Assembly: GCA_963779415.1 (NCBI GenBank)
Contig: CAVZYA010000002.1
Location: forward strand, 768,001 to 832,000
Length of the DNA: 64,000 bases
Source of the DNA: an uncultured Acidobacteriota bacterium
Lineage (GTDB): Bacteria > Acidobacteriota > Thermoanaerobaculia > UBA5066
Direction of reading: 5' to 3'
The notes under the pieces are model-generated. The model worked only from the letters and a program-made list of their open reading frames with translations, did not search any database and was not told the origin of the DNA. Positions within the stretch are counted from its first letter, which is position 1. The number at the start of each line of letters is the position of its first letter. Of the stretch, positions 1 through 64,000 are shown one piece after another. The position numbers were made by a program, and so were the translations under genes.

Positions 1-603
1 GCGCCGACGGCGGACGAGGTCCGCGAAGCCGCCGAGGAGGACGCCAAGAGACACAGGCGGATCGAGGAGCGGGCCGCGCGCCATGCCTCGTCGCCGCCGA
101 AAGTCTCGGGTAACGACGACGATCCTTTCCTCGACGACCAGCGGCTCTCCGAGATACTCGGCCGGTACGAGCTTCGGTTCGTCGGCGAGGAGGTGGCCGA
201 CGGGCGTCTCGTCTACGTTCTCGACTTTTCCCCGCGGCCGGGGCTTCCCACCCACTCCGTTTCGGAGCGGGCCTTCGCTTCGATGGCGGGACGGGCGGTG
301 ATCGACGCCTCCGACCTCCAGATCCTCTCCCTCGAGGCGCACCTGACGAAGAACCTCAAGGTGGCCGGCGGCATCGCAGCGAACGTGAAGGAGGCGCGGA
401 TGGTCTACCGCGCCGTCCGGCTCGGCCCCGACGCGTGGTTTCCGTGCCGGGTCGACCTCGATGTCTCCGGCAAGGCGATCCTCTTCTTCCGGATCGCCTC
501 CGGCTTCCGCTTCGACTTCGGGACGCCGAAGAGGTTTTCCGTCGAGGAGGAGGCGGTCGTCGGCGAGCCGGCCGGCGTCCCTCCCGGGCCCGAGCGGCCC
601 TGA
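1..603 (+). CDS. Hypothetical exported protein, 5'-partial (outer-membrane lipoprotein-sorting/LolA-like beta-sheet protein)
   Basis: Frame 1 is open from base 1 to TGA at 601-603. Segments 'GEEVADGRLVYVLDFSPRP' and 'GPDAWFPCRVDL' resemble this class. Confidence 0.55.
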   Translation, partial: APTADEVREAAEEDAKRHRRIEERAARHASSPPKVSGNDDDPFLDDQRLSEILGRYELRFVGEEVADGRLVYVLDFSPRPGLPTHSVSERAFASMAGRAVIDASDLQILSLEAHLTKNLKVAGGIAANVKEARMVYRAVRLGPDAWFPCRVDLDVSGKAILFFRIASGFRFDFGTPKRFSVEEEAVVGEPAGVPPGPERP

Positions 604-627
604 CGCGCTCCCCGTAGAATCGTCGCG

Positions 628-1200
628 ATGACGCCCATTCAGCGCCGACTCACCCTCGGCGGAGGCTTCGCGGCCGCCGCCCTACTCTTCGTCTTCGCCT
701 GGCGCTCCTCACTCGTGCCGGCGACGCATCCCGACCACGACCACGGCATCCTGAACCTCGACGCCGGCGGCCGGCTCATGGTCGAGAGACGCGACGGCTC
801 GGAACGGAACCTCGTCGGACGGCCGGGAAAGGTGATGGTCGTTCACTTCTTCTCGACGGACGCGGCGGGCGCGGCCGCCGAGCTGGCCGCCCTTTTCGCG
901 ACACAGGAGCGGCTGAAGGCCGACCGGGGCGTCGACTGGGTCTTGATCGCCCGGAACACGGACTTCGCCTCGCTCGACTCGTGGCTCGCCGCCAGCCATC
1001 TCGCCCCTCCGGCGCCGAAGACCCTCTACCTCGATCCGAAGGGGGATACGACGCAGAAACTGAACTGCAAGCGGCCGCTCGACACCATGTTCTTCAACCT
1101 CGACGGGAAGCTCGCCTCTCAGACGCGCGGGCCGGCGAACTGGGCGCTGGAGGCGTCCGAGCGGATCGATCAGGCCCGGGGCGGCGCGACGATCGAGTAG
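628..1200 (+). CDS. Membrane-anchored TlpA/ResA-like thioredoxin-fold protein lacking CXXC
   Basis: N-terminal TM; 'GKVMVVHFFST...', 'LYLDPKG', 'TMFFNLDGKLA...GPANW' match the TlpA layout; WCxxC is replaced by DAAGA. Confidence 0.6.
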   Translation: MTPIQRRLTLGGGFAAAALLFVFAWRSSLVPATHPDHDHGILNLDAGGRLMVERRDGSERNLVGRPGKVMVVHFFSTDAAGAAAELAALFATQERLKADRGVDWVLIARNTDFASLDSWLAASHLAPPAPKTLYLDPKGDTTQKLNCKRPLDTMFFNLDGKLASQTRGPANWALEASERIDQARGGATIE

Positions 1201-1204
1201 TCGT

Positions 1205-1804
1205 TCACCCGGGAGCGTCGAGAGCGGGAAGCGTGGTGGCGAGGCCGGGGGCCCCCCAGAAGGAGAGTCCCAGCTCCACGAGGCCTGAACGCCGGAAGGC
1301 GGCTCGGTACCAGACGGCCGGCCTCCCGGAGAAGCCGTCGAGGTCTCCTTCCGCGCCGTCTTCGGCCGTGAAGACGGGGAGGAAGGCCGCGCCCCCCGTT
1401 CGTGCCGCGAGCTCCGGCAGTCCTCTCCGGATCTCCTCGTCGGAAAGGTAGTGGAGGACGTCGGCCGAGATGACGAGATCGAAGCGCCGCTCGGGAAGCC
1501 GGGCGAGGTCATCGAAACGTCCCGCCGTGACGTTCCGCGACCGGCCGTACCGGGAGACGACGTACGGGCTCGGATCGACCCCGAGATAGGTCGCCCGGGG
1601 ACGGAAGGCGAGGATCGGTGCGCGCCACGCCCCTTCGCCGCAGCCGATGTCGAGGACGTTCCGGAGAGTTCGGCCCAGGAGATGCTCCACGACGGCAACC
1701 GCGAGGCGGGCGCGGCGGGCGCGCGCGGCGCCGGTCGTGACACGGTGCTCCGGGCTTCGGTACCAGCGGTCGAAGTAGGCGCGGTCGTAGCGCTTTGCCG
1801 TCAC
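1205..1804 (-). CDS. Class I SAM-dependent methyltransferase
   Basis: VLDIGCGEG motif I, 'FDLVISADVLHYL'. GTG start at 1804 overlaps the upstream TGA (GTGA). Confidence 0.85.
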   Translation of the reverse strand: MTAKRYDRAYFDRWYRSPEHRVTTGAARARRARLAVAVVEHLLGRTLRNVLDIGCGEGAWRAPILAFRPRATYLGVDPSPYVVSRYGRSRNVTAGRFDDLARLPERRFDLVISADVLHYLSDEEIRRGLPELAARTGGAAFLPVFTAEDGAEGDLDGFSGRPAVWYRAAFRRSGLVELGLSFWGAPGLATTLPALDAPG

Positions 1805-3636
1805 GGGGCGATCATCGCCTCCCAGACGGCGCGCGACATCTTCCGCGACGCCTCGATGACGCGCTTTCGCCCCTCCTCGTTCGCCCCGAAGTCGTCCGCG
1901 AGAAGGACGAGCACGTACTCGCGTCCGCCCGGGAGCCGGACGACAGCGGCGTCGTGCTGAACGGAGGAGATCGACCCCGTCTTGTGCCCGACGACGGCGC
2001 CCGACTGCGGGTGGAGCCCGGCGGGAATCTGGTCGTTGAAGGTCTGCCCCGTCAGAATCTCCCACGCCTTCGCCTTCGAAGAGGCCGAGAGTTTCGACGT
2101 CCGGACGGCGGCCTCCATCACGGTCCCCATCCCGGCCGCATCGGTCTCGTTGTTGAGCCCCTTCTCATAGGCCTTCGAGTCCTCGACGCACCGGCGGACC
2201 TTCACCGTCGGAGCGCCGAGCGCGTCGGTGAACCTCTGGACCGCCTCCGGGCCGACGTGTGAAAGGACGATGTCCGTCGCGAGATTCGAGGAGCGGACGA
2301 TCATCTCCCTGACGAGGAACTCGAGCGGCGCGCTCTTGCCGAGATACGCCATCGTCGGCCCGTCGTCCACCGGATCGAGGCCGATCGAGAAGGTCGACCC
2401 ATCCACGGCCGACCGAAACTCGTTCTTTACGGGCAACTCGTCCGAGAGATTCAACGACCCTTCGTCGACGCGGCGAAGCACCTCCAGCATCACGGGTGTC
2501 TTCATGGTGGAGGCGGCGTGCATGGAGACAGAAGGATTCTTCGAGAGGGATCGGCCGCTCCCGAGATCCTTGAACCAGATTCCGAAGCGCGCTCCGCTGC
2601 CGTCCGCGATCGCGTCGAGGGCGCGCCCGAGTTCGCGCACCGTCGTCTCGGTCAGCTCCGGCCCGCCCTTCTCGTTCGAAGAGATCCTCAATCTCCGGGC
2701 GTAACGGAAGAGCGGCTTGAGGAACGGGCTGTCGAAGGGGGTGATCTGCACGCCGGGGACGTTGTGGCGCGTCGACTGGAGGACCGTTCCGTCCCCGATC
2801 CAGATCGCCTCGTGGTCGATCCGGTTCTCCGTCCCGAAGAAAAGAAGGTCGCCGGGGCGAAGAGCGTCGAACGAGACCGGAACGAGCGCTTCATCCTGGA
2901 AGGCCTGCTCGTAGCTGTTCCGCTTCAGCGTCACGCCGTGCTCCGAGAAGATCCGCTGCACGAGCCCCGAACAGTCGAAGCCGAGAGGCGTCGTCCCGCC
3001 CCACGTGTACGGGGCTCCGACGAAGCGCTTGCCGAAGGCGATCCAGGAGGAGGGGGAACGAAGAGGGGGATTCTCTTCGAAGGAAACGAGGGCGACGTCG
3101 CGCGCGGCCATGTATCCTTCGCGCCCATCCGGCAGGGCGACGCGGACCCAAGAATAGGATTCGCCCTCTTTACCTTCTAAGAAATCCGAAAAACTCATCC
3201 TCGCGCCTACCGGGGCACTGAGCAGTGGACGCGCCATGGTGAAGGACGGGGAAGAGTAGACGTGGGCGAAATTCGACGTCACGCGAACGACCTTCGCGCC
3301 GGCAGCGGGCGGGAGATCTCCACGGCGTATGGCTCGCTCGGGAATCCAGGCGACCTCTCCGGCCGCCGTCCGCACTTTCGCGAAGCCGGTGGCGTCCTCG
3401 AGCACGGTGAGACGGTCACCGAGGATCACCTGGTCGTCCACGGGGGCGGTCTCGTCGGGGCGGGCGTAGAGGTTCTCGGTGGCGGCCGTGACGACCACGG
3501 TGCCGGGAGATGTTGTGGCCGAAGCGGTCCCGGCGAGGAGAGCGGCGACGACGAGGGCCGACGAAGGACGGAGGGCGCGCACGACCCAATTCTCTCCCGG
3601 CCGGCGGCGGCGCGGGTCAGTCGGTCCGGCGGACAT
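1801..3636 (-). CDS. Secreted SH3b-SH3b-NlpC/P60 (YkfC-like) peptidase fused to class A beta-lactamase-like serine hydrolase
   Basis: Signal peptide; 'PYTWGGTTPLGFDCSG' and 'DHEAIW' (NlpC/P60 Cys/His); C-terminal half has SxxK (ASTMK), SSN and HKTG motifs. Confidence 0.85.
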   Translation of the reverse strand: MSAGPTDPRRRRPGENWVVRALRPSSALVVAALLAGTASATTSPGTVVVTAATENLYARPDETAPVDDQVILGDRLTVLEDATGFAKVRTAAGEVAWIPERAIRRGDLPPAAGAKVVRVTSNFAHVYSSPSFTMARPLLSAPVGARMSFSDFLEGKEGESYSWVRVALPDGREGYMAARDVALVSFEENPPLRSPSSWIAFGKRFVGAPYTWGGTTPLGFDCSGLVQRIFSEHGVTLKRNSYEQAFQDEALVPVSFDALRPGDLLFFGTENRIDHEAIWIGDGTVLQSTRHNVPGVQITPFDSPFLKPLFRYARRLRISSNEKGGPELTETTVRELGRALDAIADGSGARFGIWFKDLGSGRSLSKNPSVSMHAASTMKTPVMLEVLRRVDEGSLNLSDELPVKNEFRSAVDGSTFSIGLDPVDDGPTMAYLGKSAPLEFLVREMIVRSSNLATDIVLSHVGPEAVQRFTDALGAPTVKVRRCVEDSKAYEKGLNNETDAAGMGTVMEAAVRTSKLSASSKAKAWEILTGQTFNDQIPAGLHPQSGAVVGHKTGSISSVQHDAAVVRLPGGREYVLVLLADDFGANEEGRKRVIEASRKMSRAVWEAMIAP

Positions 3637-4474
3637 TCCGGATCGCGCCGGAACTCTCCGATTTCACCGTGATCATCCGCCGGTCCGCGCGCCCGATCGT
3701 CCGCTCGAGCGTCTCGTGCTCGCTCCGGGAGGCCCAGCCGAGCGAGAAGGAGACGAGACGCTCCGCTTGTGCGGACGTCCGGAGGCGTTCGGCGACGGCT
3801 TCCGCGGCCGCCTCGTCGGCTCCCGGGAGGATGACGAGGAACTCGTCGCCTCCCATCCGGATGACGACCTCCTCGGCCCGGGTCTCGCGCATCAGGAAGC
3901 GTGCGAGGCGGGTGAGGGCCGCATCGCCGGCCGCGTGCCCGTGCCGGTCGTTGTAGAGCTTGAAGCCGTCCACGTCGGCCATGAGGCAGCCCCACGGCTC
4001 GTCGGTCGGGTCGTGCCGGGCGGCGAACTGGGCGAGGAAACGGCGGTTGAAGCAGCCCGTCAGCGGGTCACGGAGGATCTGGTCGCGAAGCTGCTCCTCG
4101 AGGCGCTTCCGGTCGGTGATGTCGATCAGGATGCCGTGGTAGACCTCCTCGCCCGTCGTCGGGTCGGCGCAGACGTAGGCCGTGTCGATGACCGTACGGA
4201 TCTCGCCGTTCTTCCGTCGGAGCTGGAGCTCGAAGTCCCGGACGACGCCGTCTCGCGCGAGGATGTCCATCTCCTTCTCGCGGGCCTTCGGGTCGACGAG
4301 GAGGTCCGGCACGAGGCCCAGCTCCCCGAGCGATGCGACGCCGAACATCTCGAAAAACGCAGGATTTCCCTCGAGGATCCGCCCGTCCGGCGTCGAGACG
4401 TAGATTCCTTCCTTCAGGGAACGAATGAACCGCCGGAGGTTCTCCGGATCCTCGAGAGAGAGATGCCGCGGCAC
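3617..4474 (-). CDS. PAS-GGDEF diguanylate cyclase
   Basis: PAS/PAC ('DGRILEGNPAF', 'DITDRKRLE'), DPLTG, 'DVDGFKLYND', intact 'RMGGDEF'. Likely GTG start at 4474. Confidence 0.9.
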   Translation of the reverse strand: MPRHLSLEDPENLRRFIRSLKEGIYVSTPDGRILEGNPAFFEMFGVASLGELGLVPDLLVDPKAREKEMDILARDGVVRDFELQLRRKNGEIRTVIDTAYVCADPTTGEEVYHGILIDITDRKRLEEQLRDQILRDPLTGCFNRRFLAQFAARHDPTDEPWGCLMADVDGFKLYNDRHGHAAGDAALTRLARFLMRETRAEEVVIRMGGDEFLVILPGADEAAAEAVAERLRTSAQAERLVSFSLGWASRSEHETLERTIGRADRRMITVKSESSGAIRNVRRTD

Positions 4475-4515
4475 AGCGCGCAAATCGTACTCCTTCGCCG
4501 CGGCATAATCGGCCC

Positions 4516-5660
4516 ATGACGAACGAGCTCACACGCCGCTCCCTTCTCGCCGGCTCCGCGGTCCTCGCGGGAGGGGCGTTTCTTCCCGAATCCGCCGTCG
4601 CCTCGCAGGCTGCCGCGACCGCGTCGTCAGCCGGGAAGGCGGCGCTGTCGCTCGTCCCGCTCGAGCTGAAGCTGACGCACCCCTGGACGATCTCCCGGAA
4701 CTCGTCGACCGAAAAGAAGAACGGTCTCGTGGCGCTCGTGGCGGACGGCGTCACCGGGTACGGCGAGGCGGCGGCGAACGTCCGCTACGGGCAGAGCTGG
4801 GAATCGGGCGAGGCGGCCTTCGCCCGGGTCAAGAAGGCCGTCGAGGGGCTCTCGCCGTGGGAGCACCTCGTCTTTCTCGAGCGGGCCGAAAAGGAGGCCG
4901 GCGGCGACTCGCAGATCGTCGCGGCGCTCGACATGGCTCTCTGGGACTGGAAGGGGAAGAAGCTCGGCGCACCCGGTCCATCGCCTCCTCGGAATGCCCG
5001 ACAGACCGAATGGCGGTGACGACCTTCACGATCGGCATCGACACGCCCGGAGATGATGCAGAAGAAGGTCCAGGAGGGGGAGAAGTACCCGCTCGTTGAA
5101 AGTGAAGGTGGGGCTGCCGGCCGACGAGGAGAACGTCAGGGCGATCCGCGCCGTGACGAAAAAGCCGATCCGCGTCGACGCGAACGAGGGATGGAAGACG
5201 CCCGAGGAGGCGATCGGGCGGATCCAGTGGCTCGCCACGATGGGGATCGAGTTCGTCGAGCAGCCGATGCCCGCGTCGATGAACGCGTCGATGAAGGGGG
5301 TGAAGGCCGCCTCGCCGCTGCCGCTCGTCGCGGACGAGTCGGTCCTCCACCCGGCCGACGTCCCGGGCCTCGTCGGCCTCTTCGACGGCATCAACGTGAA
5401 GCTCGCCAAGTGCGGCGGCATCACCCGCGCATACGAGATGGCGGCCATCGGCCGGGCACTCGGCTTCAAGCTGATGCTCGGCTGCATGATCGAGTCGTCG
5501 GTCGGCATCGCGGCCGGCGTCGCGGTCGCGCCGCTCTTCGACTGGCTCGACCTCGACGGGAATCTCCTCGATCGCGAACGACCCCTTCAAGGGCCTCGCG
5601 ATCGTGGACGGACGGTGGCGGGAGCCGATGGGCCCGGGGCTCGGGGTCGTCAGGGCCTGA
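4516..5660 (+). CDS. L-Ala-D/L-Glu dipeptide epimerase (enolase superfamily, YkfB/YcjG-like) with Tat signal; frameshifted
   Basis: 'TRRSLL' Tat motif; 'GYGEAA', KVK, 'RVDANEGW', 'EQP', 'ADES', 'NVKLAKCGG', 'GCMIES', 'DLDG'. Frame breaks near 4970, 5050-5100 and 5570. Confidence 0.85.
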
Positions 5661-7956
5661 CGGGCCCGCGTCCCGGGACGAGTCCGAGCAGGGCGCAGAG
5701 AACGTAGCAGCCGATCGCGGCAAGGAAGAGGGAGCGGATGCCGAAATGGAGCGCCGCGACGGCCGCCAGCGCGCCTCCCGCGACGGACGCGATCCCGTCC
5801 GCAGCGTAGACCGCCGCCGCCGCCCTCTGTCTCGGACCTGCCCAGCGTTCGATCACCGCCGGAAAACAGGCGCCCGCGGCGATCGTCGGCGGCGCGAAGA
5901 GAGCGGCGGCGGCGAGCAGGAGGGCGGCGTCTCCCTCTCCCGGGGAGGCGTCGAGAAGACGTCCCCAGAGTGCTACCGATCCGGTGAGGGTGACCGCCGT
6001 CGCCGCCGAGAAGAGGGCGAGCCGAAGGGACGTCGTTCCGCCGTGGAGCCGCACGGCGAGGAGGGCCCCGAGGCTTCCGAAGACGAACATCCCGCCGACT
6101 CCGAACGCCACCGCGAGCGTCGGGTTGCCGAAGAGGAAATGAGCGCGGTGGATCAACCCGGCCTGCAGGAAGATGAAGCCGAGGCCGAGAGCGGCCCCCG
6201 CTCCCCAGCCGGGAAGTGGGAGAGAGCCCGCCGACTCCGGCCGGCGGAGCGTATCGGCCACCGCGAGGAGGACGACGAGGGCGAGACAGGCCGCGCCGAG
6301 CCGGACCCAAACCGTGCCGGCGCGCCGCTCGAGATTGAAGAAGAAGGGGGATTCGTCCGTCGCGGGGGTCAGGTCCGGCTCGCTCCGGGCGACCCAGGAG
6401 GCGAGCGTCGTCTCTCCGCTCGCGAGGCTCCGGTACGGCTCCTCGGCCGGCCCTCCGGGAGCGAAGCGGACGCGGATTGCCTTTGCGGCACCCTCGAGAA
6501 GCTGCGTGACGCGCCCGAGCGAGACGGGCGCGCCGTGGACCAGAACGAGGTCGGAGAAGGCGCTCGAGGCGTCCGTCTCCAGGATCACGAACCGTTTCAT
6601 GGCCTCGGGCTCCGTGAGGCCGAGGCGCCGGAAGGCTTCGAGAGCCGTCGCGACGGTCTTGTCGGCCAGCTCGGTCTGGTTCTGGACGACCTCGATCGCC
6701 CCGCCCGGCGCCAGGTGCGCGAGATACGTCTCCATCGCCTCGACCGTGAAGACCCAGTTCTGTCGGGCGACGTTGCTTCGCCCCTCCGACGGGTCGTTCT
6801 GAATGAGCGACAGCTCGATCAGGTCGTACCGCTCGGACGTGTCCCGGAGAAAGCGACGCGCATCCGCCCGGACCACCCGGACCTCGCTCCGGTCGTAGAC
6901 ATGGCCGGAAAACTCCGCGAGGCCGCGCGTGAAGCGGATCGTGGCGCGGTTGATCTCGACGGCCGTCACGTCCGTCGCGCCCCCCTGGAGGGCGATCGCC
7001 ACGTCGAAGCCGCCGCCGGCGCCGAGGATCAGGACTTTCTTCGGCCGCCCGTTCCGGAACGGAAGCGCCTTCAGAGCGGCGCGCCCCTCCAGCTCCGGAT
7101 GGTCGAAACGGGGCGAGCGTCCGTCCCAGCGGACGACGCCGGCGGCATACATCCGGTCGGTGTAGAGATACTTCGCCCAGGGTCGGTCCATCTCCACGAG
7201 GTCGATGCGGGCGAAGTCGTCGTAGGCCGTGGCCAGAACGCGGCCGTGGTGCGACCGCGTCTCCCAGACGAGCTGCGGTTCGAACGTCACGACGGCGTAG
7301 GGGTCGACGGCGAGGACGCCGCCGGGGACGGCGAGATTCGCGAGAAGCAGAGCCGCCGGCGCCGCCGCGACGAGGGTGGGTGCGACGCGGGACGAGGCGA
7401 TGGAGAGCGGAAGCGCCGCGAGGCCGGCGACGCTCGCCGCGGCGAGACCGGTATTGACGTCGCCGATTCGCGGGAGAAGTACCAGTGCCGCGGCGACGCC
7501 GGCTCCCCCTCCGGCCATCTCGAAGGCATAGGTCAGGGAGGCGCGCGCTCCGATCCAGACGTAGGCTGTCGCCAGGCACGCTCCCGCGAAAAGGAAGGGA
7601 AGTGCGAAGACGCCGGCTTCGAAAGCGAGCTTCACGCGGATTACGAGCACCCAGGCGACGCCGGCCGAGAGGCCGGTGAGGAGTGCGAGAAGCCGGATCC
7701 GGGCGGGGGTGACCTCCCGTCCGCGTCGCGCCCTCTGCCAGTGGACGGCCGCGGCGCCGATTCCGAGCGCGGCGATGCAGACGGAAAGGACAAGAAAGGT
7801 CGCCTGCGTGTAAACGAGGACGGACGAGACCCGGGTCAGGGCGATCTGGTAGATCGCGAGGGCGAAGGAGACGAGCCCGAGGGTCAGACGGACCGCGAAG
7901 ACCGGCGCGTCGTCCCGCGGCGCTCCGGTGTCGTCGAGGCCCGGGTTTCCGGACAC
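5650..7956 (-). CDS. Multi-TM membrane protein with spermidine synthase-like SAM-binding domain
   Basis: TM bundles flank 'KVLILGAGGGFDV...VTAVEIN...DARRFL...YDLI'; 'PATDESPFFF' motif. Confidence 0.8.
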   Translation of the reverse strand: MSGNPGLDDTGAPRDDAPVFAVRLTLGLVSFALAIYQIALTRVSSVLVYTQATFLVLSVCIAALGIGAAAVHWQRARRGREVTPARIRLLALLTGLSAGVAWVLVIRVKLAFEAGVFALPFLFAGACLATAYVWIGARASLTYAFEMAGGGAGVAAALVLLPRIGDVNTGLAAASVAGLAALPLSIASSRVAPTLVAAAPAALLLANLAVPGGVLAVDPYAVVTFEPQLVWETRSHHGRVLATAYDDFARIDLVEMDRPWAKYLYTDRMYAAGVVRWDGRSPRFDHPELEGRAALKALPFRNGRPKKVLILGAGGGFDVAIALQGGATDVTAVEINRATIRFTRGLAEFSGHVYDRSEVRVVRADARRFLRDTSERYDLIELSLIQNDPSEGRSNVARQNWVFTVEAMETYLAHLAPGGAIEVVQNQTELADKTVATALEAFRRLGLTEPEAMKRFVILETDASSAFSDLVLVHGAPVSLGRVTQLLEGAAKAIRVRFAPGGPAEEPYRSLASGETTLASWVARSEPDLTPATDESPFFFNLERRAGTVWVRLGAACLALVVLLAVADTLRRPESAGSLPLPGWGAGAALGLGFIFLQAGLIHRAHFLFGNPTLAVAFGVGGMFVFGSLGALLAVRLHGGTTSLRLALFSAATAVTLTGSVALWGRLLDASPGEGDAALLLAAAALFAPPTIAAGACFPAVIERWAGPRQRAAAAVYAADGIASVAGGALAAVAALHFGIRSLFLAAIGCYVLCALLGLVPGRGPVRP

Positions 7957-7957
7957 G

Positions 7958-8827
7958 TCAGGGGAGCGGGTAGATGCCGGGAGAGCCGTCCCCCGGGGTT
8001 CCGATCGTCCGGACGGGGGTCCGTTTCTCCCGGGCCCGCCGGATCGCCTCGGCGAGAGGCTCTTCCGGACCGCGGGTCGCTGCCCCGACGCGGAACGGCG
8101 GAAGCAGCTCTCGCGACGCCGCGAAGACGAGCCGCTCGAGGATCGTCCCGACGCCCTTCTCGTCGACGTCGCGAAGGAGGAGCAGGAACTCGTTCGAGTG
8201 CATCCGGACGACGGCGGTCTCGGCGCGCGACTGGCGCATCAGGAAGCGGGTGATCCGGTTGGCGACGGGGTCCGGCGTCCCGTCGTCCGGCACCGCCGAC
8301 GCACCGGAGCGGTCCAGCTCGACGACGACGCAGCCGCGGGGCTCGGCCGGCGGCTCGCTTCCCCGGGAGACCTGCGCGAGATAGCGCCGGTTGTAGCAAC
8401 CCGTGATCGGGTCGCGGAGCGCCTGCTCTTCGAGCGCCGTCTCCAGCTCCTTCCGCTCGGTCACGTCGGTGAGGACGCCGTGGTAGTAGACGTCCCCGGA
8501 TTCGGGGTCGACGCGGACCCACGCCGTGTCCAGAACGGTGCGGATCTCCCCGTCGCGGCGCCGGACCTTCAGCTCGAAATCGACGACGGACCCGAACTTG
8601 TCGAGAGCCTCTTTCCATCTCTCGCGCTGGAGCGGATCGACGAGGTAGTCACCGGCCTTCGCGGCGCGGAGGTCCTCCACGTTGCGCGCGCCGAGAATCG
8701 CCAGAAACGCGGGGTTCGCGTCGAGGATCTCGCCTGCCGGGGTCGAGATGTAGACCCCTTCCCGCATCCTCTCGAGGAGATGCCGGGCCGTGCCCGGCTC
8801 GTCGAGGTGCCGGAGTCCGTCGAGCAT
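7958..8827 (-). CDS. PAS plus degenerate GGDEF protein
   Basis: Paralogue of 3617-4474 ('EGVYISTPAGEILDANPAF', 'RDPITGCYNRRYL'); active site reads 'RMHSNEF'. Confidence 0.8.
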   Translation of the reverse strand: MLDGLRHLDEPGTARHLLERMREGVYISTPAGEILDANPAFLAILGARNVEDLRAAKAGDYLVDPLQRERWKEALDKFGSVVDFELKVRRRDGEIRTVLDTAWVRVDPESGDVYYHGVLTDVTERKELETALEEQALRDPITGCYNRRYLAQVSRGSEPPAEPRGCVVVELDRSGASAVPDDGTPDPVANRITRFLMRQSRAETAVVRMHSNEFLLLLRDVDEKGVGTILERLVFAASRELLPPFRVGAATRGPEEPLAEAIRRAREKRTPVRTIGTPGDGSPGIYPLP

Positions 8828-8898
8828 GGGACGCTCATGGTATCGCAGAGGCCCTGTCGGAGAGCGTCCCCGCCCGCTGATACGATGGCGATCCGCAC

Positions 8899-10036
8899 GT
8901 GAAGACGTCCCCCCCTCCACCCGCCGGACGCTTCGCGTCGCTCGACTTTTTCCGGGGAGTGACCGTCGCGGGGATGATCTTCGTCAACAACCCGGGAGAC
9001 TGGGGGCATCTCTATTGGCCGTTCGACCACGCGGAGTGGCACGGCTGGACCCCGACGGACCTCATCTTCCCGTTCTTCCTCTTCATCGTCGGGACGGCGG
9101 GGGTCTTCTCGATGTCGAAGCGGATGGAGCGCGGAGCCTCCCGGCCGACTCTCGCGCGGCATGCGTTTACGCGCGGCATGACGATCGTTCTGGTCGGCTG
9201 GGCGATGTCGTGGTTCCCCTTCACGCTCGAGCGCCTCTCGCGCCTCCGAATTCCGGGCGTCCTTCCCGCGCATCGGCGTCGTCTACGTTCTCGGAACGCT
9301 GATCGTTCTCGCCGTCTGGCGCCGCCGGGCGGCCGGCGTCGCCATCGCCGCCCTGCTCCTCGTCGCCCTGCACACCTGGCTCCTCGTCGGCCTCGGCTTC
9401 GACCTCACGCCCGGTGGAAACATCCAGCGGGCCGTCGACCTCGCCCTTCTCAAGGGGCATCTCTGGAAGAAGGAGTGGGACCCGGAAGGGATCGTCTCCA
9501 CCTTGACGGCGATCGCGACGATGCTCACCGGGACGCTCGCGGGCTTCGTCCTCGTGGGGAAGACGGGGGAGACGGCGTCCCGTTACCGGCGAGCGGCGGC
9601 GGCCCTCGCGCTTTGGGGCGCGGCCGGGATCGCCGCCGGGCTCGCCTGGAGCCGGTGGCTCCCGATCAACAAGAACCTCTGGACCGGCTCCTACGTCGTC
9701 TTCACCTCGGGTGCGGCGTGCGTGGCGCTCGCCGTCTCGATCGTCGTCGTCGACCTCAAGGGGTGGCTTTCTCCCCGCGGGATCTTCTTCACCTTCGGCC
9801 GGAACCCTCTCGTCGTCTTCGTCGGCTCGGGCCTCCTCGCGAAGAGCCTCGGCCTCGTGAAGCTGGCGGGGCCCGGCGGAAGGACGGTGAGCCTTCAACG
9901 GGTCCTTTACGACGGGGGCTTCTCCTGGATCGCGGATCCGACGCTCCGCTCCCATGCCTTCGCCGTCGTGACGATCCTCTTCTGGTGGGGGATCCTTCTC
10001 GTCTTCGAGCGGAAGGGGTGGTACTGGAAGGTCTGA
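8899..10036 (+). CDS. Heparan-alpha-glucosaminide N-acetyltransferase-like (NagX/DUF5009) membrane protein; frameshift near 9265
   Basis: 'SLDFFRG', 'VNNPG', 'HAEWHGWTPTDLIFPFFLF', 'WDPEG', 'PINKNLWT'. Confidence 0.85.
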
Positions 10037-10110
10037 AGGGATCCCCTCTCTCCGGTTATGATCGGCCTCGCCGTTTCGATCGGAGGCCCTAAACGAACGC
10101 ACGCTTCGGG

Positions 10111-10869
10111 GTGTCTGCCGCGGCTCTCGCCGCCGTCCTTTTGATGTCGGCCGGTGTCCGTGCGGCGCCCGGGCCGGGAGACGCGCCCCTCTCGGCGGTA
10201 GGAACTCTGGTCGTCGACCAGGAGGTCACCGTCACGACGCGCGTTTCCGGGGTCATCGATTCCCTGATGGCCGAACGGGGCGAGGTCGTCCGGAAGGACC
10301 AGCCGCTGGCGACGATCGACCAGCGGGAGTTCCGGCTCGACCTCCGGGCCGCCCAGGAGACGCTGAACGTCTCCCGGGCCGATCTCAAGAGAGCCGAAGA
10401 GCTGTTCCGGCTCAGTCTGTGCAGCCAGGCCGAGCTGGAGCAGAAGCGGGCGCACCACGAGCTGGCGCAGGTGGAGTTCGAGCGCGCTCAGCTCGTCATC
10501 GATCGCTCGGTCGTTCGCGCACCCTTCGACGGCATCGTCGCGGACCGGTACGCGCACGTCGGCGAAAAGGTCCTCCTGGAGGAGAACAAGCCGCTCTTCA
10601 AGGTCGTCGCTCTCGAGCCGCTCCTCGCGCGCGCCTACCTCCCCGGCACCGCGCTGACCCGGGTGAAGCCGGGGCAGGAGGTGGCCGTCGCCGCGCACGA
10701 CCTGCCGAACGTCCGGTCCACCGGGCGCATCGCCTTCGTCAGCCCCGTCCTCGACCCGGGAAGCGGTTCCGTTCAGGTCGTCGTCAACGTCAAGCGCGAT
10801 ACGGGAAAGCTGCTCCGCCCCGGAATGGCCGTCCAGCTCCTCTTCGTGGGGGCCGCGGCCGCGCCCTGA
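10111..10869 (+). CDS. Membrane-fusion protein (RND/HlyD periplasmic adaptor)
   Basis: Signal peptide; 'RVSGVI...GEVVRKDQPLA', alpha-hairpin, 'VRAPFDGIV', 'LLRPGM'. Confidence 0.85.
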   Translation: MSAAALAAVLLMSAGVRAAPGPGDAPLSAVGTLVVDQEVTVTTRVSGVIDSLMAERGEVVRKDQPLATIDQREFRLDLRAAQETLNVSRADLKRAEELFRLSLCSQAELEQKRAHHELAQVEFERAQLVIDRSVVRAPFDGIVADRYAHVGEKVLLEENKPLFKVVALEPLLARAYLPGTALTRVKPGQEVAVAAHDLPNVRSTGRIAFVSPVLDPGSGSVQVVVNVKRDTGKLLRPGMAVQLLFVGAAAAP

Positions 10870-10881
10870 GGCTTAAGGTCA

Positions 10882-11559
10882 ATGGCACCGCGCCGGCGCA
10901 TCCCCCTCCGAACGGCGGCAGATTCGGTCCTGCTGCACGACATGCGGAACATGGGGCAACGACTTCACCTCCTGCTGTCGAATCTGGACGAGCATTACGG
11001 AGACCCGGAGTTCAAGAGGAGCGTCGCCGTCCTGCTCCGGAGCACGGTGGAGAAGCTCGACGCGATGGCCACGCAGTGGGCGGCCCGCCGCGGCGGTGTC
11101 CTGATCAAGGTTCCGCTCGACCTGAACGATCTCCTCGGCGAGCTGCTCGCGTCGGCCGGGACGATGGGCGGAGATGCCCGCGTCACGGCCGAGTACGGTG
11201 AGCTGCCGCGCGTCTGGGGAGATCCCTATCTTCTCAGGGAGGCTTTCGGGAACGTCCTCGAGAACGCGCTCGAAGCGGCGTCGTCGTCCGTCCGGGTCCG
11301 GACGAAAGTCGAAACGCACGGCCGGCGCCGCCGGGCCGTTCTGGAGATCGAGGACGACGGGCCCGGAATGTCAGCGGACTTCCTCGCGAACCGAATCTTC
11401 CAGCCCTTCCAGACGACGAAGCCGGACGGCGTCGGGCTCGGTCTCTACTCCGCTCGTCAGATCGTCGGCCTTCACCGCGGGACGATCGACGTCCGGAGCG
11501 CGCCGGGAGCGGGGACGACGCTGCGGATCGCCCTCCCCGCGGCGGGCGAGGACCGCTGA
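10882..11559 (+). CDS. Stand-alone PrsK-like histidine kinase (HisKA + HATPase, no sensor domain)
   Basis: H-box 'LHDMRN...LLLSN...DPEF' resembles PrsK; N-box 'NVLENALEA', 'DDGPGM', 'FQPFQTTK', 'GLGL'. Only about 20 aa precede the H-box. Confidence 0.85.
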   Translation: MAPRRRIPLRTAADSVLLHDMRNMGQRLHLLLSNLDEHYGDPEFKRSVAVLLRSTVEKLDAMATQWAARRGGVLIKVPLDLNDLLGELLASAGTMGGDARVTAEYGELPRVWGDPYLLREAFGNVLENALEAASSSVRVRTKVETHGRRRRAVLEIEDDGPGMSADFLANRIFQPFQTTKPDGVGLGLYSARQIVGLHRGTIDVRSAPGAGTTLRIALPAAGEDR

Positions 11560-11561
11560 GC

Positions 11562-12965
<1,404 letters not shown>

Positions 12966-13060
12966 AAGATCGACCGGCAGGGTTCTTCCCGGCTCCGACC
13001 CCTCGCAACAGGAGGAGACGATTTTCGGGGGTTTCTTGCGATCTGCGGCCGGCCGGACGC

Positions 13061-13077
13061 TTGGCCCCCCGATTGCA
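13061..13077 (+). promoter_or_regulatory. Sigma-54 (-24/-12) promoter
   Basis: TTGGCCCCCCGATTGCA: GG at 13063-64 and GC at 13075-76 with canonical 12-bp spacing. Confidence 0.8.
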
Positions 13078-13122
13078 GATGAAAGGGCGGCGTACAGCCA
13101 AGAGAAAGTCAGGAGGACGGAG

Positions 13123-13554
13123 ATGTCAAACGAAGTGAAGATCAAATTGACAGACGAGCAGAAGGCCAAAATCAAGAAGGGGACGGGTCAGGAGCTATCC
13201 GAGATCCGGGTGAGCGCCGTAGGTGCGCAGGCGGCTCCGCGTGGCGCAGCGGCTCCGCGTGGCGCAGCGGCTCCGCGTGGCGCAGCGGCTCCCCGTGGCG
13301 CAGCGGCTCCCCGTGGCGCAGCGGCTCCGCGTGGCGCGGCGGCTCCGCGTGGCGCGGCGGCTCCGCGTGGCGCAGCGGCTCCGCGTGGCGCGGCGGCTCC
13401 GCGTGGCGCGGCGGCTCCGCGTGGCGCAGCGGCTCCGCGTGGCGCGGCGGCCCCGCGTGGCGCGGCGGCTCCGCGTGGCGCAGCGGCTCCGCGTGGCGCG
13501 GCGGCTCCGCGTGGCGCGGCGGCTCCGCGTGGCGGAGGACTTCCGAGCGTCTAG
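13123..13554 (+). CDS. 143-aa precursor-like peptide: ~35-aa charged leader, 17 tandem (A/Q)AAPRG units, GGLPSV tail
   Basis: AGGAGG RBS at 13111-13116, ATG 13123, TAG 13552-54; repeat variation is synonymous in this frame; flanked by promoter and terminator. Confidence 0.85.
   Translation: MSNEVKIKLTDEQKAKIKKGTGQELSEIRVSAVGAQAAPRGAAAPRGAAAPRGAAAPRGAAAPRGAAAPRGAAAPRGAAAPRGAAAPRGAAAPRGAAAPRGAAAPRGAAAPRGAAAPRGAAAPRGAAAPRGAAAPRGGGLPSV
13228..13533 (+). repeat. Coding tandem repeat, 17 x 18 bp (GCR GCG GCT CCG CGT GGC)
   Basis: Directly visible; no spacers; units 2-17 differ only at wobble positions. Confidence 0.95.
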
Positions 13555-13582
13555 CACGTCGGGTCGAAAGAGCCGTGACCCG

Positions 13583-13615
13583 AAGCGCCCCGGCTTCCCG
13601 GGGCGCTTTATTCTT
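13583..13615 (+). terminator. Intrinsic terminator between convergent genes
   Basis: AAGCGCCCCGG-CTTC-CCGGGGCGCTT perfect 11-bp stem followed by TATTCTT. Confidence 0.8.
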
Positions 13616-13619
13616 GGAA

Positions 13620-15812
13620 CTACCAGAAAGTCGACCGCAGCCAACGGTAAAGGATACGGCCTGCCTCAGCCAGGAGCGACGTCCGCGGCCCGCGGATCTT
13701 GGCGAAGCCGGACATTCCCGGTCGGAGGGTCCCGTCCGGGTTCTCGAACAGGGCTCGCACGACAATCTGGTCGGGCATCTCGGGCGGTCGAAGGGCTTCG
13801 GTAGCCTCGCCTCTCTCGTTATTGCGGGTGGCTGGGGCGATCGAGACGATGGTCCCGCGCACGGCGCGGAAGGGGCGGGCTGCGAGGTGAAGGGAAACGG
13901 TCTCGCCGACGCCGAGGTCGTACAGGAGACGCTCCGAGACCGGAAACGTGGCCGCGAGACGTGTCGTCTCGCCGACGGTGACGAGGGAAGTCCCGGCGGC
14001 GAGCCAGCGCCCTCGAAGGTCGTCCGGACGCGCCGTGAGAAGCCGGCCCTCGAACGGGCTCGTCACCTCGAGCGAGGCGGTTCGTGCGGCGTCGCTGGAA
14101 AGGCCCGCCTCGGCGGCTCTCTCGTGTTTTTCCGCGAGGAAAGCCTCGCCGGCCGCTCCCGCGCTGCGGCTCCGGCCGGCGTTGCCGGTCGCACCGGCAA
14201 GCCGTGCCTCGTCCGTCCGCCGCGACGTCTCGACGGCCGGACTTCCGAGCCGCAGGATCGGCTGCCCCGCGCGGAGGAGGTCGCCCTCGTGCGCGAGGAC
14301 CTCACGGACGATGCCGACCTCGGGGGCCTGGAGTCGCGCCGAGCGGGCGGGCTCGAGGACGGCATCCATCCGGATCGTCCGGGGGTACCACGGCAGGACA
14401 AGAAGAAGGACAGCCGCACCGGCGGCGGCGAGAAGAGGCGCGCGGGCTCGCGGCGACATCAGGAACTCCTTCTTGTCGAGATAGAAGAGGCGTGAAATTC
14501 GGACGAGGAGCCTGACCCTGCTTCGGAAGAAGAGGTACAGCGTGAGGAGGAGCAGGACTATCGCGAAATCCGGAACGAAGCTTGAGTAGAAGCTGTCGAG
14601 AAGCCTCGTGATGAACAGCATGATCAGGCCGAGGTAGCCGACTGCCAGCGTCCCGTAGACGGCGAAGATCCACTTCTTCCGCCGCGACACGACGGGGACC
14701 TCGACATTCAACCTCAGGATGTGTTTCTGGAAGAGCGAACCGAGGTACTTGAAGGAGTCTCCGCGGAGCTCCGGGATCTCGATGATGCTGGAGAGCGCGT
14801 AATACCCGTCCAGTTTTGTGAGCGGGTTGATGTTGAAAAAGACCGTCGAGATTCCCGTGAAGAGCATCGTCTTGTATGCCAGCGCATGGGCGAAGGAATC
14901 GGGGTATGTCGCGACCCAGAGCACAGTCGCAATCGTGCAGATGATCCCTTCGATGTAGATCCCGGCGATCGTCACCCAGAAACGTTGCCACTTGTTCGTG
15001 AACAGAAACGAGTCGGTCGTGTCGCAGTAGAAGGCGGGAGTGAAGTAGAGGAGAGCGATTCCCATGTCGTGGACGTCCCCCCCGTACATCTTTGTCGTAT
15101 ACCCATGGGCAAATTCGTGAAAGAAGCAGATCGTGGTCAGAATCACCCAGAACTGGATGAAGTCCCAGAACGGCTTCTGCCAGAACGTATAGAGATCGAG
15201 AGTCTGCGCCCAGATCGTGTCGAAACGGGTGGCGAAGACGCCGATCGTGAAGAGAAAGCAAACGCACGTGATGGTGACCGTCGTCGGCCGCCAGAGCCAC
15301 CGGACGTACCGGACTGTGCGCGTCAGGATGCGGTCCGGGTCGAAGACCTTAAAGAGCATGAAGAGGACATTGAAGCCCTCCGACTTCTCCTTGGCTGTCC
15401 GGTGCCTGAGCGACGCGAACTTCGAGAGGAGCTGGAGATTCCTCTCGGCCGCCGACTGCTCGAGTGCCTCGATGCCGCGGAGCATCTCCTCGTAGTCGAG
15501 GACCAAGGACAGGTCGACGGCGCTCCCTCCCAGCCGCCGGCTGTACTCCTCGCGAATCTCGATCGGCGTCCGCGTCCCGTCGAAAAGCTCGATAAGACCC
15601 CACGACCCGTCGTCAAAGGCGTAGACCTTGTTCGTTTCGGGGACTTTGACGACATACGAGACCTCGCCCATCTGGACCTGCCTCCGGATGACGAGGCTCT
15701 TCTTCAGTGCGGGCTTCTCCAGCCGCGTGCCGTGGCGGGCGGCGAGCGCTTCGGCGCTCTTCCCGGCGAGGGCCGCCGAGACGAGGCCGCCCGGCGCGAC
15801 GGCGGCGCTCAC
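13620..15812 (-). CDS. RRE/PqqD-like + M50 intramembrane metalloprotease + HlyD-type membrane-fusion domain fusion
   Basis: N-terminal 'SYVVKVPETNKVYAF...LFDGTRT..EI'; HExxH (HEFAH) and 'NINPLTKLDGYY'; C-terminal 'EVTSPFEG', 'NPDGTLRPGMSG'. Confidence 0.85.
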   Translation of the reverse strand: MSAAVAPGGLVSAALAGKSAEALAARHGTRLEKPALKKSLVIRRQVQMGEVSYVVKVPETNKVYAFDDGSWGLIELFDGTRTPIEIREEYSRRLGGSAVDLSLVLDYEEMLRGIEALEQSAAERNLQLLSKFASLRHRTAKEKSEGFNVLFMLFKVFDPDRILTRTVRYVRWLWRPTTVTITCVCFLFTIGVFATRFDTIWAQTLDLYTFWQKPFWDFIQFWVILTTICFFHEFAHGYTTKMYGGDVHDMGIALLYFTPAFYCDTTDSFLFTNKWQRFWVTIAGIYIEGIICTIATVLWVATYPDSFAHALAYKTMLFTGISTVFFNINPLTKLDGYYALSSIIEIPELRGDSFKYLGSLFQKHILRLNVEVPVVSRRKKWIFAVYGTLAVGYLGLIMLFITRLLDSFYSSFVPDFAIVLLLLTLYLFFRSRVRLLVRISRLFYLDKKEFLMSPRARAPLLAAAGAAVLLLVLPWYPRTIRMDAVLEPARSARLQAPEVGIVREVLAHEGDLLRAGQPILRLGSPAVETSRRTDEARLAGATGNAGRSRSAGAAGEAFLAEKHERAAEAGLSSDAARTASLEVTSPFEGRLLTARPDDLRGRWLAAGTSLVTVGETTRLAATFPVSERLLYDLGVGETVSLHLAARPFRAVRGTIVSIAPATRNNERGEATEALRPPEMPDQIVVRALFENPDGTLRPGMSGFAKIRGPRTSLLAEAGRILYRWLRSTFW

Positions 15813-18229
15813 GGCAGGAGGGGCCAGAGCTTCGTGGCGGCCCAGCGCGCCGGCCGGCGGAAGAGCGCCACGAGGAGCGGGCGGCGGCCGGTCGAGATCT
15901 TCCCCGTCCCGAGCATGCCCGGCTTGAGAAGACCGGAGGGGTTCTCGACCCGCGTCTCGGCGATTAGGAACCTCTCCTCTCCCTCCTCGCGTACGGCGGC
16001 GCCGAGCCGTGACACGCGCCCCCGGAACGTCCGCGTCGGGTAGGCGTTCATCTTCAGCGTGACATCCTGCCCGTCGGCGAGGAGGGTGGCGTCGCGCTCC
16101 GGGATCGCCACTTCCGCGAGGAGGGACGAGGTCTCGGCGAGGACGGCGAATTCCGCGCCGGCGGCGAGAAGCTGGCCGACCCGCTCGTCGAGGCGGGGAG
16201 TGATGACGATGCCGGCCTCCGGCGCGCGGAGCCGCGTGGCGGCCAGGCGCTCCTCGGCCCAGGTGGCGCGCGCGCGCGCCTCGCCGCGCCGGGAGAGAGC
16301 CTGCCCCATCGCGGCGGCGTTCCCCTCGGCCCGATGGCGCGCCACCTCGGCCTCGGCGATCTGCTCGGCGGCGCGGGCCTCGGCGAGGGCGGCCCGGTAG
16401 GCGTCGTCCTTGAGCGTCGCGATGACGTCACCCGCCGCCACGACGTCTCCCTCGCGATGCTCCACGGTGGCCACGATCCCGTCGACATAGGCAGTCACCG
16501 GAATCCGCCGCCCCGGAACGGCGCGGGCGGGGCCGGTGACGCGGATGTTCCAGGGCACGAGGACGAGGAGGAGCAGGGCCGCGGCGGCTCCCAGAAGCCA
16601 GCGCCGCCACCGGCTTGCCGGAAGGGCCGACAGCTTTCGCGTTCGCTCCGCGAGGGGCTTCAGGAAGCCGGGAAGCGGCATCTGCTGGTAGAGCTGGGCG
16701 TTCCTGACGGCGACTGTGGCCTGGTTGACGAGGATCTGAAGAAGATCGCGTGTCCCCGCGTCGAACTCGAGGGGCTCGTTACATTCGAACCCGAGGACTC
16801 CGAGCTTCCCTTCCTCGTCCTCGAGCAGAACGCCGTAGAAGGCGTTCCGGCCCGTCGCCTCGAAGAAGGCCCGGAACTTCTCCTCGGTCTCGGGCCGGTC
16901 CGTCTCGATCGTCCCGTCCTCCAGTCGCGTGACGGCTACGTTCTTACCGCCCCAGAAGACCCACTCCAGGAGTTCCTCTGTCCGGCGGACGGACGGGTCC
17001 TTCCGGTCCAGCTCCGCCACCCCGGAAACAGCCCCTATCCGGAGCTGTCCGCGCGAGAGGATCGCGATGGCGGCCCGGTCGTACGTCACGAGCGCGGAGC
17101 TGGCGTTCACGATGGTCCGCATCACCTTGTCGAGGTCGAGGGTGGAGGTGATCTCCCGGCTGACGGCGAGGAGGGCATCCAGCTCCTCGACCTTCTTCTC
17201 GGCCTCGTACTGGCGCGCGTTGTGGAGCGCCCGGACGGCCTGCCTCTCGATGTCGGCGAGAAGCTCCTCGTCGGCCGCGGTGAACTCGGGGTGCCGGCCG
17301 CGCTTGTTGACGACGACGATCACGCCGATCGGCGCGTCGTCCTCGAGGAGCGGCGCGGCGAGGAAGGAGTGGACCGGGTAGTCCGGGTTCTCGCCCCGCA
17401 CCGGGTCGTCCTCGGAAAGATCGTGCCGGCGCACAGTCGCGCTCTCGGCGAGGATGTCACCGACGATGGAGCCTCCAACGGCATCGGGCGGCGCGGGAAT
17501 GTCGTAGTTCGTGTTGACGGCCGTGGCCGCCAGCGTCACCTCGCCGGCCTGCCGGTCGAGTGTCCAGAATGACGCGACCTCGGCGCCCATGAAGTCGACG
17601 GCCTTACGGGCGATGATGGCCGAAAGCTCGGCGAGGTCGATCGTGGAGCCGAACGCCTTCGTCAGGTCGAAGAGGCTCGTCAGACGCTCGATGGCGTAGA
17701 GCATGCCGCCCGTCTTCCGCTCGGCGCGGAGAGCGCGGGCGAGGGCGGGCGTGGCGTGCTTGAGAAACCCCTGCACGTTCTGGAGGACGCTCCGGTCGGG
17801 CATCCGGTGGAAGGCGAGGGCGAGGATGCCGACGACGATCCGTTCGGCCGAAAGCGGCACGAAGAGGCACGCGACCGCCGGCGCCGGGATCGCCTTCAGG
17901 AAGGGGTCGTCAGCCGCGGCCAGCTGGTCGGCTTGGAGAAGAAGCGGGGTCCGGTCGCGGACGAGATCGTGTACGAGCCCGGTCTCCCGCGGGACGGAAC
18001 GCCTGACAACGCGTTCCGTGCCGGTGCCGTAGGCCGCGATGCAGAGGAAGGTGGGGTGGAGTGCGTCCGGGGCCCAGAGAAGGGCCGCGTCCGCGCCGGC
18101 CAGTTCCGCGCTCCACCGGGCCGCCCATCCCGAAGTCTGCGCGAGGCTCTCGCAGAGGGCCAGCTCCGCCAGCGCCCTGATCTCGGCGCTTTCCGGCGGC
18201 GACCCTCCGCGGCTCGGATCCTCTGGCAT
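15809..18229 (-). CDS. Multi-GAF-domain protein fused to HlyD-type membrane-fusion domain
   Basis: Three GAF-like repeats ('FLAAPL...IGVIVVVNK..FTAADEELL...ALHNARQY'), single TM, 'LRAPEAG', 'NPSGLLKPGMLG'; GTGA overlap with the M50 gene. Confidence 0.85.
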   Translation of the reverse strand: MPEDPSRGGSPPESAEIRALAELALCESLAQTSGWAARWSAELAGADAALLWAPDALHPTFLCIAAYGTGTERVVRRSVPRETGLVHDLVRDRTPLLLQADQLAAADDPFLKAIPAPAVACLFVPLSAERIVVGILALAFHRMPDRSVLQNVQGFLKHATPALARALRAERKTGGMLYAIERLTSLFDLTKAFGSTIDLAELSAIIARKAVDFMGAEVASFWTLDRQAGEVTLAATAVNTNYDIPAPPDAVGGSIVGDILAESATVRRHDLSEDDPVRGENPDYPVHSFLAAPLLEDDAPIGVIVVVNKRGRHPEFTAADEELLADIERQAVRALHNARQYEAEKKVEELDALLAVSREITSTLDLDKVMRTIVNASSALVTYDRAAIAILSRGQLRIGAVSGVAELDRKDPSVRRTEELLEWVFWGGKNVAVTRLEDGTIETDRPETEEKFRAFFEATGRNAFYGVLLEDEEGKLGVLGFECNEPLEFDAGTRDLLQILVNQATVAVRNAQLYQQMPLPGFLKPLAERTRKLSALPASRWRRWLLGAAAALLLLVLVPWNIRVTGPARAVPGRRIPVTAYVDGIVATVEHREGDVVAAGDVIATLKDDAYRAALAEARAAEQIAEAEVARHRAEGNAAAMGQALSRRGEARARATWAEERLAATRLRAPEAGIVITPRLDERVGQLLAAGAEFAVLAETSSLLAEVAIPERDATLLADGQDVTLKMNAYPTRTFRGRVSRLGAAVREEGEERFLIAETRVENPSGLLKPGMLGTGKISTGRRPLLVALFRRPARWAATKLWPLLP

Positions 18230-18253
18230 GTGGGACTCTTCGCGCCTCCCGGC

Positions 18254-18589
18254 TCAGAAGCTGGAGACGGCCTGTTCGCGGTCGTCGTACGTCTCGAAAA
18301 CGGAGTCGAGACGGGTCAACTCGAGGAGCCGCCGGAGCTGCGGCCCCACGGCGACGAGTTTCGTCTGACCGCCGCCGCTCTGCGATTCCGTCAGGGCGCG
18401 GACGAGAGCGCCGAGGCCGGTGGAATCGACCGAACGCAGGGCGCTGCAGTCGACGAGGATGTCCACCTTCCCTGTCTCGAGCAGGCGGAGGATCTCCCGC
18501 TTGAAGGCCGTTTCGGAATCTCCGATGACGAGATCGCCGGAGATCGAAACGACCGTTACGCGACCGTCTTCCTCGATCGAAAGCTGCAT
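18254..18589 (-). CDS. STAS-domain anti-sigma factor antagonist
   Basis: 'VDSTGLGALV', 'LLELTRLDSVF'; 111 aa. Confidence 0.9.
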   Translation of the reverse strand: MQLSIEEDGRVTVVSISGDLVIGDSETAFKREILRLLETGKVDILVDCSALRSVDSTGLGALVRALTESQSGGGQTKLVAVGPQLRRLLELTRLDSVFETYDDREQAVSSF

Positions 18590-18634
18590 GGCCCGGATTC
18601 CTGACGGAAGAATGGCAGAAGAACGGCCGGGAAG

Positions 18635-19549
18635 CTAGAGGGCGAGGAGGCGGTGGGGGACCCCGCCGGCGCACCGAAGGGCGGTCTCCCGGGAAATCCC
18701 GGAGGAGGCGAGGCGGTCGACGCACTGGTCCAGCGTGGCGGCGCTCCCGGCGAGGTTTCCCGAGGCGTTCCGGACGGCGCCGTCCCGGAGCGTCAGCGTC
18801 TCGCCCCAGACGGGATACGCCCCGTCGGGGAGCCCGGCGGCCGGGACGGCATCACTGATGAGAACGACCCGGTCAGGGCCCTTCACCTTGAAGACGAGCC
18901 GGAGCATGTCGGCGGAAAGGTGGTGGAGGTCGGCGATGACATCGACCGTGACCGCGTCGTTCGCCAGTCCCCAGCCGATCGGCCCGACGTCCCGGTGGTG
19001 GAGCGGCTTCATGGCGTTCCCGAAATGGGTCATGTGCCGTGCCCCGGCTTCGACGGCGCGGTCGAGGGTCCGCGCGTCGGCTTCCGTATGGCCGATCGCG
19101 ACGAGAAAGCCGCGCCGCGAGAACTCCCGGACGAGGTCGACCCCCCCCGGGATCTCGGGGGCGAGCGTCACGACGGGGCGGCCGGGAAACCACGCGATGG
19201 CGTCGAAGAAGACGCCGACGGCGCGGTCGTCCTTCCCGTCGAGGAGATTGGTCGGGTGGAGCGCGCCGGTGCGGGCAGGCGAGACGAAGGGCCCCTCGAA
19301 GTGGATCCCGAGCGGGATCGCCCCCCGGCCGTCTCCCTCCCGGCGGCTTCTCATCCAGGCCGCGAGGCGGGCGACGAGAGGCTTCAGGTCGGCGAGAGGC
19401 ACCGGGACGAGCGTCGGAACGAAGCCCGCGACGCCGCGCGAGGCGAGCCCCTTTGCCAGGAAGTCAAGCCCTTCGGAGTCTGCCGAAAGGACGTCGATTC
19501 CGAACGCCCCGTGGATGTGGATGTCGACGAGGCCGGAAGGCTCCTTCAC
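18635..19549 (-). CDS. nagA: N-acetylglucosamine-6-phosphate deacetylase (short form)
   Basis: 'VDIHIHG', 'GIHFEGPF', 'TLAPE', 'GHT', 'THFGNAM', 'ISDA', 'LAGS'. Confidence 0.88.
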   Translation of the reverse strand: MKEPSGLVDIHIHGAFGIDVLSADSEGLDFLAKGLASRGVAGFVPTLVPVPLADLKPLVARLAAWMRSRREGDGRGAIPLGIHFEGPFVSPARTGALHPTNLLDGKDDRAVGVFFDAIAWFPGRPVVTLAPEIPGGVDLVREFSRRGFLVAIGHTEADARTLDRAVEAGARHMTHFGNAMKPLHHRDVGPIGWGLANDAVTVDVIADLHHLSADMLRLVFKVKGPDRVVLISDAVPAAGLPDGAYPVWGETLTLRDGAVRNASGNLAGSAATLDQCVDRLASSGISRETALRCAGGVPHRLLAL

Positions 19550-20404
19550 GATCCGCCCTGCTCTGGAGGCGAACTGAGCGCGAGGGTGATGTTGTTTTTC
19601 TTCTTAGAAAGAAAGAGACGGGCGGCCTCGCAGTCGAGCCCCCACTTCGCGGCGACGAGGGCGGTCGGGAGATTCCATTCACTCTTTCTAAGCAAATCCT
19701 CGGCGTTCTCTTTGGACGTTTCGGCCAGCTCCGAGACGATTCGGATCGCGCGCTTTTTGAGCTTCTCGTTCGTCGGTTTCATGGCGACCATCTCGTCGCG
19801 CCAGACGAGGCCCCTCTTCGCCATGACGGCCGTCGAGAGCATGTTCAGGACGAGCTTCTGCGCCGTCCCGGCCCGCATCCGGGAGGACTCCTTCAGGACT
19901 TCCTCTCCGACGTCGACGAGGATCGGAAATTCCGCCTCCCGAAAGAAGCGGCGTCGCCGGCCGGCAGACGAGTGCCGCCGTCAGCGCCCCCATCTCCCGC
20001 GCGTGGCGGATCGCCCCGCGGACGTACGGCGTGGCGCCGCTCGCGGCGATCCCGACGACGGCGTCGCGCCCCGTCATCCCGGCGGCCTCGAGGTCGCGCG
20101 CGCCCGTGTCGGCGTCGTCCTCGGCCCCTTCGACCGCCTGGAAGAACGCCTCGCGTCCCCCCGCCATCAGGGCGACGACGAGCGACGGGTCCGTTCCGAA
20201 GGTGGGGGGGATCTCCGCGGCGTCGAGGGCGCCCAGCCGCCCGCTCGTCCCGGCCCCGACGTAAAACCAGCGTCCCCCCGCCTCGAGCCGCGCCGCGATC
20301 GCGTCGGCGGCGCGGGCGATCGAGGGAATCGCCGTGGCCACGCGCTCGGGAACGTCACGGTCCGCTTCGGAAAGGCGGCGAAGAAGCGCGAGCGTTTCGC
20401 TCAT
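19546..20404 (-). CDS. murQ: N-acetylmuramic acid 6-phosphate etherase; frameshifted near 19880-19970
   Basis: '[21 protein letters not shown]', 'EGAEDD', '[11 protein letters not shown]', '[16 protein letters not shown]'; ATGA overlap with the upstream kinase. Confidence 0.88.
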
Positions 20405-21342
20405 CGTGGGGTCCCGGTCCTGGCGAGGGCGAGGCGGACCGCGCCGATCTCGGGTGGGTAGGCGGGGGGGTGGAGGCGGGCCTCCGGGGCGACCGTACGG
20501 ATCCGCGCCTCGAGCGGCTCGAGGATCAGGTCGCCCGCGCTGAAGACGCCGCCGACCGTCGCGATGCCGAACCTCTCCCGCTCGAGCTTCAACTTCTTCA
20601 CGAGCGTGAGGACAGCGAGGGCCAGCTCCTCGACGGCCTCGCCGAGAATCCGGAGAGCCTCGCCGTCCCCTTCGCGCGCCGCCTTGAGGACGATCGGAAA
20701 GTACGCGGCCACGTCGGCGGGCGCGCCGTCCGTCCGGTAGATCCGCTGGAGCAGCTCGTCCGAGGTCTTCATCCCCTCGGAGGCGAAGAGAAAGTCGCGG
20801 ATCCGCGTCCGCGGCCCGCGCCCGTCGAGGTCGCGGACCACCGCGGAGAGCCCCTGCCGGGCGATGAAGTAACCCGACCCTTCGTCTCCGAGGACGGGGC
20901 CCCAACCCCCCGTCCGCCCTTCGGTCCCGTCCACGCCGCGGCCGAAGACGATGGCCCCCGTTCCGGCGATCAGGACGAGGCCGGGGCCGTCCACCGGTCC
21001 TTCGAGGGCGCCCGCGAGGGCGATCCGGGCGTCGTGCGTCACGAAGACCTTTCCCTGGCCGTAGTGCTCCTCGAGCGCGGACGTCAACCGGGGGCCGATC
21101 CCCGCAGCTTCGACCCCCGCGAGGCCGCATGCCACGGCTGCCGCCGCCGAGGGATCGACCCGCGCATGCTGGGCCGCGTCGCTGACGGCGTCCGTCACCG
21201 CCTGTACGACGCGCGGAAGAGCGCGCGTCGCCGCGTTCGCCGGCCCGCCCGATCCCCGTCCGAGGACGGCGAGCGTCGCATCCGCCACGACGGCGCGGGT
21301 GTGCGTCCCCCCTCCGTCCACGCCGATGAAAAAGGGAGCCAT
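20401..21342 (-). CDS. BadF-family N-acetylglucosamine/MurNAc kinase
   Basis: '[10 protein letters not shown]', 'HDARIAL', 'IAGTG', '[13 protein letters not shown]'. Confidence 0.85.
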
Positions 21343-21390
21343 CGAGGCGAGCTTAGCAGCGGGGAGCGGGAGCGATTAACCTCCGGGACG

Positions 21391-23355
21391 ATGGTGCGGC
21401 GCGGGCGACAGGGATTCCTTCCGGTCGAGGCGACCTCTCGAAAGGCTCCATGGGCTCTCGCCGGGCTCCTCGCCTTCGCGTTTCTGACGAAGCTGGCGGT
21501 CCTCCTCTCGCTCGGGAGCCACCCGCTCCTCCAGCCCGACTCCGGCCTGGACACAGGGGCCTACGTGAACCTCGCCTCGCGCGTCGTTTCGGGGGATCTC
21601 CTTCTCGGCCACGAGCCGTTCTTCGTCTCGCCCTTCTACGTCTACTTTCTCGCGGCGATCCTCGGCCCGACGGGGGGCTCGCTCTTCGCCGTCCGGCTCG
21701 TCCAGATCCTTCTCGGGACGGCGGCGGCGGGGCTCGTCTTCGGCACGGCGCGACGGCTCTTCGGGGACGGAGCCGCTATCGTGGCGGCGGTTCTCTATCT
21801 CCTCGCGGGCGTCGTGACGTTCTACGAGATCCTGATCCTCCAGACGGCGGTCGACCCGTTCCTGACGGCTCTGGCGCTCTTCCTGCTGGCCGTTGGGCTC
21901 ACGTCACGGAGTTTTTCTTCGAAGGGGGAAAAGGAAGGTGCGGGTGCGAACGGCGGTCATTCGTGGGGGATCTGGGTTTCAGCGGGGGCGGCGTTCGGGC
22001 TTCTCGCTCTGAACCGCCCCAACTCGCTCCTCGGCACGGCGGCCGTCGCCTTCACCCTCGCGGTGCCGCCCCTCGCCGCGCGCCGCCGGGACGGGCTGCC
22101 CTCTTCTCTTTCACTCGAAGAAAGTCCTCTTCGGACCTTCCGGCCTGCAGTGACCTTCGTTCTCGGCGTCGCCCTCGCCATCGCCCCGGTCACCCTCCGC
22201 AACCTCGCCGTTTCCCACGAGCTGATCCTGATCTCCTCGCACGGCGGCCTGAACTTCTTCATCGGGAATAACGCGGAAGCCGATGGGACCTATCACGCGG
22301 TCCCCGGGATCACCCCGTCGATCGAAGGACAGGCCGAGGACACGAAACGCGTTGCCGAGAGCGAAGCCGGGCACCCGCTCTCGGTCCGGGAGGTCTCGGC
22401 TCACTTCAGCCGGAAGGCGTGGCGCTGGATCGCCGCGAATCCGGGTTCGGCCGCGAGGCTCTTCGCCAGGAAGGTCTGGTACGTCCTTTCGGGAGACGAG
22501 GTGCCGCTCAACTTCTGCTTCCCGTGGTACCGGGAGAAAAGCCTCCCCCTGAAGCTTCTCGTTGTCGGCCCCGGCCTTCTCGTGCCGCTGGGGGGCGCGG
22601 GGCTCGTTTTGCTGCTGCTCGGCTCCGGAAAGCTCCCGACGCGGCTTGCCGCGCCGTGGGTCGTTTTTGCGCCGGTTTATCTCCTTGCCGTCGCCGCCTT
22701 CTTCGTCGCGACCCGGTACCGACTTCCGCTCTTCGTGCCGCTCGCCGTCGGGGCCGGGGGGGCGGCGGCGCTCGTCTTCGGCGCCCGTCACAACCGCGAG
22801 AGTCGCCACCTCGTCGCCGCCGGTCTCGTCGCGGCTCTCCTCGCGGTCCCCGCCCTCTGGCCGACGGGGCTCTGGGACGCCGCCGCCGACGAGGAGATGC
22901 ACCTCGTCCTCTGGGAGATCGAGCGGGGGGACGCCGGGGCGATGCGGCACGCGGAGACGGCCGCCTCGCAGCATCCCGATCCGGCGCTGGTCTGGGTACG
23001 TATCGGGGCGTCGTTCGCGGCGGCGGGAAAGAGCGACGAGGCGATCACGGCGTTCTCTCGTTCTTACGGGATCGACCCGAACCGGCCCGGAACGGCGCTG
23101 GTTCTCTCGTCACTTCTCGAGAAGCGGGGGCTTTCGCGCCTCCTTGCCGGGGACGCGGCGGGGGCTCGCCCCGATCTCGAAGAGGCGGTCCGGCTGGACG
23201 AAAAGAACGCGGCGGCGTGCCTGAACCTCGCCGTGGTCCTCGCCGAAGCGGGGGAGACGAACCGGGCCCGCGCTCTCGCGCGGCAGGCGCTCGATCTCAA
23301 GCCCGACTACGAAAAGGCCCGCTCGCTCCTCAAGGCCCTCGACCGGATGAAATGA
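21391..23355 (+). CDS. GT-C (PMT/ArnT-like, family 39) glycosyltransferase with C-terminal TPR
   Basis: Multi-TM; 'PFYVYFLA', 'NFFIGNN', 'RYRLP'; TPR-like helices at the C-terminus. Confidence 0.8.
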   Translation: MVRRGRQGFLPVEATSRKAPWALAGLLAFAFLTKLAVLLSLGSHPLLQPDSGLDTGAYVNLASRVVSGDLLLGHEPFFVSPFYVYFLAAILGPTGGSLFAVRLVQILLGTAAAGLVFGTARRLFGDGAAIVAAVLYLLAGVVTFYEILILQTAVDPFLTALALFLLAVGLTSRSFSSKGEKEGAGANGGHSWGIWVSAGAAFGLLALNRPNSLLGTAAVAFTLAVPPLAARRRDGLPSSLSLEESPLRTFRPAVTFVLGVALAIAPVTLRNLAVSHELILISSHGGLNFFIGNNAEADGTYHAVPGITPSIEGQAEDTKRVAESEAGHPLSVREVSAHFSRKAWRWIAANPGSAARLFARKVWYVLSGDEVPLNFCFPWYREKSLPLKLLVVGPGLLVPLGGAGLVLLLLGSGKLPTRLAAPWVVFAPVYLLAVAAFFVATRYRLPLFVPLAVGAGGAAALVFGARHNRESRHLVAAGLVAALLAVPALWPTGLWDAAADEEMHLVLWEIERGDAGAMRHAETAASQHPDPALVWVRIGASFAAAGKSDEAITAFSRSYGIDPNRPGTALVLSSLLEKRGLSRLLAGDAAGARPDLEEAVRLDEKNAAACLNLAVVLAEAGETNRARALARQALDLKPDYEKARSLLKALDRMK

Positions 23356-23358
23356 GAA

Positions 23359-23380
23359 GGCCCGGCGTCTCCGCCGGGCC
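23359..23380. terminator. Hairpin between convergent genes
   Basis: GGCCCGGCG-TCTC-CGCCGGGCC 9-bp stem; no strong U tract. Confidence 0.45.
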
Positions 23381-23452
23381 CGTAGCTCCGGCAAGGGAAT
23401 GGGGGGGTGCGAGCCCGTCAGTCATGCCGGAGCGGCGTCGCTCCCCCAGAGC

Positions 23453-26241
23453 TCAGAAGTCGAGCTCGTGCCGTGAGCACCAGCCGCCGCGGTGAGGCCC
23501 AGCTCGTGGCATTTCCGTAGTTCGGGTTCGGCTGGGAGGTCCCCTGCGGTGTCGAGAACCGAATACGGGGTGCCGTTCACGTACGGGTCGTGGTACTTGA
23601 CGCCGTCGACGTTTAGAACGGTCTGCGTGTTGAAGAGGTTGTAGACGCGCGCCTCGAGCCGGAGGTTCGTGGCGCCGCCGAGCTTGAAGGTGTACGCCCC
23701 GAGCAGGTCGAAGGTCGTCCAGGTCGGGAGCCGCTGCGATCCGGCCGGCTCGAGGTAGCGCTGGTAGCCGCTATTGGAGTTCGTGTCCGCGCCGAGTGCC
23801 TGCCACGGAGTGCCGCTCTGGACGGTGAGGAAGCCGCCGAGGGTGACGCCGAACGGGAAGTCGTAGCTCCCGATCAGCTTGAAGATGACCGGGCGGTCCT
23901 GTGCAAGGCGGCCGTACCGGTACGGCTCGCTTGTGTAACCGCCGGGACCGTCGTTCGAGGTAGTCGAGGTGTTGAACGTGCCGGCCCGTAGTCGTCGTCG
24001 AAGTTGCCGTAGAGCTTGCTGAAGGTGATGTTCGCGTCGGCGTACCAGCCGTTCGAGTAGCGCTTCTGGACGTCGAGCGTGATGGCGCGGTAGACGCGCC
24101 GCGCGTCGGGGAAGTTCGCCGCCTGGAAGAGGCTTCCGGAGTTGTCCGGGTTGATCGGCGTGTCCTCGAAGGGGTTCTTCAGGTTCCGGTACTGGTAGTA
24201 GGCGTCGAAGCTGACGTCCTTGGTCACCGCCGCGGAGTAGCCGAGGACCCACTCCTGGTAGTAGGGCGGCTTCAGGTCGGGCGGGATGTACTTCCCGGCC
24301 GAGGAGGCGCGGATCTGCGTCCCCTGATAGACGCCGGTCGTCGGGTCGAAGAAGGCGTAGCTCTGGGAGATCCGGTACGGGGCGAAGGAGCGCGCCGTCG
24401 ACTTCTGGTCGAGGTTGGCGTACTCGCCGTAGCTCGAGTAGAACTTGTCGCTCGAGAGCAGGTTCGGGTTCCAGGTGATGCCGAGTCGCGGCTGGATCTC
24501 CTGGCTCCAGTTGAACGTCATGAAGTTGTAGCGCGTCTCGGTCTGGGGAGTCGTCGTGCCGCAGACGATGCCCGGCTTGCAGACCTGGGCGAAGTCGTCC
24601 TTGTTGGCGAGGACGCCGAGGTAGACCGTGACGTTCTTCCAGGTGACCGTGTCCTGGAGGAAGGCCGAGTAGGTCCGCGCCTTGGCGTACTGCTCCGGCT
24701 GGGTCGGGTAGTAGCGGGCGCGGATGCTGGCCCGGTCTTCGAGGTGCCGCAGACGGGGCCGGGCAGGTCGAGCCGGTGTTCAGGAGGGCCCAGCCGTTCG
24801 ACTGCCGGAAGACGTCGTCGTCGGTGTCCTCGTACCCGCCGCCCAGCTTGAACTGGTTCTGCGTCGGCCCGAGGTCGAGGAACTGGCTGATCGTCGCCTT
24901 GACCTCGTTCCGCGTGTACTTGTCGCCCGTAGTCGACGAACTGGTAGACGCCGGCGTTTCCCGGTCTGCCGGGCCGGGTCGTCGTACTCGCCGTATGCGC
25001 CGAGGTTGTGCGGGTCGATCGTCGTCGGCATGCTGCTGAGGACGTTCTGCGCCCTGCGTGAGGTCGTTTTCCTTGTAGTAGACGTACTTCGCCTCGACGA
25101 CCGTGTCCTTGGAGGCGAACCAGTCGGCCGTCGCGTTTCCGATGTAGTTCGTGGTGTCGGACCCGTACGCGGCCGTTGGGGCGATCGTAGATCGAGGCGA
25201 ACTGGTCAGTCGACTTGCTCGGCAGCGCCCGGAAGCCGGCGTTGACGAGGACGTCCTGGCCGGCGAAAGGCCGTCAGCTTCCCGAAGTAGTCGCCGTCGT
25301 GTCGTCTTCGAGTCGGGCTGCGTCGTCGTGACGCCGCGAACTGGCTCGTCTGGCCCAGCGTCTGTCGTGTCGTAGTAGGCCGCAGAGGCGTACCCGAAGA
25401 GGACGTCCTTCACGATCGGGAACCCGATGTTCGCCTGGCCGTTGTAGGTGCTCTCTTCCTGAGGTCGTCGTCGAAGTCCTTGTTGGCCTGGAAGGAGCTG
25501 GGGGAGAGGTTGAACTGGACGGTCCCGGCGACCTCGTTCGTCCCCGATTTCGTGACGGCGTTGAACATGGCGCCCGCCCGTCCGGCCGAACTCGGCCGAG
25601 ATGCCGGCCTTCTTGACGTTGAAGTCGGCGATGTCGAGCTGGTTCGTGTTGCTCCCGAGATTGCCGTAGCCCGGGTTCGTGATGTTGACGCCGTCGAGGA
25701 GGAACTTGTTGTCCTGCCGCGTCGCCGCCCGAGATGGCGACGTCGCCGATTGCCGCTCGTGTCGTTGGCGACGCCCGGCGACCATCTTGATGAGCCCCTG
25801 GTACGTTCGTTGCCGAGCGGGGAGGTCCTTGATGACCTTCTCGCCGTAGTTGAAGTTGACCTCGGAGGCCTTCTTGTCGATCTCGGACATGGCGCCGGTC
25901 ACGACGATCTCCGTCTTCGTCGTCTGGATCAGGACGAGCGTGAGCTGGGCGTCATTGTCGACCGTGACGAGAACCTTCTGGCTCGCCGTCCCGAGGCCCT
26001 TCAGATCGGCCGTGACAACATAGTTTCCCGGCAGAAGGATCGGGAACTTGAACCCGCCCCCCGCGCCCGTGACGGTGTTGCGAGGCGCCTGAGAGCCGGT
26101 GACCGTCACCGTGGCGCCGGGAACCGGGGCCCCGGTGCCGTCTTTGACGACGCCGGAGATCGACCCGGTCTCGGTCGCGAAGGCGGTCGTGGCGGTCACG
26201 ACGAACGCCACCGCGACCAGAATCCTGAGAACGTTTTTCAT
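23453..26241 (-). CDS. Oar-type TonB-dependent receptor with carboxypeptidase regulatory-like domain; many frameshifts
   Basis: Signal peptide, 'GSISGVVKDGTGAPVPGATVTV', 'AEFGR', 'QPRLG', 'YNLFNTQ', C-terminal 'PRRL...F'; GGAGG RBS. Confidence 0.8.
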
Positions 26242-26503
26242 CAAGCCTCCTCCTCCATTTTGAGAGAGATTTTCAGGATGTTGAGATACCTGCAGCGATG
26301 TTCCGGCATTCGGATCTCCGTCGGGAGATCCAGAATTTTGAAGGTTCGTCCCGACGGTCGAGCGATATTCGAGAGACTTACGTCACAGACACCCATGAAA
26401 GACAACAACGCGAAGGATAAATCGCAAGCTCCCTGCCAGTCGAAGAAGATGTTCATTTACCGGGAGAGAATGCCGGCGCGGCCCGGGGATCCGGGCCGTC
26501 TCC

Positions 26504-28098
26504 ATGAAATCGATCCGTTTCTTCTCCTATCTCGACCGCGCTCTCCGGGCCGCTGCCCGGCTCGGAACGGGCCGGACGCTTCTCCTCGCGGCGGCCGTCC
26601 CGCTCGCGCTCCGTCTCCTTCTCCTCCCGGTCTTTCCCCGTCCGCTTCCCGAAGTCCACGACGAGTTCAGCTACCTTCTCCTCGCCGACACCTTCGCCCA
26701 CGGCCGCCTCGTCAATCCGGCCCCGCCGCTCCCGGAGTTCTTCGAGTCATTTCACATCCTCGTGACGCCGGTCTACGCCTCGATGTATCCGGTCGGGGAG
26801 GGGCTCGTCCTCGCCGCCGGGCAAGTCCTTCTCGGCGATCCGTGGTGGGGGGTCTTTGCCTCCGTCGGCCTGATGTCCGCAGCCGTGGCGTGGCTCCTCC
26901 TGGGCTTTGCGCCACCCCGATGGGCGCTCGCCGGGGCGCTTGCCTTCGGCCTGATCTACGGCGTCGAGCACTACTTCATGAATTCCTTCTGGGGAGCGCC
27001 GCTCGCGACGGCCGCGGGGGCCGTGATGGCAGGGGCGCTCGCCCGGCTCGTTCTTCCGCGCGAGGGGCCGCAGAAATCCCTCTCTCTACGGATTTCTCCT
27101 CGGCGCGGGAGCGGGCGTTCTTCTACATACGCGCCCGTGGGAAGGGTTCTGCGCAGCGCTCCCTGCGGCGCTCGTCTTCGCCTTCTGGCTCGTCCGGTCG
27201 CGATGGGAGACGTTCGGCCGCAGGCTCGGGCGCGTCGCGCTTCCCGCGCTCGCAGCCGTCGGGGTGGCGGGGGCGGCCCTCCTCGCGTACGACGCGCGGG
27301 TGACGGGAGATCCGCTCCTGCCGCCCTACCTGATGAATCTCAACCGTTACTACGTCGCGCCCCTCTTCCTCTGGCAGGGGGAAAAGCCGATTCCCGCTTA
27401 CGACCACGACGTGATGCGGCGCTTCTACGTCGACTGGCGCGAGAGCGAGCGGTCGGTCCGGCAGGACGTGGATGCGAAGAACCCGCTCTACGGCTTCTGG
27501 CTCTGGTTCCACACCTTCAAGATCGTCGGGGGAGCGGCGCTGGCCTGTCTCCTTCTTCTCGTCTTCCGGCGGAACCGGAAGACCGCGCTCCTCCTCGTCC
27601 TTCTCGGCGGCTTCTTCGCGGGGCTCTCCCTTCAGTCGGTCCGGCTCTTCCACTACCTCTCGCCCGGCCTCGGACTGCTCACCGTCGCCGTCGTCCTCGG
27701 GCTTCGGACTCTTTCCGCCGTTCGGTTCCGGGGCTGGCGTCCCGGCCGGCATCTCGCGGTCGTCCTCGTCCTCGCGGCGGCGATCGGCCTCGTGCGGAAC
27801 ACCGTCCTCACGCTTCGCCCCGGGGAGAGGGGATACGGAATCCGGCGGGCGGAGATGGTCGCGCGTCTCTCTGCGGAGGAGGGGAAGCAGCTCGTCTTCG
27901 TGACGTACGGCCCGCGACACGACGTGCACCAGGAGTGGGTCTACAACGGCGCGGATCTCGAAGGCTCCCGGATCCTCTTCGTTCGCTCGATCTCGCCCGA
28001 TGCGAACGAGCGGCTCCTCGCGCTCTACCCCCGGACGCCGGGCGTGGCTCCTCTCGCCCGACGACGGGGACCGCCTCATCCCGTATCCTCGTCCCTGA
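26504..28098 (+). CDS. Multi-TM GT-C-like membrane protein; frameshifted
   Basis: 'HDEFSYLL.ADTFAHGRL', 'YASMYP', 'VTGDPLLPPY', 'HQEWVYNGAD'; hydrophobic segments continue across frame breaks. Confidence 0.6.
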
Positions 28099-28105
28099 AT
28101 ACTCC

Positions 28106-28763
28106 GTGCCGCACGCTCCTCTACCTCCACGGCCTCGCCTCTTCGCCGAAGGGGAGGAAGAGAGCGATCCTCGAGCAGCGATTCGGGCCCGAAGGAATCA
28201 CGGTCGTCGCACCCGACCTGAACGTCCCCTGGTTCCGGGAGCTTGCCTTCGAGGAGATGGTCGCGGAGGCCTCCGAAGCCTGCTCGGAGGCGAGGCCGGA
28301 CGTCGTCGTCGGCAGCTCGCTCGGCGCGCTCGTCGCCCTCGCGGCTCTCCGGCCGCTCGGGCCGGGAGGGCCTCCGCTCGTCCTGATCGCCCCGGCCCTG
28401 GCGTTCGGCGCGCGATGGGCGGAGAAGCTTCCGGAGACCGACTTCCTCGAGATCTTTCATCACGGCGAGGGACAGTTCCTCGAGATCCACCGGGCCTTCT
28501 TCGAGGAGATGGCCGGCGTCACCGTCGACTTGGAGCCGCCGCCGGTCCCGGTCTCGGTCGTCATGGGAACGGCGGACGAGTCGGTCCCCTTCGCCCAGGT
28601 CGAAACGCGCTGGAAGGAGTGGGAGCTGTCCGGACGGCTCGCCGCCGGGTCGCGGTTCCATCGGATCGAGGGGGGAGACCACGGCCTGATCGGGCATGGC
28701 GACGCGATCGAGGCCGCCGTGAGGGAGCGCCTCGGTCAGGACGTTTTTCCGACCGTCAGGTAG
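28106..28763 (+). CDS. YqiA/YcfP-family alpha/beta hydrolase (esterase)
   Basis: 'YLHGLASSP', 'GSSLG', 'ADESV', 'GGDH'; GTG start is one base out of frame (probable read error). Confidence 0.8.
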
Positions 28764-30100
28764 TAGACCGGAATCCCTGCCGCCACGACGCCGAGGACGG
28801 CGATCGTGCTCCAGCGGCTTCCCGGATCCGCGATGGCGTTCCCGAGAAGCAGGAGCACCGACGCGAGGAAGAGGAGCGGCACCCACGGGTAGAGCGGGAC
28901 CCGGAACGAGGGGGCGTAGCCGGGCTTCTTCCGGAGCCGGAAGATGGAGGCGACCGAGAGCGCGTAGAACGGGAGGAAGGCCGTCACGAAGGCGTCGGCA
29001 AGCTGCTCGAAGCTCCGGAGGAGGACGAAGACGATTCCCAGGGCGGCGGTCATCGTGATGGAGACCCACGGCGTTCCGAATCTCGGGTGGACGCGCGCGA
29101 CGGAGCGGAAGAAGAGCCCGTCGTCGGCCATCGCGAAGAAGACGCGCGGGCTCGTGAAGAGGACGGTGTTGAGAGTCCCGAAGGTCGAGACCATCACCGT
29201 CACCGAGACGAACGCCGCGCCCCACCCGCCGAGGACGCGCTCTGCGACGTCGGCGGCGACGAGCTTCGAGACCCGGATCTGTTCGACGGGGAGGACGGCG
29301 AGGTAGGCGAGGTTCGCGGCGAGGTAGATCGCGACGACGAGGAGCGTCCCGCCGACGAGGGCGCGCGGGAGGTTCCGCGCCGGGTCCTTCACCTCTCCCG
29401 CGTTGTACGCGAGGTCGGCCCATCCGTCGAACGCCCAGAGGGTCGAGACGAGGGCGAGACCGAACGCGGCGAGGGTGAAGCTCCCGGCGGGGACGGCCGG
29501 CGTGAAATGCCCTCCGGTCTGCGGCAGGCCCAGCGCGAAGGCGACGAGGACGATGAAGACGAGACCGCCGTACTTGGCGAGGACGGTCACGTTGCTCACG
29601 GCAGCCGAGAGCGAGACGCCGACGATGTTGAAGAGGCCGGTGAGGCCGATGGCGACGGCGGCCACGATGCGGACCGTCTGGACGTGATCCGGGGACTGGG
29701 GGTTGAAGCCCAGAACCCGGAAGAGGTACTCGGCGAAGGTGATCGAGATGGCGCCGAGAGAGGCGGCGCGGATCATCGAGAACTGGCCCCACCCGAAGAG
29801 GAACCCGGCGAGTCGCCCCCAGCCATCCCGGCAGAAGACGTACATCCCCCCCGTCTTCGGGAGCGCGCTCGCGACCTCGGCGAGCGTCAGCGCCCCGCAG
29901 AGGGCGAAGATCCCTCCCGCGGTCCAGACGGCGAGCATCGGAAGCGGCCCGGGGAGCTTGTCGGCGATCCCGGCGGGGGAGCGGAAGATTCCCGAGCCGA
30001 TCGTCGAGCCGATGACGACGGCGACGGCGCTCCAGAGGCCGAGCCGCCGCGCCAGCTCCGTGTGCCCGGCGCCTCCCGCGGACGGCCTCTCTTCGGACAT
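28736..30100 (-). CDS. APC-family amino acid permease
   Basis: 'IGSGIF', 'AFDGW', 'GEVKDPARNLP', 'HPRFGTP'; about 12 TM. Confidence 0.9.
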   Translation of the reverse strand: MSEERPSAGGAGHTELARRLGLWSAVAVVIGSTIGSGIFRSPAGIADKLPGPLPMLAVWTAGGIFALCGALTLAEVASALPKTGGMYVFCRDGWGRLAGFLFGWGQFSMIRAASLGAISITFAEYLFRVLGFNPQSPDHVQTVRIVAAVAIGLTGLFNIVGVSLSAAVSNVTVLAKYGGLVFIVLVAFALGLPQTGGHFTPAVPAGSFTLAAFGLALVSTLWAFDGWADLAYNAGEVKDPARNLPRALVGGTLLVVAIYLAANLAYLAVLPVEQIRVSKLVAADVAERVLGGWGAAFVSVTVMVSTFGTLNTVLFTSPRVFFAMADDGLFFRSVARVHPRFGTPWVSITMTAALGIVFVLLRSFEQLADAFVTAFLPFYALSVASIFRLRKKPGYAPSFRVPLYPWVPLLFLASVLLLLGNAIADPGSRWSTIAVLGVVAAGIPVYYLTVGKTS

Positions 30101-30165
30101 CTGGCGCGAAGGATACCGTGAGGACCTTCAGGTTCGCTCGGAATCCGCGAAAAGCGGTGCGACCT

Positions 30166-31557
30166 CTATTCGGATCGAATCAGCCGCCCTCGCCGACCCC
30201 AGCACCGCGATCCGCTGGGCGTCTTGTGGGCGCGCAGTGCCGAGTCGTTCTTCGAGTGGCGTAGGGACTTGTGGCACGTCATACATTCGAAGACGTAAAC
30301 GCGGTTGTTCCCCGTGCGTGCGCGCGAGCTCCCGCGTACACCCCAGCCGCCTGATGGCCGGACGATTGGCGGTGCGCTGATGGCACCTGCGGGACTGAAC
30401 TCGATTCTGTAGCGGGGCTTGAAGGGAACCGTCGTGACTCTAAGATCCGAGATCCCGCGAACATTGAACCTCTTGATATGCGTTGATCCGACCTCCCATG
30501 CGTACAGATGGAGGTCCCCGCACTGCGCCCGCCGAAGCGAGTAAGGTTCCGCCCGACGAAGGCGCCCCTTGTAAGTGAACTCGATGAGAAGACGATTGAT
30601 CCCAGCATACCGTGCTGATTCGAGAGGTATACCCAGTCCCCAGTACGTCACGCCAGCAGGGGATTCGACCTTTTCACCGGATAGCGCGATTGCCGGGATG
30701 GCTGGGACGGCTAGTCCGCCTTCGTCGATCCAGCGCAACGCGGCTTCGAGACGGGAAAGGTATCCCTCGAAAGGCGGGAGGCTCGGAAGCTGCTGCCCGA
30801 GCATGTTCTCCCACTCGGACCTCAGCTCCACTGCCGACCGGGCGACGGCCAGTAGTTCACTGGAAGATGGAGGAGCCAGGCTTTTCACCTCACACTTCCC
30901 ACGGAAGAGGCCTCGGGCTTCGTCCAAGTCGAAATCGCCCGTCCTACTCTCAAGAAGGAAGACGACGTCGTAGAGGTCACGTGGGCGCGTTCGCTCGAGA
31001 AGTGCCCGCGTTTTCTCCGCGAGCAGCTCTTCGAGGTAGTAGGACCGCACGGTAGTGCCATCCGGAAGCTGATCGGGATACGGGTGGAAGACGGGGCGGC
31101 TCTCGGGTTCGCCGAGTACGGGCTCATGGCGCGTGAGGTCGAAGAGGATTCTCGGCGTACTGACGATTCCGAGCGGGCCCCGATACCCGATCCTCCCCAG
31201 AAACGTTTCGCGTTCGAGCTTGTCTCTTCGGGCTCGAACGGTCACCGTTTCCTGCGGGAAGGTTATGCCGCTCAGTTCACCAGCGATCTCGACGACCTCG
31301 TCGAGGATCTTCTTGAGGCTGTCGGCGTTGTAGGCCGACTCGGGAAGGAGAGTGAAGTCGAGATCCTCCGAGAACCGGTACGTTTCGAAGTAGCACTTCT
31401 TCAGGCACGTTCCACCTTTGAAGATCCAGTTTGCTGAAGTCTCGGAATGCTGCGCGATGGCGGCGAGTACCCAGCCGAGTACGTAGTCCTTCTCGATGAC
31501 GGCGGCTGTGAGCTGCCACTCCTGAACGCGGTCGAGGATGTCCTGCTTGCCGATCAT
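30166..31557 (-). CDS. AbiEii/AbiGii nucleotidyltransferase toxin with C-terminal WYL-like and Zn-ribbon domains
   Basis: 'IEKDY', 'FKGGTCLKKCYF..YRFSEDLDF', 'EK..ALLER.RPRDLYD'; 'IEFTY...RRAEPY...LYAW...KRF' WYL-like; CxxC...H...C tail. Confidence 0.85.
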   Translation of the reverse strand: MIGKQDILDRVQEWQLTAAVIEKDYVLGWVLAAIAQHSETSANWIFKGGTCLKKCYFETYRFSEDLDFTLLPESAYNADSLKKILDEVVEIAGELSGITFPQETVTVRARRDKLERETFLGRIGYRGPLGIVSTPRILFDLTRHEPVLGEPESRPVFHPYPDQLPDGTTVRSYYLEELLAEKTRALLERTRPRDLYDVVFLLESRTGDFDLDEARGLFRGKCEVKSLAPPSSSELLAVARSAVELRSEWENMLGQQLPSLPPFEGYLSRLEAALRWIDEGGLAVPAIPAIALSGEKVESPAGVTYWGLGIPLESARYAGINRLLIEFTYKGRLRRAEPYSLRRAQCGDLHLYAWEVGSTHIKRFNVRGISDLRVTTVPFKPRYRIEFSPAGAISAPPIVRPSGGWGVRGSSRARTGNNRVYVFECMTCHKSLRHSKNDSALRAHKTPSGSRCWGRRGRLIRSE

Positions 31558-32379
31558 GTGTCAGCCGGAGATGCGTCGAGCCGGACATTCACCCAGAGGC
31601 CCCAGCGTTTCGTGAGCCGGCCACGCCCTTCGACGGCCGGGTCGAGTTTCACGACTCCGGCCGAGCGCCGAGCGAGGGCCGCATCGACGAGTACCGGCTC
31701 GGCAGGGAGAGCGGTTTCCGCGAGGTAACCGAGGCGCTTGAATGCAGCCCCGGACTCGACCTCTGCGACCCGCTCGAGAAGCCGGTGTGGATTCCACTCC
31801 TTCGCAGAGCGGTACGAGCGGAGCATCTGGGTGAGGTGGCGGATTCCCCCGACCCATGAAGGTGACGCAAGAGCGTCCGCGATTGTTCGCTCGCGGTCGA
31901 AACGGAAACCCGTTCCTGCCGCGCAGATCGGGCGCACGGTGGAAACGCGGCTCTTCTTCGCCCGGACGAGGTGAAACTCGGTCCTACGAACGTCTCTGTC
32001 GCGTGGCGGATCGCGGCGGCTGAGACGACGAAGGTCGAGCGGAAGAGCTGCTCAGTGAGTCCCCAGTGCTCCGCCGCACTCCAACCGCCAATGTAGCAGG
32101 GCGAGTAGAGCTCGCTCGCCAGCACCCAGGGATCTTCGACTGCGCCTCCTTCACGCCCCGCTTCGAGCGGCAGCACGAGGTAGAGCCCGCGACGGACGCG
32201 CACGAGCCAGCCTTGCTGCACCAGGCGCCCGAGCGTGACCGATGCTTCCGACGGCGGTTGCCGCAGTAGCTCTGCGGCCCGCGTTGTCGTGAAGAGCCCG
32301 CCGCGTGCTCTCTGGCAAGGCGACGGAGCCTTTCTTTAGGGTCTCGTGCGGGCATCGAAGAACCCTTTTTCGCCGCCAC
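31554..32379 (-). CDS. AbiEi type IV antitoxin; frameshifted
   Basis: 'GWLVRVRRGLY', 'YIGGWSAAEHWGLTEQ', 'DRERTIAD', 'KRLGYL', 'WGLWVN'; ATGA overlap with the toxin. Confidence 0.85.
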
Positions 32380-32478
32380 GAGTACAGTATACACGTAGAA
32401 AACAACGTCAGGAGGCGTTTACTACACTCTAACTAAACCTTCGAGTCGAGGGCTCCACCCTGAACGATCGAAGAAGGG

Positions 32479-33820
32479 CTACTGCTTAACGACTGCAGGG
32501 GCGGTCGGCGGAAAATCAACGTCCTCGGGGGCGTTCAGGTAGCTGATGTACCGCCCGCGATACCCGAGGAGGGTCAGAATGATCCGTTTAGTGAGCTCCC
32601 GGAGAACCGCGATATGTCGGATAACGCCGTCGTAGTCATTTCGGGCGCTGTCACCGCCGTGGACGACACTGCTTCTCGCATCGATGGCTACTGTGATTGC
32701 CCGCTCGAGGCCTGAGTACGGAACACCGTCCTCGTCGAGCATCCGATAAAGCCGTTCACGGATCGTAAGCGCATTCAGATTTCCGATCTTCTTTCGAATC
32801 AGTTCTGCTGCCCTCTCCATTGTTGCTTGCTCGACTTTTCCTTCAGGCGACCCACCCCGGAACTGACCGCTTCATCGAGGCCTGGGCGCATGTACTTGTC
32901 GAACAACTCCCTTGGGATTGCTGAGTAAATGTAGCCGCGTACCCGCTCAAAACGACCGACGAGATTCTCAAGGGTCGCCACCGCCATCGTCAGCTGTACC
33001 TCGACGAAGGCCGAGTGCGCGAAATACATCGCGATCGCAATGTCGAGCCCTCTCGCCTTGCGGAGCTCTTCTGTATAGGCCGAGGTGGCGAGCTGGACGA
33101 AGGCTGTGAGATCGAGCGAATACGAGAGTGGCTCGGTCGGGGTGCCTCCGCCGTGTTCTTCCCAGATGTCGCACCGGATCCAGTTTTCGCCCGACAAGAC
33201 GTCCCGAAGGCTGTATCGGAAGTACCGACCCTGAACCAGCGAAAGTACTTCAAGAACGCGACGGCATTGGGAGTCGCAGAGGGCCAGCCAATCGCCGATC
33301 GGACGCGAGTCGTTATCCGATGCCCTGATCGAGAGCTGGCCAGAGAGCTCGGTCGATCCGTTACGCGAGTCGCGGCACCGAAAGAAAGTTCTCCCAGGTC
33401 GTCGGTGCAGTTTGAACCTGAAACCCCTCAATGCCCGGGATGAGATACGTCACCGCGGCTTCTGAAGCAAGGGCAGATCTTTCCAGCCTGGAGGCTGGCT
33501 TGAGTGTCAGATGCCTAGGAATGCCTTCGATTCGAACAGAGGTCACGCCGTGCGTAGTCCCCCGTCCCGGCTGGTGACATAGAGGTGTTCGCTTTGAACG
33601 TGACGCCCGCCCGGTGCGAGGCCATCGAAAGAGATCGGTTTAACCGTTCGACTCTCTTCGTTCAGCGGCTGCATGAGCCAGAAGTTCAGGTCGTCGAGAG
33701 GACTCGGTGCCATTTTGAAAAGAGCTTTACCGAAACGGTCGACCGAGATATCAAAGTTCGCTCTACAGCGGCGCTCGCCGGATCGGAGTTCACCCTCACA
33801 CCCTAGGAGTTCGATGGGTT
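32479..33820 (-). CDS. HEPN-domain (ApeA-like) putative antiphage protein; several frameshifts, start approximate
   Basis: Consecutive overlapping frames; C-terminal 'ARSSVVHG' (RxxxxH) and 'IILTLLGY'; located in the defence cluster. Confidence 0.55.
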
Positions 33821-33880
33821 CATTTCACCCGATCTGCTCGCAAGTTCTTCGGAGAGGCCTTGAGGGGTCGTGCGGCGAGT

Positions 33881-35060
33881 TCATAGCTTCCCCATGAAGG
33901 CCTTATCGAGGATTGCCGGCAAGAGGGCATCGAGCTTGGCGGCGGTCCTCCCCTGCGGGGCCTTCAAGGCATCGACTTTGGCCTGAAGGCCGTCGAGGTA
34001 GGCGACGATGTGGCGCTGCTCAGCGAGCGGTGGGACATGGACGCCACATCCCCGTAACTTCACCCCGGTCAGGTGAGCGATGGTTGTCTGCGTCTTGAGT
34101 TCGGAGAACCCTGTCTGCTCGGCTGCCCAGAAAATCTGGTGCAGGAGGAACCGTGGCGTGACTCTGCTGGGGTCCACCCGAACCCGGTGCAATGCCTTCT
34201 GAAAGCAACAGCCGGCAATCTCGTTGTTCCAGATGGTAGACTTTCCGATGTCGCCGCCTTCGCACACGAGGATATCGCCGGGAAGAAGTTGAAACTCCCG
34301 TTTCTCGTTTTCGTCAAAATCCATTTCAAATACGGAGGACAGGTCGAGACGGTCCCACTGAATGTTCGCATTACGCAGGTACGGTGTGCTGTGCCGACCC
34401 GTCTTGGCGGCGCTGGAGAGCATTTTTCAAGGCGACATTCAGCTACCGAGTCGAGTCTAACGGTGGGATGGTCTGTGAGAAGCCCGGAAAACAACGTGTC
34501 CCGTTCCTGAACGCAAATAAGTTCTGCCATGCGGTTAGCCTCTTGTCTGAGGCCGACTGCATCCTTCAAGCCAGCAGAAAGTTCCTCGATCCGCGCACGA
34601 TCCGCCGCTGCTCGGCGAGGGGCGGGACGGGGACCCGCGCAGCGAGCAAAGTCTTGGGGCGCACGGCGGCGTAGCCGGTTGTGCCGAATGCTCCGCTGGC
34701 CAGTTGCGCCTCCAAGTAGTTCGCCTGGAAAATCGCCTGCAGCCACGCATTCAGGACGAGGTCGTGATTTACGTCAAACAGGAAGAAGTGGCTGGTACAG
34801 AGTGCACCAGTTCCATCCGGCGGTACGAAGCCGATGGCACCCTTCTTACCCCAGATTTCCGACAGGATCACCTGCCCAGACTTGGCGAGCTGGTGCTGCT
34901 TCATCTTCAGGGTAGAGCCGTCAACTGGGGTGTCCAGAACGACGCCTCTGCCGTACAGCCGCACCGAGAGTTTGGAGTAGGGGCGCGCCTCTGGCCTTTC
35001 GATGAACTCGGTGTTCTGCACAAGAAGCTCGCCGAGGGGAACGAGCGGCCAGCCGTTCAA
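33881..35060 (-). CDS. hsdS: Type I R-M specificity subunit; frameshifted
   Basis: Two TRDs, each ending 'PPLAEQR.IV'; C-terminal 'LLPAILDKAFMGKL'. Confidence 0.88.
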
Positions 35061-36645
35061 CCGGGCCTCAGCTCGAGGAATCGTTTGATGTTCTGGACGA
35101 TCTCAATGATCTCTTTCTCCTTCTTCAGGATGTCATCGACGAGCTTCTCCGGCGAAAGATGCTCGAGATCTTCCGGTCCGTTCGGGTTCTTGAGATCGAG
35201 GTTGGCGGAGAGAAGCTGGCCGCTGTCGTCGTACTTCAGGGCATCCCGGGCCACGACCTTCCACGCGTGATCGTCGACGGCACGGCTCTTCCACCACGCG
35301 GTGCAGGGCGCGAATTCCTCGAACTGCATCGGTTTCGTCTTCGAGTAGTTTTTCCGGCCTTCGGGAAGTGGGATGTTCGTAGTACCAGATATCCGTGGTC
35401 GGGCCGGAACGATCGAAGAACAGGATGTTAGTGGGAATGCTCGTGTAGGGCGCGAATACGCCGTTTGGAAGACGAACGATGGTGTGGAGGTTGAACTTCT
35501 TGAGGAGGTCCTCCTTGATCCGGGCCGCACACGCCGTCTCCGAAGAGGACTCCGTTCGGCACGACGACGGCTGCCCTTCCACCGGTTTCGCGAGCCGTGC
35601 CCCGGCCGTCTGAGCTTCCGCATGATGAGCTGAAGGAAGAGCAGCGCCGTCTCGGCCGTCTGCTTGTCGTCCGGGAAGTTGCCCTGGATTCCTCGCTCTT
35701 CTTCGCCTCCAAAGGGTGGGTTCGTCAGGATGACGTCACCCGGTCCTTGTCGCCGATCTCGGTCAGCTTGACGTCGAGGCTGTTGCCGGGATCGATCCGC
35801 GGGAATTCGAGGCCGTGGAGCAGGAGGTTCATCTGGCCGAGGAGATACGGCAGCGGCTTCGCTTCGCCCCCGAAGAGGCTCTTCTGCTGAAGTGTCCGGC
35901 GGTCCGCGACCGTCTTGCACTGCTTTTCCAGATGGTCGATAGGTCTCGACGAGGAAGCCGCCGGTGCCGCAGGCCGGGTCGAGGACGGTTTCCCCGAGGC
36001 GGGGGTTCGATCACTTCGACCATGAAGCGAACGACCGGGCGCGGCGTGTAGAACTCGCCGGAGTCACCCGCAGCGTCCCGCATCTCCTTGAGCATCGACT
36101 CGTAGAGGTGGCCCAGGGTGTGGATCTCCTCGGACGAGTCGAAGTGGATGCCGTTGACCTGGTTGAGGACGTCGCGCAGGAGATAGCCGTTCACCATCCG
36201 GTTGACGGTGCCGCGAAAGACGGTCGCGATGACGTCGCGCCGGTCGCCGCCGTTCGCGCCCTGTAGCTGTCCGCAGGTAGGCGAAGAGCCCGGGGCCCTC
36301 TTGCCGTCCGGCCGGACCGCCGTCTCCTGGTTGATGAAGGCGATCAGTTCGTCGCCCGTGATGCCGTCTTCCTTAGCCGCCCAGTCGCGCCAGCGGTAGG
36401 GGGCCTCGATGGCTGGCCGGTACTTCTCCCCCTGCAATCGTCGCCTTCTGCCTCGTCGCATCCGCTCCATGTCGTCGAGGAACTTCAGGAACATGATCCA
36501 GGTGAGCATCGGCAGGCGGTCGAGGTCGCCGTTCAGGCCTTTGTCTTTCCGCATGATGTCGCGGGCCGACTTGATGAGGCTGCCGAGACGCTGGCGGAGG
36601 TCGTGGAGCGGTGAATCTTCGTGTCTTCTTGCATCTCGTTTCCAT
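35057..36645 (-). CDS. hsdM: Type I R-M N6-adenine methyltransferase; frameshifted
   Basis: 'GEFYTPR', 'DPACGTGGFL', 'NPPFGG', 'IVRLPNGVFAPYT'. Confidence 0.9.
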
Positions 36646-36646
36646 C

Positions 36647-39060
36647 TCAGCTGCAGCATATAGCAGGCTTTGTAGGCGGTCGACGGCTTCGCGAAGCTTC
36701 TCGCGGTCCGCCGAACCGCGTGGCGATCTCCAGCGGCGTTGCCGTGACGGGAGATCGGCGAAATCTCGAGTACATCGGGAAGGCTGAACTGCGAGACGCC
36801 GTGTTCGGTGTATTTCTGGAGAAGCTCGTCGAGGATCTGCTCTGGCCTCCGGCCCGTACTGCTTGAAGAAGCTCTGGCCCTCTCGACGGACTTTCGCGGC
36901 GCGCTCTCGCCGGCTGCGTGGGCGCCGCACCGAACGCCAGATGGCAGAGAAGATCCAGCGGGTCGGCGTCGGGGAGCTTGGCCGCGTCTGCGAGGGATTC
37001 GACGTCAATTCCTCGTTCTGCGAGGGCCGCGAGGAGCTCTGCGCGGGTGGTTGACGCCTGTCCATGCACTTCGCAGGTCGTCGACCGAACGGGTAGAGGG
37101 TCCGGATCTTGTCGCGGCGCATAGTCGGTGAGCTGAATTACTCGGAGCGGTTTTCCCGTTCGGGTCGAGGTCGTAGACGAGGTGCGCGGCGATCTCGACC
37201 TGCCCACCGTCGACATAGAACTTGCGGCGTTCGGCGACGGGTGGCTCGACGATGATGCCTGGTGCAAACGGTTCTGTGGTTTCGCTGGTCGGGTCCGGGG
37301 GTGGCGCGCCCTCCGGGTACGTCGTTTTCGTGACTTCCCCGGCCGTCGTCGATCTCTTGCTCGGCTCACGAATGCCGGCTCGCCATCGAAATCGGGGTCG
37401 GCGAACAGGCGTCGTCGCGGATCCGGTGTAGTCGAGAATGTCGAAGAAGTAGCTTCCCGTAGTCGTCACGAACGCGCGTACCACGCCCGATGATCTGCTT
37501 GAACTCGCACGATGCGAGCCGATGACCCGTACGAGAACGATGTTCTTTCACGGGCGGGGCGTCCACACCGGTCGTCAGAAGCTGGGAGGTCGTCAGGATG
37601 ACCGGCGTCACGGTCTCCAGGTCCTGGAAGCGGCTGAGGTGGCCCGCGCCGATGTCGCCTTCGTCGGCGGTGACCCGGCAGACGTAGTCCGGGTATCTTC
37701 TGAACGAGATCGGCGTTCAGGTTGTTCAGGGCCTTCCGCATCTCCGAGGCGTGCTCCTGATCGACGCAGAAGACGATTGTCTTCGCGAACCGGTCCGTGG
37801 CTTTCAGGAAGTTGGCCAGGTGCTTCGGCGACGGCTTCGGTCCGGGCCGCGCAGAGCGACGACTCGCTCGAAAGTCCTTCGTCTGGTACTCGTCGTCCGG
37901 AATCTCGCGGCCGTAGCGGTCCAGCTCGCCTTTCGTCGGCCGCCAGCCCGCCGCGTCCCACGTGGTGACGATGCGGTGGACACGATAGGGGGCTAAGAAG
38001 CCGTCGTCGATGCCTTGGCGGAGGCTGTAGGTATAGAGCGGGTTTCCGAAGTAGAGATAGCGTGTCCCGCGTTCTCGTCACGAAGCGGCGTCGCCGTCAT
38101 GCCGAGCTGGATAGGCCGGCTCGAAGTAGTTCGAGGATTTCCCGCCAGCTGGCTGTCGACCCGGGCACTTCCCCGATGGCACTCGTCGACGATGATGAGA
38201 TCGAAGAAGTCGGGAGCGTACTGGCGGTAGAGGCCGGGCGCGTCGTTCGTCGCCGGCGAGCGACTGATAAATGCGCGAAGTAGATTTCCCGGCCTTTCTG
38301 AACGATCGCCGTCCTCGATCTTGCCATCGGGCGTCACCGAATGGCGGCGAAGGTCTTGTCCTTCGGGTCGTCGACGAGGATGTTGCGATCGGCCAGGTAG
38401 AGAATCCGCGGCTTTCGCGCTGCTGGCCGGTCGCTGTTCCATCCTGACGTTCCAGAGCTTCCAGCAGATCTGAAAGGCGACGAGCGTCTTCCCGGTCCCC
38501 GTCGCCATCGTGATCAGGACGCGCCGCTTGCCGGAAAGGAAGCGACTCACGCACGCGGTTGATCGCGATCTCCTGGTAGTAACGTGAGGCCTTCCCGGGC
38601 AGCGAAAGGCCGGGCTCGAGATAGCGTTGTGAGGCCGTTTCATCTTTCGGCCCTTCCGTGGCGCGAAGTCGGTTCCACAGCACGGCCGGCGTCGGGAAAG
38701 TCCGAGACCTCCAGTTCGATGCCCGTCGAGAAGTCGAACCCAACGATGGACTTGCCGTTTGTGGCGTACGCGAATCTCAACCCGAGGGTCTGCGCATAGT
38801 TCTTGGCCTGCTGAAGGCCATCACTGGCGGACTTGTAGTCAGCCTTCGCCTCGACCACGGCTATCGGCAGGTCCTTGCGTGTAGCGCAGGAGATAGTCCG
38901 CTCTCTTGGCCGGCCCCCGCGTAGCTGATCGCCCGCTGACTTTGATTCGGCCTGCGGTGAACTGACACTGTTCGTGGATCGAGTGGGGCGGCTCTTCCCA
39001 GCCGGCCTCCTGCAGCCGTGGAACGACGTACTTCCGGCAGGTGTCAGCTTCGTTCGCCAT
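36647..39060 (-). CDS. hsdR: Type I R-M restriction subunit (EcoEI/EcoAI-like); many frameshifts
   Basis: 'NEADTC', 'ADY.L', 'VEAK', 'MATGTGKT', 'DECHRGS', 'GMTATP', 'LTTGVD', 'QIIGRGTR'. Confidence 0.88.
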
Positions 39061-39117
39061 TCACTGGAGTGTCAACTATCGCACGGTGTAGGGCTTAGCC
39101 CCTACGGCACGTCCCGA

Positions 39118-41074
<1,957 letters not shown>

Positions 41075-41109
41075 AGCCGCGTCTAGAATGACCTCGTGGT
41101 GGCCGAGGC

Positions 41110-43406
41110 ATGACCGCGAAAGATCCCATGGACCAGAAGCCGGCCGGCGAGACGGTTCCCGGGGAGACGGCTCCGGAGAGCTTCGACCCTCACGCCCCCG
41201 TCGGCCACCCGTCGGCGGAGACCGACGAGGAGCTTCTCGCCGCGAAGGCTGCCGGGCTCACCGACCCGCGCTGGAAGCCCCTGACCGAGATCCCGGTCCT
41301 CTCGGACTACTACAACGAGACATACCTCTATCTCCTCCCGTCGGGCCCCCGCAATCTCTACGTCTTCTGGGAGGTCGGGGAGTGGACGCGCGGGGAGATG
41401 AAGAGCCGGTTCGGCGAGGGGTTTCTCACGCGGAATCACCTGATCCTCCGCGTCTACGACGTGACGGACGTCGTCTTCGACGGCTTCAACGCGAACAACT
41501 TCTTCGAGGTGGACGATTTCCTGAACGACAAGGTGGCGTACTGGGTCGCCGTCCCTCCCGGGCGGAGCTTCGTGGCCGAGATCGGCTACCGGGCTCTCGG
41601 GACGACCTTCTTCGAGAAAGTAGCCCGGTCGAACACGGTCTTCTCCCCCCGCGACCGCGCGGAGACGGCCGAGAGGTATACCGCGTGGGGCTCGGTGGGG
41701 CTCCCCGCGTCCGACGTGGAGGCGCCGGTCGGCGAGCGGAACTGGCGGTACAACCAGTACCTCTACTGGAAGCGGCGGACGCACGCGGCCCCGCCGGAGA
41801 AGGGATGCTGGGCGCTCGTCCTGCACCAGCACCTCCCGTTCATCCGCCACCCGGAATACGACGTCTCCCTCGAAGAGCAGTGGTTCTTCGAGGCCGTCGT
41901 CTCGGTCTACACGCAGCTCCTCCACCTGATGTGGCGGCTTTCGAACGACAAGGTCGACTTCCGCCTGACGGTGAGCCTCACCCCGCCGCTCCTCTCGATG
42001 ATGAAGGACCCGCTTCTCCGGACGCGGGCCGCGCGGCACATCGAGGAGATGCTTCATCTTTCGCGGCGCGAGAGGGGAGAACGCCCACGGCAAGCCGTGG
42101 CACGACACGGCGTGGCAGATCCACGACCGGATCCGGATCGCGAAGGAGGTCTTCGAGGCCTACTCGGGAGACCTGACCTGCGGGTACCGCGACTTTCAGG
42201 ACGCCGGAAAGCTGGAGATCATCACCTGCCCGGCCTCGCACATGATCCTTCCGCTCTTCGCGCACCAGAAAGAGACGGTCCGGGCACAGCTCCAGACCGC
42301 CTGCCGGCAGTACGAGCGGGCCTTCGGGCGGTGGCCGCGCGGCATCTGGCTCGCGGAGAACGCCTTCACCCCCGGCCTCGACGAGATGCTGGCCGAGGAG
42401 GGGCTCCGCTGGTTCCTCCTGAACGACAAGGCCGTCCTCGAGGGAGACACGCGCCCGTTCTTCGGCTCGTCCGAGCCGGTCGTCACGCCGGCGGGACTCG
42501 CGGCCTTTCCGATCGACCCGCAGACCCGGCAGAAGATCTGGTCGCGCGAAGGGGGCTATCCCGGCCACGCCGAACTACAAGGAGTGGTACCGCGACCTCG
42601 GCTACGAGGCCGACTGGGACTACCTCCCCCCGTACTTCCGGACGGCGAACGTCCGCCGGAACACCGGGATCAAGTACTACCGGATCACCGGGAAGAAGGT
42701 CGACCTCGGCGACAAGGCCTACTACGTTCCGGCCTGGGCGAACGAAGTCGTCCACGAGCAGGCGGGGGAGTTCGTCTTCGAGCGGGGCGCGCAGGCGAAC
42801 TACGACCGCGAGACGAGCGGTGGCCGGACGGGATGCCGCGTCTCGGCGTACGACGCGGAGCTGTTCGGGCACTGGTGGGAGGAGGGGCCGGCCTTCCTCG
42901 AGTCGGTCTTCCGCAAGATGCTTCATGACCAGACGGAGGTCCGCCCCGTGACGCCGTCGGAGTACCTCTCCGAGCAGCCGCACCACCAGCGGCTCGTCCC
43001 GAACGCCGGCTCGTGGGGAAAGAGCGACTACTTCCAGACGTGGGTCGAGGAGAGGGCCTACCAGCCGAACGTCTGGGTCTACCGGCACCTCTTCCGGCTC
43101 CTCGGGAGAATGTCGGATCTCGCGACCCGGCTTCGCGACGAGGCCGACCCGATGATCCGCCGCGCCCTCAACCAGGCGGCTCGCGAGCTTTTCCTCGCGG
43201 GCGCGTCGGACTGGGGCTTCCTGATCTCCACCGGGCAGGCCGTCCGGTACTCGGAGCTGCAGATCGTCCGGCACCTCGACCGGGCCAAGGAGCTGCTGAG
43301 GCAGGCCGGGGAAGGGAAGATCGAGGGAACCTTCCTCCAGCTCCTCGAGGACGCCGACACGATCTTCCCGTTCGGCGAGATGGACTACCGCGTCTTCTGC
43401 CGCTGA
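41110..43406 (+). CDS. DUF4912 domain fused to GH57 1,4-alpha-glucan branching enzyme; frameshifts near 42080 and 42570
   Basis: 'PRNLYVFWE', 'ILRVYDVT', 'ARSN' (DUF4912), then in frame 'LVLHQHLPFIRHPE', 'GIWLAE', 'YDAELFGHWW', 'SDWGF'. Confidence 0.85.
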
Positions 43407-44146
43407 AGGGCACGCGGGTGCCCAGACGCGGCCAGAGCGCTGAGGGCTCCAAGCCAGAGCGTCGCCTCGCGTGACGAGAGCCCGGCGCGAAGGAGCGACG
43501 ACTCCAGCTCGGCCACGACGTGCGCGTTCCGGCCCCGTCCGGCGAAACCGGACGCTGCGAGAACGGAGCGAAGAGAGATTCTCAGAAGGGAGAGTTCCAT
43601 CGAAGCGGCCGGCGCGTCAGAGCCTTCGTCCGTTCCGCGCCTTTGGCGCGGTGCTTCGAAGGGAAGACAATGAAAGGAAGACAAAGAGAACGCCAGAGAG
43701 ATTGCGACGGCCTGGGCGAGATTCAGGGACGGGAAAGCCTTCGAAGTCGGGATCCGGAGTCGTGCGTCACACTCCCGCACCTCGTCGGTGGTCAGGCCGC
43801 CCCGCTCCGGGCCGAAGACGAGCGCCACGCGGCGTCCCAGGCGCAGCTCACGGCGGATCGAGGCGAACGTCGTCGCGGGGGGAAGGCCTCGAGTCGCTCT
43901 TCCTCTAAGAGAAGACAGCGCCACGACTCGCGAAACGTCCGCCCGAAGCGCGTCCCAGCTGGCGCGTGTCTTTATCCCCCTGAGAAGATCTTCGGCGCCG
44001 GATGAATAGGCCACGGCATCTGGATGAAGGAGATCCACCCGGGGCTCGATGAGCGCCAGTTGCGCCCCGAAGTTCTTCGCCGCGCGGGCCGCGGCGCCGA
44101 GATTCCCCGGGTTGTGCGTCCGGACGAGAACGGCGAGGAGCGGCAT
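43385..44146 (-). CDS. TrmJ/LasT SPOUT RNA methyltransferase
   Basis: 'NPGNLGAAARAAKNFG', 'LVFGPERGGLT', 'SLNLAQAV'. Confidence 0.88.
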   Translation of the reverse strand: MPLLAVLVRTHNPGNLGAAARAAKNFGAQLALIEPRVDLLHPDAVAYSSGAEDLLRGIKTRASWDALRADVSRVVALSSLRGRATRGLPPATTFASIRRELRLGRRVALVFGPERGGLTTDEVRECDARLRIPTSKAFPSLNLAQAVAISLAFSLSSFHCLPFEAPRQRRGTDEGSDAPAASMELSLLRISLRSVLAASGFAGRGRNAHVVAELESSLLRAGLSSREATLWLGALSALAASGHPRALQRQKTR

Positions 44147-44178
44147 CGGAAGGGCATCTTGGTCCAGAATGCGGGGTC

Positions 44179-44382
44179 ATGTCGAAGGAGCGATCAGAGA
44201 GCGAGCAGAAGGCCGTCGAGACGATTCTCAGGGCGCTCGGGCACCGTCTCGCGCGCCTCCGCGACGAATACGCGATGAAGACCCTTCGCCGCGAGGAGCC
44301 CGAAGGGGTGGAGAAGGGGCTCGCGCTCGCACTTCGCGAGCTGAACGACCTCCTCCCGCGTCGCAAGCGTCTGAAGGACTGA
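44179..44382 (+). CDS. Small hypothetical helical protein (67 aa)
   Basis: Fills the intergenic gap, typical codon usage, CAGAAT 8 nt before the ATG. Confidence 0.55.
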   Translation: MSKERSESEQKAVETILRALGHRLARLRDEYAMKTLRREEPEGVEKGLALALRELNDLLPRRKRLKD

Positions 44383-44392
44383 TCGCGAAGCG

Positions 44393-45825
44393 ATGGCCGA
44401 GGAGACCCCCGCGGCCGGAGTTCCCCGCGACGCCGGACGGCTTGTCGAGGCGGCAGCCGCGGCGGCGGTTACCGGGACGGCGCTCGTCTTCTTCCTGGTC
44501 TATCTCTTCGCCATGTCCGGAGCGTCGCTCTGGACGGACGAGCTTTACGGGATAGTCCACTTCAGCTCCCGTGGTCCGTGGACGGCGTGGACGGACTACC
44601 ACGCCCCGAATCACGTTCTCTTCTCGCTCCTCAACTCGCTTCTCCCGGGATGCGGCTCGGTCGACCCGGTCCGGGCGCGGCTCTTCTCCTTCATCGCGGT
44701 TTCGGCGCTCCTCCTCCTGGTGCTTGTCTTCTTCTGGCGAACGGGACGGTGGCTGGCCGGAGCCTTCGCGTTCCAGCTCCTCGCGACGAACGAGCGCGTC
44801 CTCGACCAGACTCTGCAGGCGCGCGGCTACGGTCTGCAGCTCCTCTTCGCGGGCGGGGCCGCCATCGCCGTCCGCGCGTATCTCGAGGCCGGGCGCCGGA
44901 GCGCTCTCTTCGCTCTCGCGGCTCTCGTCGTCCTCGGCACCTTCGCCGTCCCGCCGTTCATTCTCTTCGGCGGAGGGCTCTTCCTTCTCCTCTTCGTCGT
45001 CCGGAGGCGGCGCGAGGTGCTCGTCAGCGGACTTCTCGCTCTCGTCGGGGCCGTGGCCGTCCACCTGCCGGTCCTCGACGCTCTCTTTCGTCAGTTGACG
45101 ACGTACCGGACCGTCGGAAGCGGTGCCCTCGAGTTCGCAACTCCCGCGGCCGTCGCGGAGTCGCTCCGCCTCTACGTCCTGCCGGAGCTCTTCTCGTCGC
45201 CCCGCACGGGTGGAGGAGCGGTGCTGCTTCTCGCGGCTCTCGTCGCCGCGCTTCTCGTCACGGCCGGATCCCCCGAGCCCGAGACGAGCTGGCGCCGCGT
45301 CGTCCTCGGGGCGGTTCTTCTCTTCTTTGGTGCCTGCCTCCTCCTCCGGAGCCCGCTCGTCCGGACGACGGTCTTCGTGGCGGCGCCTCTCGCACTCGTC
45401 CTCGGCGCGCTCGTCGAGGATCTCCTCCGGCGAATCGGGATCCGGGGAGTCCGGCCGGCCGCCGTCGCGGTTCTGGCCGCGGTCCTCGCGTTCTCGAACG
45501 GCATCGCCGTCTCCCGGTTCGAGTTCGTTCCGATCGAGCGGTGGGACATGACGGCGGCGTTCGTTCGCCGCGCGATCCCCCCGGGACTCCTCTCTGGGTG
45601 ACGTTCCGGCCGGAGCTGCTCGCGCCCTATCTCCCTCCTTCGACGACTTTTTCCGAACGCTTCGACGCGGCGCTCTTCGCCTCCGGCGGACTCGCCGTCG
45701 TGGACACCGACGTCGATCCCCCGGTCCGGTTCGACGGAAGGCGATATGCCGCCGGCGCGAAGGAGTGGCGGACGCCGCTCGCCCGCCGTGGGACTCAGTC
45801 CGTCTGGTTCGTCCCGCGTTCCTGA
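44393..45825 (+). CDS. GT-C-like (family 39) membrane glycosyltransferase; frameshift near 45590
   Basis: 'LWTDE', 'PNHVLFS', 'QARGYG'; multi-TM. Confidence 0.7.
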
Positions 45826-46343
45826 GATGTCACCGCTTCTGCAGCCGCCGCGAGGCGCGACGGTCCGGCGCCCGAGATGACGGTGAAGCGGCGGCCAAGC
45901 TTCAGGAGGCCGCGCCGCAGGCGGTCGAAGAAATCCTCGCGCTGGGCGAGGTCGGGGTGACAGCGCTGCGGATCGAAGCTCCACGGAAGGTCGGGGCGAA
46001 GAAGCAGGGTCAGGTCGATCCGCTGCGAGGCGGCGAGCGCCTCGGCCTCCTTCGGACAATCGCCGTAGAGGACGTGGCTCCAGACCGTGATCGTCAGGAG
46101 GTCCGTGTCGAGGAGGAGAAGGCCGCGGGCCGACCGCGCCGCCTCCTCTTCGGCGGCCTTCTGGGCGAGGGCGATCGGGAGGATGTCTCCGATCTCGTAG
46201 ACGACCCCCTTCACGTCGTAATACGCCCGCGAAGCCTCCGGGACGAAGGGCGCGCCGAACCGCGCCGCCAGCTCCGCCGAGAGCGTCGACTTTCCCGACG
46301 ACTCCGGGCCGACGACCGCGACGCGGAAGAGGGGGACGCTCAA
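45795..46343 (-). CDS. NadR-like ribosylnicotinamide kinase/AAA domain (no NMNAT domain)
   Basis: 'GPESSGKST', 'VPEASR', 'LDTD', 'PDLPW..D..R'; TTGA overlap with pnuC. Confidence 0.85.
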   Translation of the reverse strand: MSVPLFRVAVVGPESSGKSTLSAELAARFGAPFVPEASRAYYDVKGVVYEIGDILPIALAQKAAEEEAARSARGLLLLDTDLLTITVWSHVLYGDCPKEAEALAASQRIDLTLLLRPDLPWSFDPQRCHPDLAQREDFFDRLRRGLLKLGRRFTVISGAGPSRLAAAAEAVTSQERGTNQTD

Positions 46344-46945
46344 GCGACAGCCGGCCGGGGAGGGCGTCGCCACTCCCGGAGCGCGTAAACGCAGAGAACG
46401 AGGAAGACGACGTAGAGGAGCGCGGTCAGCTCGAGGCGCTGGACGAGGAAGAGCCCGACGTAGCCGACGTCCACGAGGATCCAGACGATCCAGCACTCGA
46501 AGACCTTCCGCGCCTGCAGCCACTGCGCCACGAGGCTGAACGCCGTCAGCGTGGCGTCGGGCCAGGGGTTCGAGGCGTCGGTCCGCGCCGCCATGAGGGC
46601 GCCGAGGGTGAGGCTCACCCCCGTCCCGGCGACTCCCCAGAGGGCCGCCGCGCGGCCGGAGAGCCGCGTGACGGGAAGCGTGTCGTGCCCTTCGCCCGTC
46701 CCTTTCCACCAGTGAAACCATCCGTAGAGCTGGAGGACGAGAAAGACGAACTGCAGGCCCATGTTCGCGTAGAGCCGCGACTGGCCGAAGACCCACGCGT
46801 AGGCCGAGACGCAGACGATCCCCGCCGGCCATCCCCAGACGCTCTGGCGCGCCATGAGCCAGACGGAGAGGAAGCCGGTCGTGGCGCCCAGCATCTCCCA
46901 CGGCGAGGCGCCCAGAATGCCGTGGAGAAGATCGGCCGCGCTCAC
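46340..46945 (-). CDS. pnuC: PnuC-family nicotinamide riboside transporter
   Basis: 'WGWPAG', 'LQ..F....YGW..W', 'PWPDA', 'WIVWILVD'; adjacent to the NadR-like gene. Confidence 0.88.
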   Translation of the reverse strand: MSAADLLHGILGASPWEMLGATTGFLSVWLMARQSVWGWPAGIVCVSAYAWVFGQSRLYANMGLQFVFLVLQLYGWFHWWKGTGEGHDTLPVTRLSGRAAALWGVAGTGVSLTLGALMAARTDASNPWPDATLTAFSLVAQWLQARKVFECWIVWILVDVGYVGLFLVQRLELTALLYVVFLVLCVYALREWRRPPRPAVA

Positions 46946-46955
46946 GAAGGGCGGC

Positions 46956-47981
46956 TCAAAGGCGCGGGGCGAATCGTTCGCCGCGAACGGGCTCGGCCGA
47001 GGGGACGAAGGTGCCGTTCTTGAGGACGTTCGAGAAGACGAGCGGCCAGCCGTTCCCCTTTCCCGGCTCGGAGGCGTCCTGAAGGTGGACGTGAAGGCTC
47101 GGCTCGAGGCCGCGGCCGCTGCTCCCGACCTGCGCGAGGGGGTCGCCGGCCTTCACCTTCTCTCCCGGCTTGACGACGACGCTGCCGCTCTTCAGGTGGA
47201 GAAAGAACGCCCAGACGTTCCGGCCGAGATCGAGGACGACGAAATTCCCTTCCGGCTCCGCGTCGCGGTCGATCTTTCCGGGGACGCCGTCGGGACGGCT
47301 GCCTTCGACGGCGACGACGGTTCCGGCCGCCGGGGCGAGGACGCTCTTTCCGAACGCGAAGAACTCCTCGTTCTTCGTCCCGGATCCGGCGAACGTTCTA
47401 CCGTCCTTCACGATGAAGAAGTCGGCCGCGAATCGCTGGTCCCGGTAGAGGGCGTGGAAATTCGACCAGACCGTCCGCCCGCCCCACCAGACCGTCCACT
47501 CGCCGTCGAAGGGGAGCCGGAGCGACACTTTCGGCGGCTCGTCCGCGTGTGGCGCCGGAGCCTCGACGGGAAGGCGCCGGGGACCGAGCGCCGTGATCTC
47601 GTCGTTCCGGTCGAAGTCCCACGGGATCGCGACAGGCGTCTTCGACTTTTCGAAGGTCGCGATCCGGAGATACCTTCGGGCGCCGGCGAGGCTGTCGGTC
47701 TTCTCATCGAGAACCGCCGTCTCCTTGCCGAACGCCTCCTTCCAGGAGTTGCGGAGGAGCTCGAGGCGGGAGGGGGCCTCGACGAGGCTTCGCTCCGCGG
47801 GAGAGAGCCGCTTCCAGATCTCGGCCAGCTCGCCGCGATAGAACGCCTGCGTCAGGCGGCGCCCTTCGGCGAGCGTCGCGTCGGAAGCTGTAGCGGCGGG
47901 AGGCGCGGGGCGGGGCGATTCCTTCGGCGGCACGGCCGCGAGGACGAGCGGGGCGAAAAGCAGGAGCGGGCGGACGATCAC
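46956..47981 (-). CDS. Secreted M23-family metallopeptidase with N-terminal DUF3887-like domain
   Basis: Signal peptide; 'LRLPFDGEW', 'FAADF', 'HLKSGS', 'HVHLQ'. Confidence 0.8.
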   Translation of the reverse strand: MIVRPLLLFAPLVLAAVPPKESPRPAPPAATASDATLAEGRRLTQAFYRGELAEIWKRLSPAERSLVEAPSRLELLRNSWKEAFGKETAVLDEKTDSLAGARRYLRIATFEKSKTPVAIPWDFDRNDEITALGPRRLPVEAPAPHADEPPKVSLRLPFDGEWTVWWGGRTVWSNFHALYRDQRFAADFFIVKDGRTFAGSGTKNEEFFAFGKSVLAPAAGTVVAVEGSRPDGVPGKIDRDAEPEGNFVVLDLGRNVWAFFLHLKSGSVVVKPGEKVKAGDPLAQVGSSGRGLEPSLHVHLQDASEPGKGNGWPLVFSNVLKNGTFVPSAEPVRGERFAPRL

Positions 47982-48074
47982 GGGAATCCTCCTCGGGTTT
48001 TCAGGGCGCCCGGTGGGAACGCCGCATCCGGCTATGGTAACGGGCCGGGCTGCGGGACGGGTACCATCAGGACT

Positions 48075-49448
48075 ATGTCGGAAGTCCCCCCGCCCGTGCC
48101 CAGTCCCGGATGGTCGAACCTCGAGGCCGTCTTCGAATCGCTCGGCCGGGTCCTGATCTCTCTCGACGACCAGTTCCGGATTCTGCGCGCGAGCCGGACG
48201 CTCGATACCCTCGCGGGCGAGGGCGCGTCGACGGCCGTGATCGGAAAGCCGATCGAGACCCTGATCGGCGCGCGCCTGTTCGGGCCGGAGGACTCGCTCC
48301 GCGAGGCGCTTCAGGAAGGCCGCCGCGAGGAGGGCCGGCGCGGGGTGCTCCACTGCGGCGAGGACGCGGCGCGCCTCGTCTCCGTCACGACGGCCCCCGT
48401 CGCCGAGAGCGCCGTCAGCTCGTGCGACCCGCGGGCCCGGTACCTCGTGGTCCTTCGCCCCGCCGAGGACGACGACTCGATGCTGCAGAGCGCCATCGCG
48501 ACGCACGGCCTCGTCGCCCGGTCGCGTCCGATGATGCGGATCGTCCACCTCGTCGAGTCGCTCCACCGAAGCGACGCGACGGTCCTCATCACGGGCGAGA
48601 GCGGGACGGGGAAGGAAGTCATCGCGCGGGCGCTACACGCCCAGTCGACGCACGGCGGAGGGCCGTTCGTCCCCGTGAACTGCGCGGCCCTTCCGGGCGA
48701 GCTCCTCGAGAGCGAGCTGTTCGGGCACGTTCGCGGGGCGTTCACGGGGGCCGTGAAGGACCGCGTCGGCCGTCTCGAGATGGCGAGCGGCGGCACGCTC
48801 TTCCTCGACGAGGCCGCGGAGATCCCGCCGAACGTGCAGGTCAAGCTCCTCCGGGTCCTTCAGGAGCGCGTCTTCGAGCGGGTCGGCGAGAGCACGTCCC
48901 GGCGCCTCGGCGCGCGGATCATCGCGGCGACGAACGCGGACGTGCAGGAGGCGATCCTCAGCGGAAAGCTCCGGGAGGACTTCTACTACCGCCTCCGGGT
49001 CGTCCCGATACACATTCCGCCGCTGCGCGAGCGGCCGACGGACATCGAGCTGATCGCCCGGCACCTTCTCGCCCATATCGGAGGGCGCGAGGGACGCTCG
49101 CTGCGTCTCTCCCCGGACACGCTCGCCGTCCTTGAGGCCTGCCCGTGGCCCGGAAACGTCCGCGAGCTGGAGAACGCGCTGGAATACGCGGTCGCGATCT
49201 GCCGCGGGCAGACGATCCACGTCGAGGACCTCCCCCTCGAGATCCAGACCCCGCGACGCGCGACGGTCGAGCCCCCCGCGCCCCGGAGACTCGCGGAGGA
49301 AGCGCCAGGGGCGGAGGGAGAGGAGCAGAGGATCCGCCGCGCGCTGGAGCGGAACATGTGGAACCGCTCGAAAGCGGCGGCCGCGCTCGGGATGAGCCGG
49401 ACGAAGCTCTGGCGCCGGATGCGCGAGCTTCGCATCGGCTTCGCCTGA
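48075..49448 (+). CDS. PAS-domain sigma-54-dependent transcriptional activator
   Basis: N-terminal PAS; GESGTGKE, GAFTGA, 'WPGNVRELEN', Fis-type HTH. Confidence 0.92.
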   Translation: MSEVPPPVPSPGWSNLEAVFESLGRVLISLDDQFRILRASRTLDTLAGEGASTAVIGKPIETLIGARLFGPEDSLREALQEGRREEGRRGVLHCGEDAARLVSVTTAPVAESAVSSCDPRARYLVVLRPAEDDDSMLQSAIATHGLVARSRPMMRIVHLVESLHRSDATVLITGESGTGKEVIARALHAQSTHGGGPFVPVNCAALPGELLESELFGHVRGAFTGAVKDRVGRLEMASGGTLFLDEAAEIPPNVQVKLLRVLQERVFERVGESTSRRLGARIIAATNADVQEAILSGKLREDFYYRLRVVPIHIPPLRERPTDIELIARHLLAHIGGREGRSLRLSPDTLAVLEACPWPGNVRELENALEYAVAICRGQTIHVEDLPLEIQTPRRATVEPPAPRRLAEEAPGAEGEEQRIRRALERNMWNRSKAAAALGMSRTKLWRRMRELRIGFA

Positions 49449-49494
49449 CCCGGGGCCGGTCTTCCCGCAAGACCAGACGATCTCGAAACTCCGC

Positions 49495-49529
49495 TTGACT
49501 TCCGGGAGTTATGAACATATGTTCATAAC
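49495..49529 (+). promoter_or_regulatory. Sigma-70 promoter overlapped by a perfect 22-bp operator palindrome
   Basis: TTGACT-N17-TATGTT; GTTATGAACATATGTTCATAAC at 49508-49529. Confidence 0.75.
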
Positions 49530-49563
49530 GGTTGGCTGAGAGATCGCCAGCCGAAAAGGCAAC

Positions 49564-49962
49564 GTGCCCAGACCCACGCACCTCCGGCAAGTCTCGCTTC
49601 GGCCTTCGATTAAAGGCTTCAAGCCGATCGGTATTCCGATGTCGGAACTCGAGATCCTCTCTCTCCAGCTCGACGAGCTGGAAGCGATCCGGCTGACGGA
49701 CCGGGAAGGCCTTTACCAGGAGGAGGCGGCCGCGAGGATGGGCGTCTCGCGCGTCACTTTCGGTCGGATCCTCTGGGAAGCCCACGAGAAGGTGGCCAGA
49801 GCGCTCTTCGAAGGGAAGGCGCTCGTCATCGGAGAGGGGCCGGTGAAGTTCGAGCCGGGGGTGCGCGGGGTCTGTGCCGTACATGGAGGTCCCCGCCGGC
49901 GCGGCCGCGCCTGCCGGTGCGGACGTGATCCGAGATTGGCGCGGCAAGGAGAAAGGTCATGA
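49564..49962 (+). CDS. DUF134 HTH protein (copy 1)
   Basis: 'MPRP', 'FKP.G', 'DELEAIRLTD.EGLYQEEAAARMGVSRVTFGRIL...KVA.AL.EGK'. Confidence 0.9.
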   Translation: MPRPTHLRQVSLRPSIKGFKPIGIPMSELEILSLQLDELEAIRLTDREGLYQEEAAARMGVSRVTFGRILWEAHEKVARALFEGKALVIGEGPVKFEPGVRGVCAVHGGPRRRGRACRCGRDPRLARQGERS

Positions 49963-50258
49963 TGAACGAGAACAATTTCAATGGCCGTGGCCGGTGGCAT
50001 TCGTCTTCGGTCACAGGAACAATCGGCGTGGGCCAGGGGGGCCCCCCCCGCGGGGGCGGGCGCGGCCGGTGCTTCGGCGGCGGGCGCGGTGAGCGCTGCG
50101 CGACAGATGGGCCCGGTCAAGCCGGGTCCCGGCGCGGAAGCGGCTCTCCGTGGAATCTGATGGAGGCGCTCGAGAGGCGCGTGGCGGAGCTCGAAGCGCG
50201 CGTCACTATCCGGCCCGAGCCTTCCGGCAGCGATCCGGACGCCCAGGAGCGTGGGTAA
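49959..50258 (+). CDS. Small Gly/Arg-rich protein with C-terminal coiled coil (DUF5320-like)
   Basis: ATGA overlap; 'GGGRGRCFGGGRG'; 'LERRVAELEAR'. Confidence 0.55.
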   Translation: MMNENNFNGRGRWHSSSVTGTIGVGQGGPPRGGGRGRCFGGGRGERCATDGPGQAGSRRGSGSPWNLMEALERRVAELEARVTIRPEPSGSDPDAQERG

Positions 50259-51303
50259 TCCCCTCCCGGAAGCCGTAAAGGGGGCCGGCGCCGTCCTCGC
50301 CGATTCGACCATGATCACCGGGTTCGTCTTCGTCATGATGATCCTGGTCGAATACGGACAGGTCGTGACGGCAGGCCTCCTTGGCCGCTGGCTCCAGCGA
50401 GGGGGTCTTCTCCGGACGGCCGCGGTGGCCTTCGTGGGAACCGTCCCGGGCTGTCTCGGCGCTTTCACGGACGTCACCCTCTACATCCACCGGCTCATCT
50501 CCTTCGGCGCCCTCGTGGGAGCCATGATCGCGGGGAGCGGGGACGAAGCCTTCGTCATGCTCGCCCTCTTCCCGAAGAAAGCGCTTCTCCTTTTCGGGCT
50601 GCTCTTCCTTTACGGGCTCCTCGTTGCGCTGCTCGTCGACAGGCTGGGCCGCCCCCGGTACTACGGGTGCGACTCCTGCCCCGACGGCATCGCGCTCCAC
50701 CCGGAGGAGCTCGCCCTTCCGAGAGAGGCTCTCCTGCGCCGCTCGTTCGGGGCGTGCAGCTTTCCGCGCGCGGCGCTCTGCGGGGCGCTGACGCTCTTCC
50801 TCGCGGCGGTGGCGGCCGGGTGGGTCGGCCCCTCCGAATGGAGCTGGGTCCGGGGGACGATCCTCGCCGTCACTCTGCTCGCGCTGATCGTCGTCTTCCT
50901 CGCACAGGAGCACTTCCTCGAGGAGCATCTCTACCGTCACGTCGCCCGAAAGCACCTTCCGAGGATCTTTCTCTGGGTCGTCGGGATCCTCCTGGCGCTC
51001 GCCCTCTTGAAGGCGGCCGACCTCCCCCTTCAGGAGTGGATTCGAAGCCACCGGGGGTGGGCGCTCGTCGCCGCCGTACTGGTCGGTGTCATACCGGAGT
51101 CGGGCCCCCATATGGTTTTCGTGACCCTCTTCGCGCAGGGGGCCCTCCCCTTCTCGGTCCTGGCCGCGTCCTCGGTGGTCCAGGACGGTCACGGGATGCT
51201 CCCTCTCCTGGCGGAGTCACGATGGGAATTCGTCAAGGTCAAGAGCGTCACGGCGACGGCGGGGCTCCTCCTCGGGGGACTCCTGATGGCGCTGGGACAT
51301 TGA
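50251..51303 (+). CDS. Putative manganese/metal transporter (DUF2899-like)
   Basis: 'PGCLG', 'GDEAF', 'HFLEEHLYRH', 'IPESGPH', 'QDGH'. Confidence 0.7.
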   Translation: MGNPLPEAVKGAGAVLADSTMITGFVFVMMILVEYGQVVTAGLLGRWLQRGGLLRTAAVAFVGTVPGCLGAFTDVTLYIHRLISFGALVGAMIAGSGDEAFVMLALFPKKALLLFGLLFLYGLLVALLVDRLGRPRYYGCDSCPDGIALHPEELALPREALLRRSFGACSFPRAALCGALTLFLAAVAAGWVGPSEWSWVRGTILAVTLLALIVVFLAQEHFLEEHLYRHVARKHLPRIFLWVVGILLALALLKAADLPLQEWIRSHRGWALVAAVLVGVIPESGPHMVFVTLFAQGALPFSVLAASSVVQDGHGMLPLLAESRWEFVKVKSVTATAGLLLGGLLMALGH

Positions 51304-51317
51304 AAGGAAGAAGTGAG

Positions 51318-51764
51318 ATGGGTGAGAAGTTGAAGATCGGAATCGTCATCTGCGGCCGCTATGGAACCTGCGCGGGCGGGAAGTGTTTCCGAGCCCTCCG
51401 CGAGCGGGAGGGGGCGTTCGCCGCGTATGCCGGACGCGACGTGGAGCTCGTCGGCTTCGCCACCTGCGGAGGCTGTCCCGGCGGCAACATCGAGTCCGCC
51501 CCCGACGAGATGAAGCGAAACGGTGCCGAGGTGATCCACCTCGCCACGGGCTTCGTCGTCGGCTATCCGCCTTGCCCGTACCTCGATCACTTCGTCCGGA
51601 TGATTCCCGAGAAGTTCGGCCTGAAGGTCGTCGTGGGGACTCATCCCGTCCCCCAGAAGTACTTCCGGATCCACGAGAAGCTGGGAACGTGGGAGGGCCC
51701 GCGTTGGGAAAAGCTCCTGAAACCGACTCTCGGAGATGAGTCCGTCCGGCTCGCTTACGACTAG
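51318..51764 (+). CDS. CGGC-domain protein
   Basis: 'C...C.GGKCF', 'TCGGCPG', 'IHLATG', 'PCP', 'VGTH'. Confidence 0.85.
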   Translation: MGEKLKIGIVICGRYGTCAGGKCFRALREREGAFAAYAGRDVELVGFATCGGCPGGNIESAPDEMKRNGAEVIHLATGFVVGYPPCPYLDHFVRMIPEKFGLKVVVGTHPVPQKYFRIHEKLGTWEGPRWEKLLKPTLGDESVRLAYD

Positions 51765-51877
51765 GCTCGTCCGGGGACGGTCCCCGGCCGGGCCGGCCCA
51801 TCGGGTGACCCGGGCGTAACATGAAATTTTCCCCTCGCGGTGACCTGACCGCGGATCGACGGGCGAAGGAGGCAACG

Positions 51878-52381
51878 ATGGGAAGCAAGGGACGCCAGAT
51901 CGTCGGGATCGACGTGAAGAAGCTGCTCCGGATGCTCAACGCAGCCTATGCGAGCGAGTGGCTCGCGTACTACCAGTACTGGCTCGGGGCCAAGCTCGTG
52001 AAGGGGCCGATGAAGGACGCCATCGCGGCGGAGCTGACGCTCCACGCCACGGAGGAGCTGAACCACGCCACGCTGTTGACGGGCCGGATCATCCAGCTCG
52101 GCGGCACGCCGGTCGTCGACCCGAAGGAGTGGTTCACGCTGAGCCCGTGCTCCTACGACGCGCCGGCCGATCCCTACGTCTCGGTGGTCCTCGACCAGAA
52201 CATCGCGGGCGAGCAGTGCGCCATCACGGTCTACAACCAGCTGATGAAGGCGACGAAGGACAAGGACATGGTCACCTACAACCTCGCCCTCACGATCCTC
52301 GAGCAGGAGGTCGAGCACGAGGAGGATCTCCAGAGCCTCAAGGAGGACCTCGACCTGATGGTCACGCGCGGGAGCCGGTAG
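51878..52381 (+). CDS. DPS-like/bacterioferritin-related ferritin-superfamily protein
   Basis: 'EWLAYYQY', 'HA.EELNHA', 'RIIQLGG', 'EQCAI', 'EVEHEED'; GGAGG RBS. Confidence 0.85.
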   Translation: MGSKGRQIVGIDVKKLLRMLNAAYASEWLAYYQYWLGAKLVKGPMKDAIAAELTLHATEELNHATLLTGRIIQLGGTPVVDPKEWFTLSPCSYDAPADPYVSVVLDQNIAGEQCAITVYNQLMKATKDKDMVTYNLALTILEQEVEHEEDLQSLKEDLDLMVTRGSR

Positions 52382-52433
52382 GAGCCTTTTCCCGTTCGGA
52401 GCGGCCTTTCGTGGGCCGCCCCGGACATTCTCG

Positions 52434-53454
52434 TCAGTAGCTGGTCTCGTCCAGGACGACAGGGCCCCGGAAGCGGCTGTAGATGAAGGCGGTGTAGCCG
52501 AGGACGAAGGGCATCCCGACGAGGGCGATGACCAGCATGGTCTTCAGGGTGAGCGGAGAGGACGACGCGTTCTGGACCGTCAGGCTCCGCGAGGGATCGC
52601 CGAGCGCGGGGACGAGGTTCGGAAAGAGGCCCTGTCCCATCACGGCGATCAGGAGCGCGATGGCCGCCGACGAGGCGAGGAACGCCGCTCCCGGACGCCC
52701 GCGAGCGAGGAGCAGGGGAAAGGCGGCGAGGGCGACGACGAAAAGGGCCGGCGCGATCCAGGCGGCGGGATGGTCATACGCCTCCCAGAGGTGCCGGGCG
52801 GCGACGCGGGAGAAGAGCGTCACGGCGAGCCAGAGGACGACGAACGCCCCCCAGGCGGCGCGCGCCGTGGCGCGGGCGCGGTCCCGGAGCGCTCCTTCCG
52901 TCTTGAGATTGAGCCATGCCGCTCCCTGCATGACGAACATCGCGACGCCGAGGAGCCCCACGGCGAGAGCGAACGGGTTGAGGAGCGTGAAGAAAGTTCC
53001 CGCGTACTCGCCTTCGGCGTCGAGCGGTAGCCCCCGCACCACGTTTCCGATCGCGACGCCGAAGAGGAGCGCCGGGAGAAAGGAGCCGAGCGCGAACGCC
53101 GCATCCCACGCGGAGCGCCAGGCGGGGCTCTTCTCCTTGCTCCGGAACTCGAGGGAGACCGCCCGCAGGATGAGGGCCAGAAGGACGACCATCAGCGCGA
53201 GGTAGAGGCCCGAGAAGACCGTGGCGTAGACCGCGCGGGAAGGCCGCGAAGAGCGCTCCGCCCCCGGTCAGAATCCAGACCTCGTTGCCGTCCCAGACGG
53301 GGCCGACGGCGTTGAGCAGGATCCGGCGTTCCCGGTCGTTCCTCGCCAGGAAGAGATGGAGCGTCCCGACCCCGAGGTCGAAGCCGTCCAGGATCGCGTA
53401 GCCCACGATCAGGACGCCGACCAGGAGGAACCACGTCGTCTGGAGGTCGGGCAT
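52434..53454 (-). CDS. cydB: Cytochrome bd oxidase subunit II; frameshift near 53235
   Basis: 'LDGFDLGVG', '[10 protein letters not shown]', 'R.VSLEFR'. Confidence 0.9.
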
Positions 53455-53472
53455 CTCAGGCCTCCCTCGGGG

Positions 53473-54811
53473 TCATCCGGGGCTCGCCGGCAGGTGGTCG
53501 TCGCCCTCCGGTCCGTGGAGGACCTCTTTGTTGAGGATGTGGATCCAGAGCGCGAAGAGGAGGAGGTAGATGAGCGAGAACAGGACGATCGAGAAGAGGA
53601 CGTTTCCGGCCGGCACGCTCTTCGAAACCGCGTCCTTCGTCTTCAGCACTCCGTAGACGATCCAGGGCTGACGCCCGACCTCGGCCGTCATCCAGCCGAG
53701 CTGGATGGCGATCGTCGGGAGGGGGATCGACCAGAACATCGCCTTTTGCCACCAGCGGGTCGTCTCGAGCGTCCCCTTCCGCATCAGGAAGACGCCGATC
53801 AGCGCGAGGAGGAGCATGACGTTCCCGACGATGACCATGTGGCGGAAAGCGAGGAACGTGACGGCGATCGGCGGCCACTCTTCCCGCGGGAACTCCGAGA
53901 GCCCCCGGACGGGCGCCTGGAAGTTTCCGAAGGCGAGGAACGAGGTGAGGTTCGTGATCATCACCTCCGGCCCTTCCTTCTTTTCGGTCTGCGACGGCGG
54001 GAGCGACCAGAGGATGAGAGGCGCGCCCTTCTCCGTCGTGTAGAGACCTTCCATCGCGGCGAACTTCGCGTACTGGGTATGAGCCACCTGCTTGGCGTGG
54101 CGGTCTCCCGTCGCGAAGCTGGCCAGGATGCCGACGAGGGAGAGGACCGTCGCCCAGCGAAGTGAAGCCCGGGCGACGTCGGAGCCGCGCTCTTTCAGGA
54201 AGTACCACGCGGAGATCCCCGCGGCCAGGAACCCGCCCGCCACCCAGGCCGAGGCGATCGTGTGGACGTAGCGTGGCAGGGTCGACGGGTTGAAGACGGC
54301 CTCGGCGAAGCTCGGTCAACTCGGCGCGGCCGCCGGCGAGCGTGTAGCCCGCCGGGGTCTGCATCCACGAGTTCGCGACGATGATCCAGAAGCCCGAGAG
54401 GTGCGAGCCGAACCAGACCATCACGGCGGCGAACCACCGCGTGGTCGAGGAGATCCTTTTTCTCCCGAAGAGGAGGAGGCCGAGGAACCCGGATTCGAGG
54501 AAGAAGGCGAAGACCCCCTCGGCGGCGAGCGGCGCGCCGAAGATGTCGCCGACGAAGCGCGAGTAGCCTGCCCAGTTCGTCCCGAACTGGAACTCCATGA
54601 CGATGCCGGTGGCGACGCCGACGGCGAACGTGACCGCGAAGATCTTGAGCCAGAAGTCCGACATCCGCCGGTAGAGGTCCTTGCCGGTCCTCCAGCGGGC
54701 CGTCTCGATCGCCGCGATGAAGAGCGCCATTCCCATCGAGATCGGCGGGAAGAGAAAGTGGAACATCACCGTGAGCGCGAACTGGATCCGTGCCAGAAGT
54801 ACCGTGTCCAT
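53473..54811 (-). CDS. cydA: Cytochrome bd oxidase subunit I; frameshift near 54310
   Basis: 'HFLFPP', 'EFQFGTNW', 'FFLES', 'ANSWMQTP', 'K.AAMEG', 'EVGRQPW'. Confidence 0.92.
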
Positions 54812-54883
54812 CTCGATCAGGCCCTTCCGGGGCCCCGGCCCCGTGCGACGAAAGCTGCGGACGCGACGAAGCGGCTCTTCGTG

Positions 54884-56081
54884 TCAGCAGCCGCCCTGGA
54901 TCTTTTTTACCACTTTCGGTTTCTTCTGCCCCGTGGCCTTCGCCTCCTGGATCATCCTGAGGATCTCCGACCGGGCCGACTCCCGGAACCTCTGGACGTC
55001 GCCGGCCCATCGGCCTCCCGTCGAGACGAGGAGGATCGGCTGGAGGATAGTCCTGTCGAAGGCGGGAAAGCCTCCCGCAAGGAGGGTGACGTTCTCGTAC
55101 CCGAGCTCGGAGAGGAGAAGGGCCGCCGATCGCTCCTGGGCATCGTCGACCCCGACGACGACCTTCTTCAGGTGGCGCGGGCCGAGGACCTCCCGCCACT
55201 CCTTGCCGAAGAGATCCCGGATCGAGGCGTTCACCGAGCCGGGCAGCGGAAAGGCGGCGAAGGCCTTGGGGTCCCTCAGGTCGACGATCTTCATCTGGGG
55301 CTCGCGGTCGACGATCCGGAAGGCGAGTTCGTCCACCGTCATCACCTTCACCGGGTGCGCGGCGGCGAAGGCCGGGTTCGAGACCTTCGCGAGGAGACGC
55401 GCCTTGTAATCGGGGACGAAGAGGAGCAGGACCCCCACCGCGAGAAGGCCGGCGCCCGCCACGCCGGTGCGTGGCGGCGGGGAACCGGAGAGACGGGGCC
55501 CCCGCGGGGTCCACCTTCCGCTCGATCCACGTCGTCACGGCAAAGGCGAAGACGGCGATCGCGATGAGAAGGAAGGCGAAGACGCCGGCCGGCATGTGAA
55601 GGGACTGATAGACCGTGAGCGGACCGAGGAAGGTCGAATCGTCGAACTTCTGGACCCTCGGATAGATCTCGGCGAATCCGAAGATGCCGAGGAGCCCGCC
55701 GCCAACGAACGCCATCGCGTCCACCTTCCCGATCGCGGCGGCGCAGACGCTCGTCCCGGGGCAGTAGCCGCCGAGAAGGAAGCCCACGCCCATGATCGCG
55801 CCCCCCACGATGGCGGGGGCGAGCCACATCGGATTGACGAAGATGACGTCGAGGTCGAGAAGCCCCGCCGATCCGAGGAGAAGGACACCCGCCATCGCCG
55901 TGGCGGCGGCGGTGAAAAAGACCCGAAGGACGGTGAAGTCGTATCCGTAGAAGACGCCAGCGAGCCGTCGGGACGACGAGAAGCCCGCCTGTTCGAGGAC
56001 CGCACCGAAGCCGATCCCGAGGACGAGGGCGACGACGAGGTTGAGCTGGTCGGAGATCAGGTCGGGAACGAACGGACCCAT
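54884..56081 (-). CDS. YeeE/YedE sulfur-compound transporter fused to rhodanese-like domain; frameshift near 55465
   Basis: 'LEQAGFSS', 'GYCPGT'; C-terminal 'IVDLRD...F..F.LPGS.N', 'LGYENV..LAGG'; ends 'QGGC'. Confidence 0.8.
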
Positions 56082-56085
56082 TGCG

Positions 56086-56616
56086 TCACCCCTTCGTCTT
56101 CTGTCCGAGCCAGAGGCCGCGGACGAACCAGGCCAGCAGGTATCCCGTGCCGAAGATTGCGAGCATGGTGACGAAGCCCGCGGTCGACAGGACGGCCATC
56201 CCGCTCAGCGCCGCGCCGCTCGTGCACCCGCGCGCCAGCTGGGCGCCGATGCCGAAGAGCGCCCCGCCGGCCGCCGCGAAGACCCACCGTGTCTTCGTGG
56301 AGACGCGGGGCCCGGCTTCCGTCACGAGCTTCAGGCGATCGGAGACGACGCCCGAGAGGAAGGCGCCGATCAGGACGCCCGCCATCTCGAAGACGAGCCA
56401 CGTCTTCAGCGGGCTCTCCTGTCCGGGACCGACATAGTGCGCATAGAAAGGGGAGGCCTGCGCGTGGGCCGGCGCCACGCCGTCGACCGCCGCGACGACC
56501 ACGCTCTTGAGCGCGCCGCTCGCGCCGAGCCCGCGGCCCGTGACGAAGATGGTCGCCAGCAGGACCATGCCGAGCAGGAACCCGGCGAGGTAGGGATCCA
56601 TGTATTTCTTTCTCAT
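56086..56616 (-). CDS. YeeE/YedE sulfur-compound transporter
   Basis: 'PYLAG', 'GLGASG', 'LARGCTSG'. Confidence 0.85.
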   Translation of the reverse strand: MRKKYMDPYLAGFLLGMVLLATIFVTGRGLGASGALKSVVVAAVDGVAPAHAQASPFYAHYVGPGQESPLKTWLVFEMAGVLIGAFLSGVVSDRLKLVTEAGPRVSTKTRWVFAAAGGALFGIGAQLARGCTSGAALSGMAVLSTAGFVTMLAIFGTGYLLAWFVRGLWLGQKTKG

Positions 56617-56626
56617 CGGACGCCTT

Positions 56627-57298
56627 TCATTCGGCCCCGGCGGACGCACGCAGCGGAGCGGCGGGTGCCTCGGCCGGGAATCGGGATGGCGTGTCTCTCT
56701 CCAGCACCTCGTAGCCGGTGATCATCGCCTTCAGGTTCGACGTCACGGTGCGGCCCGTCGTCATCAGGTAGAGGTGGGCGACAAGGAAGGTCAGGAGGAG
56801 GAAGGCTCCCGCCGTGTGGAGGACCGCGATCGTCTCGAGGCTCCGGACGTTGAGACCGAACACCTCGTTGCGCTGAGGGTACCGGTAGAACATGTAGAGA
56901 AGCCCCGAGACGACGACTACCGGGATGACGAGGAGCTTCAGTCCGGCGTAGGTCAGCTTCTGGAGGGGGTTCAGCTTGGAAAGGACGGTCTTCTTCGTCG
57001 GGTGGGGCGCGTTCCGGAAGATGCCGAAGATGTAGTAGTCCGCCTGCGCCCGCAGGTTCTCCCAGGTCGGGATGTACTGCCTCCACTCTCCCGTCGTGAA
57101 GTGCCAGAAGATCGCGAAGACGATCAGGACGAGGAAGCTCCAGGCGGCGACGGCGTGGTAGCGGACCGCGTGCTCGAACCCGAAGAAGCGAATCGAGCCG
57201 TGGATCTCGAAGCCCGTCACCGCGAGGAAGAGGATGAGGGCTGCCTGGGCCCAGTGCCAGAACCGCTCGAACGACCGGTAGACGTACTCGCGCTTCAT
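56627..57298 (-). CDS. Cytochrome b subunit (thiosulfate reductase PhsC-like)
   Basis: 'ERFWHW', 'TGFEIH', 'NPLQKLTY', 'HLYL'. Confidence 0.85.
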   Translation of the reverse strand: MKREYVYRSFERFWHWAQAALILFLAVTGFEIHGSIRFFGFEHAVRYHAVAAWSFLVLIVFAIFWHFTTGEWRQYIPTWENLRAQADYYIFGIFRNAPHPTKKTVLSKLNPLQKLTYAGLKLLVIPVVVVSGLLYMFYRYPQRNEVFGLNVRSLETIAVLHTAGAFLLLTFLVAHLYLMTTGRTVTSNLKAMITGYEVLERDTPSRFPAEAPAAPLRASAGAE

Positions 57299-57299
57299 T

Positions 57300-58868
57300 T
57301 CACTTCGCTCCCTTCCCGTTCTTGCGGAATGCGAACCGGGCCCCGCCGTGGATCACGACGCCGGCGAGGGTGACGGCGAGGAAGGCGATGCCGGAGCGGT
57401 CGACCCACGGGCTGCGGTCCCGCCCCGGCATGTAGAAACCCCCGAGCTGCGCCAGCCGCCCGCCCGTGCGCGCGTGACACTCGGTGCAGGTGACGGCCTT
57501 TCCCTTCGGGGCGATCATGTGGTTGACGGGCCAGTACATCTCCGTCCGGGCGAAGGCGTAGTGGCCGCTGTACGGAAGGCCGATGTCCTTCATCCCTTCC
57601 TCGGCCGCCCGTTCCCAGTTGAACTCCGCCCAGTAACCCCCGTCGCCCGGGTGAGACGAGTAGAGCTTCGGCTGGATCAGGTAGTCGTTCCCCTCGTCGT
57701 AGATCTGGCTGGCGCGGTGGATCTTGACCGGGACGATCTTCGAGTCCGGGTCGTCGTAGCTGCCGTCGAGCGGGTTCAGGACGAGGGGCACTTTCGGGTC
57801 GAACTTGTCGCCGATGAGGTAATGCGAGGCCGTCCCGTTGAACCAGATGTAGTCGGGCTTGATGTTCTTGCCCCAGACGAACGACCCCTTGATCGACATG
57901 TAGACGTCGGTCCCGCTGGCGTCCTTCTCCTCGTACGGCTCGCCGTCCTTCAGCTTTCCCGCCGCCGACCAGTCCCACGCGAGCTTCGTCGGATTGACCT
58001 TCGCGTAGGTGGGGATGTGGCACGTCTGGCAGGCGACCTTGTAGGTATGGTCGTTCAGGACGTCGTCGGCGTGCGGCATCGCCGTGTGGCATGTCTCGCA
58101 CTCCACGCGGTTCCGGTTCATCGAAGAGACCGAGTACATCTTCCCGAGCATCTGGTGCTTTTCGGCCGTGTGGCAGTCGACGCACTGCATGTCGAGTCCG
58201 TCGGTGGCCATGTGAACGTCGACGTCGCGGGTCGTGTCGAAGAGGGCCATCTCCAGGTCCCCGTGCTTGACGTTGTTCCCGCCGCCGCCGAAGAAGTGAC
58301 AGGTACCGCAGTTCGTCCTTTGCGGCCTGCCGACGTGCTGCGCGACGTTGGTCAGGTTGACCGAAGGGTCGGGCATTCCCGCCCCTCCCGCAGCCTTCAC
58401 GTACGTGGACGTGTTGTCGTGGCAGGCGAGGCAGTCGACGTTGAGCGGGTCCTTCAGGTCGAACGTCGCGTCCGCCCAGCCGTAGCCGATGTGGCATTTG
58501 TCGCAGCTTCTCTGGCTGCCCGAGACCCCGATGCAGAAGTTGTTCAGGATGTTCCTCTTGCCGACCTCGCGGATCCCCTTGCCTTCGATGTACTCCGTCC
58601 GGTCCCAGTTCCAGTGCGAGGACTTCATCACCTCCGCAGCGCGCCCGTTGTGGCAGGAGATGCACGCGGCGGTGACGTCCTGGGGCCTCTTGAAGGAGAC
58701 CTTGAGTTGCGCGAAGCGGGAGTGGTCGACCGACGACTTCGACTTGTGCGAGAAGCGCTCCTTCAGCTTCGAAAGGGGCGTCTCCTCGGAGACGTTCTTC
58801 CTGAGAGCGCTGTAGGCGAGTCCCAGGATCGCGGCGAGGGCCAGAAGGGTTGCGAAGATTCGTTTCAT
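57300..58868 (-). CDS. Octaheme c-type cytochrome, tetrathionate reductase (OTR) family
   Basis: Eight CxxCH motifs (CISCH, CDKCH, CLACH, CGTCH, CVDCH, CETCH, CQTCH, CTECH); 'HWNW', 'NNFC', 'GGGGNNVKHGDL', 'CHIP'. Confidence 0.92.
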   Translation of the reverse strand: MKRIFATLLALAAILGLAYSALRKNVSEETPLSKLKERFSHKSKSSVDHSRFAQLKVSFKRPQDVTAACISCHNGRAAEVMKSSHWNWDRTEYIEGKGIREVGKRNILNNFCIGVSGSQRSCDKCHIGYGWADATFDLKDPLNVDCLACHDNTSTYVKAAGGAGMPDPSVNLTNVAQHVGRPQRTNCGTCHFFGGGGNNVKHGDLEMALFDTTRDVDVHMATDGLDMQCVDCHTAEKHQMLGKMYSVSSMNRNRVECETCHTAMPHADDVLNDHTYKVACQTCHIPTYAKVNPTKLAWDWSAAGKLKDGEPYEEKDASGTDVYMSIKGSFVWGKNIKPDYIWFNGTASHYLIGDKFDPKVPLVLNPLDGSYDDPDSKIVPVKIHRASQIYDEGNDYLIQPKLYSSHPGDGGYWAEFNWERAAEEGMKDIGLPYSGHYAFARTEMYWPVNHMIAPKGKAVTCTECHARTGGRLAQLGGFYMPGRDRSPWVDRSGIAFLAVTLAGVVIHGGARFAFRKNGKGAK

Positions 58869-59145
58869 CTGTCGTCGTCCTATTCGATCGGGTGTCTCGG
58901 GGCAAGCGACCGCGTCACCTTCCATTCAAGAAGAGCGCCAGAGGGGTTGGAGGAGACTTCCGAGCGAATACCTCCTGTGAATCGGCGTGCGAGACCTATC
59001 GTTTGATCCGCCGGGGCGCGACGTGCGGGGACGCTGAACAGTGCGAAACGTTTCGACGTGGACACCCTGTCGCAACAGAGTGCGCGCCGGGCACGGCTCG
59101 CCCGATGGTGATCGAAACAAGTCCGTCGACTTTTTCTCTTTCCTT

Positions 59146-59167
59146 ATTACGAGCATATGCTCATAAT
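59146..59167. promoter_or_regulatory. Second copy of the DUF134-associated palindrome
   Basis: ATTACGAGCATATGCTCATAAT (one mismatched pair); its CATAAT lies 8 nt before the GTG start. Confidence 0.75.
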
Positions 59168-59175
59168 GCTCGATC

Positions 59176-59559
59176 GTGCCTCGACCTTCCTGCCTCCGCC
59201 ACGTGACCTGCCGCCCGTCGGCGCCGCTCTTCAAGCCTGCCGGCATCCCGGCCACCCTTCTGGAGGAGATCGTCCTGACGCTCGACGAACTCGAGGCCCT
59301 TCGCCTCGCGGACCTCGAAGGTCTTCATCAGGAGGACGCCGGCGCCCGGATGGGGATCTCCCGCCCGACGTTCGGCCGCGTCGTCGAGGCGGCCCGGCGA
59401 AAGGTGACGGAGGCGCTGACGGCCGGGAAGGCCCTCCGGATCGAGGGAGGGCCGGTCTGCCCCTCCGGGCGGCCGCGGGGCCGCTGCGCGGCCTGCAGCT
59501 CCGGCTCGACAGCATTACCGGTAACTCGCCAGGGACCCGAACGAAAGGAGCCCAAATGA
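59176..59559 (+). CDS. DUF134 HTH protein (copy 2)
   Basis: 'MPRP', 'FKPAG', 'DELEALRLADLEGL.QEDA..RMGISRPTFGR'. Confidence 0.9.
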   Translation: MPRPSCLRHVTCRPSAPLFKPAGIPATLLEEIVLTLDELEALRLADLEGLHQEDAGARMGISRPTFGRVVEAARRKVTEALTAGKALRIEGGPVCPSGRPRGRCAACSSGSTALPVTRQGPERKEPK

Positions 59560-59960
59560 ATCTCTGTCTTCCCATCACCCGAAACCTCGGACTGAAGAGC
59601 CCCGTCAGCGCGCACTTCGGCTCTGCGCCGCTCTTCCTCGTCGTCGACACCGAAAGCGGGAGGTGCCGCGAGATCCCGAACCGCAACCAGCACCACGCCC
59701 ACGGGATGTGTCAGCCCCTGGAGTCGCTCGCCGGAGAGCGCTTCGACGGAATCGTCGTTGGAGGAATCGGCCAGGGAGCGCTCGGAAAGCTCCGGGCGGC
59801 CGGTATCCGGGTCTTCCTGGCAAACGCCTTCACCGTCGAGGAAGCGGTCGCGGCGCTCACGTCGGGCGCTCTCGAGGAGGTCTCCCCGGCCACGGCGTGC
59901 GCAGGCCACGCTCACGAAGGGGCGGACCACACCCATAGGTTGACCTTGCCGACGCATTAG
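59556..59960 (+). CDS. NifB/NifX-family (Fe-Mo cofactor-binding domain) protein
   Basis: 'VSAHFGSAPLF', 'HHAHGMC', 'GGIGQGA', His-rich tail; GGAG RBS and ATGA overlap. Confidence 0.85.
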   Translation: MNLCLPITRNLGLKSPVSAHFGSAPLFLVVDTESGRCREIPNRNQHHAHGMCQPLESLAGERFDGIVVGGIGQGALGKLRAAGIRVFLANAFTVEEAVAALTSGALEEVSPATACAGHAHEGADHTHRLTLPTH

Positions 59961-60014
59961 AGAAAGTGCTCCCGGCCGGGGAGCGCTGGTACGCATCTCG
60001 CAGGGACTCCCGGC

Positions 60015-60320
60015 GTGGACGGGGAAAACCTGCTTCCGGGAGAGCGCCTCTGCGAAGGTTCCGACTGGACGCCCGAAGCCGCCGCCGTGGCGGCCGGTCG
60101 GCGCGGAATTCATCTCACGCCGGTCCACTGGCAGGTCCTCGGCTGCGCGCGCGAGGAGTGCCTGAGGACGCGGCACGTACCCGACGCCCGCACGCTGGCG
60201 TTGAGGACCGGGATTAGCCGGGACGAGATCGAGCGCCTCTTCCCGGGAGGTGCGTGGGCCGTCATTGCGGAGATTGCGGGGATGGAGCCCCCGAAAGGGG
60301 CCCACGACCCGACGACCTGA
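60015..60320 (+). CDS. TusE/DsrC-like protein lacking the C-terminal Cys
   Basis: 'DWTPE.A...A...GI.LT..HW.V...R', 'LFPGG', 'IAGM.PP.G'. Confidence 0.65.
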   Translation: MDGENLLPGERLCEGSDWTPEAAAVAAGRRGIHLTPVHWQVLGCAREECLRTRHVPDARTLALRTGISRDEIERLFPGGAWAVIAEIAGMEPPKGAHDPTT

Positions 60321-60381
60321 CACAAATCCCGATCGAACGAACCGCGGACCCGGCAGGCCCGCCTTTGAGAGGAGTGCCTCG

Positions 60382-61637
60382 ATGAAATCCCGGATGACCT
60401 TCGCCCTCGCTATTCTCTTCACCATCGCCGTCGCCGCCCCCGCCCTCGCGACCGACGGCTACTTCCAGCTCGGCTACGGCACGCCGTACGTCGGGCAGGC
60501 GGGCGCCGGCGTCGCGCTCTCGCTCAACACGATGGCTCCCGCCACGAACCCGGCCGCGAACGCCTTCGTCCTCGGGTACGACGTCGACCTCGGCTTCTTC
60601 AACCCGAACCGCCAGTTCACGGTCACGGGGAACCCTTCCGGCTACCCCGGCACCTTCGGCCTGCAACCCGGAACCGTGAAGAGCGGCAATTCCCTCTTCC
60701 TCGTCCCCGGCCTCGGCGCCAACTGGAAGCTGAACGACACCATGACGCTCGGCGTCGCGATCTACGGCAACGGCGGCATGAACACGAGCTACGCCGAGTC
60801 GGTCTTCTACGCCGGCCGGACCGGAGTCAACCTCTCCCAGATGTTCATCGCCCCGACGTTCACGATCACGGTCGCCAAGAACCACGCCTTCGGCGTCACC
60901 CCGATCGTCTCCTTCCAGCGCTTCCAGGCCGAGGGCGTCCAGAGCTTCGCCCCCTTCTCGTCCAGCCCGGGAGACCTCTCGAACAAGGGCTACGACGAGT
61001 CCTTCGGCGTCGGGCTCCGGGTCGGATACCTCGGGAAGCTCACCCCGTGGCTCTCCGTCGGCGCCTCCTACCAGACCGAGACCGAGATGGCCAAGTTCAA
61101 GAACTATTCCGGCCTCTTCGCCGAGCAGGGGGACTTCGACATCCCGTCCAACTGGACCGTCGGGCTCGCCGTCAAGCCGGTCGAGAGCCTGACCTTCGCC
61201 TTCGACGTGCAGGAGATCTACTACAGCCATACCGAGTCGATCGGGAACCCGATGCTCCCGAACCTGATGACGGCGCCGCCTCGGCGACGACGGCGGCGCG
61301 GGCTTCGGCTGGCAGAACGTCACCGCCTACAAGTTCGGCGTCCAGTGGATGGCGGCCGAGGGACTGGCCCTCCGGGCGGGCTACGCCTACGCGAAGCAGC
61401 CGATCCCCGAGTAGCGAGGTCCTCTTCAACATCCTCGCGCCCGGCGTCATCGAGCAGCACGTCACGGCCGGCGTCAGCAAGTGCCTCGGCAAGAAGGCCG
61501 TCCTCCACTTCTCCGTCGTCCGCGCACTCTCCCACTCCGTCACCGGTCCGAACCCGCTCGAGGCCCCCGGCCAGCAGACCATCGAGCTGAAGATGGACCA
61601 GTGGCTCTTCGACATCGGGGCGTCGTTCGGCTTCTGA
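60382..61637 (+). CDS. FadL/OmpP1/TodX-family outer membrane channel; frameshifts near 61280 and 61410
   Basis: Signal peptide, 'GQAGAGVA', 'NPA', 'YGNGGMNT', 'NILAPGV.E.H', C-terminal Phe; AGGAG RBS. Confidence 0.8.
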
Positions 61638-61706
61638 CCTCGAGAGCAGCGACTCGCACGTTCTTCCGGGCGGCTCGTCGGGTACTCTCGGGGCCGGGGA
61701 GGAATC

Positions 61707-62631
61707 CTGACGACGCAAGCCCAGGGGCACGGCCATGCCCCTCCCGCACTCTCTTTGGACCGGAGACTCTGGCTGGGGGTATTTCTCAACGTCCTCATCA
61801 CGGCCGCGGAGGTCATCGGCGGTCTCGCGAGCGGAAGCCTCGCGCTTCTCTCCGACGCTCTTCACAATGCGAGCGACGTCGCCGCTCTCCTTCTCGCGAT
61901 CGGGGCCCGGGCCCTCGGCCGCAAGGCACCGACGACGCGCTTCTCGTACGGGTTCCGGCGTCTCGAGGTCGTTGCCGCGCTCGTCAATGCGGCGGTCCTC
62001 GTCGGCCTGACGGTGCTCGTCGGGAGGGAGGCCATCGGGCGGCTCGGACATCCCTCGGCCGTGAACGGACAGACGATGCTGGCCGTCGCGCTGGTGGCGT
62101 TCGTAGCGAACGTGGCGGCCGTCCTCCTCCTGGGACGGCACGAAAAGCACGACCTGAACGTCCGCGGAGCCTTTCTCCACCTTCTGCAGGATGCGTCTCG
62201 CCTCCCTCGTCGTCGTCGTGGTGGCGCTCCTTGCGGGAACACGACACGGTCCGTGGCTCGACCCGGCCGCTTCGCTCCTGATCGGCGCCGCGGTCGTCGT
62301 CAGCGCGGGACGGTTGATCTGGGAGAGCGTCCGGATCCTCGTCGAGGCGTCTCCCTCCGGTCTGGACGTCGAGGAGCTGGCGGCGGGACTCGACGAGGCC
62401 TTCGCTCCGGCCCGGTTCCACCACCTCCACGCCTGGACGGTCGGCCCCGGGCAGGTGGCCCTCACCGCTCACGTGAAGCTGGAGGACGGAAGCCTCGAAG
62501 AGATAGAGAGACTTCTCGAGGCGGTCCGAAGGCTCCTCGCGGAGCGATGGGACATCCATCACGCGACGCTGGAGCCGGAGAGGGAACGCTGCTCGGGAGA
62601 CGACGTACCGGAGCGATGGAAGGCCCGCTGA
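61707..62631 (+). CDS. CDF-family cation efflux transporter (CzcD-like); frameshift near 62200, start uncertain
   Basis: 'SLALLSDALHN.SD', 'SYGFRRLE', 'LNVRGAFLH', 'HHLHAW', 'HATLE.E'. Confidence 0.85.
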
Positions 62632-62653
62632 ACGGGGAGTCGTCCGGCCGGCG

Positions 62654-63814
62654 TCACTCCGCGAGCGTGAACTCCCATCCGCAGTGCCCCTCTGCCTCCG
62701 GGTCCGGCGGGCAGAGGAGGCACCGGGTCGTGATGCGCGTGTCGACCGTCCGTGCGAAGGTCTCGAACTCCACCTGTCCGACGGGACGGCACGGGAAGTC
62801 CGGGAGGCCCTTTCGCCGGCGCGTCTCCTGGACGCGGCAGGACGTCATGAAGAAGCGGAGGACCCGGCCGTCCCGCTCGATCCGGCTCGGGTTCACGAAG
62901 CTGTAGGCCCGGAAGGAGAGCGCCCGCGCGAGAGCGTCGAGGCCGCCCCCCTTCGGGATCGCATACGTCTCCATGATCCGGCGCGCCTCGGCGGCCGCGA
63001 ACCGGTGCCACGCCGCGGCGTCCAGCTCCATGGCGGTCTCCATCCCGTACCGCTCCTCGGCCGCGAGGAACCAGCTCCCGTCGTGGGCCAGCCAGTTCTT
63101 CGCAAAGACGTCGAGGGCCTTGAAGAGGCCGTCGCGGTCGAGCGCCTCGAAGGCCGGCGGCGCCGCGGCACGCGCCGCGCCCGCGCTCTTGCGGAAGGCC
63201 GCGAAGCGTTCGTGGTGTACCTCCCCGACGCCGGTCTCCTCGAGCCCGAGACCCGAGAGGAAGCCGCGGGCCAGATCGAGGGTCACGGGGCCCTCCGGGT
63301 GGACCCCGCCCTCCGCCGCGTGGACGCGCGCTGCGAAGTCGAAACCCTCCCGGGAGAAGTCGGCGAGCAGAAGAACGCCGCCGGGCCGCACGACGCGGAC
63401 GATCTCGCGGAGGACGGGCGCGCCCTCCGCGAGATGGTGGAGGACGTTGAACGAGACGGCGGACGCGAACGCCCCGTCCGCGAAAGGAAGCGCGGCTCCG
63501 TCCGCCGGCGTGAAGCGAATGCGCGAATCGAGGCCGGTTCCCTCCGTCAGGGAGGCGGCGACCTCCTGATCTCCGGCGTTCGGGTCGACGCTCTCGACGG
63601 GGAGACCGCGGCGTGCGAGTTCGCGCGCCATGACGCCCATTCCCGTTCCAAGATCGAGGACGGGGCCGTCGAGCGGGCCCGCCCCGTCGAGGACGAGGGA
63701 GGCGGCAAGCTCCCCGTCGTGTCCGAGGGCGACGAAAGCCTCCCTGCGCTTCCGGGAGGACTCCTTCCGTCGTGATATCTCGTCCGCGGTCAGCGTCGTG
63801 CGCTCAGTGTCCAT
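62654..63814 (-). CDS. SAM methyltransferase fused to a DUF6125-like C-terminal domain
   Basis: 'VLDLGTGMG', 'LPFADG.F', 'LHHL', 'RPGG'; then 'WLAHDGSWF', 'CRVQ..R.RKGL.DFPC', 'CPPD', 'C.WEF'. Confidence 0.75.
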   Translation of the reverse strand: MDTERTTLTADEISRRKESSRKRREAFVALGHDGELAASLVLDGAGPLDGPVLDLGTGMGVMARELARRGLPVESVDPNAGDQEVAASLTEGTGLDSRIRFTPADGAALPFADGAFASAVSFNVLHHLAEGAPVLREIVRVVRPGGVLLLADFSREGFDFAARVHAAEGGVHPEGPVTLDLARGFLSGLGLEETGVGEVHHERFAAFRKSAGAARAAAPPAFEALDRDGLFKALDVFAKNWLAHDGSWFLAAEERYGMETAMELDAAAWHRFAAAEARRIMETYAIPKGGGLDALARALSFRAYSFVNPSRIERDGRVLRFFMTSCRVQETRRRKGLPDFPCRPVGQVEFETFARTVDTRITTRCLLCPPDPEAEGHCGWEFTLAE

Positions 63815-63850
63815 ATATCACAAGATAATCATAAAGTTATATATGGTCAA
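63813..63850 (-). promoter_or_regulatory. Leaderless sigma-70 promoter with inverted-repeat operator
   Basis: Minus strand TTGACC-N17-TATCTT-N7-ATG; ATATATCAC-N14-GTTATATAT inverted repeat. Confidence 0.7.
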
Positions 63851-63860
63851 CCCCCGACGG

Positions 63861-64000
63861 TCATATTCCGAGGAAGCCGACGACGAGGCCCGTGACGACG
63901 ATGACTCCGCCCGCGACCGCGTCGCCCCACCGGTCGAGGAAGGGGACGCGGAGCCGGACGGCGCCGGCACGGGCGGAAAGGGCGAGCGGAATCATCGTCC
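63861..64000 (-). CDS. 3' end of a membrane protein (partial, possibly a metal-transport family)
   Basis: '...PFLDRWGDAVAGGVIVVTGLVVGFLGI*'; runs off the window. Confidence 0.45.
   Translation of the reverse strand, partial: TMIPLALSARAGAVRLRVPFLDRWGDAVAGGVIVVTGLVVGFLGI

Follow-up and report, generated by a model that had tools for sequence, protein, structure and literature searches.

How would a small, highly repetitive peptide be trimmed and leave the cell from a locus that encodes a membrane protease and three HlyD-type adaptor proteins, and no pump? This question is raised by seven genes in a stretch of 64,000 nucleotides from an uncultured Acidobacteriota bacterium (contig CAVZYA010000002.1, positions 768,001 to 832,000), which we refer to as the window. 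The original prediction, made from the letters and the open reading frames, described these genes as a new sigma-54-controlled system for peptide processing and export. On balance, we favour the reading that they form a self-contained module for the leader-guided trimming and export of a repeat peptide. The module is probably a hitherto unstudied route by which a peptide is trimmed and exported, and a variant of leader-guided processing and export.

All seven genes that had been predicted were recovered in their proposed places (Table 1). The regulatory operon starts with the gene of the short HlyD adaptor, continues with a kinase and an activator, and leads to a -24/-12 site and the peptide gene. 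The machine operon is convergent with the peptide gene and has the STAS gene first, followed by the genes of the GAF-HlyD and the RRE-M50-HlyD proteins. The stop codon of the GAF-HlyD gene and the start codon of the M50-HlyD gene overlap in the letters GTGA, which makes the translational coupling proposed for this operon plausible. The short HlyD adaptor has a hydrophobic stretch at residues 1-19, consistent with an N-terminal signal or anchor. In the GAF-HlyD protein, the GAF domains are cytoplasmic, the TM segment lies at residues 544-562 and the HlyD adaptor is periplasmic. The hairpin between the convergent genes has a minimum free energy of -34.3 kcal/mol (z -3.2), equalled by none of 200 shuffles; a simple terminator scan does not list it, though folding shows it. 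The locus is flanked by amino-sugar, PAS/GGDEF-like and HGSNAT-like genes. The genome has around 70% G+C, and long spurious open reading frames abound on either strand.

Table 1. Features of the locus, with positions counted from the first letter of the window.
Feature	Position	Strand	Evidence
HlyD/RND_mfp short adaptor, 252 aa	10111..10869	+	TIGR01730 E 2e-45; HlyD_D23 E 3.5e-23
Sensor-less histidine kinase, 225 aa	10882..11559	+	HATPase_c E 6e-23; H-box HDMRN
Sigma-54-dependent response regulator REC-AAA+-HTH_8, 467 aa	11562..12965	+	Sigma54_activat E 6.8e-68
Candidate activator-binding site (UAS)	12941..12975	.	GGTTGA / TCAACC / AGTTGA half-sites
Sigma-54 -24/-12 promoter element TGGCCCCCCGATTGC	13062..13076	+	1 mismatch; 22/22 loci
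Peptide gene, 143 aa	13123..13554	+	Head 13123-13236, repeat tail 13225-13534, end GGLPSV
Terminator-like hairpin, GC-rich, 10-bp, then UUUAUUCUU	13584..13616	+	Folding
RRE-M50-HlyD fusion, 730 aa	13620..15812	-	Peptidase_M50 + HlyD; RRE by fold
3xGAF-TM-HlyD protein, 806 aa	15809..18229	-	Three GAF stretches, one TM segment, HlyD
STAS / anti-sigma-factor-antagonist-like protein, 111 aa	18254..18589	-	STAS E 1.5e-19; TIGR00377 67.4 bits > 53.45 cut-off

The peptide consists of a head of 38 amino acids, 17 AAPRGA units and a short end. At the DNA level, the units form a tandem array of 17.2 copies with a period of 18 nt and 95% matches. The gene occurs as a single copy in the genome, and its ATG is preceded by a Shine-Dalgarno sequence (aggagga) at a distance of 6 nt. 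Differences between units, counted in the reading frame, amount to 604 synonymous vs 173 non-synonymous ones; in the other two frames, the ratios are 106:676 and 52:712. The array of the window itself has 11 synonymous differences and a single non-synonymous one in frame, compared to 1:13 and 1:12 out of frame. As the synonymous excess exists in the reading frame only, the tail is translated and the sequence of each unit is under selection. While the head has a mean column identity of 77%, the repeat units differ completely between species: they can be basic (AAPRGA or KAT) or acidic (EEGLR or SAQDL), and their length ranges from KAT to 24-mers. Units are unrelated even between genomes whose protease stays 77-78% identical. 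Cys, Trp and Tyr are missing from the tails, and His and Phe are almost absent. A histone-like DNA binder or a cationic antimicrobial was considered as a general role for the tail and dropped, given that several lineages have acidic tails (EEGLR, SAQDL). An NCBIfam search with 28 heads (E<=10) returned just a chance match to vnfK, and the whole peptide obtained only collagen-like low-complexity matches below the cut-off in Pfam and NCBIfam. A word-indexed protein search with the head yielded four unnamed proteins, which suggests that the peptide gene is rarely called. Six DNA sequencing runs share 0.05-0.12 of the sampled words, and there is no RNA run among the matches listed.

The peptide gene lies behind a sigma-54 promoter. 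The element TGGCCCCCCGATTGC differs by one mismatch from TGGCAC-N5-TTGC. One-mismatch matches of this kind occur four times in the window vs 1.4 expected, so that a single match is not significant alone. A TGGC-N8-TTGC-type element is, however, found 41-80 nt 5' of the peptide ATG in all 22 loci, and the sigma-54 site that had been proposed at the peptide gene is thus retained throughout. The genome carries rpoN, and together with the GG-N10-GC element and the adjoining cognate activator all features by which a sigma-54 promoter is recognized are present. The activator gene lies 5' of the peptide gene in 21 out of 21 loci, as well as in the five loci from other classes. Putative activator half-sites are spaced around 10-11 bp apart, 100-120 bp 5' of the -24 element, and overlap the stop codon of the activator gene. 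At least two half-sites are present within -170..-60 in 19 of the 22 loci, one in each of L039 and L045 and none in L050; composition shuffles give a background mean of 0.10-0.24 per locus. This cluster may represent the site where the activator binds.

The kinase of the regulatory operon contains no hydrophobic or TM segment and no sensor domain, but just an H-box and HATPase_c. PrsK is the closest named relative of its catalytic half: the kinase matches TIGR02916 with an E-value of 1e-39 at profile positions 482-679 only, with 136.7 bits vs a cut-off of 300, and nothing in it corresponds to the membrane sensor part of PrsK. PrsR (TIGR02915) is the second-best match of the activator (E 8.5e-121; 403.9 bits vs a cut-off of 502.6), marginally behind AtoC (NF008469, E 7.5e-122), which also remains below its cut-off. 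The kinase and activator had been described as a PrsK/PrsR-like pair. Their resemblance to that pair stands; membership of the two equivalog families does not. As with PrsK/PrsR, the pair would drive a sigma-54 promoter in front of the gene of a small secreted protein, provided that the peptide is indeed secreted. Unlike the PrsK/PrsR targets, the acidobacterial peptide carries no PEP-CTERM signal. The sole exosortase-like gene of the genome sits on another contig.

The peptide and the machine genes are strictly linked. Of the 201 genomes of the class, 41 contain a match to a profile of the head. These are exactly the genomes in which the M50-HlyD orthologue is strong (E <= 1e-110), and the profile matches none of the 160 others. 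Co-occurrence of the peptide with the M50-HlyD and GAF-HlyD genes was the test that the original prediction had set itself, and it is borne out. In 27 of 30 retrieved loci, the peptide gene is convergent with the protease gene and lies directly 3' of it. The remaining three loci end at contig ends, and the head is encoded on other contigs of those genomes. Every genome with an orthologue of the M50-HlyD gene has the GAF-HlyD gene directly 5' of it. Synteny of the seven genes extends over 21 loci from three families, while the flanks vary. In other classes of the phylum, the order activator-peptide-HlyD recurs in each of the five loci examined, and the downstream match extends into the M50 core in three of them. 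The module is absent from nine of the 18 sampled genomes of the same family, and is therefore dispensable.

The protease combines three parts. Its N-terminal domain (residues 30-119; 15456-15725) is cytoplasmic and is an RRE by fold, as had been proposed. AF2 models of this region comprise strands at residues 41-47, 50-57 and 62-67 and helices at residues 68-74, 83-93 and 101-113, i.e., the three-strand, three-helix winged-helix fold of RREs. In VIA-align, residues 30-119 reach Z-scores of 11.1 and 10.8 with the leader-bound lasso B1 RREs 6jx3_B and 5v1u_A (rmsd 2.4 A, 82-84 residues aligned), 10.0 with the TigE RRE (8vpo_A) and 8.7 with PqqD (5sxy). TbiB1 chains and PqqD occupy the top six Foldseek rows (best E-value 2.1e-3, probability 1.00); other RiPP enzymes with an RRE (CteB, ThcOx, TruD/LynD, lasso B1 6jx3, TigE and PbtF) follow in lower rows, mixed with unrelated entries. 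The protein of the window itself has no match to Pfam PqqD (PF05402) at E<=10, while eight of the 22 orthologue N-termini do match (best E 1.9e-4). When the RRE region (residues 30-140) was co-modelled with the 38-aa head, using an alignment of each, the score was 0.01 (mark 0.32), which is evidence neither way. The second part is the Peptidase_M50 core (PF02163; 34.2 bits vs a cut-off of 27.2) with around seven TM helices. The active site is intact. The HExxH motif is present as HEFAH at residues 232-236 (15105-15119) and is invariant in 22 orthologues, and the same holds for H232, E233, H236, N327/N329, P330, D335 and G336, which make up HExxH and NxxPxxxxDG. Seven hydrophobic helices place the RRE inside and the third part, the HlyD adaptor, outside. 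This periplasmic adaptor spans residues 476-730, with a modelled alpha-hairpin of two helices (residues 525-551 and 554-580), and the structural relatives of residues 484-711 in the PDB are MacA, MexA, AcrA, EmrA and HlyD.

Relatives of the protease are numerous. The wider protease family counts 2186 representative clusters at E<=1e-30, many of them full-length at 25-35% identity. Generic names are all that ten distant RRE-M50-HlyD representatives carry, namely 'HlyD family efflux transporter periplasmic adaptor subunit' and 'putative peptide zinc metalloprotease'. A distant PqqD-HlyD paralogue (locus L054) adjoins a TPR gene and not a GAF-HlyD gene, so the family at large is heterogeneous.

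Relatives of the protease with a known role are found in peptide maturation. Its top NCBIfam match is daptide_HExxH (NF041824; E 3.6e-46), to which residues 60-429 align over profile positions 25-366 of 379. This family includes MpaP/DapP of daptide clusters, an intramembrane site-2 (M50) peptidase that is reported to remove the leader in an RRE-dependent manner, according to the accessible part of a preprint (bioRxiv 10.1101/2023.03.08.531785). As far as described there, both systems fuse an N-terminal RRE to an M50 protease and encode a small leader-bearing peptide nearby, and the predicted pairing of RRE and M50 thus has a counterpart of known function. The acidobacterial protease differs by an extra C-terminal HlyD adaptor and its 158 bits stay below the family cut-off of 300. 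The conserved block and its flanks also lack genes for the oxidative decarboxylase, aminotransferase and methyltransferase of daptide clusters. The leader is unrelated to the ELExMEAP motif given for daptides in the accessible text, and the peptide ends on ...GGLPSV, without the invariant C-terminal Thr of daptides. A second counterpart is EpeP (YydH) of the Bacillus epipeptide pathway, likewise a membrane M50 protease that matures a small peptide and that, according to the accessible part of PMC10885120, is believed to export this peptide as well as cleave it. The match to this family (YydH/LiaK, NF058609) is weak, with an E-value of 2e-10 and 40.8 bits against a cut-off of 225. EpeP has no HlyD part, and its pathway includes a radical-SAM epimerase and an ABC transporter, both of which are missing from the acidobacterial locus. 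Exporters of bacteriocins with a double-glycine leader, such as CvaAB-TolC for colicin V, combine a peptidase-containing ABC transporter with an HlyD-family adaptor. They too employ an HlyD-type adaptor, and an N-terminal leader is recognized and removed by a protease that belongs to the envelope-spanning exporter itself. Their protease is of the C39 instead of the M50 type, is fused to the ABC pump instead of the adaptor, and comes with an ATPase and a double-glycine motif, both of which are absent here.

The machine genes themselves have a precedent. Kamneva, Poudel and Ward (2015; PMC4452313) described a 'type I secretion-related' module, known from genome comparison only, with GAF(+HlyD), Peptidase_M50(+HlyD), HlyD/biotin-lipoyl and secondary SecA_DEAD proteins (e.g., META1p2402-2399 of Methylobacterium extorquens), as far as its accessible text shows. 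In that text, the M50 protein is proposed to be the membrane pore of a secretion device. Both modules encode a GAF-HlyD protein, an M50-HlyD protein and an HlyD-only adaptor together, and the module of 2015, as presented in the accessible parts, likewise lacks an ABC transporter and, in most cases, a linked outer-membrane factor. Two differences from that description are that the HlyD-only gene belongs to the facing regulatory operon here and that the acidobacterial locus has no secondary SecA_DEAD ATPase. SecA_DEAD is matched once in the whole genome (contig C1, E 4.5e-126; genome 92% complete). No cargo, RRE or sigma-54 circuit is named in the accessible text of PMC4452313. The gene set is therefore not wholly new, as had been proposed: the machine of M50, GAF and adaptor proteins has been in print in that paper since 2015, while its peptide cargo, its link to an RRE and its sigma-54 circuit appear in no paper of the literature searched. 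In the searchable literature (excluding subscription journals and supplementary files), no leader-plus-repeat peptide is reported with an M50-HlyD protein or under its sigma-54 control, and PMC4452313 is the single source on the machine genes.

The absence of a pump, TolC, exosortase and tailoring genes from the locus, noted in the original prediction, extends to the whole conserved block: in the window and 21 loci, this block contains no ABC, RND or MFS pump, no outer-membrane factor, no exosortase and no tailoring enzyme. All three adaptor proteins carry HlyD_D23/HlyD_3 domains with the lipoyl, beta-barrel and alpha-hairpin parts of tripartite-efflux adaptors. Elsewhere in the genome, 31 matches to the OEP domain (TolC-type) exist, and none in the locus.

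In the mechanism that we propose, the sensor-less kinase would phosphorylate the sigma-54 activator, which would then bind the GGTTGA/TCAACC sites at the 3' end of its own gene and fire the -24/-12 promoter. The product would be one small cytoplasmic protein, with the head as leader and the tail of identical repeats behind it. The leader may act as an address tag that is bound by the cytoplasmic RRE of the RRE-M50-HlyD protein, upon which the intramembrane zinc protease would remove it at the membrane. The repeat tail would exit through a periplasmic adaptor assembly, a presumed oligomer made up of the HlyD parts of the protease, the GAF-HlyD protein and the short adaptor, which may dock to a TolC-type protein from another part of the genome. 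The GAF domains and the STAS protein could gate this machine from the cytoplasm. A bolder version, which we put forward tentatively and consider rather doubtful, is that the module is an envelope-spanning route in which a leader-binding protease-adaptor fusion replaces the ABC transporter, without a dedicated ATPase. Its cargo would be a new class of unmodified tandem-repeat peptides, with units that are uniform within a genome and replaced between species, serving as species-specific extracellular signals or recognition polymers. Two observations argue against export: the module contains no energy source and no outer-membrane factor is linked to it. The published relatives of 2015, in contrast, come with a second SecA-type ATPase. 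Where a pump is missing, HlyD-type domains could also act in sensing or as a scaffold instead of in transport. Further points against the favoured reading are the missing Pfam PqqD match of the protein in the window and the dispensability of the module within its family. In addition, the tails diverge so strongly between species, from basic to acidic, that no common extracellular activity is obvious.

Alternatively, each unit of the tail may be a cutting site, either for the M50 protease or for proteases that act later, so that many identical peptides of 3-24 residues are released, to act as species-specific signals or antagonists. Multi-copy precursors are well known from yeast alpha-factor and from the multi-core RiPP precursors of fungi. 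Repeat-bearing RiPP precursors exist in bacteria as well, according to the accessible parts of three papers (PMC9062424, PMC12957482, PMC6511847). In the acidobacterial arrays, the residues of the units are constant while the codons drift, with synonymous to non-synonymous ratios of 40:1 in locus L016 and 36:2 in locus L018, next to the 11:1 of the window. The replacement of units between genomes with closely similar proteases also fits fast-diverging signal or recognition peptides. The unit borders, however, show no conserved cleavage motif, and with units so diverse in length (KAT to 24-mers) and in charge (basic to acidic), it is unlikely that a single conserved protease cuts them all. SAQDL units do not even offer a basic residue, and the module has no receptor-type sensor, as its kinase lacks a sensor domain. 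We consider such a precursor unlikely, although with a share of probability worth keeping in mind. Processing into units may be a later step of the favoured explanation rather than a true alternative.

Somewhat less probable still is regulatory proteolysis without any export. The peptide would then be a cytoplasmic regulator or decoy that is destroyed by the RRE-M50 protein when the HlyD and GAF/STAS parts sense signals from the envelope or the cytoplasm, with feedback on the kinase. M50 proteases are classically signalling proteases, as exemplified by the site-2 proteases RseP and SpoIVFB. Signalling parts abound in the module (three GAF domains, STAS, kinase and activator) while a pump or ATPase is missing, and nothing else in the module supplies the input that the kinase requires. 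Yet, a substrate confined to the cytoplasm hardly accounts for three separate adaptor domains with alpha-hairpins in the periplasm, and selection for identical units is not expected of a mere degradation tag. Moreover, those relatives of the RRE-M50 protein with a known role, as far as the accessible reports describe them, mature peptides that leave the cell.

A conventional RiPP pathway, in which enzymes encoded elsewhere modify the tail before the M50 protease removes the leader, appears quite improbable. An RRE domain together with a leader peptide is typical of RiPP pathways, and radical-SAM RiPPs with repeat precursors are known from the accessible literature. The conserved block is nonetheless kept across three families without a tailoring enzyme and with non-conserved flanks, and the sole RRE sits on the protease. 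The residue composition of the tails, devoid of Cys, Trp and Tyr and nearly so of His and Phe, also removes most known cross-linking chemistries. Finally, a chance open frame over a GC-rich DNA repeat, for which the many long spurious open reading frames of this genome and the non-significant lone -24/-12 match of the window could be cited, is refuted by the protein-level conservation of the head in 41 genomes, the Shine-Dalgarno sequence and ATG in place, and an array that is always in frame with a synonymous excess confined to that frame.

If leader-guided trimming and export is the true function of the module, it would represent pump-less, protease-coupled peptide movement across a Gram-negative-type envelope. 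It would also assign a first cargo to a set of genes that has been an orphan since 2015, and whose core protein is related to very many others. This cargo is unusual, with a fixed head of 38 residues and a tail that is uniform within a genome and unrecognisable between genomes with a machine that is ~78% identical. Repeats that are so uniform and yet so replaceable raise the question of which force selects them, be it signalling, kin recognition, a regular polymer or antagonism.

Domain profile searches revealed clear domain content in seven ORFs between 10111 and 18589 (listed below); owing to the G+C content of about 70%, many of the listed ORFs in the window are spurious frames. The start of the M50-HlyD gene overlaps the stop of the preceding GAF-HlyD gene (GTGA). 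The flanking genes encode amino-sugar recycling, PAS/GGDEF-like, HGSNAT-like membrane and spermidine-synthase-like proteins, and no pump, outer-membrane factor or peptide-tailoring enzyme is found among them, so that the original prediction described the locus accurately. The STAS protein carries a D-S-T-G-L-G stretch that presumably corresponds to the phosphorylated position of anti-sigma-factor antagonists; neither an RsbW-type kinase nor a PP2C phosphatase occurs in the conserved seven-gene block. A MurQ/GKRP-like gene at 19546-20500 (-) is apparently split over two overlapping frames (SIS domain in that of ORF 19688-21130, C-terminal lid in that of ORF 19546-19878), which would be either an assembly frameshift or a pseudogene. 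The assembly comprises 4.36 Mb in three contigs and is 92% complete, and the nearest named record for the M50-HlyD protein (hereafter the protease) is from a Thermoanaerobaculia (Acidobacteriota) MAG (77% identical).

Features of the seven-gene locus (window coordinates)
Feature	Position	Strand	Remarks
HlyD/RND-type adaptor, 252 aa		+	hydrophobic N-terminus
Histidine kinase, 225 aa		+	H-box and HATPase_c only, without hydrophobic segment
Sigma-54 activator, 467 aa		+	REC-AAA+-HTH
Promoter element TGGCCCCCCGATTGC	13062-13076		after activator gene
Peptide ORF, 143 aa	13123-13554		aggagga ribosome-binding site ahead; 17 AAPRGA copies make up the last 105 residues
GC hairpin, 10 bp, with U-run			after peptide ORF
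Protease (M50-HlyD), 730 aa	13620-15812	-	N-terminal domain, Peptidase_M50 core (HEFAH at 232-236), C-terminal HlyD adaptor
GAF-HlyD, 806 aa	15809-18229	-	three GAF stretches, one TM segment, HlyD adaptor
STAS	18254-18589	-	convergent with peptide gene, as are the two genes above

The peptide gene is strictly linked to the machine genes. Among 201 sampled genomes of the class, the protease is matched in 46 (E<=1e-10), and in 41 the match is strong and nearly full-length (E<=1e-110; 39 of 199 without G004 and G104, two genomes flagged as unpublished). Nearly all of these 41 belong to three families (9 of 18, 26 of 27 and 4 of 4 genomes), and in every one the second HlyD match is the GAF-HlyD gene directly upstream of the protease. 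Searched by tblastn with residues 1-40 of the peptide, 27 of 30 other loci (26 of 29 without the G004 locus) proved to have its conserved head immediately downstream of the protease gene and convergent to it; the remaining three are cut by contig ends. The 38-residue head has a mean column identity of 77% and the consensus MANEVRIKLTDEQKAKIKEATGK...EIRV.SLG.NPA. A profile built on it matches all 41 strong-protease genomes but not one among the remaining 160, recovering on other contigs the heads of three genomes in which they had seemed to be missing, and bears out the proposed co-occurrence with the M50-HlyD and GAF-HlyD genes; the window's own genome has a single copy. The gene order adaptor-kinase-activator-peptide / M50-HlyD-GAF-HlyD-STAS is preserved across 21 loci covered over 20 kb, where a few kinase and activator matches are fragmented and GAF-HlyD of locus L037 falls below the 50%-coverage filter, with the 2.4-kb space present and the HlyD part matched separately. 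Since genes past the adaptor and past STAS are common only to the window's own family, the seven genes form the unit. Outside the class, the head is matched more weakly in 10 genomes of a 401-genome phylum sample. All five inspected loci (3 kb) have the same activator gene before a head-plus-repeat ORF and a convergent HlyD-type gene downstream, the match to the latter extending into the M50 core in three.

Several genomes carry more than one head match (two to three each in G040, G060, G076, G104, G168, G176, G196 and G200), and paired peptide genes can lie side by side (locus L015: 298-411 and 1061-1174). The second ORFs of loci L031 (3923-4021) and L032 (3931-4029) have a shorter, more divergent head without an ATG at the aligned start, and an acidic repeat unit of their own. 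In fragmented assemblies the contig often stops at or beside the peptide gene, with the head on a separate small contig (G009, G116, G060, G139, G156, G196). Short-read assemblies thus seem to break at the repeat array, and gene catalogues seem to under-represent the gene. As a protein-database query, the head matched only four proteins.

All tails behind the head consist of short tandem repeats with periods of 3-24 residues, yet the unit changes from genome to genome: AAPRGA in the window, and PTAKVALRK, RAAGKSIAG, AMRAAK, KAT, GLREE, LSGKS, AQDLS and others elsewhere. Units are already unrelated in genomes whose protease is 77-78% identical to that of the window. The pooled tails are rich in Ala (27%), Ser (12%), Arg (12%) and Lys (9%), and lack Cys, Trp and Tyr. 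Each codon was compared with the codon one period later in 28 peptide genes, leaving out the G004 locus and the two second ORFs with weak heads. Single-base differences are synonymous in 604 and non-synonymous in 173 cases in the reading frame, compared to 106:676 and 52:712 in the other two frames; for the window array alone, the ratios are 11:1 versus 1:13 and 1:12. Because the synonymous excess is reversed outside the reading frame, codon comparison shows that the tail is translated and that selection keeps the protein sequence of the units uniform within an array, with drift at the codon level.

The N-terminal domain of the protease was proposed to be RRE/PqqD-like, and its modelled fold agrees. 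AlphaFold2 models (pLDDT 73.6 for the full protein, 69.9 for residues 1-215) show three strands and three helices at 41-113. In a Foldseek search with the 1-215 model, TbiB1-leader complexes and PqqD rank first (best E 2.1e-3, probability 1.00, TM 0.70 on the target), followed by more RRE-carrying RiPP enzymes mixed with unrelated entries. With VIA-align (residues 30-119), the Z scores are 11.1 and 10.8 for lasso B1 proteins bound to their leader, 10.0 for the TigE RRE and 8.7 for PqqD. Pfam PqqD matches 8 of 22 orthologues, the window's own protease not being among them. The zinc ligands are invariant in these 22. Based on seven hydrophobic helices, the RRE is predicted to be cytoplasmic and the HlyD part periplasmic; the latter is modelled with an alpha-hairpin and has MacA, MexA, AcrA, EmrA and HlyD as structural relatives. 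In NCBIfam, the daptide intramembrane metalloprotease matches best (E 3.6e-46), over residues 60-429 and thus including the domain ahead of HExxH; YydH/LiaK is a weak second. The daptide preprint describes that enzyme as an intramembrane site-2 protease with an RRE at its N-terminus, in its words an 'RRE-dependent intramembrane peptidase' (bioRxiv 10.1101/2023.03.08.531785). Both proteins combine RRE and M50; the 158 bits of the protease stay under the daptide cut-off of 300. Relatives are numerous: 11546 representatives match at E<=1e-3 and 2186 still do so at E<=1e-30. Many have a length of 690-720 aa and align over their full extent at 25-35% identity, and the names given to them are generic only. 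The wider family also has other contexts: in another class genome, a 767-aa PqqD...HlyD protein (L054: 5781-8084, -; 28% identity over protease residues 149-548) is encoded next to a 553-aa TPR protein (8090-9751, -) rather than GAF-HlyD, and weak M50-like matches lie in open frames of about 750-810 aa in G064, G156, G167 and G170.

Sigma-54 control of the peptide gene, as originally predicted, is backed by a TGGC-N8-TTGC-type element that precedes the peptide ATG by 41-80 nt in all 22 loci, and by one rpoN above cut-off in the genome. Within the window, one-mismatch matches to TGGCAC-N5-TTGC number four, which is no more than chance can give (8 shuffles out of 100 have as many); the others lie at 25799-25813 (+), 26424-26438 (-) and 34835-34849 (+). 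Half-sites GGTTGA/TCAACC are repeated roughly every 10-11 bp in a stretch some 100-120 bp ahead of the -24 element, overlapping the activator stop codon in the window. Of the 22 loci, 19 have at least two, two have a single one and one has none, compared to a mean of 0.10-0.24 per locus in composition shuffles, and these half-sites are a candidate binding site of the activator. The proposed PrsK/PrsR-like pair holds as a resemblance, but both scores are under their cut-offs, and the match of the kinase to PrsK is confined to the catalytic end. The single exosortase (EpsH)-like match of the genome lies on another contig (C3: 360010-360435), unlinked to the locus.

The strongest inference is that the peptide is the substrate and the protease its enzyme. 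We consider this highly probable, since the module has just one RRE-carrying protein, with which a leader-bearing peptide is strictly paired, and since in that protein the RRE is joined to an intramembrane protease that is intact. Among characterised proteins, its closest relative is a leader peptidase. Export of the peptide via the three adaptor domains is plausible, with even chances in our estimation. Kamneva, Poudel and Ward (2015, PMC4452313) found GAF(+HlyD), Peptidase_M50(+HlyD) and HlyD/biotin-lipoyl proteins to be conserved beside a secondary SecA_DEAD protein in phyla that include Planctomycetes, Verrucomicrobia and Proteobacteria. They proposed a type-I-like secretion device in which the SecA_DEAD protein would serve as ATPase and the M50 protein would form the pore; the accessible text names no cargo. 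The same three protein types occur at our locus, whereas its genome has a single SecA_DEAD gene in all. The M50 protease EpeP is thought to cleave as well as export its own peptide, according to a review (PMC10885120). The main weaknesses of the export reading are the missing energy source and outer-membrane partner; 31 OEP-domain matches occur in the genome, none at the locus. Alternatively, the whole system may be a signalling proteolysis device rather than an exporter. Searches of openly accessible article texts yielded no publication that treats the peptide family or connects it to the M50-HlyD machine. The tail of the peptide may act whole or as unit peptides, and its role may be that of a signal, of a polymer or of an antagonist.

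Follow-up and report, generated by a model that had tools for sequence, protein, structure and literature searches.

The analysed window, a 64-kb stretch of DNA, contains a small gene (13123-13554, plus strand) encoding a 143-aa peptide, and sequence comparison confirms it as a real coding gene for a conserved leader followed by a tandem-repeat tail. By sequence, it belongs to a large and apparently undescribed family of peptides from soil bacteria, always encoded next to a membrane protease that carries fused parts of secretion adaptors, and this adjoining M50-HlyD protease most likely trims and exports them. Our preferred reading, to which we assign a probability of about 0.5, is that the peptide would be a leader-guided substrate, cut and exported by the neighbouring envelope machine and acting as an intact, disordered and mostly cationic polymer. 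No paper describing the family was found in the open literature, subscription-only papers and bioRxiv supplements being out of scope.

Direct reading of the open reading frame gives MSNEVKIKLTDEQKAKIKKGTGQELSEIRVSAVG-A-QAAPRG-(AAAPRG)x16-GGLPSV. The leader has 34 residues (13123-13224, +), and the tail (13225-13554, +) comprises 17 units of 18 bp encoding (Q/A)AAPRG, followed by GGLPSV and the stop codon. In the assembled sequence, Tandem Repeats Finder places the array at 13225-13534 (period 18, 17.2 copies, 95% matches, score 534). The sequence-only reading of this DNA had proposed a leader-plus-core precursor whose true frame is revealed by synonymous variation, and this proposal holds: units 2-17 differ at three nucleotide positions only, GCA/GCG (8 units), CCG/CCC (2 units) and GCT/GCC (1 unit), all of them third codon positions of the peptide frame, and every change is synonymous, whereas ORF translations in the other frames or on the opposite strand have altered residues. 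The frame and its ATG are fixed independently by the homology of the leader and by the directly read ribosome-binding site AGGAGG (13111-13116, +); a Shine-Dalgarno-like motif precedes the peptide gene in 14 of 14 loci.

Seven leader residues (I7, L9, T10, Q13, T21, G22, and E27) are invariant in an alignment of 13 sequences. AlphaFold2 predicts a strand-helix-strand leader (strand 5-8, helix 11-21, strand 27-30; pLDDT 70-82) and a tail without secondary structure (pLDDT about 50-58). Searches of Pfam and NCBIfam with the leader gave no consistent match, residues 1-40 had no usable match in the protein atlas, and the exact peptide is absent from a 15-billion-protein collection, in which two homologues form clusters of a single member each, one carrying the name 'hypothetical protein'. 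The G-x-N-P-A-V-S junction common among relatives is missing from the window peptide, and therefore its cleavage site cannot be placed. Direct reading also showed no Sec or Tat signal. Other candidate identities were rejected. The collagen-like matches (Pfam PF01391; NCBIfam SclB/Lcl) are far under the cut-offs (17.9 versus 27.2 bits; 41 versus 325 bits) and compositional, with Gly at every sixth residue only and no Gly-X-Y. For a double-glycine leader of the C39 peptidase type, the hydrophobic positions are out of register in our own sequence reading, and domain scans found no C39-ABC transporter nearby. For a type I secretion substrate, the expected HlyD-type proteins occur, but scans of the cassette genes and neighbouring ORFs gave neither an ABC transporter nor an outer-membrane factor, and direct reading of the window peptide found no GGxGxD repeats.

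A sigma-54 -24/-12 promoter element, TGGCCCCCCGATTGCA (13062-13077, +), recognized by motif search and conservation, lies 45 nt upstream of the ATG. The pattern TGGC-N7-TTGCR occurs twice in the window versus 0.46 expected, and the element TGG(C/T)-N7-(T/G)TGC is found within 100 nt of the ATG in 14/14, 41/41, and 68/69 family loci (overlapping sets), at a background density of 0.0035 per 100 nt. A scan of positions 12800-13800 for sigma-70-like promoters found none. Between the convergent genes, folding predicts an intrinsic terminator (13584-13615, +) with a 10-bp GC stem, a CUUC loop and a U-rich tail; the stem (13584-13607) is followed by UUAUUCUU, and the folding energy of the 71-nt stretch is -34.3 kcal/mol (z = -3.9). 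This plus-strand hairpin is missing from a simple terminator scan and was revealed by folding. Of the expression signals previously ascribed to the gene, the ribosome-binding site and the terminator stand, and a promoter is present but is of the -24/-12 rather than the sigma-70 type.

Upstream of the peptide gene lie two regulatory genes, each kept in 13 of 13 wider loci. The first encodes a sensor-less histidine kinase of 225 aa (10882-11559, +) that has an H-box and HATPase_c only (Pfam HATPase_c, 6e-23); in NCBIfam it matches the C-terminal third of PrsK best (TIGR02916; 1e-39, 136.7 bits, cut-off 300). The second encodes a sigma-54-dependent response regulator (11562-12965, +) with REC, AAA+ Sigma54_activat and HTH_8 domains (Pfam Response_reg 6.3e-16, Sigma54_activat 6.8e-68, and HTH_8 1e-5), similar in NCBIfam to PrsR (TIGR02915; 8.5e-121, 403.9 bits, cut-off 502.6). 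The -24/-12 element at promoter distance and the adjoining enhancer-binding protein together mark the peptide gene as a predicted sigma-54-dependent gene requiring RpoN. The nearest named NCBIfam relatives of the pair are the PEP-CTERM regulators PrsK/PrsR, both scoring below the family cut-offs; unlike PrsK, the window kinase lacks the whole membrane sensor part, and a PEP-CTERM motif is absent from the window peptide. PrsR acts on sigma-54 promoters, driving genes for small, low-complexity secreted proteins.

The protease gene (13620-15812, minus strand) faces the peptide gene and encodes a 730-aa fusion of an RRE-like domain, an M50/site-2-protease core and an HlyD adaptor, delimited by Pfam, NCBIfam, motifs and a structural model. 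Pfam matches are Peptidase_M50 (2.1e-8; 34.2 bits, cut-off 27.2) and HlyD_3 (3e-11). HEFAH at residue 232 (HExxH) and NINPLTKLDG at residue 327 (NxxPxxxxDG) are flanked by hydrophobic segments in a hydropathy scan, and both motifs are invariant in 10 of 10 aligned homologues; by these motifs and the Pfam score, the protein is a predicted site-2 (M50) protease. Its best NCBIfam match is daptide_HExxH (NF041824; 3.6e-46, 158 bits, below the cut-off of 300), and YydH/LiaK is matched weakly (2e-10). An AlphaFold2 model of the N-terminal domain (residues 31-120, pLDDT about 86) has three strands and three helices, and its top 10 Foldseek matches are all RiPP recognition elements (RREs), among them TbiB1 bound to its leader (5v1u/5v1v, E 2e-3), PqqD (5sxy), ThcOx, a sactipeptide rSAM enzyme (5wgg/5why), and TruD. 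The TM-scores on the target are 0.66-0.73 for TbiB1 and 0.62-0.73 for the four free-standing RRE-sized targets (TbiB1 chains and PqqD); the E-values are modest, 2e-3 being the best, and no Pfam PqqD domain was found in the N-terminus. Judged by its modelled fold only, the protein thus carries a putative RRE. For this domain (residues 28-125, 10 aligned rows) and the leader (13 aligned rows), a complex prediction scored 0.02 relative to a mark of 0.32 and was counted neither way.

The start of the protease gene is overlapped by 4 nt by a gene (15809-18229, -) for an 806-aa protein with three GAF stretches (Pfam GAF_2, 8.8e-25), a transmembrane segment and an HlyD adaptor (HlyD_D23, 2.8e-20), which is kept in 11 of 11 loci holding that flank. 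The machine operon starts with a gene for a STAS protein, anti-sigma-antagonist-like (18254-18589, -; Pfam STAS 1.5e-19), which adjoins the GAF-HlyD gene in L009 and L026-L030; STAS homologues are located elsewhere in L032-L034. The third adaptor, a short periplasmic HlyD-type protein with an N-terminal signal-like segment (Pfam HlyD_D23 3.5e-23, HlyD_3 1.9e-21; NCBIfam RND_mfp 2e-45), is encoded by the first gene of the regulatory operon (10111-10869, +). Domain scans of the cassette revealed no modifying enzyme, pump, ATPase or second protease, leaving M50 as the sole protease.

These genes constitute a seven-gene cassette: short HlyD, sensor-less kinase, sigma-54 activator and peptide, facing RRE-M50-HlyD, GAFx3-HlyD and STAS. 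The order HlyD - kinase - activator - peptide facing M50-HlyD - GAF-HlyD is preserved in 10 of the 11 loci with both flanks, among which the identity of M50-HlyD goes down to 30-34%. In L032, all six genes are present and the short-HlyD homologue lies between M50-HlyD and GAF-HlyD; in the rest of the 13 wider loci, it is found on that side of the peptide gene where the kinase and activator are. The short HlyD and kinase genes of L033, L034 and L036 are about 1.7 kb apart, and in L033 this gap holds an FHA-GAF-SpoIIE phosphatase gene. The flanking genes show no conservation beyond the family. The window genome has one cassette and one peptide gene.

The search for leader homologues that the sequence-only reading had proposed gave 386 clusters at 50% identity, and the true family members examined share the leader, each having a different tandem-repeat tail. 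Of 151 stored leader-matching proteins, 144 are family-like and 7 were rejected as false positives, mostly multi-copy LTXXQ-type proteins. Further false positives of the short leader profile were the loci L023-L025 and, separately, L082-L085, which encode planctomycete proteins rich in 'LTDEQ'; related loci were collected by leader with a closer 6-row alignment. From the side of the protease, 268 relatives were found among species-representative genomes, of which 80 were kept and 69 had at least 700 nt of downstream flank. A leader-type peptide gene is convergent to the protease gene in all 69 of these loci, which were chosen by the protease gene alone and come from related, not independent, genomes. 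The peptide stop codon is 50-228 nt from the end of the protease match in 67 loci; the frame of the other two, L107 and L149, continues further and overlaps the match. In combining a conserved leader with a variable core (13 aligned leaders, 69 loci), the peptide fits the general leader-guided RiPP-type pattern; no RiPP-type enzyme for modification of the core was found in the seven cassette genes.

Comparison with known systems identified daptides as the closest precedent for the protease: MpaP, a site-2 protease with a fused RRE, cuts the leader off the precursor MpaA, according to the available part of that report (10.1101/2023.03.08.531785). Both systems pair a short precursor, conserved in its leader, with a protease that has an N-terminal RRE-type domain and an M50/S2P core. 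Unlike the daptide protease, the window protein falls below the cut-off for that family and has an additional C-terminal HlyD adaptor. The oxidative decarboxylase, aminotransferase, methyltransferase and ELExMEAP leader motif, as given in the accessible description of daptides, are missing in the window, where the peptide ends in Val (GGLPSV) instead of the invariant C-terminal Thr reported there. The daptide core is an aliphatic helix, whereas the window core is a hydrophilic tandem repeat under sigma-54 control. With the present family, the idea of an RRE-fused site-2 protease would reach beyond daptides and take in hydrophilic repeat polypeptides that are unmodified.

For the M50 protease EpeP, roles in both the cleavage and the export of its own peptide have been proposed (PMC10885120), and the S2P-clan protease TmcP cuts the leader off a bacteriocin (PMC13712780), as stated in the accessible portions of both papers. 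Thus, as far as these portions describe them, the epipeptide (YydF/YydH, EpeX/EpeP) and TMcin (TmcA/TmcP) systems resemble the window in having a membrane M50/S2P-clan protease that matures a small ribosomal peptide. Their peptides, unlike that of the window, are modified (radical-SAM epimerisation, disulfide) and non-repeat, and the systems have no RRE, HlyD fusion, GAF-HlyD, STAS or sigma-54 circuit.

A close precedent for the machine is the GAF-HlyD / Peptidase_M50 / HlyD / secondary SecA_DEAD module of Kamneva, Poudel and Ward (2015), whose function was stated to be unknown in the available part of the article (PMC4452313). Shared features are the GAF-HlyD fusion, an M50-like membrane protein with HlyD, an HlyD-only protein, and the lack of an ABC transporter. 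The module as described there has a second SecA_DEAD ATPase, whereas the window genome has only the canonical SecA and no extra one; its taxa (PVC, Proteobacteria, Nitrospirae, and Chlorobi) also differ from that of the window. No substrate, leader peptide, RRE or sigma-54 control is named in the same part of that article (PMC4452313), and the family described here links the module, published without a substrate, to a concrete and easily assayed cargo.

For the preferred reading, we suggest the following scheme: (i) the peptide gene is probably silent until the kinase and activator are activated, because it has a sigma-54 promoter and is located directly downstream of the sensor-less kinase and activator genes, (ii) the leader would dock on the RRE-like domain of M50-HlyD, known from the modelled fold, at the cytoplasmic side, (iii) the M50 zinc protease, whose HExxH and NxxPxxxxDG motifs are intact, would cut the leader off near the leader/tail junction, as its characterised relatives suggest, (iv) the disordered tail of roughly 110 aa would exit via an assembly of the three HlyD-type adaptors, its passage possibly gated by the cytoplasmic GAF domains and the STAS protein, and (v) the tail, (AAAPRG)17 with a net charge of about +17, may act as an intact multivalent polymer on the envelope, the matrix or neighbouring cells, with a lineage-specific unit sequence. 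Several observations speak against polymer export. The cassette encodes no pump, ATPase or outer-membrane channel, the only SecA in the genome being canonical, and the outward movement of a +17 polycation is energetically awkward given the inside-negative membrane potential (positive-inside rule). How a machine without a pump or ATPase would move a polycation is a question that the family raises.

The main rival of the polymer reading is a multi-core precursor, in which, once the leader has guided docking, each unit of the tail is cut after its regularly placed basic site (Arg or Arg-Gly) to give about 17 identical, unmodified hexapeptides serving as signals or antimicrobials, the array setting the dose; we regard it as a tentative possibility. 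The sequence-only reading had offered both, with cleavage at Arg-Gly, and both persist, with no dedicated second protease for such cleavage and a conserved array length inclining us to the polymer. On the side of released units, the unit sequence is held by selection and the codons drift: adjacent units differ at 65, 61 and 263 sites in codon positions 1, 2 and 3, and pN/pS is 0.22 over 12 arrays (0.025-0.51 per array; synonymous divergence reaches 0.88) and 0.14 in the window array. The protein-level purifying selection claimed from the three window sites is thus clearer across the 12 arrays; it also exceeds the apparent need of a mere charge polymer. Lys or Arg is present in 62/63 and 59/62 units of two unit sets, making a regular cleavage site available, and the units range from 3 to 25 aa with mixed chemistry and no common structural period, as expected for units acting singly. 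Tails vary by lineage, as signals and bacteriocins do.

Multi-core RiPP precursors such as cyanobactin PatE and the fungal ustiloxin-type ones have one leader and several identical cores, as does the window peptide. To our knowledge, they also have recognition or cleavage sequences between the cores, modifying enzymes and proteases dedicated to excision, all of which are missing from the window cassette: the identical units abut without recognition spacers, and the conserved cassette has no second protease. RiPP-associated M50/S2P proteases cut off the leader (MpaP, TmcP, EpeP) or a C-terminal residue (TglG, TmoG), and the accessible parts of their descriptions include none cutting repeated core sites. 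The shortest units, of 3-4 aa (KAT, AKPL, SARQ), are short for a specific signal. Finally, the copy number drops as the units lengthen (copies scale as period^-1.06, r -0.82, 63 arrays), so that total length rather than dose looks conserved. Array length shows no dependence on unit length (Spearman -0.12, p 0.35), with a median of 81 aa (IQR 62-104), against which the window array of about 100 aa is ordinary; the total peptide length has a median of 144 aa (IQR 128-162). The constant array length could instead reflect a mutational limit on repeat DNA and not function. We lean towards the polymer over released units because the cassette lacks both a modifying enzyme and a second protease, no structure is predicted for the tail, and array length, not copy number, is conserved.

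In support of the preferred reading, the tails evolve as those of a substrate might. Between the window and L009, the protease is 77% and the leader 79% identical, whereas tail identity is 26%, compared to an average of 27.6% for shuffled tails. In L086-L088, where the protease is 76-78% identical to that of the window, the units are RKPTAKVAL, NAKLNAKM and AAKAVAARQAAKAAAPRQ instead of AAAPRG. Copy number varies as well between close relatives, as had been suggested: from L151 to L152, which share identical leaders and flanks, it goes from 4.9 to 6.9 units, and arrays sharing one unit sequence have 12.3 to 15.6 copies. The unit sequence is thus strict within a lineage yet swapped wholesale between lineages, which raises a second question. 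Doubtful but attractive is the idea that the arrays are lineage-specific molecular 'barcodes', numerous exact repeats of a short peptide word that each lineage has for itself, which, either polymeric or cut, are exported by the pump-less route of a leader-reading site-2 protease and three adaptors and read back via the sensor-less kinase / sigma-54 loop. If true, this would amount to a novel type of system for kin-specific signalling or surface coding, together with an export pathway that is new as well. The sequence-only reading did not include the sigma-54 promoter, the dedicated cassette of seven genes or the lineage-by-lineage change of the tail repeat.

It is unlikely that the polycationic tail, rich in Ala/Lys/Arg/Pro, is released in the cytoplasm, in the manner of regulated intramembrane proteolysis, to bind nucleic acid or another polyanion like the histone-H1-like bacterial proteins, with the HlyD domains sensing or anchoring. 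Site-2 proteases classically free cytoplasmic fragments (RseP, SpoIVFB), Ala/Lys/Pro repeats resemble AlgP and the tails of mycobacterial HupB, and this reading agrees with the lack of both a Sec or Tat signal and an encoded energy source for export. The charge of the tails bears on it in two ways: among the 144 family-like proteins, 100 have net positive tails, but 18 are net negative (for example, ESLRAGVEQ, DLSANQ, and SLKDD) and 26 are near neutral, so that the cationic tail described earlier is typical and not universal. Moreover, three periplasmic adaptors strictly conserved with the peptide are hard to explain without an envelope function, and a complete change of repeat between close relatives is unexpected for a cytoplasmic DNA-binding protein.

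Less probable still is that the leader is the functional part, the peptide regulating or plugging the machine (at the RRE or the channel) until it is degraded, with the tail as a spacer or timer of which the length matters and the sequence does not. The leader is indeed conserved far above the tail, which keeps its length but not its sequence and is predicted to be disordered; however, selection on amino acids within the array is needless for a pure spacer, and the cassette contains no other conserved candidate gene for a substrate.

A non-coding or artefactual repeat, that is, a GC-rich minisatellite or assembly expansion open by chance in several frames, is refuted as far as sequence analysis goes: four or more frames of the ORF list are open across the array, but the leader is conserved in 386 clusters, the ribosome-binding site, sigma-54 promoter and terminator are conserved, synonymous-only variation is unique to the peptide frame, and all 69 loci picked by the neighbouring gene alone have the peptide gene. 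The combination of leader profile, sigma-54 box and convergent M50-HlyD gene provides an annotation rule for this easily missed small gene.

Comparison of the repeat-peptide loci and the genes around them points to a novel version of a probable leader-guided route by which peptides are processed and exported, in which the tandem-repeat cargo is unusual. Its observed features are (i) the anatomy of the peptide gene and its neighbourhood, (ii) a conserved sigma-54 element and cassette, (iii) a predicted fold resembling a RiPP recognition element (RRE), together with intact protease motifs, in one cassette protein, and (iv) a substrate-like evolution of the tails. The repeat-peptide observation of the sequence-only reading was confirmed as a whole. 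In the open literature searched, we found no publication that deals with the peptide family, with its control by sigma-54 or with its occurrence beside this machine.

The peptide ORF (13123-13554, +) comprises 143 codons; the product starts with MSNEVKIKLTDEQKAKIKKGTGQELSEIRVSAVG, continues with 17 units of 18 bp (one QAAPRG, 16 AAAPRG) and ends with GGLPSV. Its 143 aa are near the family median of 144 aa (IQR 128-162). Tandem Repeats Finder describes the array by a period of 18, 17.2 copies and 95% matches. Units 2-17 vary at three nucleotide positions only, all of them third codon positions and all synonymous, as had been claimed. The GCA/GCG variant follows an A-G-G periodicity over units 6-17, a 54-bp higher-order repeat (13225-13530), which suggests that the array may have expanded by three-unit, i.e. 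54-bp, blocks.

The gene was also said to have its own ribosome-binding site, terminator and promoter. The first two were found: AGGAGG lies 7 nt 5' of the ATG (+), and behind the stop codon there is a hairpin with a 10-bp GC stem and a U-rich tail (+). A promoter element is present too, but of the sigma-54 type, a -24/-12 element fitting the consensus (TGGCCCCCCGATTGCA, 13062-13077, +); the promoter scan found no sigma-70-like promoter at the peptide gene. The pattern TGGC-N7-TTGCR has two matches in the 64-kb window versus 0.46 expected. The second (TGGCAGGGAGCTTGCG, 26423-26438, -) lies about 180 nt upstream of 23422-26244 (-), which encodes a 940-aa CarboxypepD_reg-domain protein and may be a second sigma-54-dependent gene. 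The element occurs in 14/14 leader-anchored loci (13/13 without L016 and L030, the loci of genome G024, flagged unpublished), in all 41 true members of a further leader-anchored set (TGGC in 30, TGGT in 11) and, as TGG(C/T)-N7-(T/G)TGC at most 110 nt from the peptide start, in 68 of 69 protease-anchored loci, at a background density of 0.0035 per 100 nt; the leader- and protease-anchored sets have loci in common and come from related genomes.

Two operons flank the peptide gene. The upstream regulatory operon on the same strand, with intergenic spacing of 2-12 nt, encodes, by domain matches, a short HlyD-type adaptor (10111-10869, +), a 225-aa kinase with an H-box and ATPase domain only (10882-11559, +) and a REC-AAA+-HTH sigma-54 activator (11562-12965, +). 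The convergent operon encodes a STAS protein (18254-18589, -), a GAFx3-TM-HlyD protein (15809-18229, -) and a 730-aa protein with an M50/site-2-protease core and a C-terminal HlyD adaptor (13620-15812, -), the last assigned also by the motifs HExxH at 232 and NxxPxxxxDG at 327. Among NCBIfam families, the 730-aa protein matches the intramembrane protease of daptides best (3.6e-46, yet under the cut-off). When its first 190 residues were folded with a 10-row alignment, residues 31-120 were predicted to form three strands and three helices (pLDDT about 86), and the top ten Foldseek matches of this model in the PDB were all RREs, among them TbiB1 with leader, PqqD, ThcOx, a sactipeptide rSAM enzyme and TruD (best E 2e-3; TM on target 0.62-0.73 for free-standing RRE-sized targets). 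Pfam detected no PqqD domain in this protein. Genes for a pump, an ATPase, an outer-membrane factor or a modifying enzyme were found neither in the cassette nor beside it. The genome of the window carries a single cassette and a single peptide gene of this kind, and its only SecA is the canonical one.

Gene order was compared in 12 wider loci and the close relative L009; two of these stop at a contig edge. All cassette genes are present in the 11 loci with both flanks, ten of which have the gene order of the window (10/10 and 9/10 without the G024 loci). In L032, the short-HlyD homologue is placed between the M50-HlyD and GAF-HlyD genes. M50-HlyD identity falls to 30-34%, and the window shares non-cassette genes with the two same-family genomes only. 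A search anchored on the protease alone found 268 relatives, of which 80 were kept and 69 had a downstream flank of 700 nt or more; all 69 loci have a leader-profile match convergent to the protease. In 67 loci, 50-228 nt separate the peptide stop from the end of the protease match, and in the other two, which look like frameshifted assemblies, the peptide frame overlaps the protease by read-through.

The leader-only search recommended by the sequence-only reading did find homologues. A word-based search gave four metagenomic proteins with leaders 82-94% identical and different repeat tails, and searching 401 genomes of the phylum in six frames turned up 16 matches, comprising 13 true members (the genome of the window included) and three chance matches; two of the three other genomes of the same family and four of four from a sister family were matched. 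A profile built from 13 leaders and searched against 1.84 billion representatives matched 386 proteins at E <= 1e-3, of which 81 reached E <= 1e-10. Among 151 proteins examined from the word-based and profile searches, 144 were family-like, the other seven being mostly LTXXQ-type repeat proteins. The leader has no consistent match among Pfam or NCBIfam models. Where records carry a name, nearly all are MAGs of Thermoanaerobaculia or Acidobacteriota.

Between the window and L009, the protease is 77% and the leader 79% identical, whereas the tail is 26% identical (shuffled-tail mean 27.6%). Three relatives with proteases 76-78% identical have the units RKPTAKVAL, NAKLNAKM and AAKAVAARQAAKAAAPRQ versus AAAPRG in the window; between relatives, the tails are unrelated in sequence. 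An A-P-(R/K) motif occurs in 17 of 67 tails (e.g. AAPRN x16, VAAPR x14, AGAPR x27). Adjacent units differ 65/61/263 times at codon positions 1/2/3, and of the codon differences 220 are synonymous and 88 non-synonymous; within arrays, the unit protein sequence is kept while the DNA drifts. The purifying selection postulated for the units is borne out by Nei-Gojobori-style counts over 12 arrays (pS 0.40, pN 0.087, ratio 0.22, or 0.23 without L030), with 0.14 for the window array and a per-array range of 0.025-0.51. Since pS reaches 0.8-0.9 in some arrays, these are old rather than fresh slippage products. Copy number does vary, as anticipated: L151 and L152, with identical leaders and flanks, have 4.9 versus 6.9 units, and arrays with a shared unit have 12.3-15.6 or 10.5-15 copies.

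The interpretation given in the sequence-only reading is partly supported: a precursor with a conserved leader and units under selection stands. We lean towards a tail acting as an intact polymer because array length is roughly constant, the cassette lacks a second protease and the tail is predicted to be unstructured. In 63 arrays, which are phylogenetically related and whose long units were only approximately reduced to minimal periods, unit length is 3-25 aa and copies 2.9-41, unit length shows no relation to array length (Spearman -0.12, p 0.35), copy number follows period^-1.06 (r -0.82), and total peptide length varies little. The constant length could instead reflect a mutational limit on repeat DNA. 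The length pattern and the lack of a second protease speak against a multi-core precursor releasing its units singly, which stays alive through the strong selection on exact unit sequence, the lack of a common structural period among units and the basic residue in nearly every unit (62/63, or 59/62 in another count). Cys is absent from units and aromatic residues almost so. The cationic character proposed for the polymer holds for 100 of 144 tails with net positive charge, but not for 26 near-neutral and 18 negative ones.

By analogy with the characterised relatives MpaP, which removes the leader of daptides (10.1101/2023.03.08.531785), EpeP, thought to both cleave and export (PMC10885120), and TmcP (PMC13712780), the leader would dock on the RRE-like domain of the M50-HlyD protein and be removed by its M50 domain. 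Domain content further suggests that the tail would move outward through the three adaptors assembled together, with the GAF and STAS parts acting as a gate. Energetics is the weakest step: there is no gene for a motor, and a tail of charge +17 would have to cross an inside-negative membrane. The RRE-site-2-protease fusion is already known from daptides, and the trio of GAF-HlyD, M50-like protein with HlyD and HlyD-only protein from the genome comparisons of Kamneva et al. 2015 (PMC4452313); the module is described there with a second SecA-like ATPase and without a known substrate or function, whereas the genome of the window has canonical SecA only. In the distant member L033, an FHA-GAF-SpoIIE(PP2C) phosphatase gene (6115-7758, +) lies in the regulatory operon between the short HlyD and kinase genes; its product would be a natural partner of the cassette STAS protein, and its position fits partner-switching control.

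Two groups of matches were set aside. P0014, P0075, P0090, P0117, P0147, P0150 and L082-L085 are leader-profile cross-matches, long proteins with repeated 'LTDEQKAK'-type (LTXXQ-like) motifs, several with signal-peptide-like N-termini; mining of the family requires filtering them out. Weak compositional matches to the peptide at about 161.9-164.8 kb of G000:C3 (L005, L008) come from unrelated genes rich in true collagen-like Gly-X-Y triplets (GATGPAGPAG...). The member L043 (leader 79% identical) sits in an 8.5-kb contig from an Acidithiobacillales-labelled MAG, the other true members of its scan all being labelled Acidobacteriota or Thermoanaerobaculia; mis-binning of the contig or a transfer may explain this. 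In L107, L115, L149, P0021, P0039 and P0055, all family members, the frames extend well past the repeats (194-572 aa), two of them into the convergent protease gene; frameshift errors within repeat arrays of metagenome assemblies are the most likely cause. In the window, an HGSNAT-like acyltransferase gene (8899-10092, +) is seemingly split over two frames, the N-terminal part in frame from 8899 and the remainder in the frame of 9503-10036; homologues of both halves occur in L009 and L029, and the split could be a frameshift or sequencing error. In the two short homologues P0110 and P0142, the N-terminal leader motif of the family leads into a classical double-glycine-type motif (…LDKVAGG, …LAGVVGG) and then a short core without repeats, and the leader module may thus also be used by ordinary bacteriocin-like peptides.
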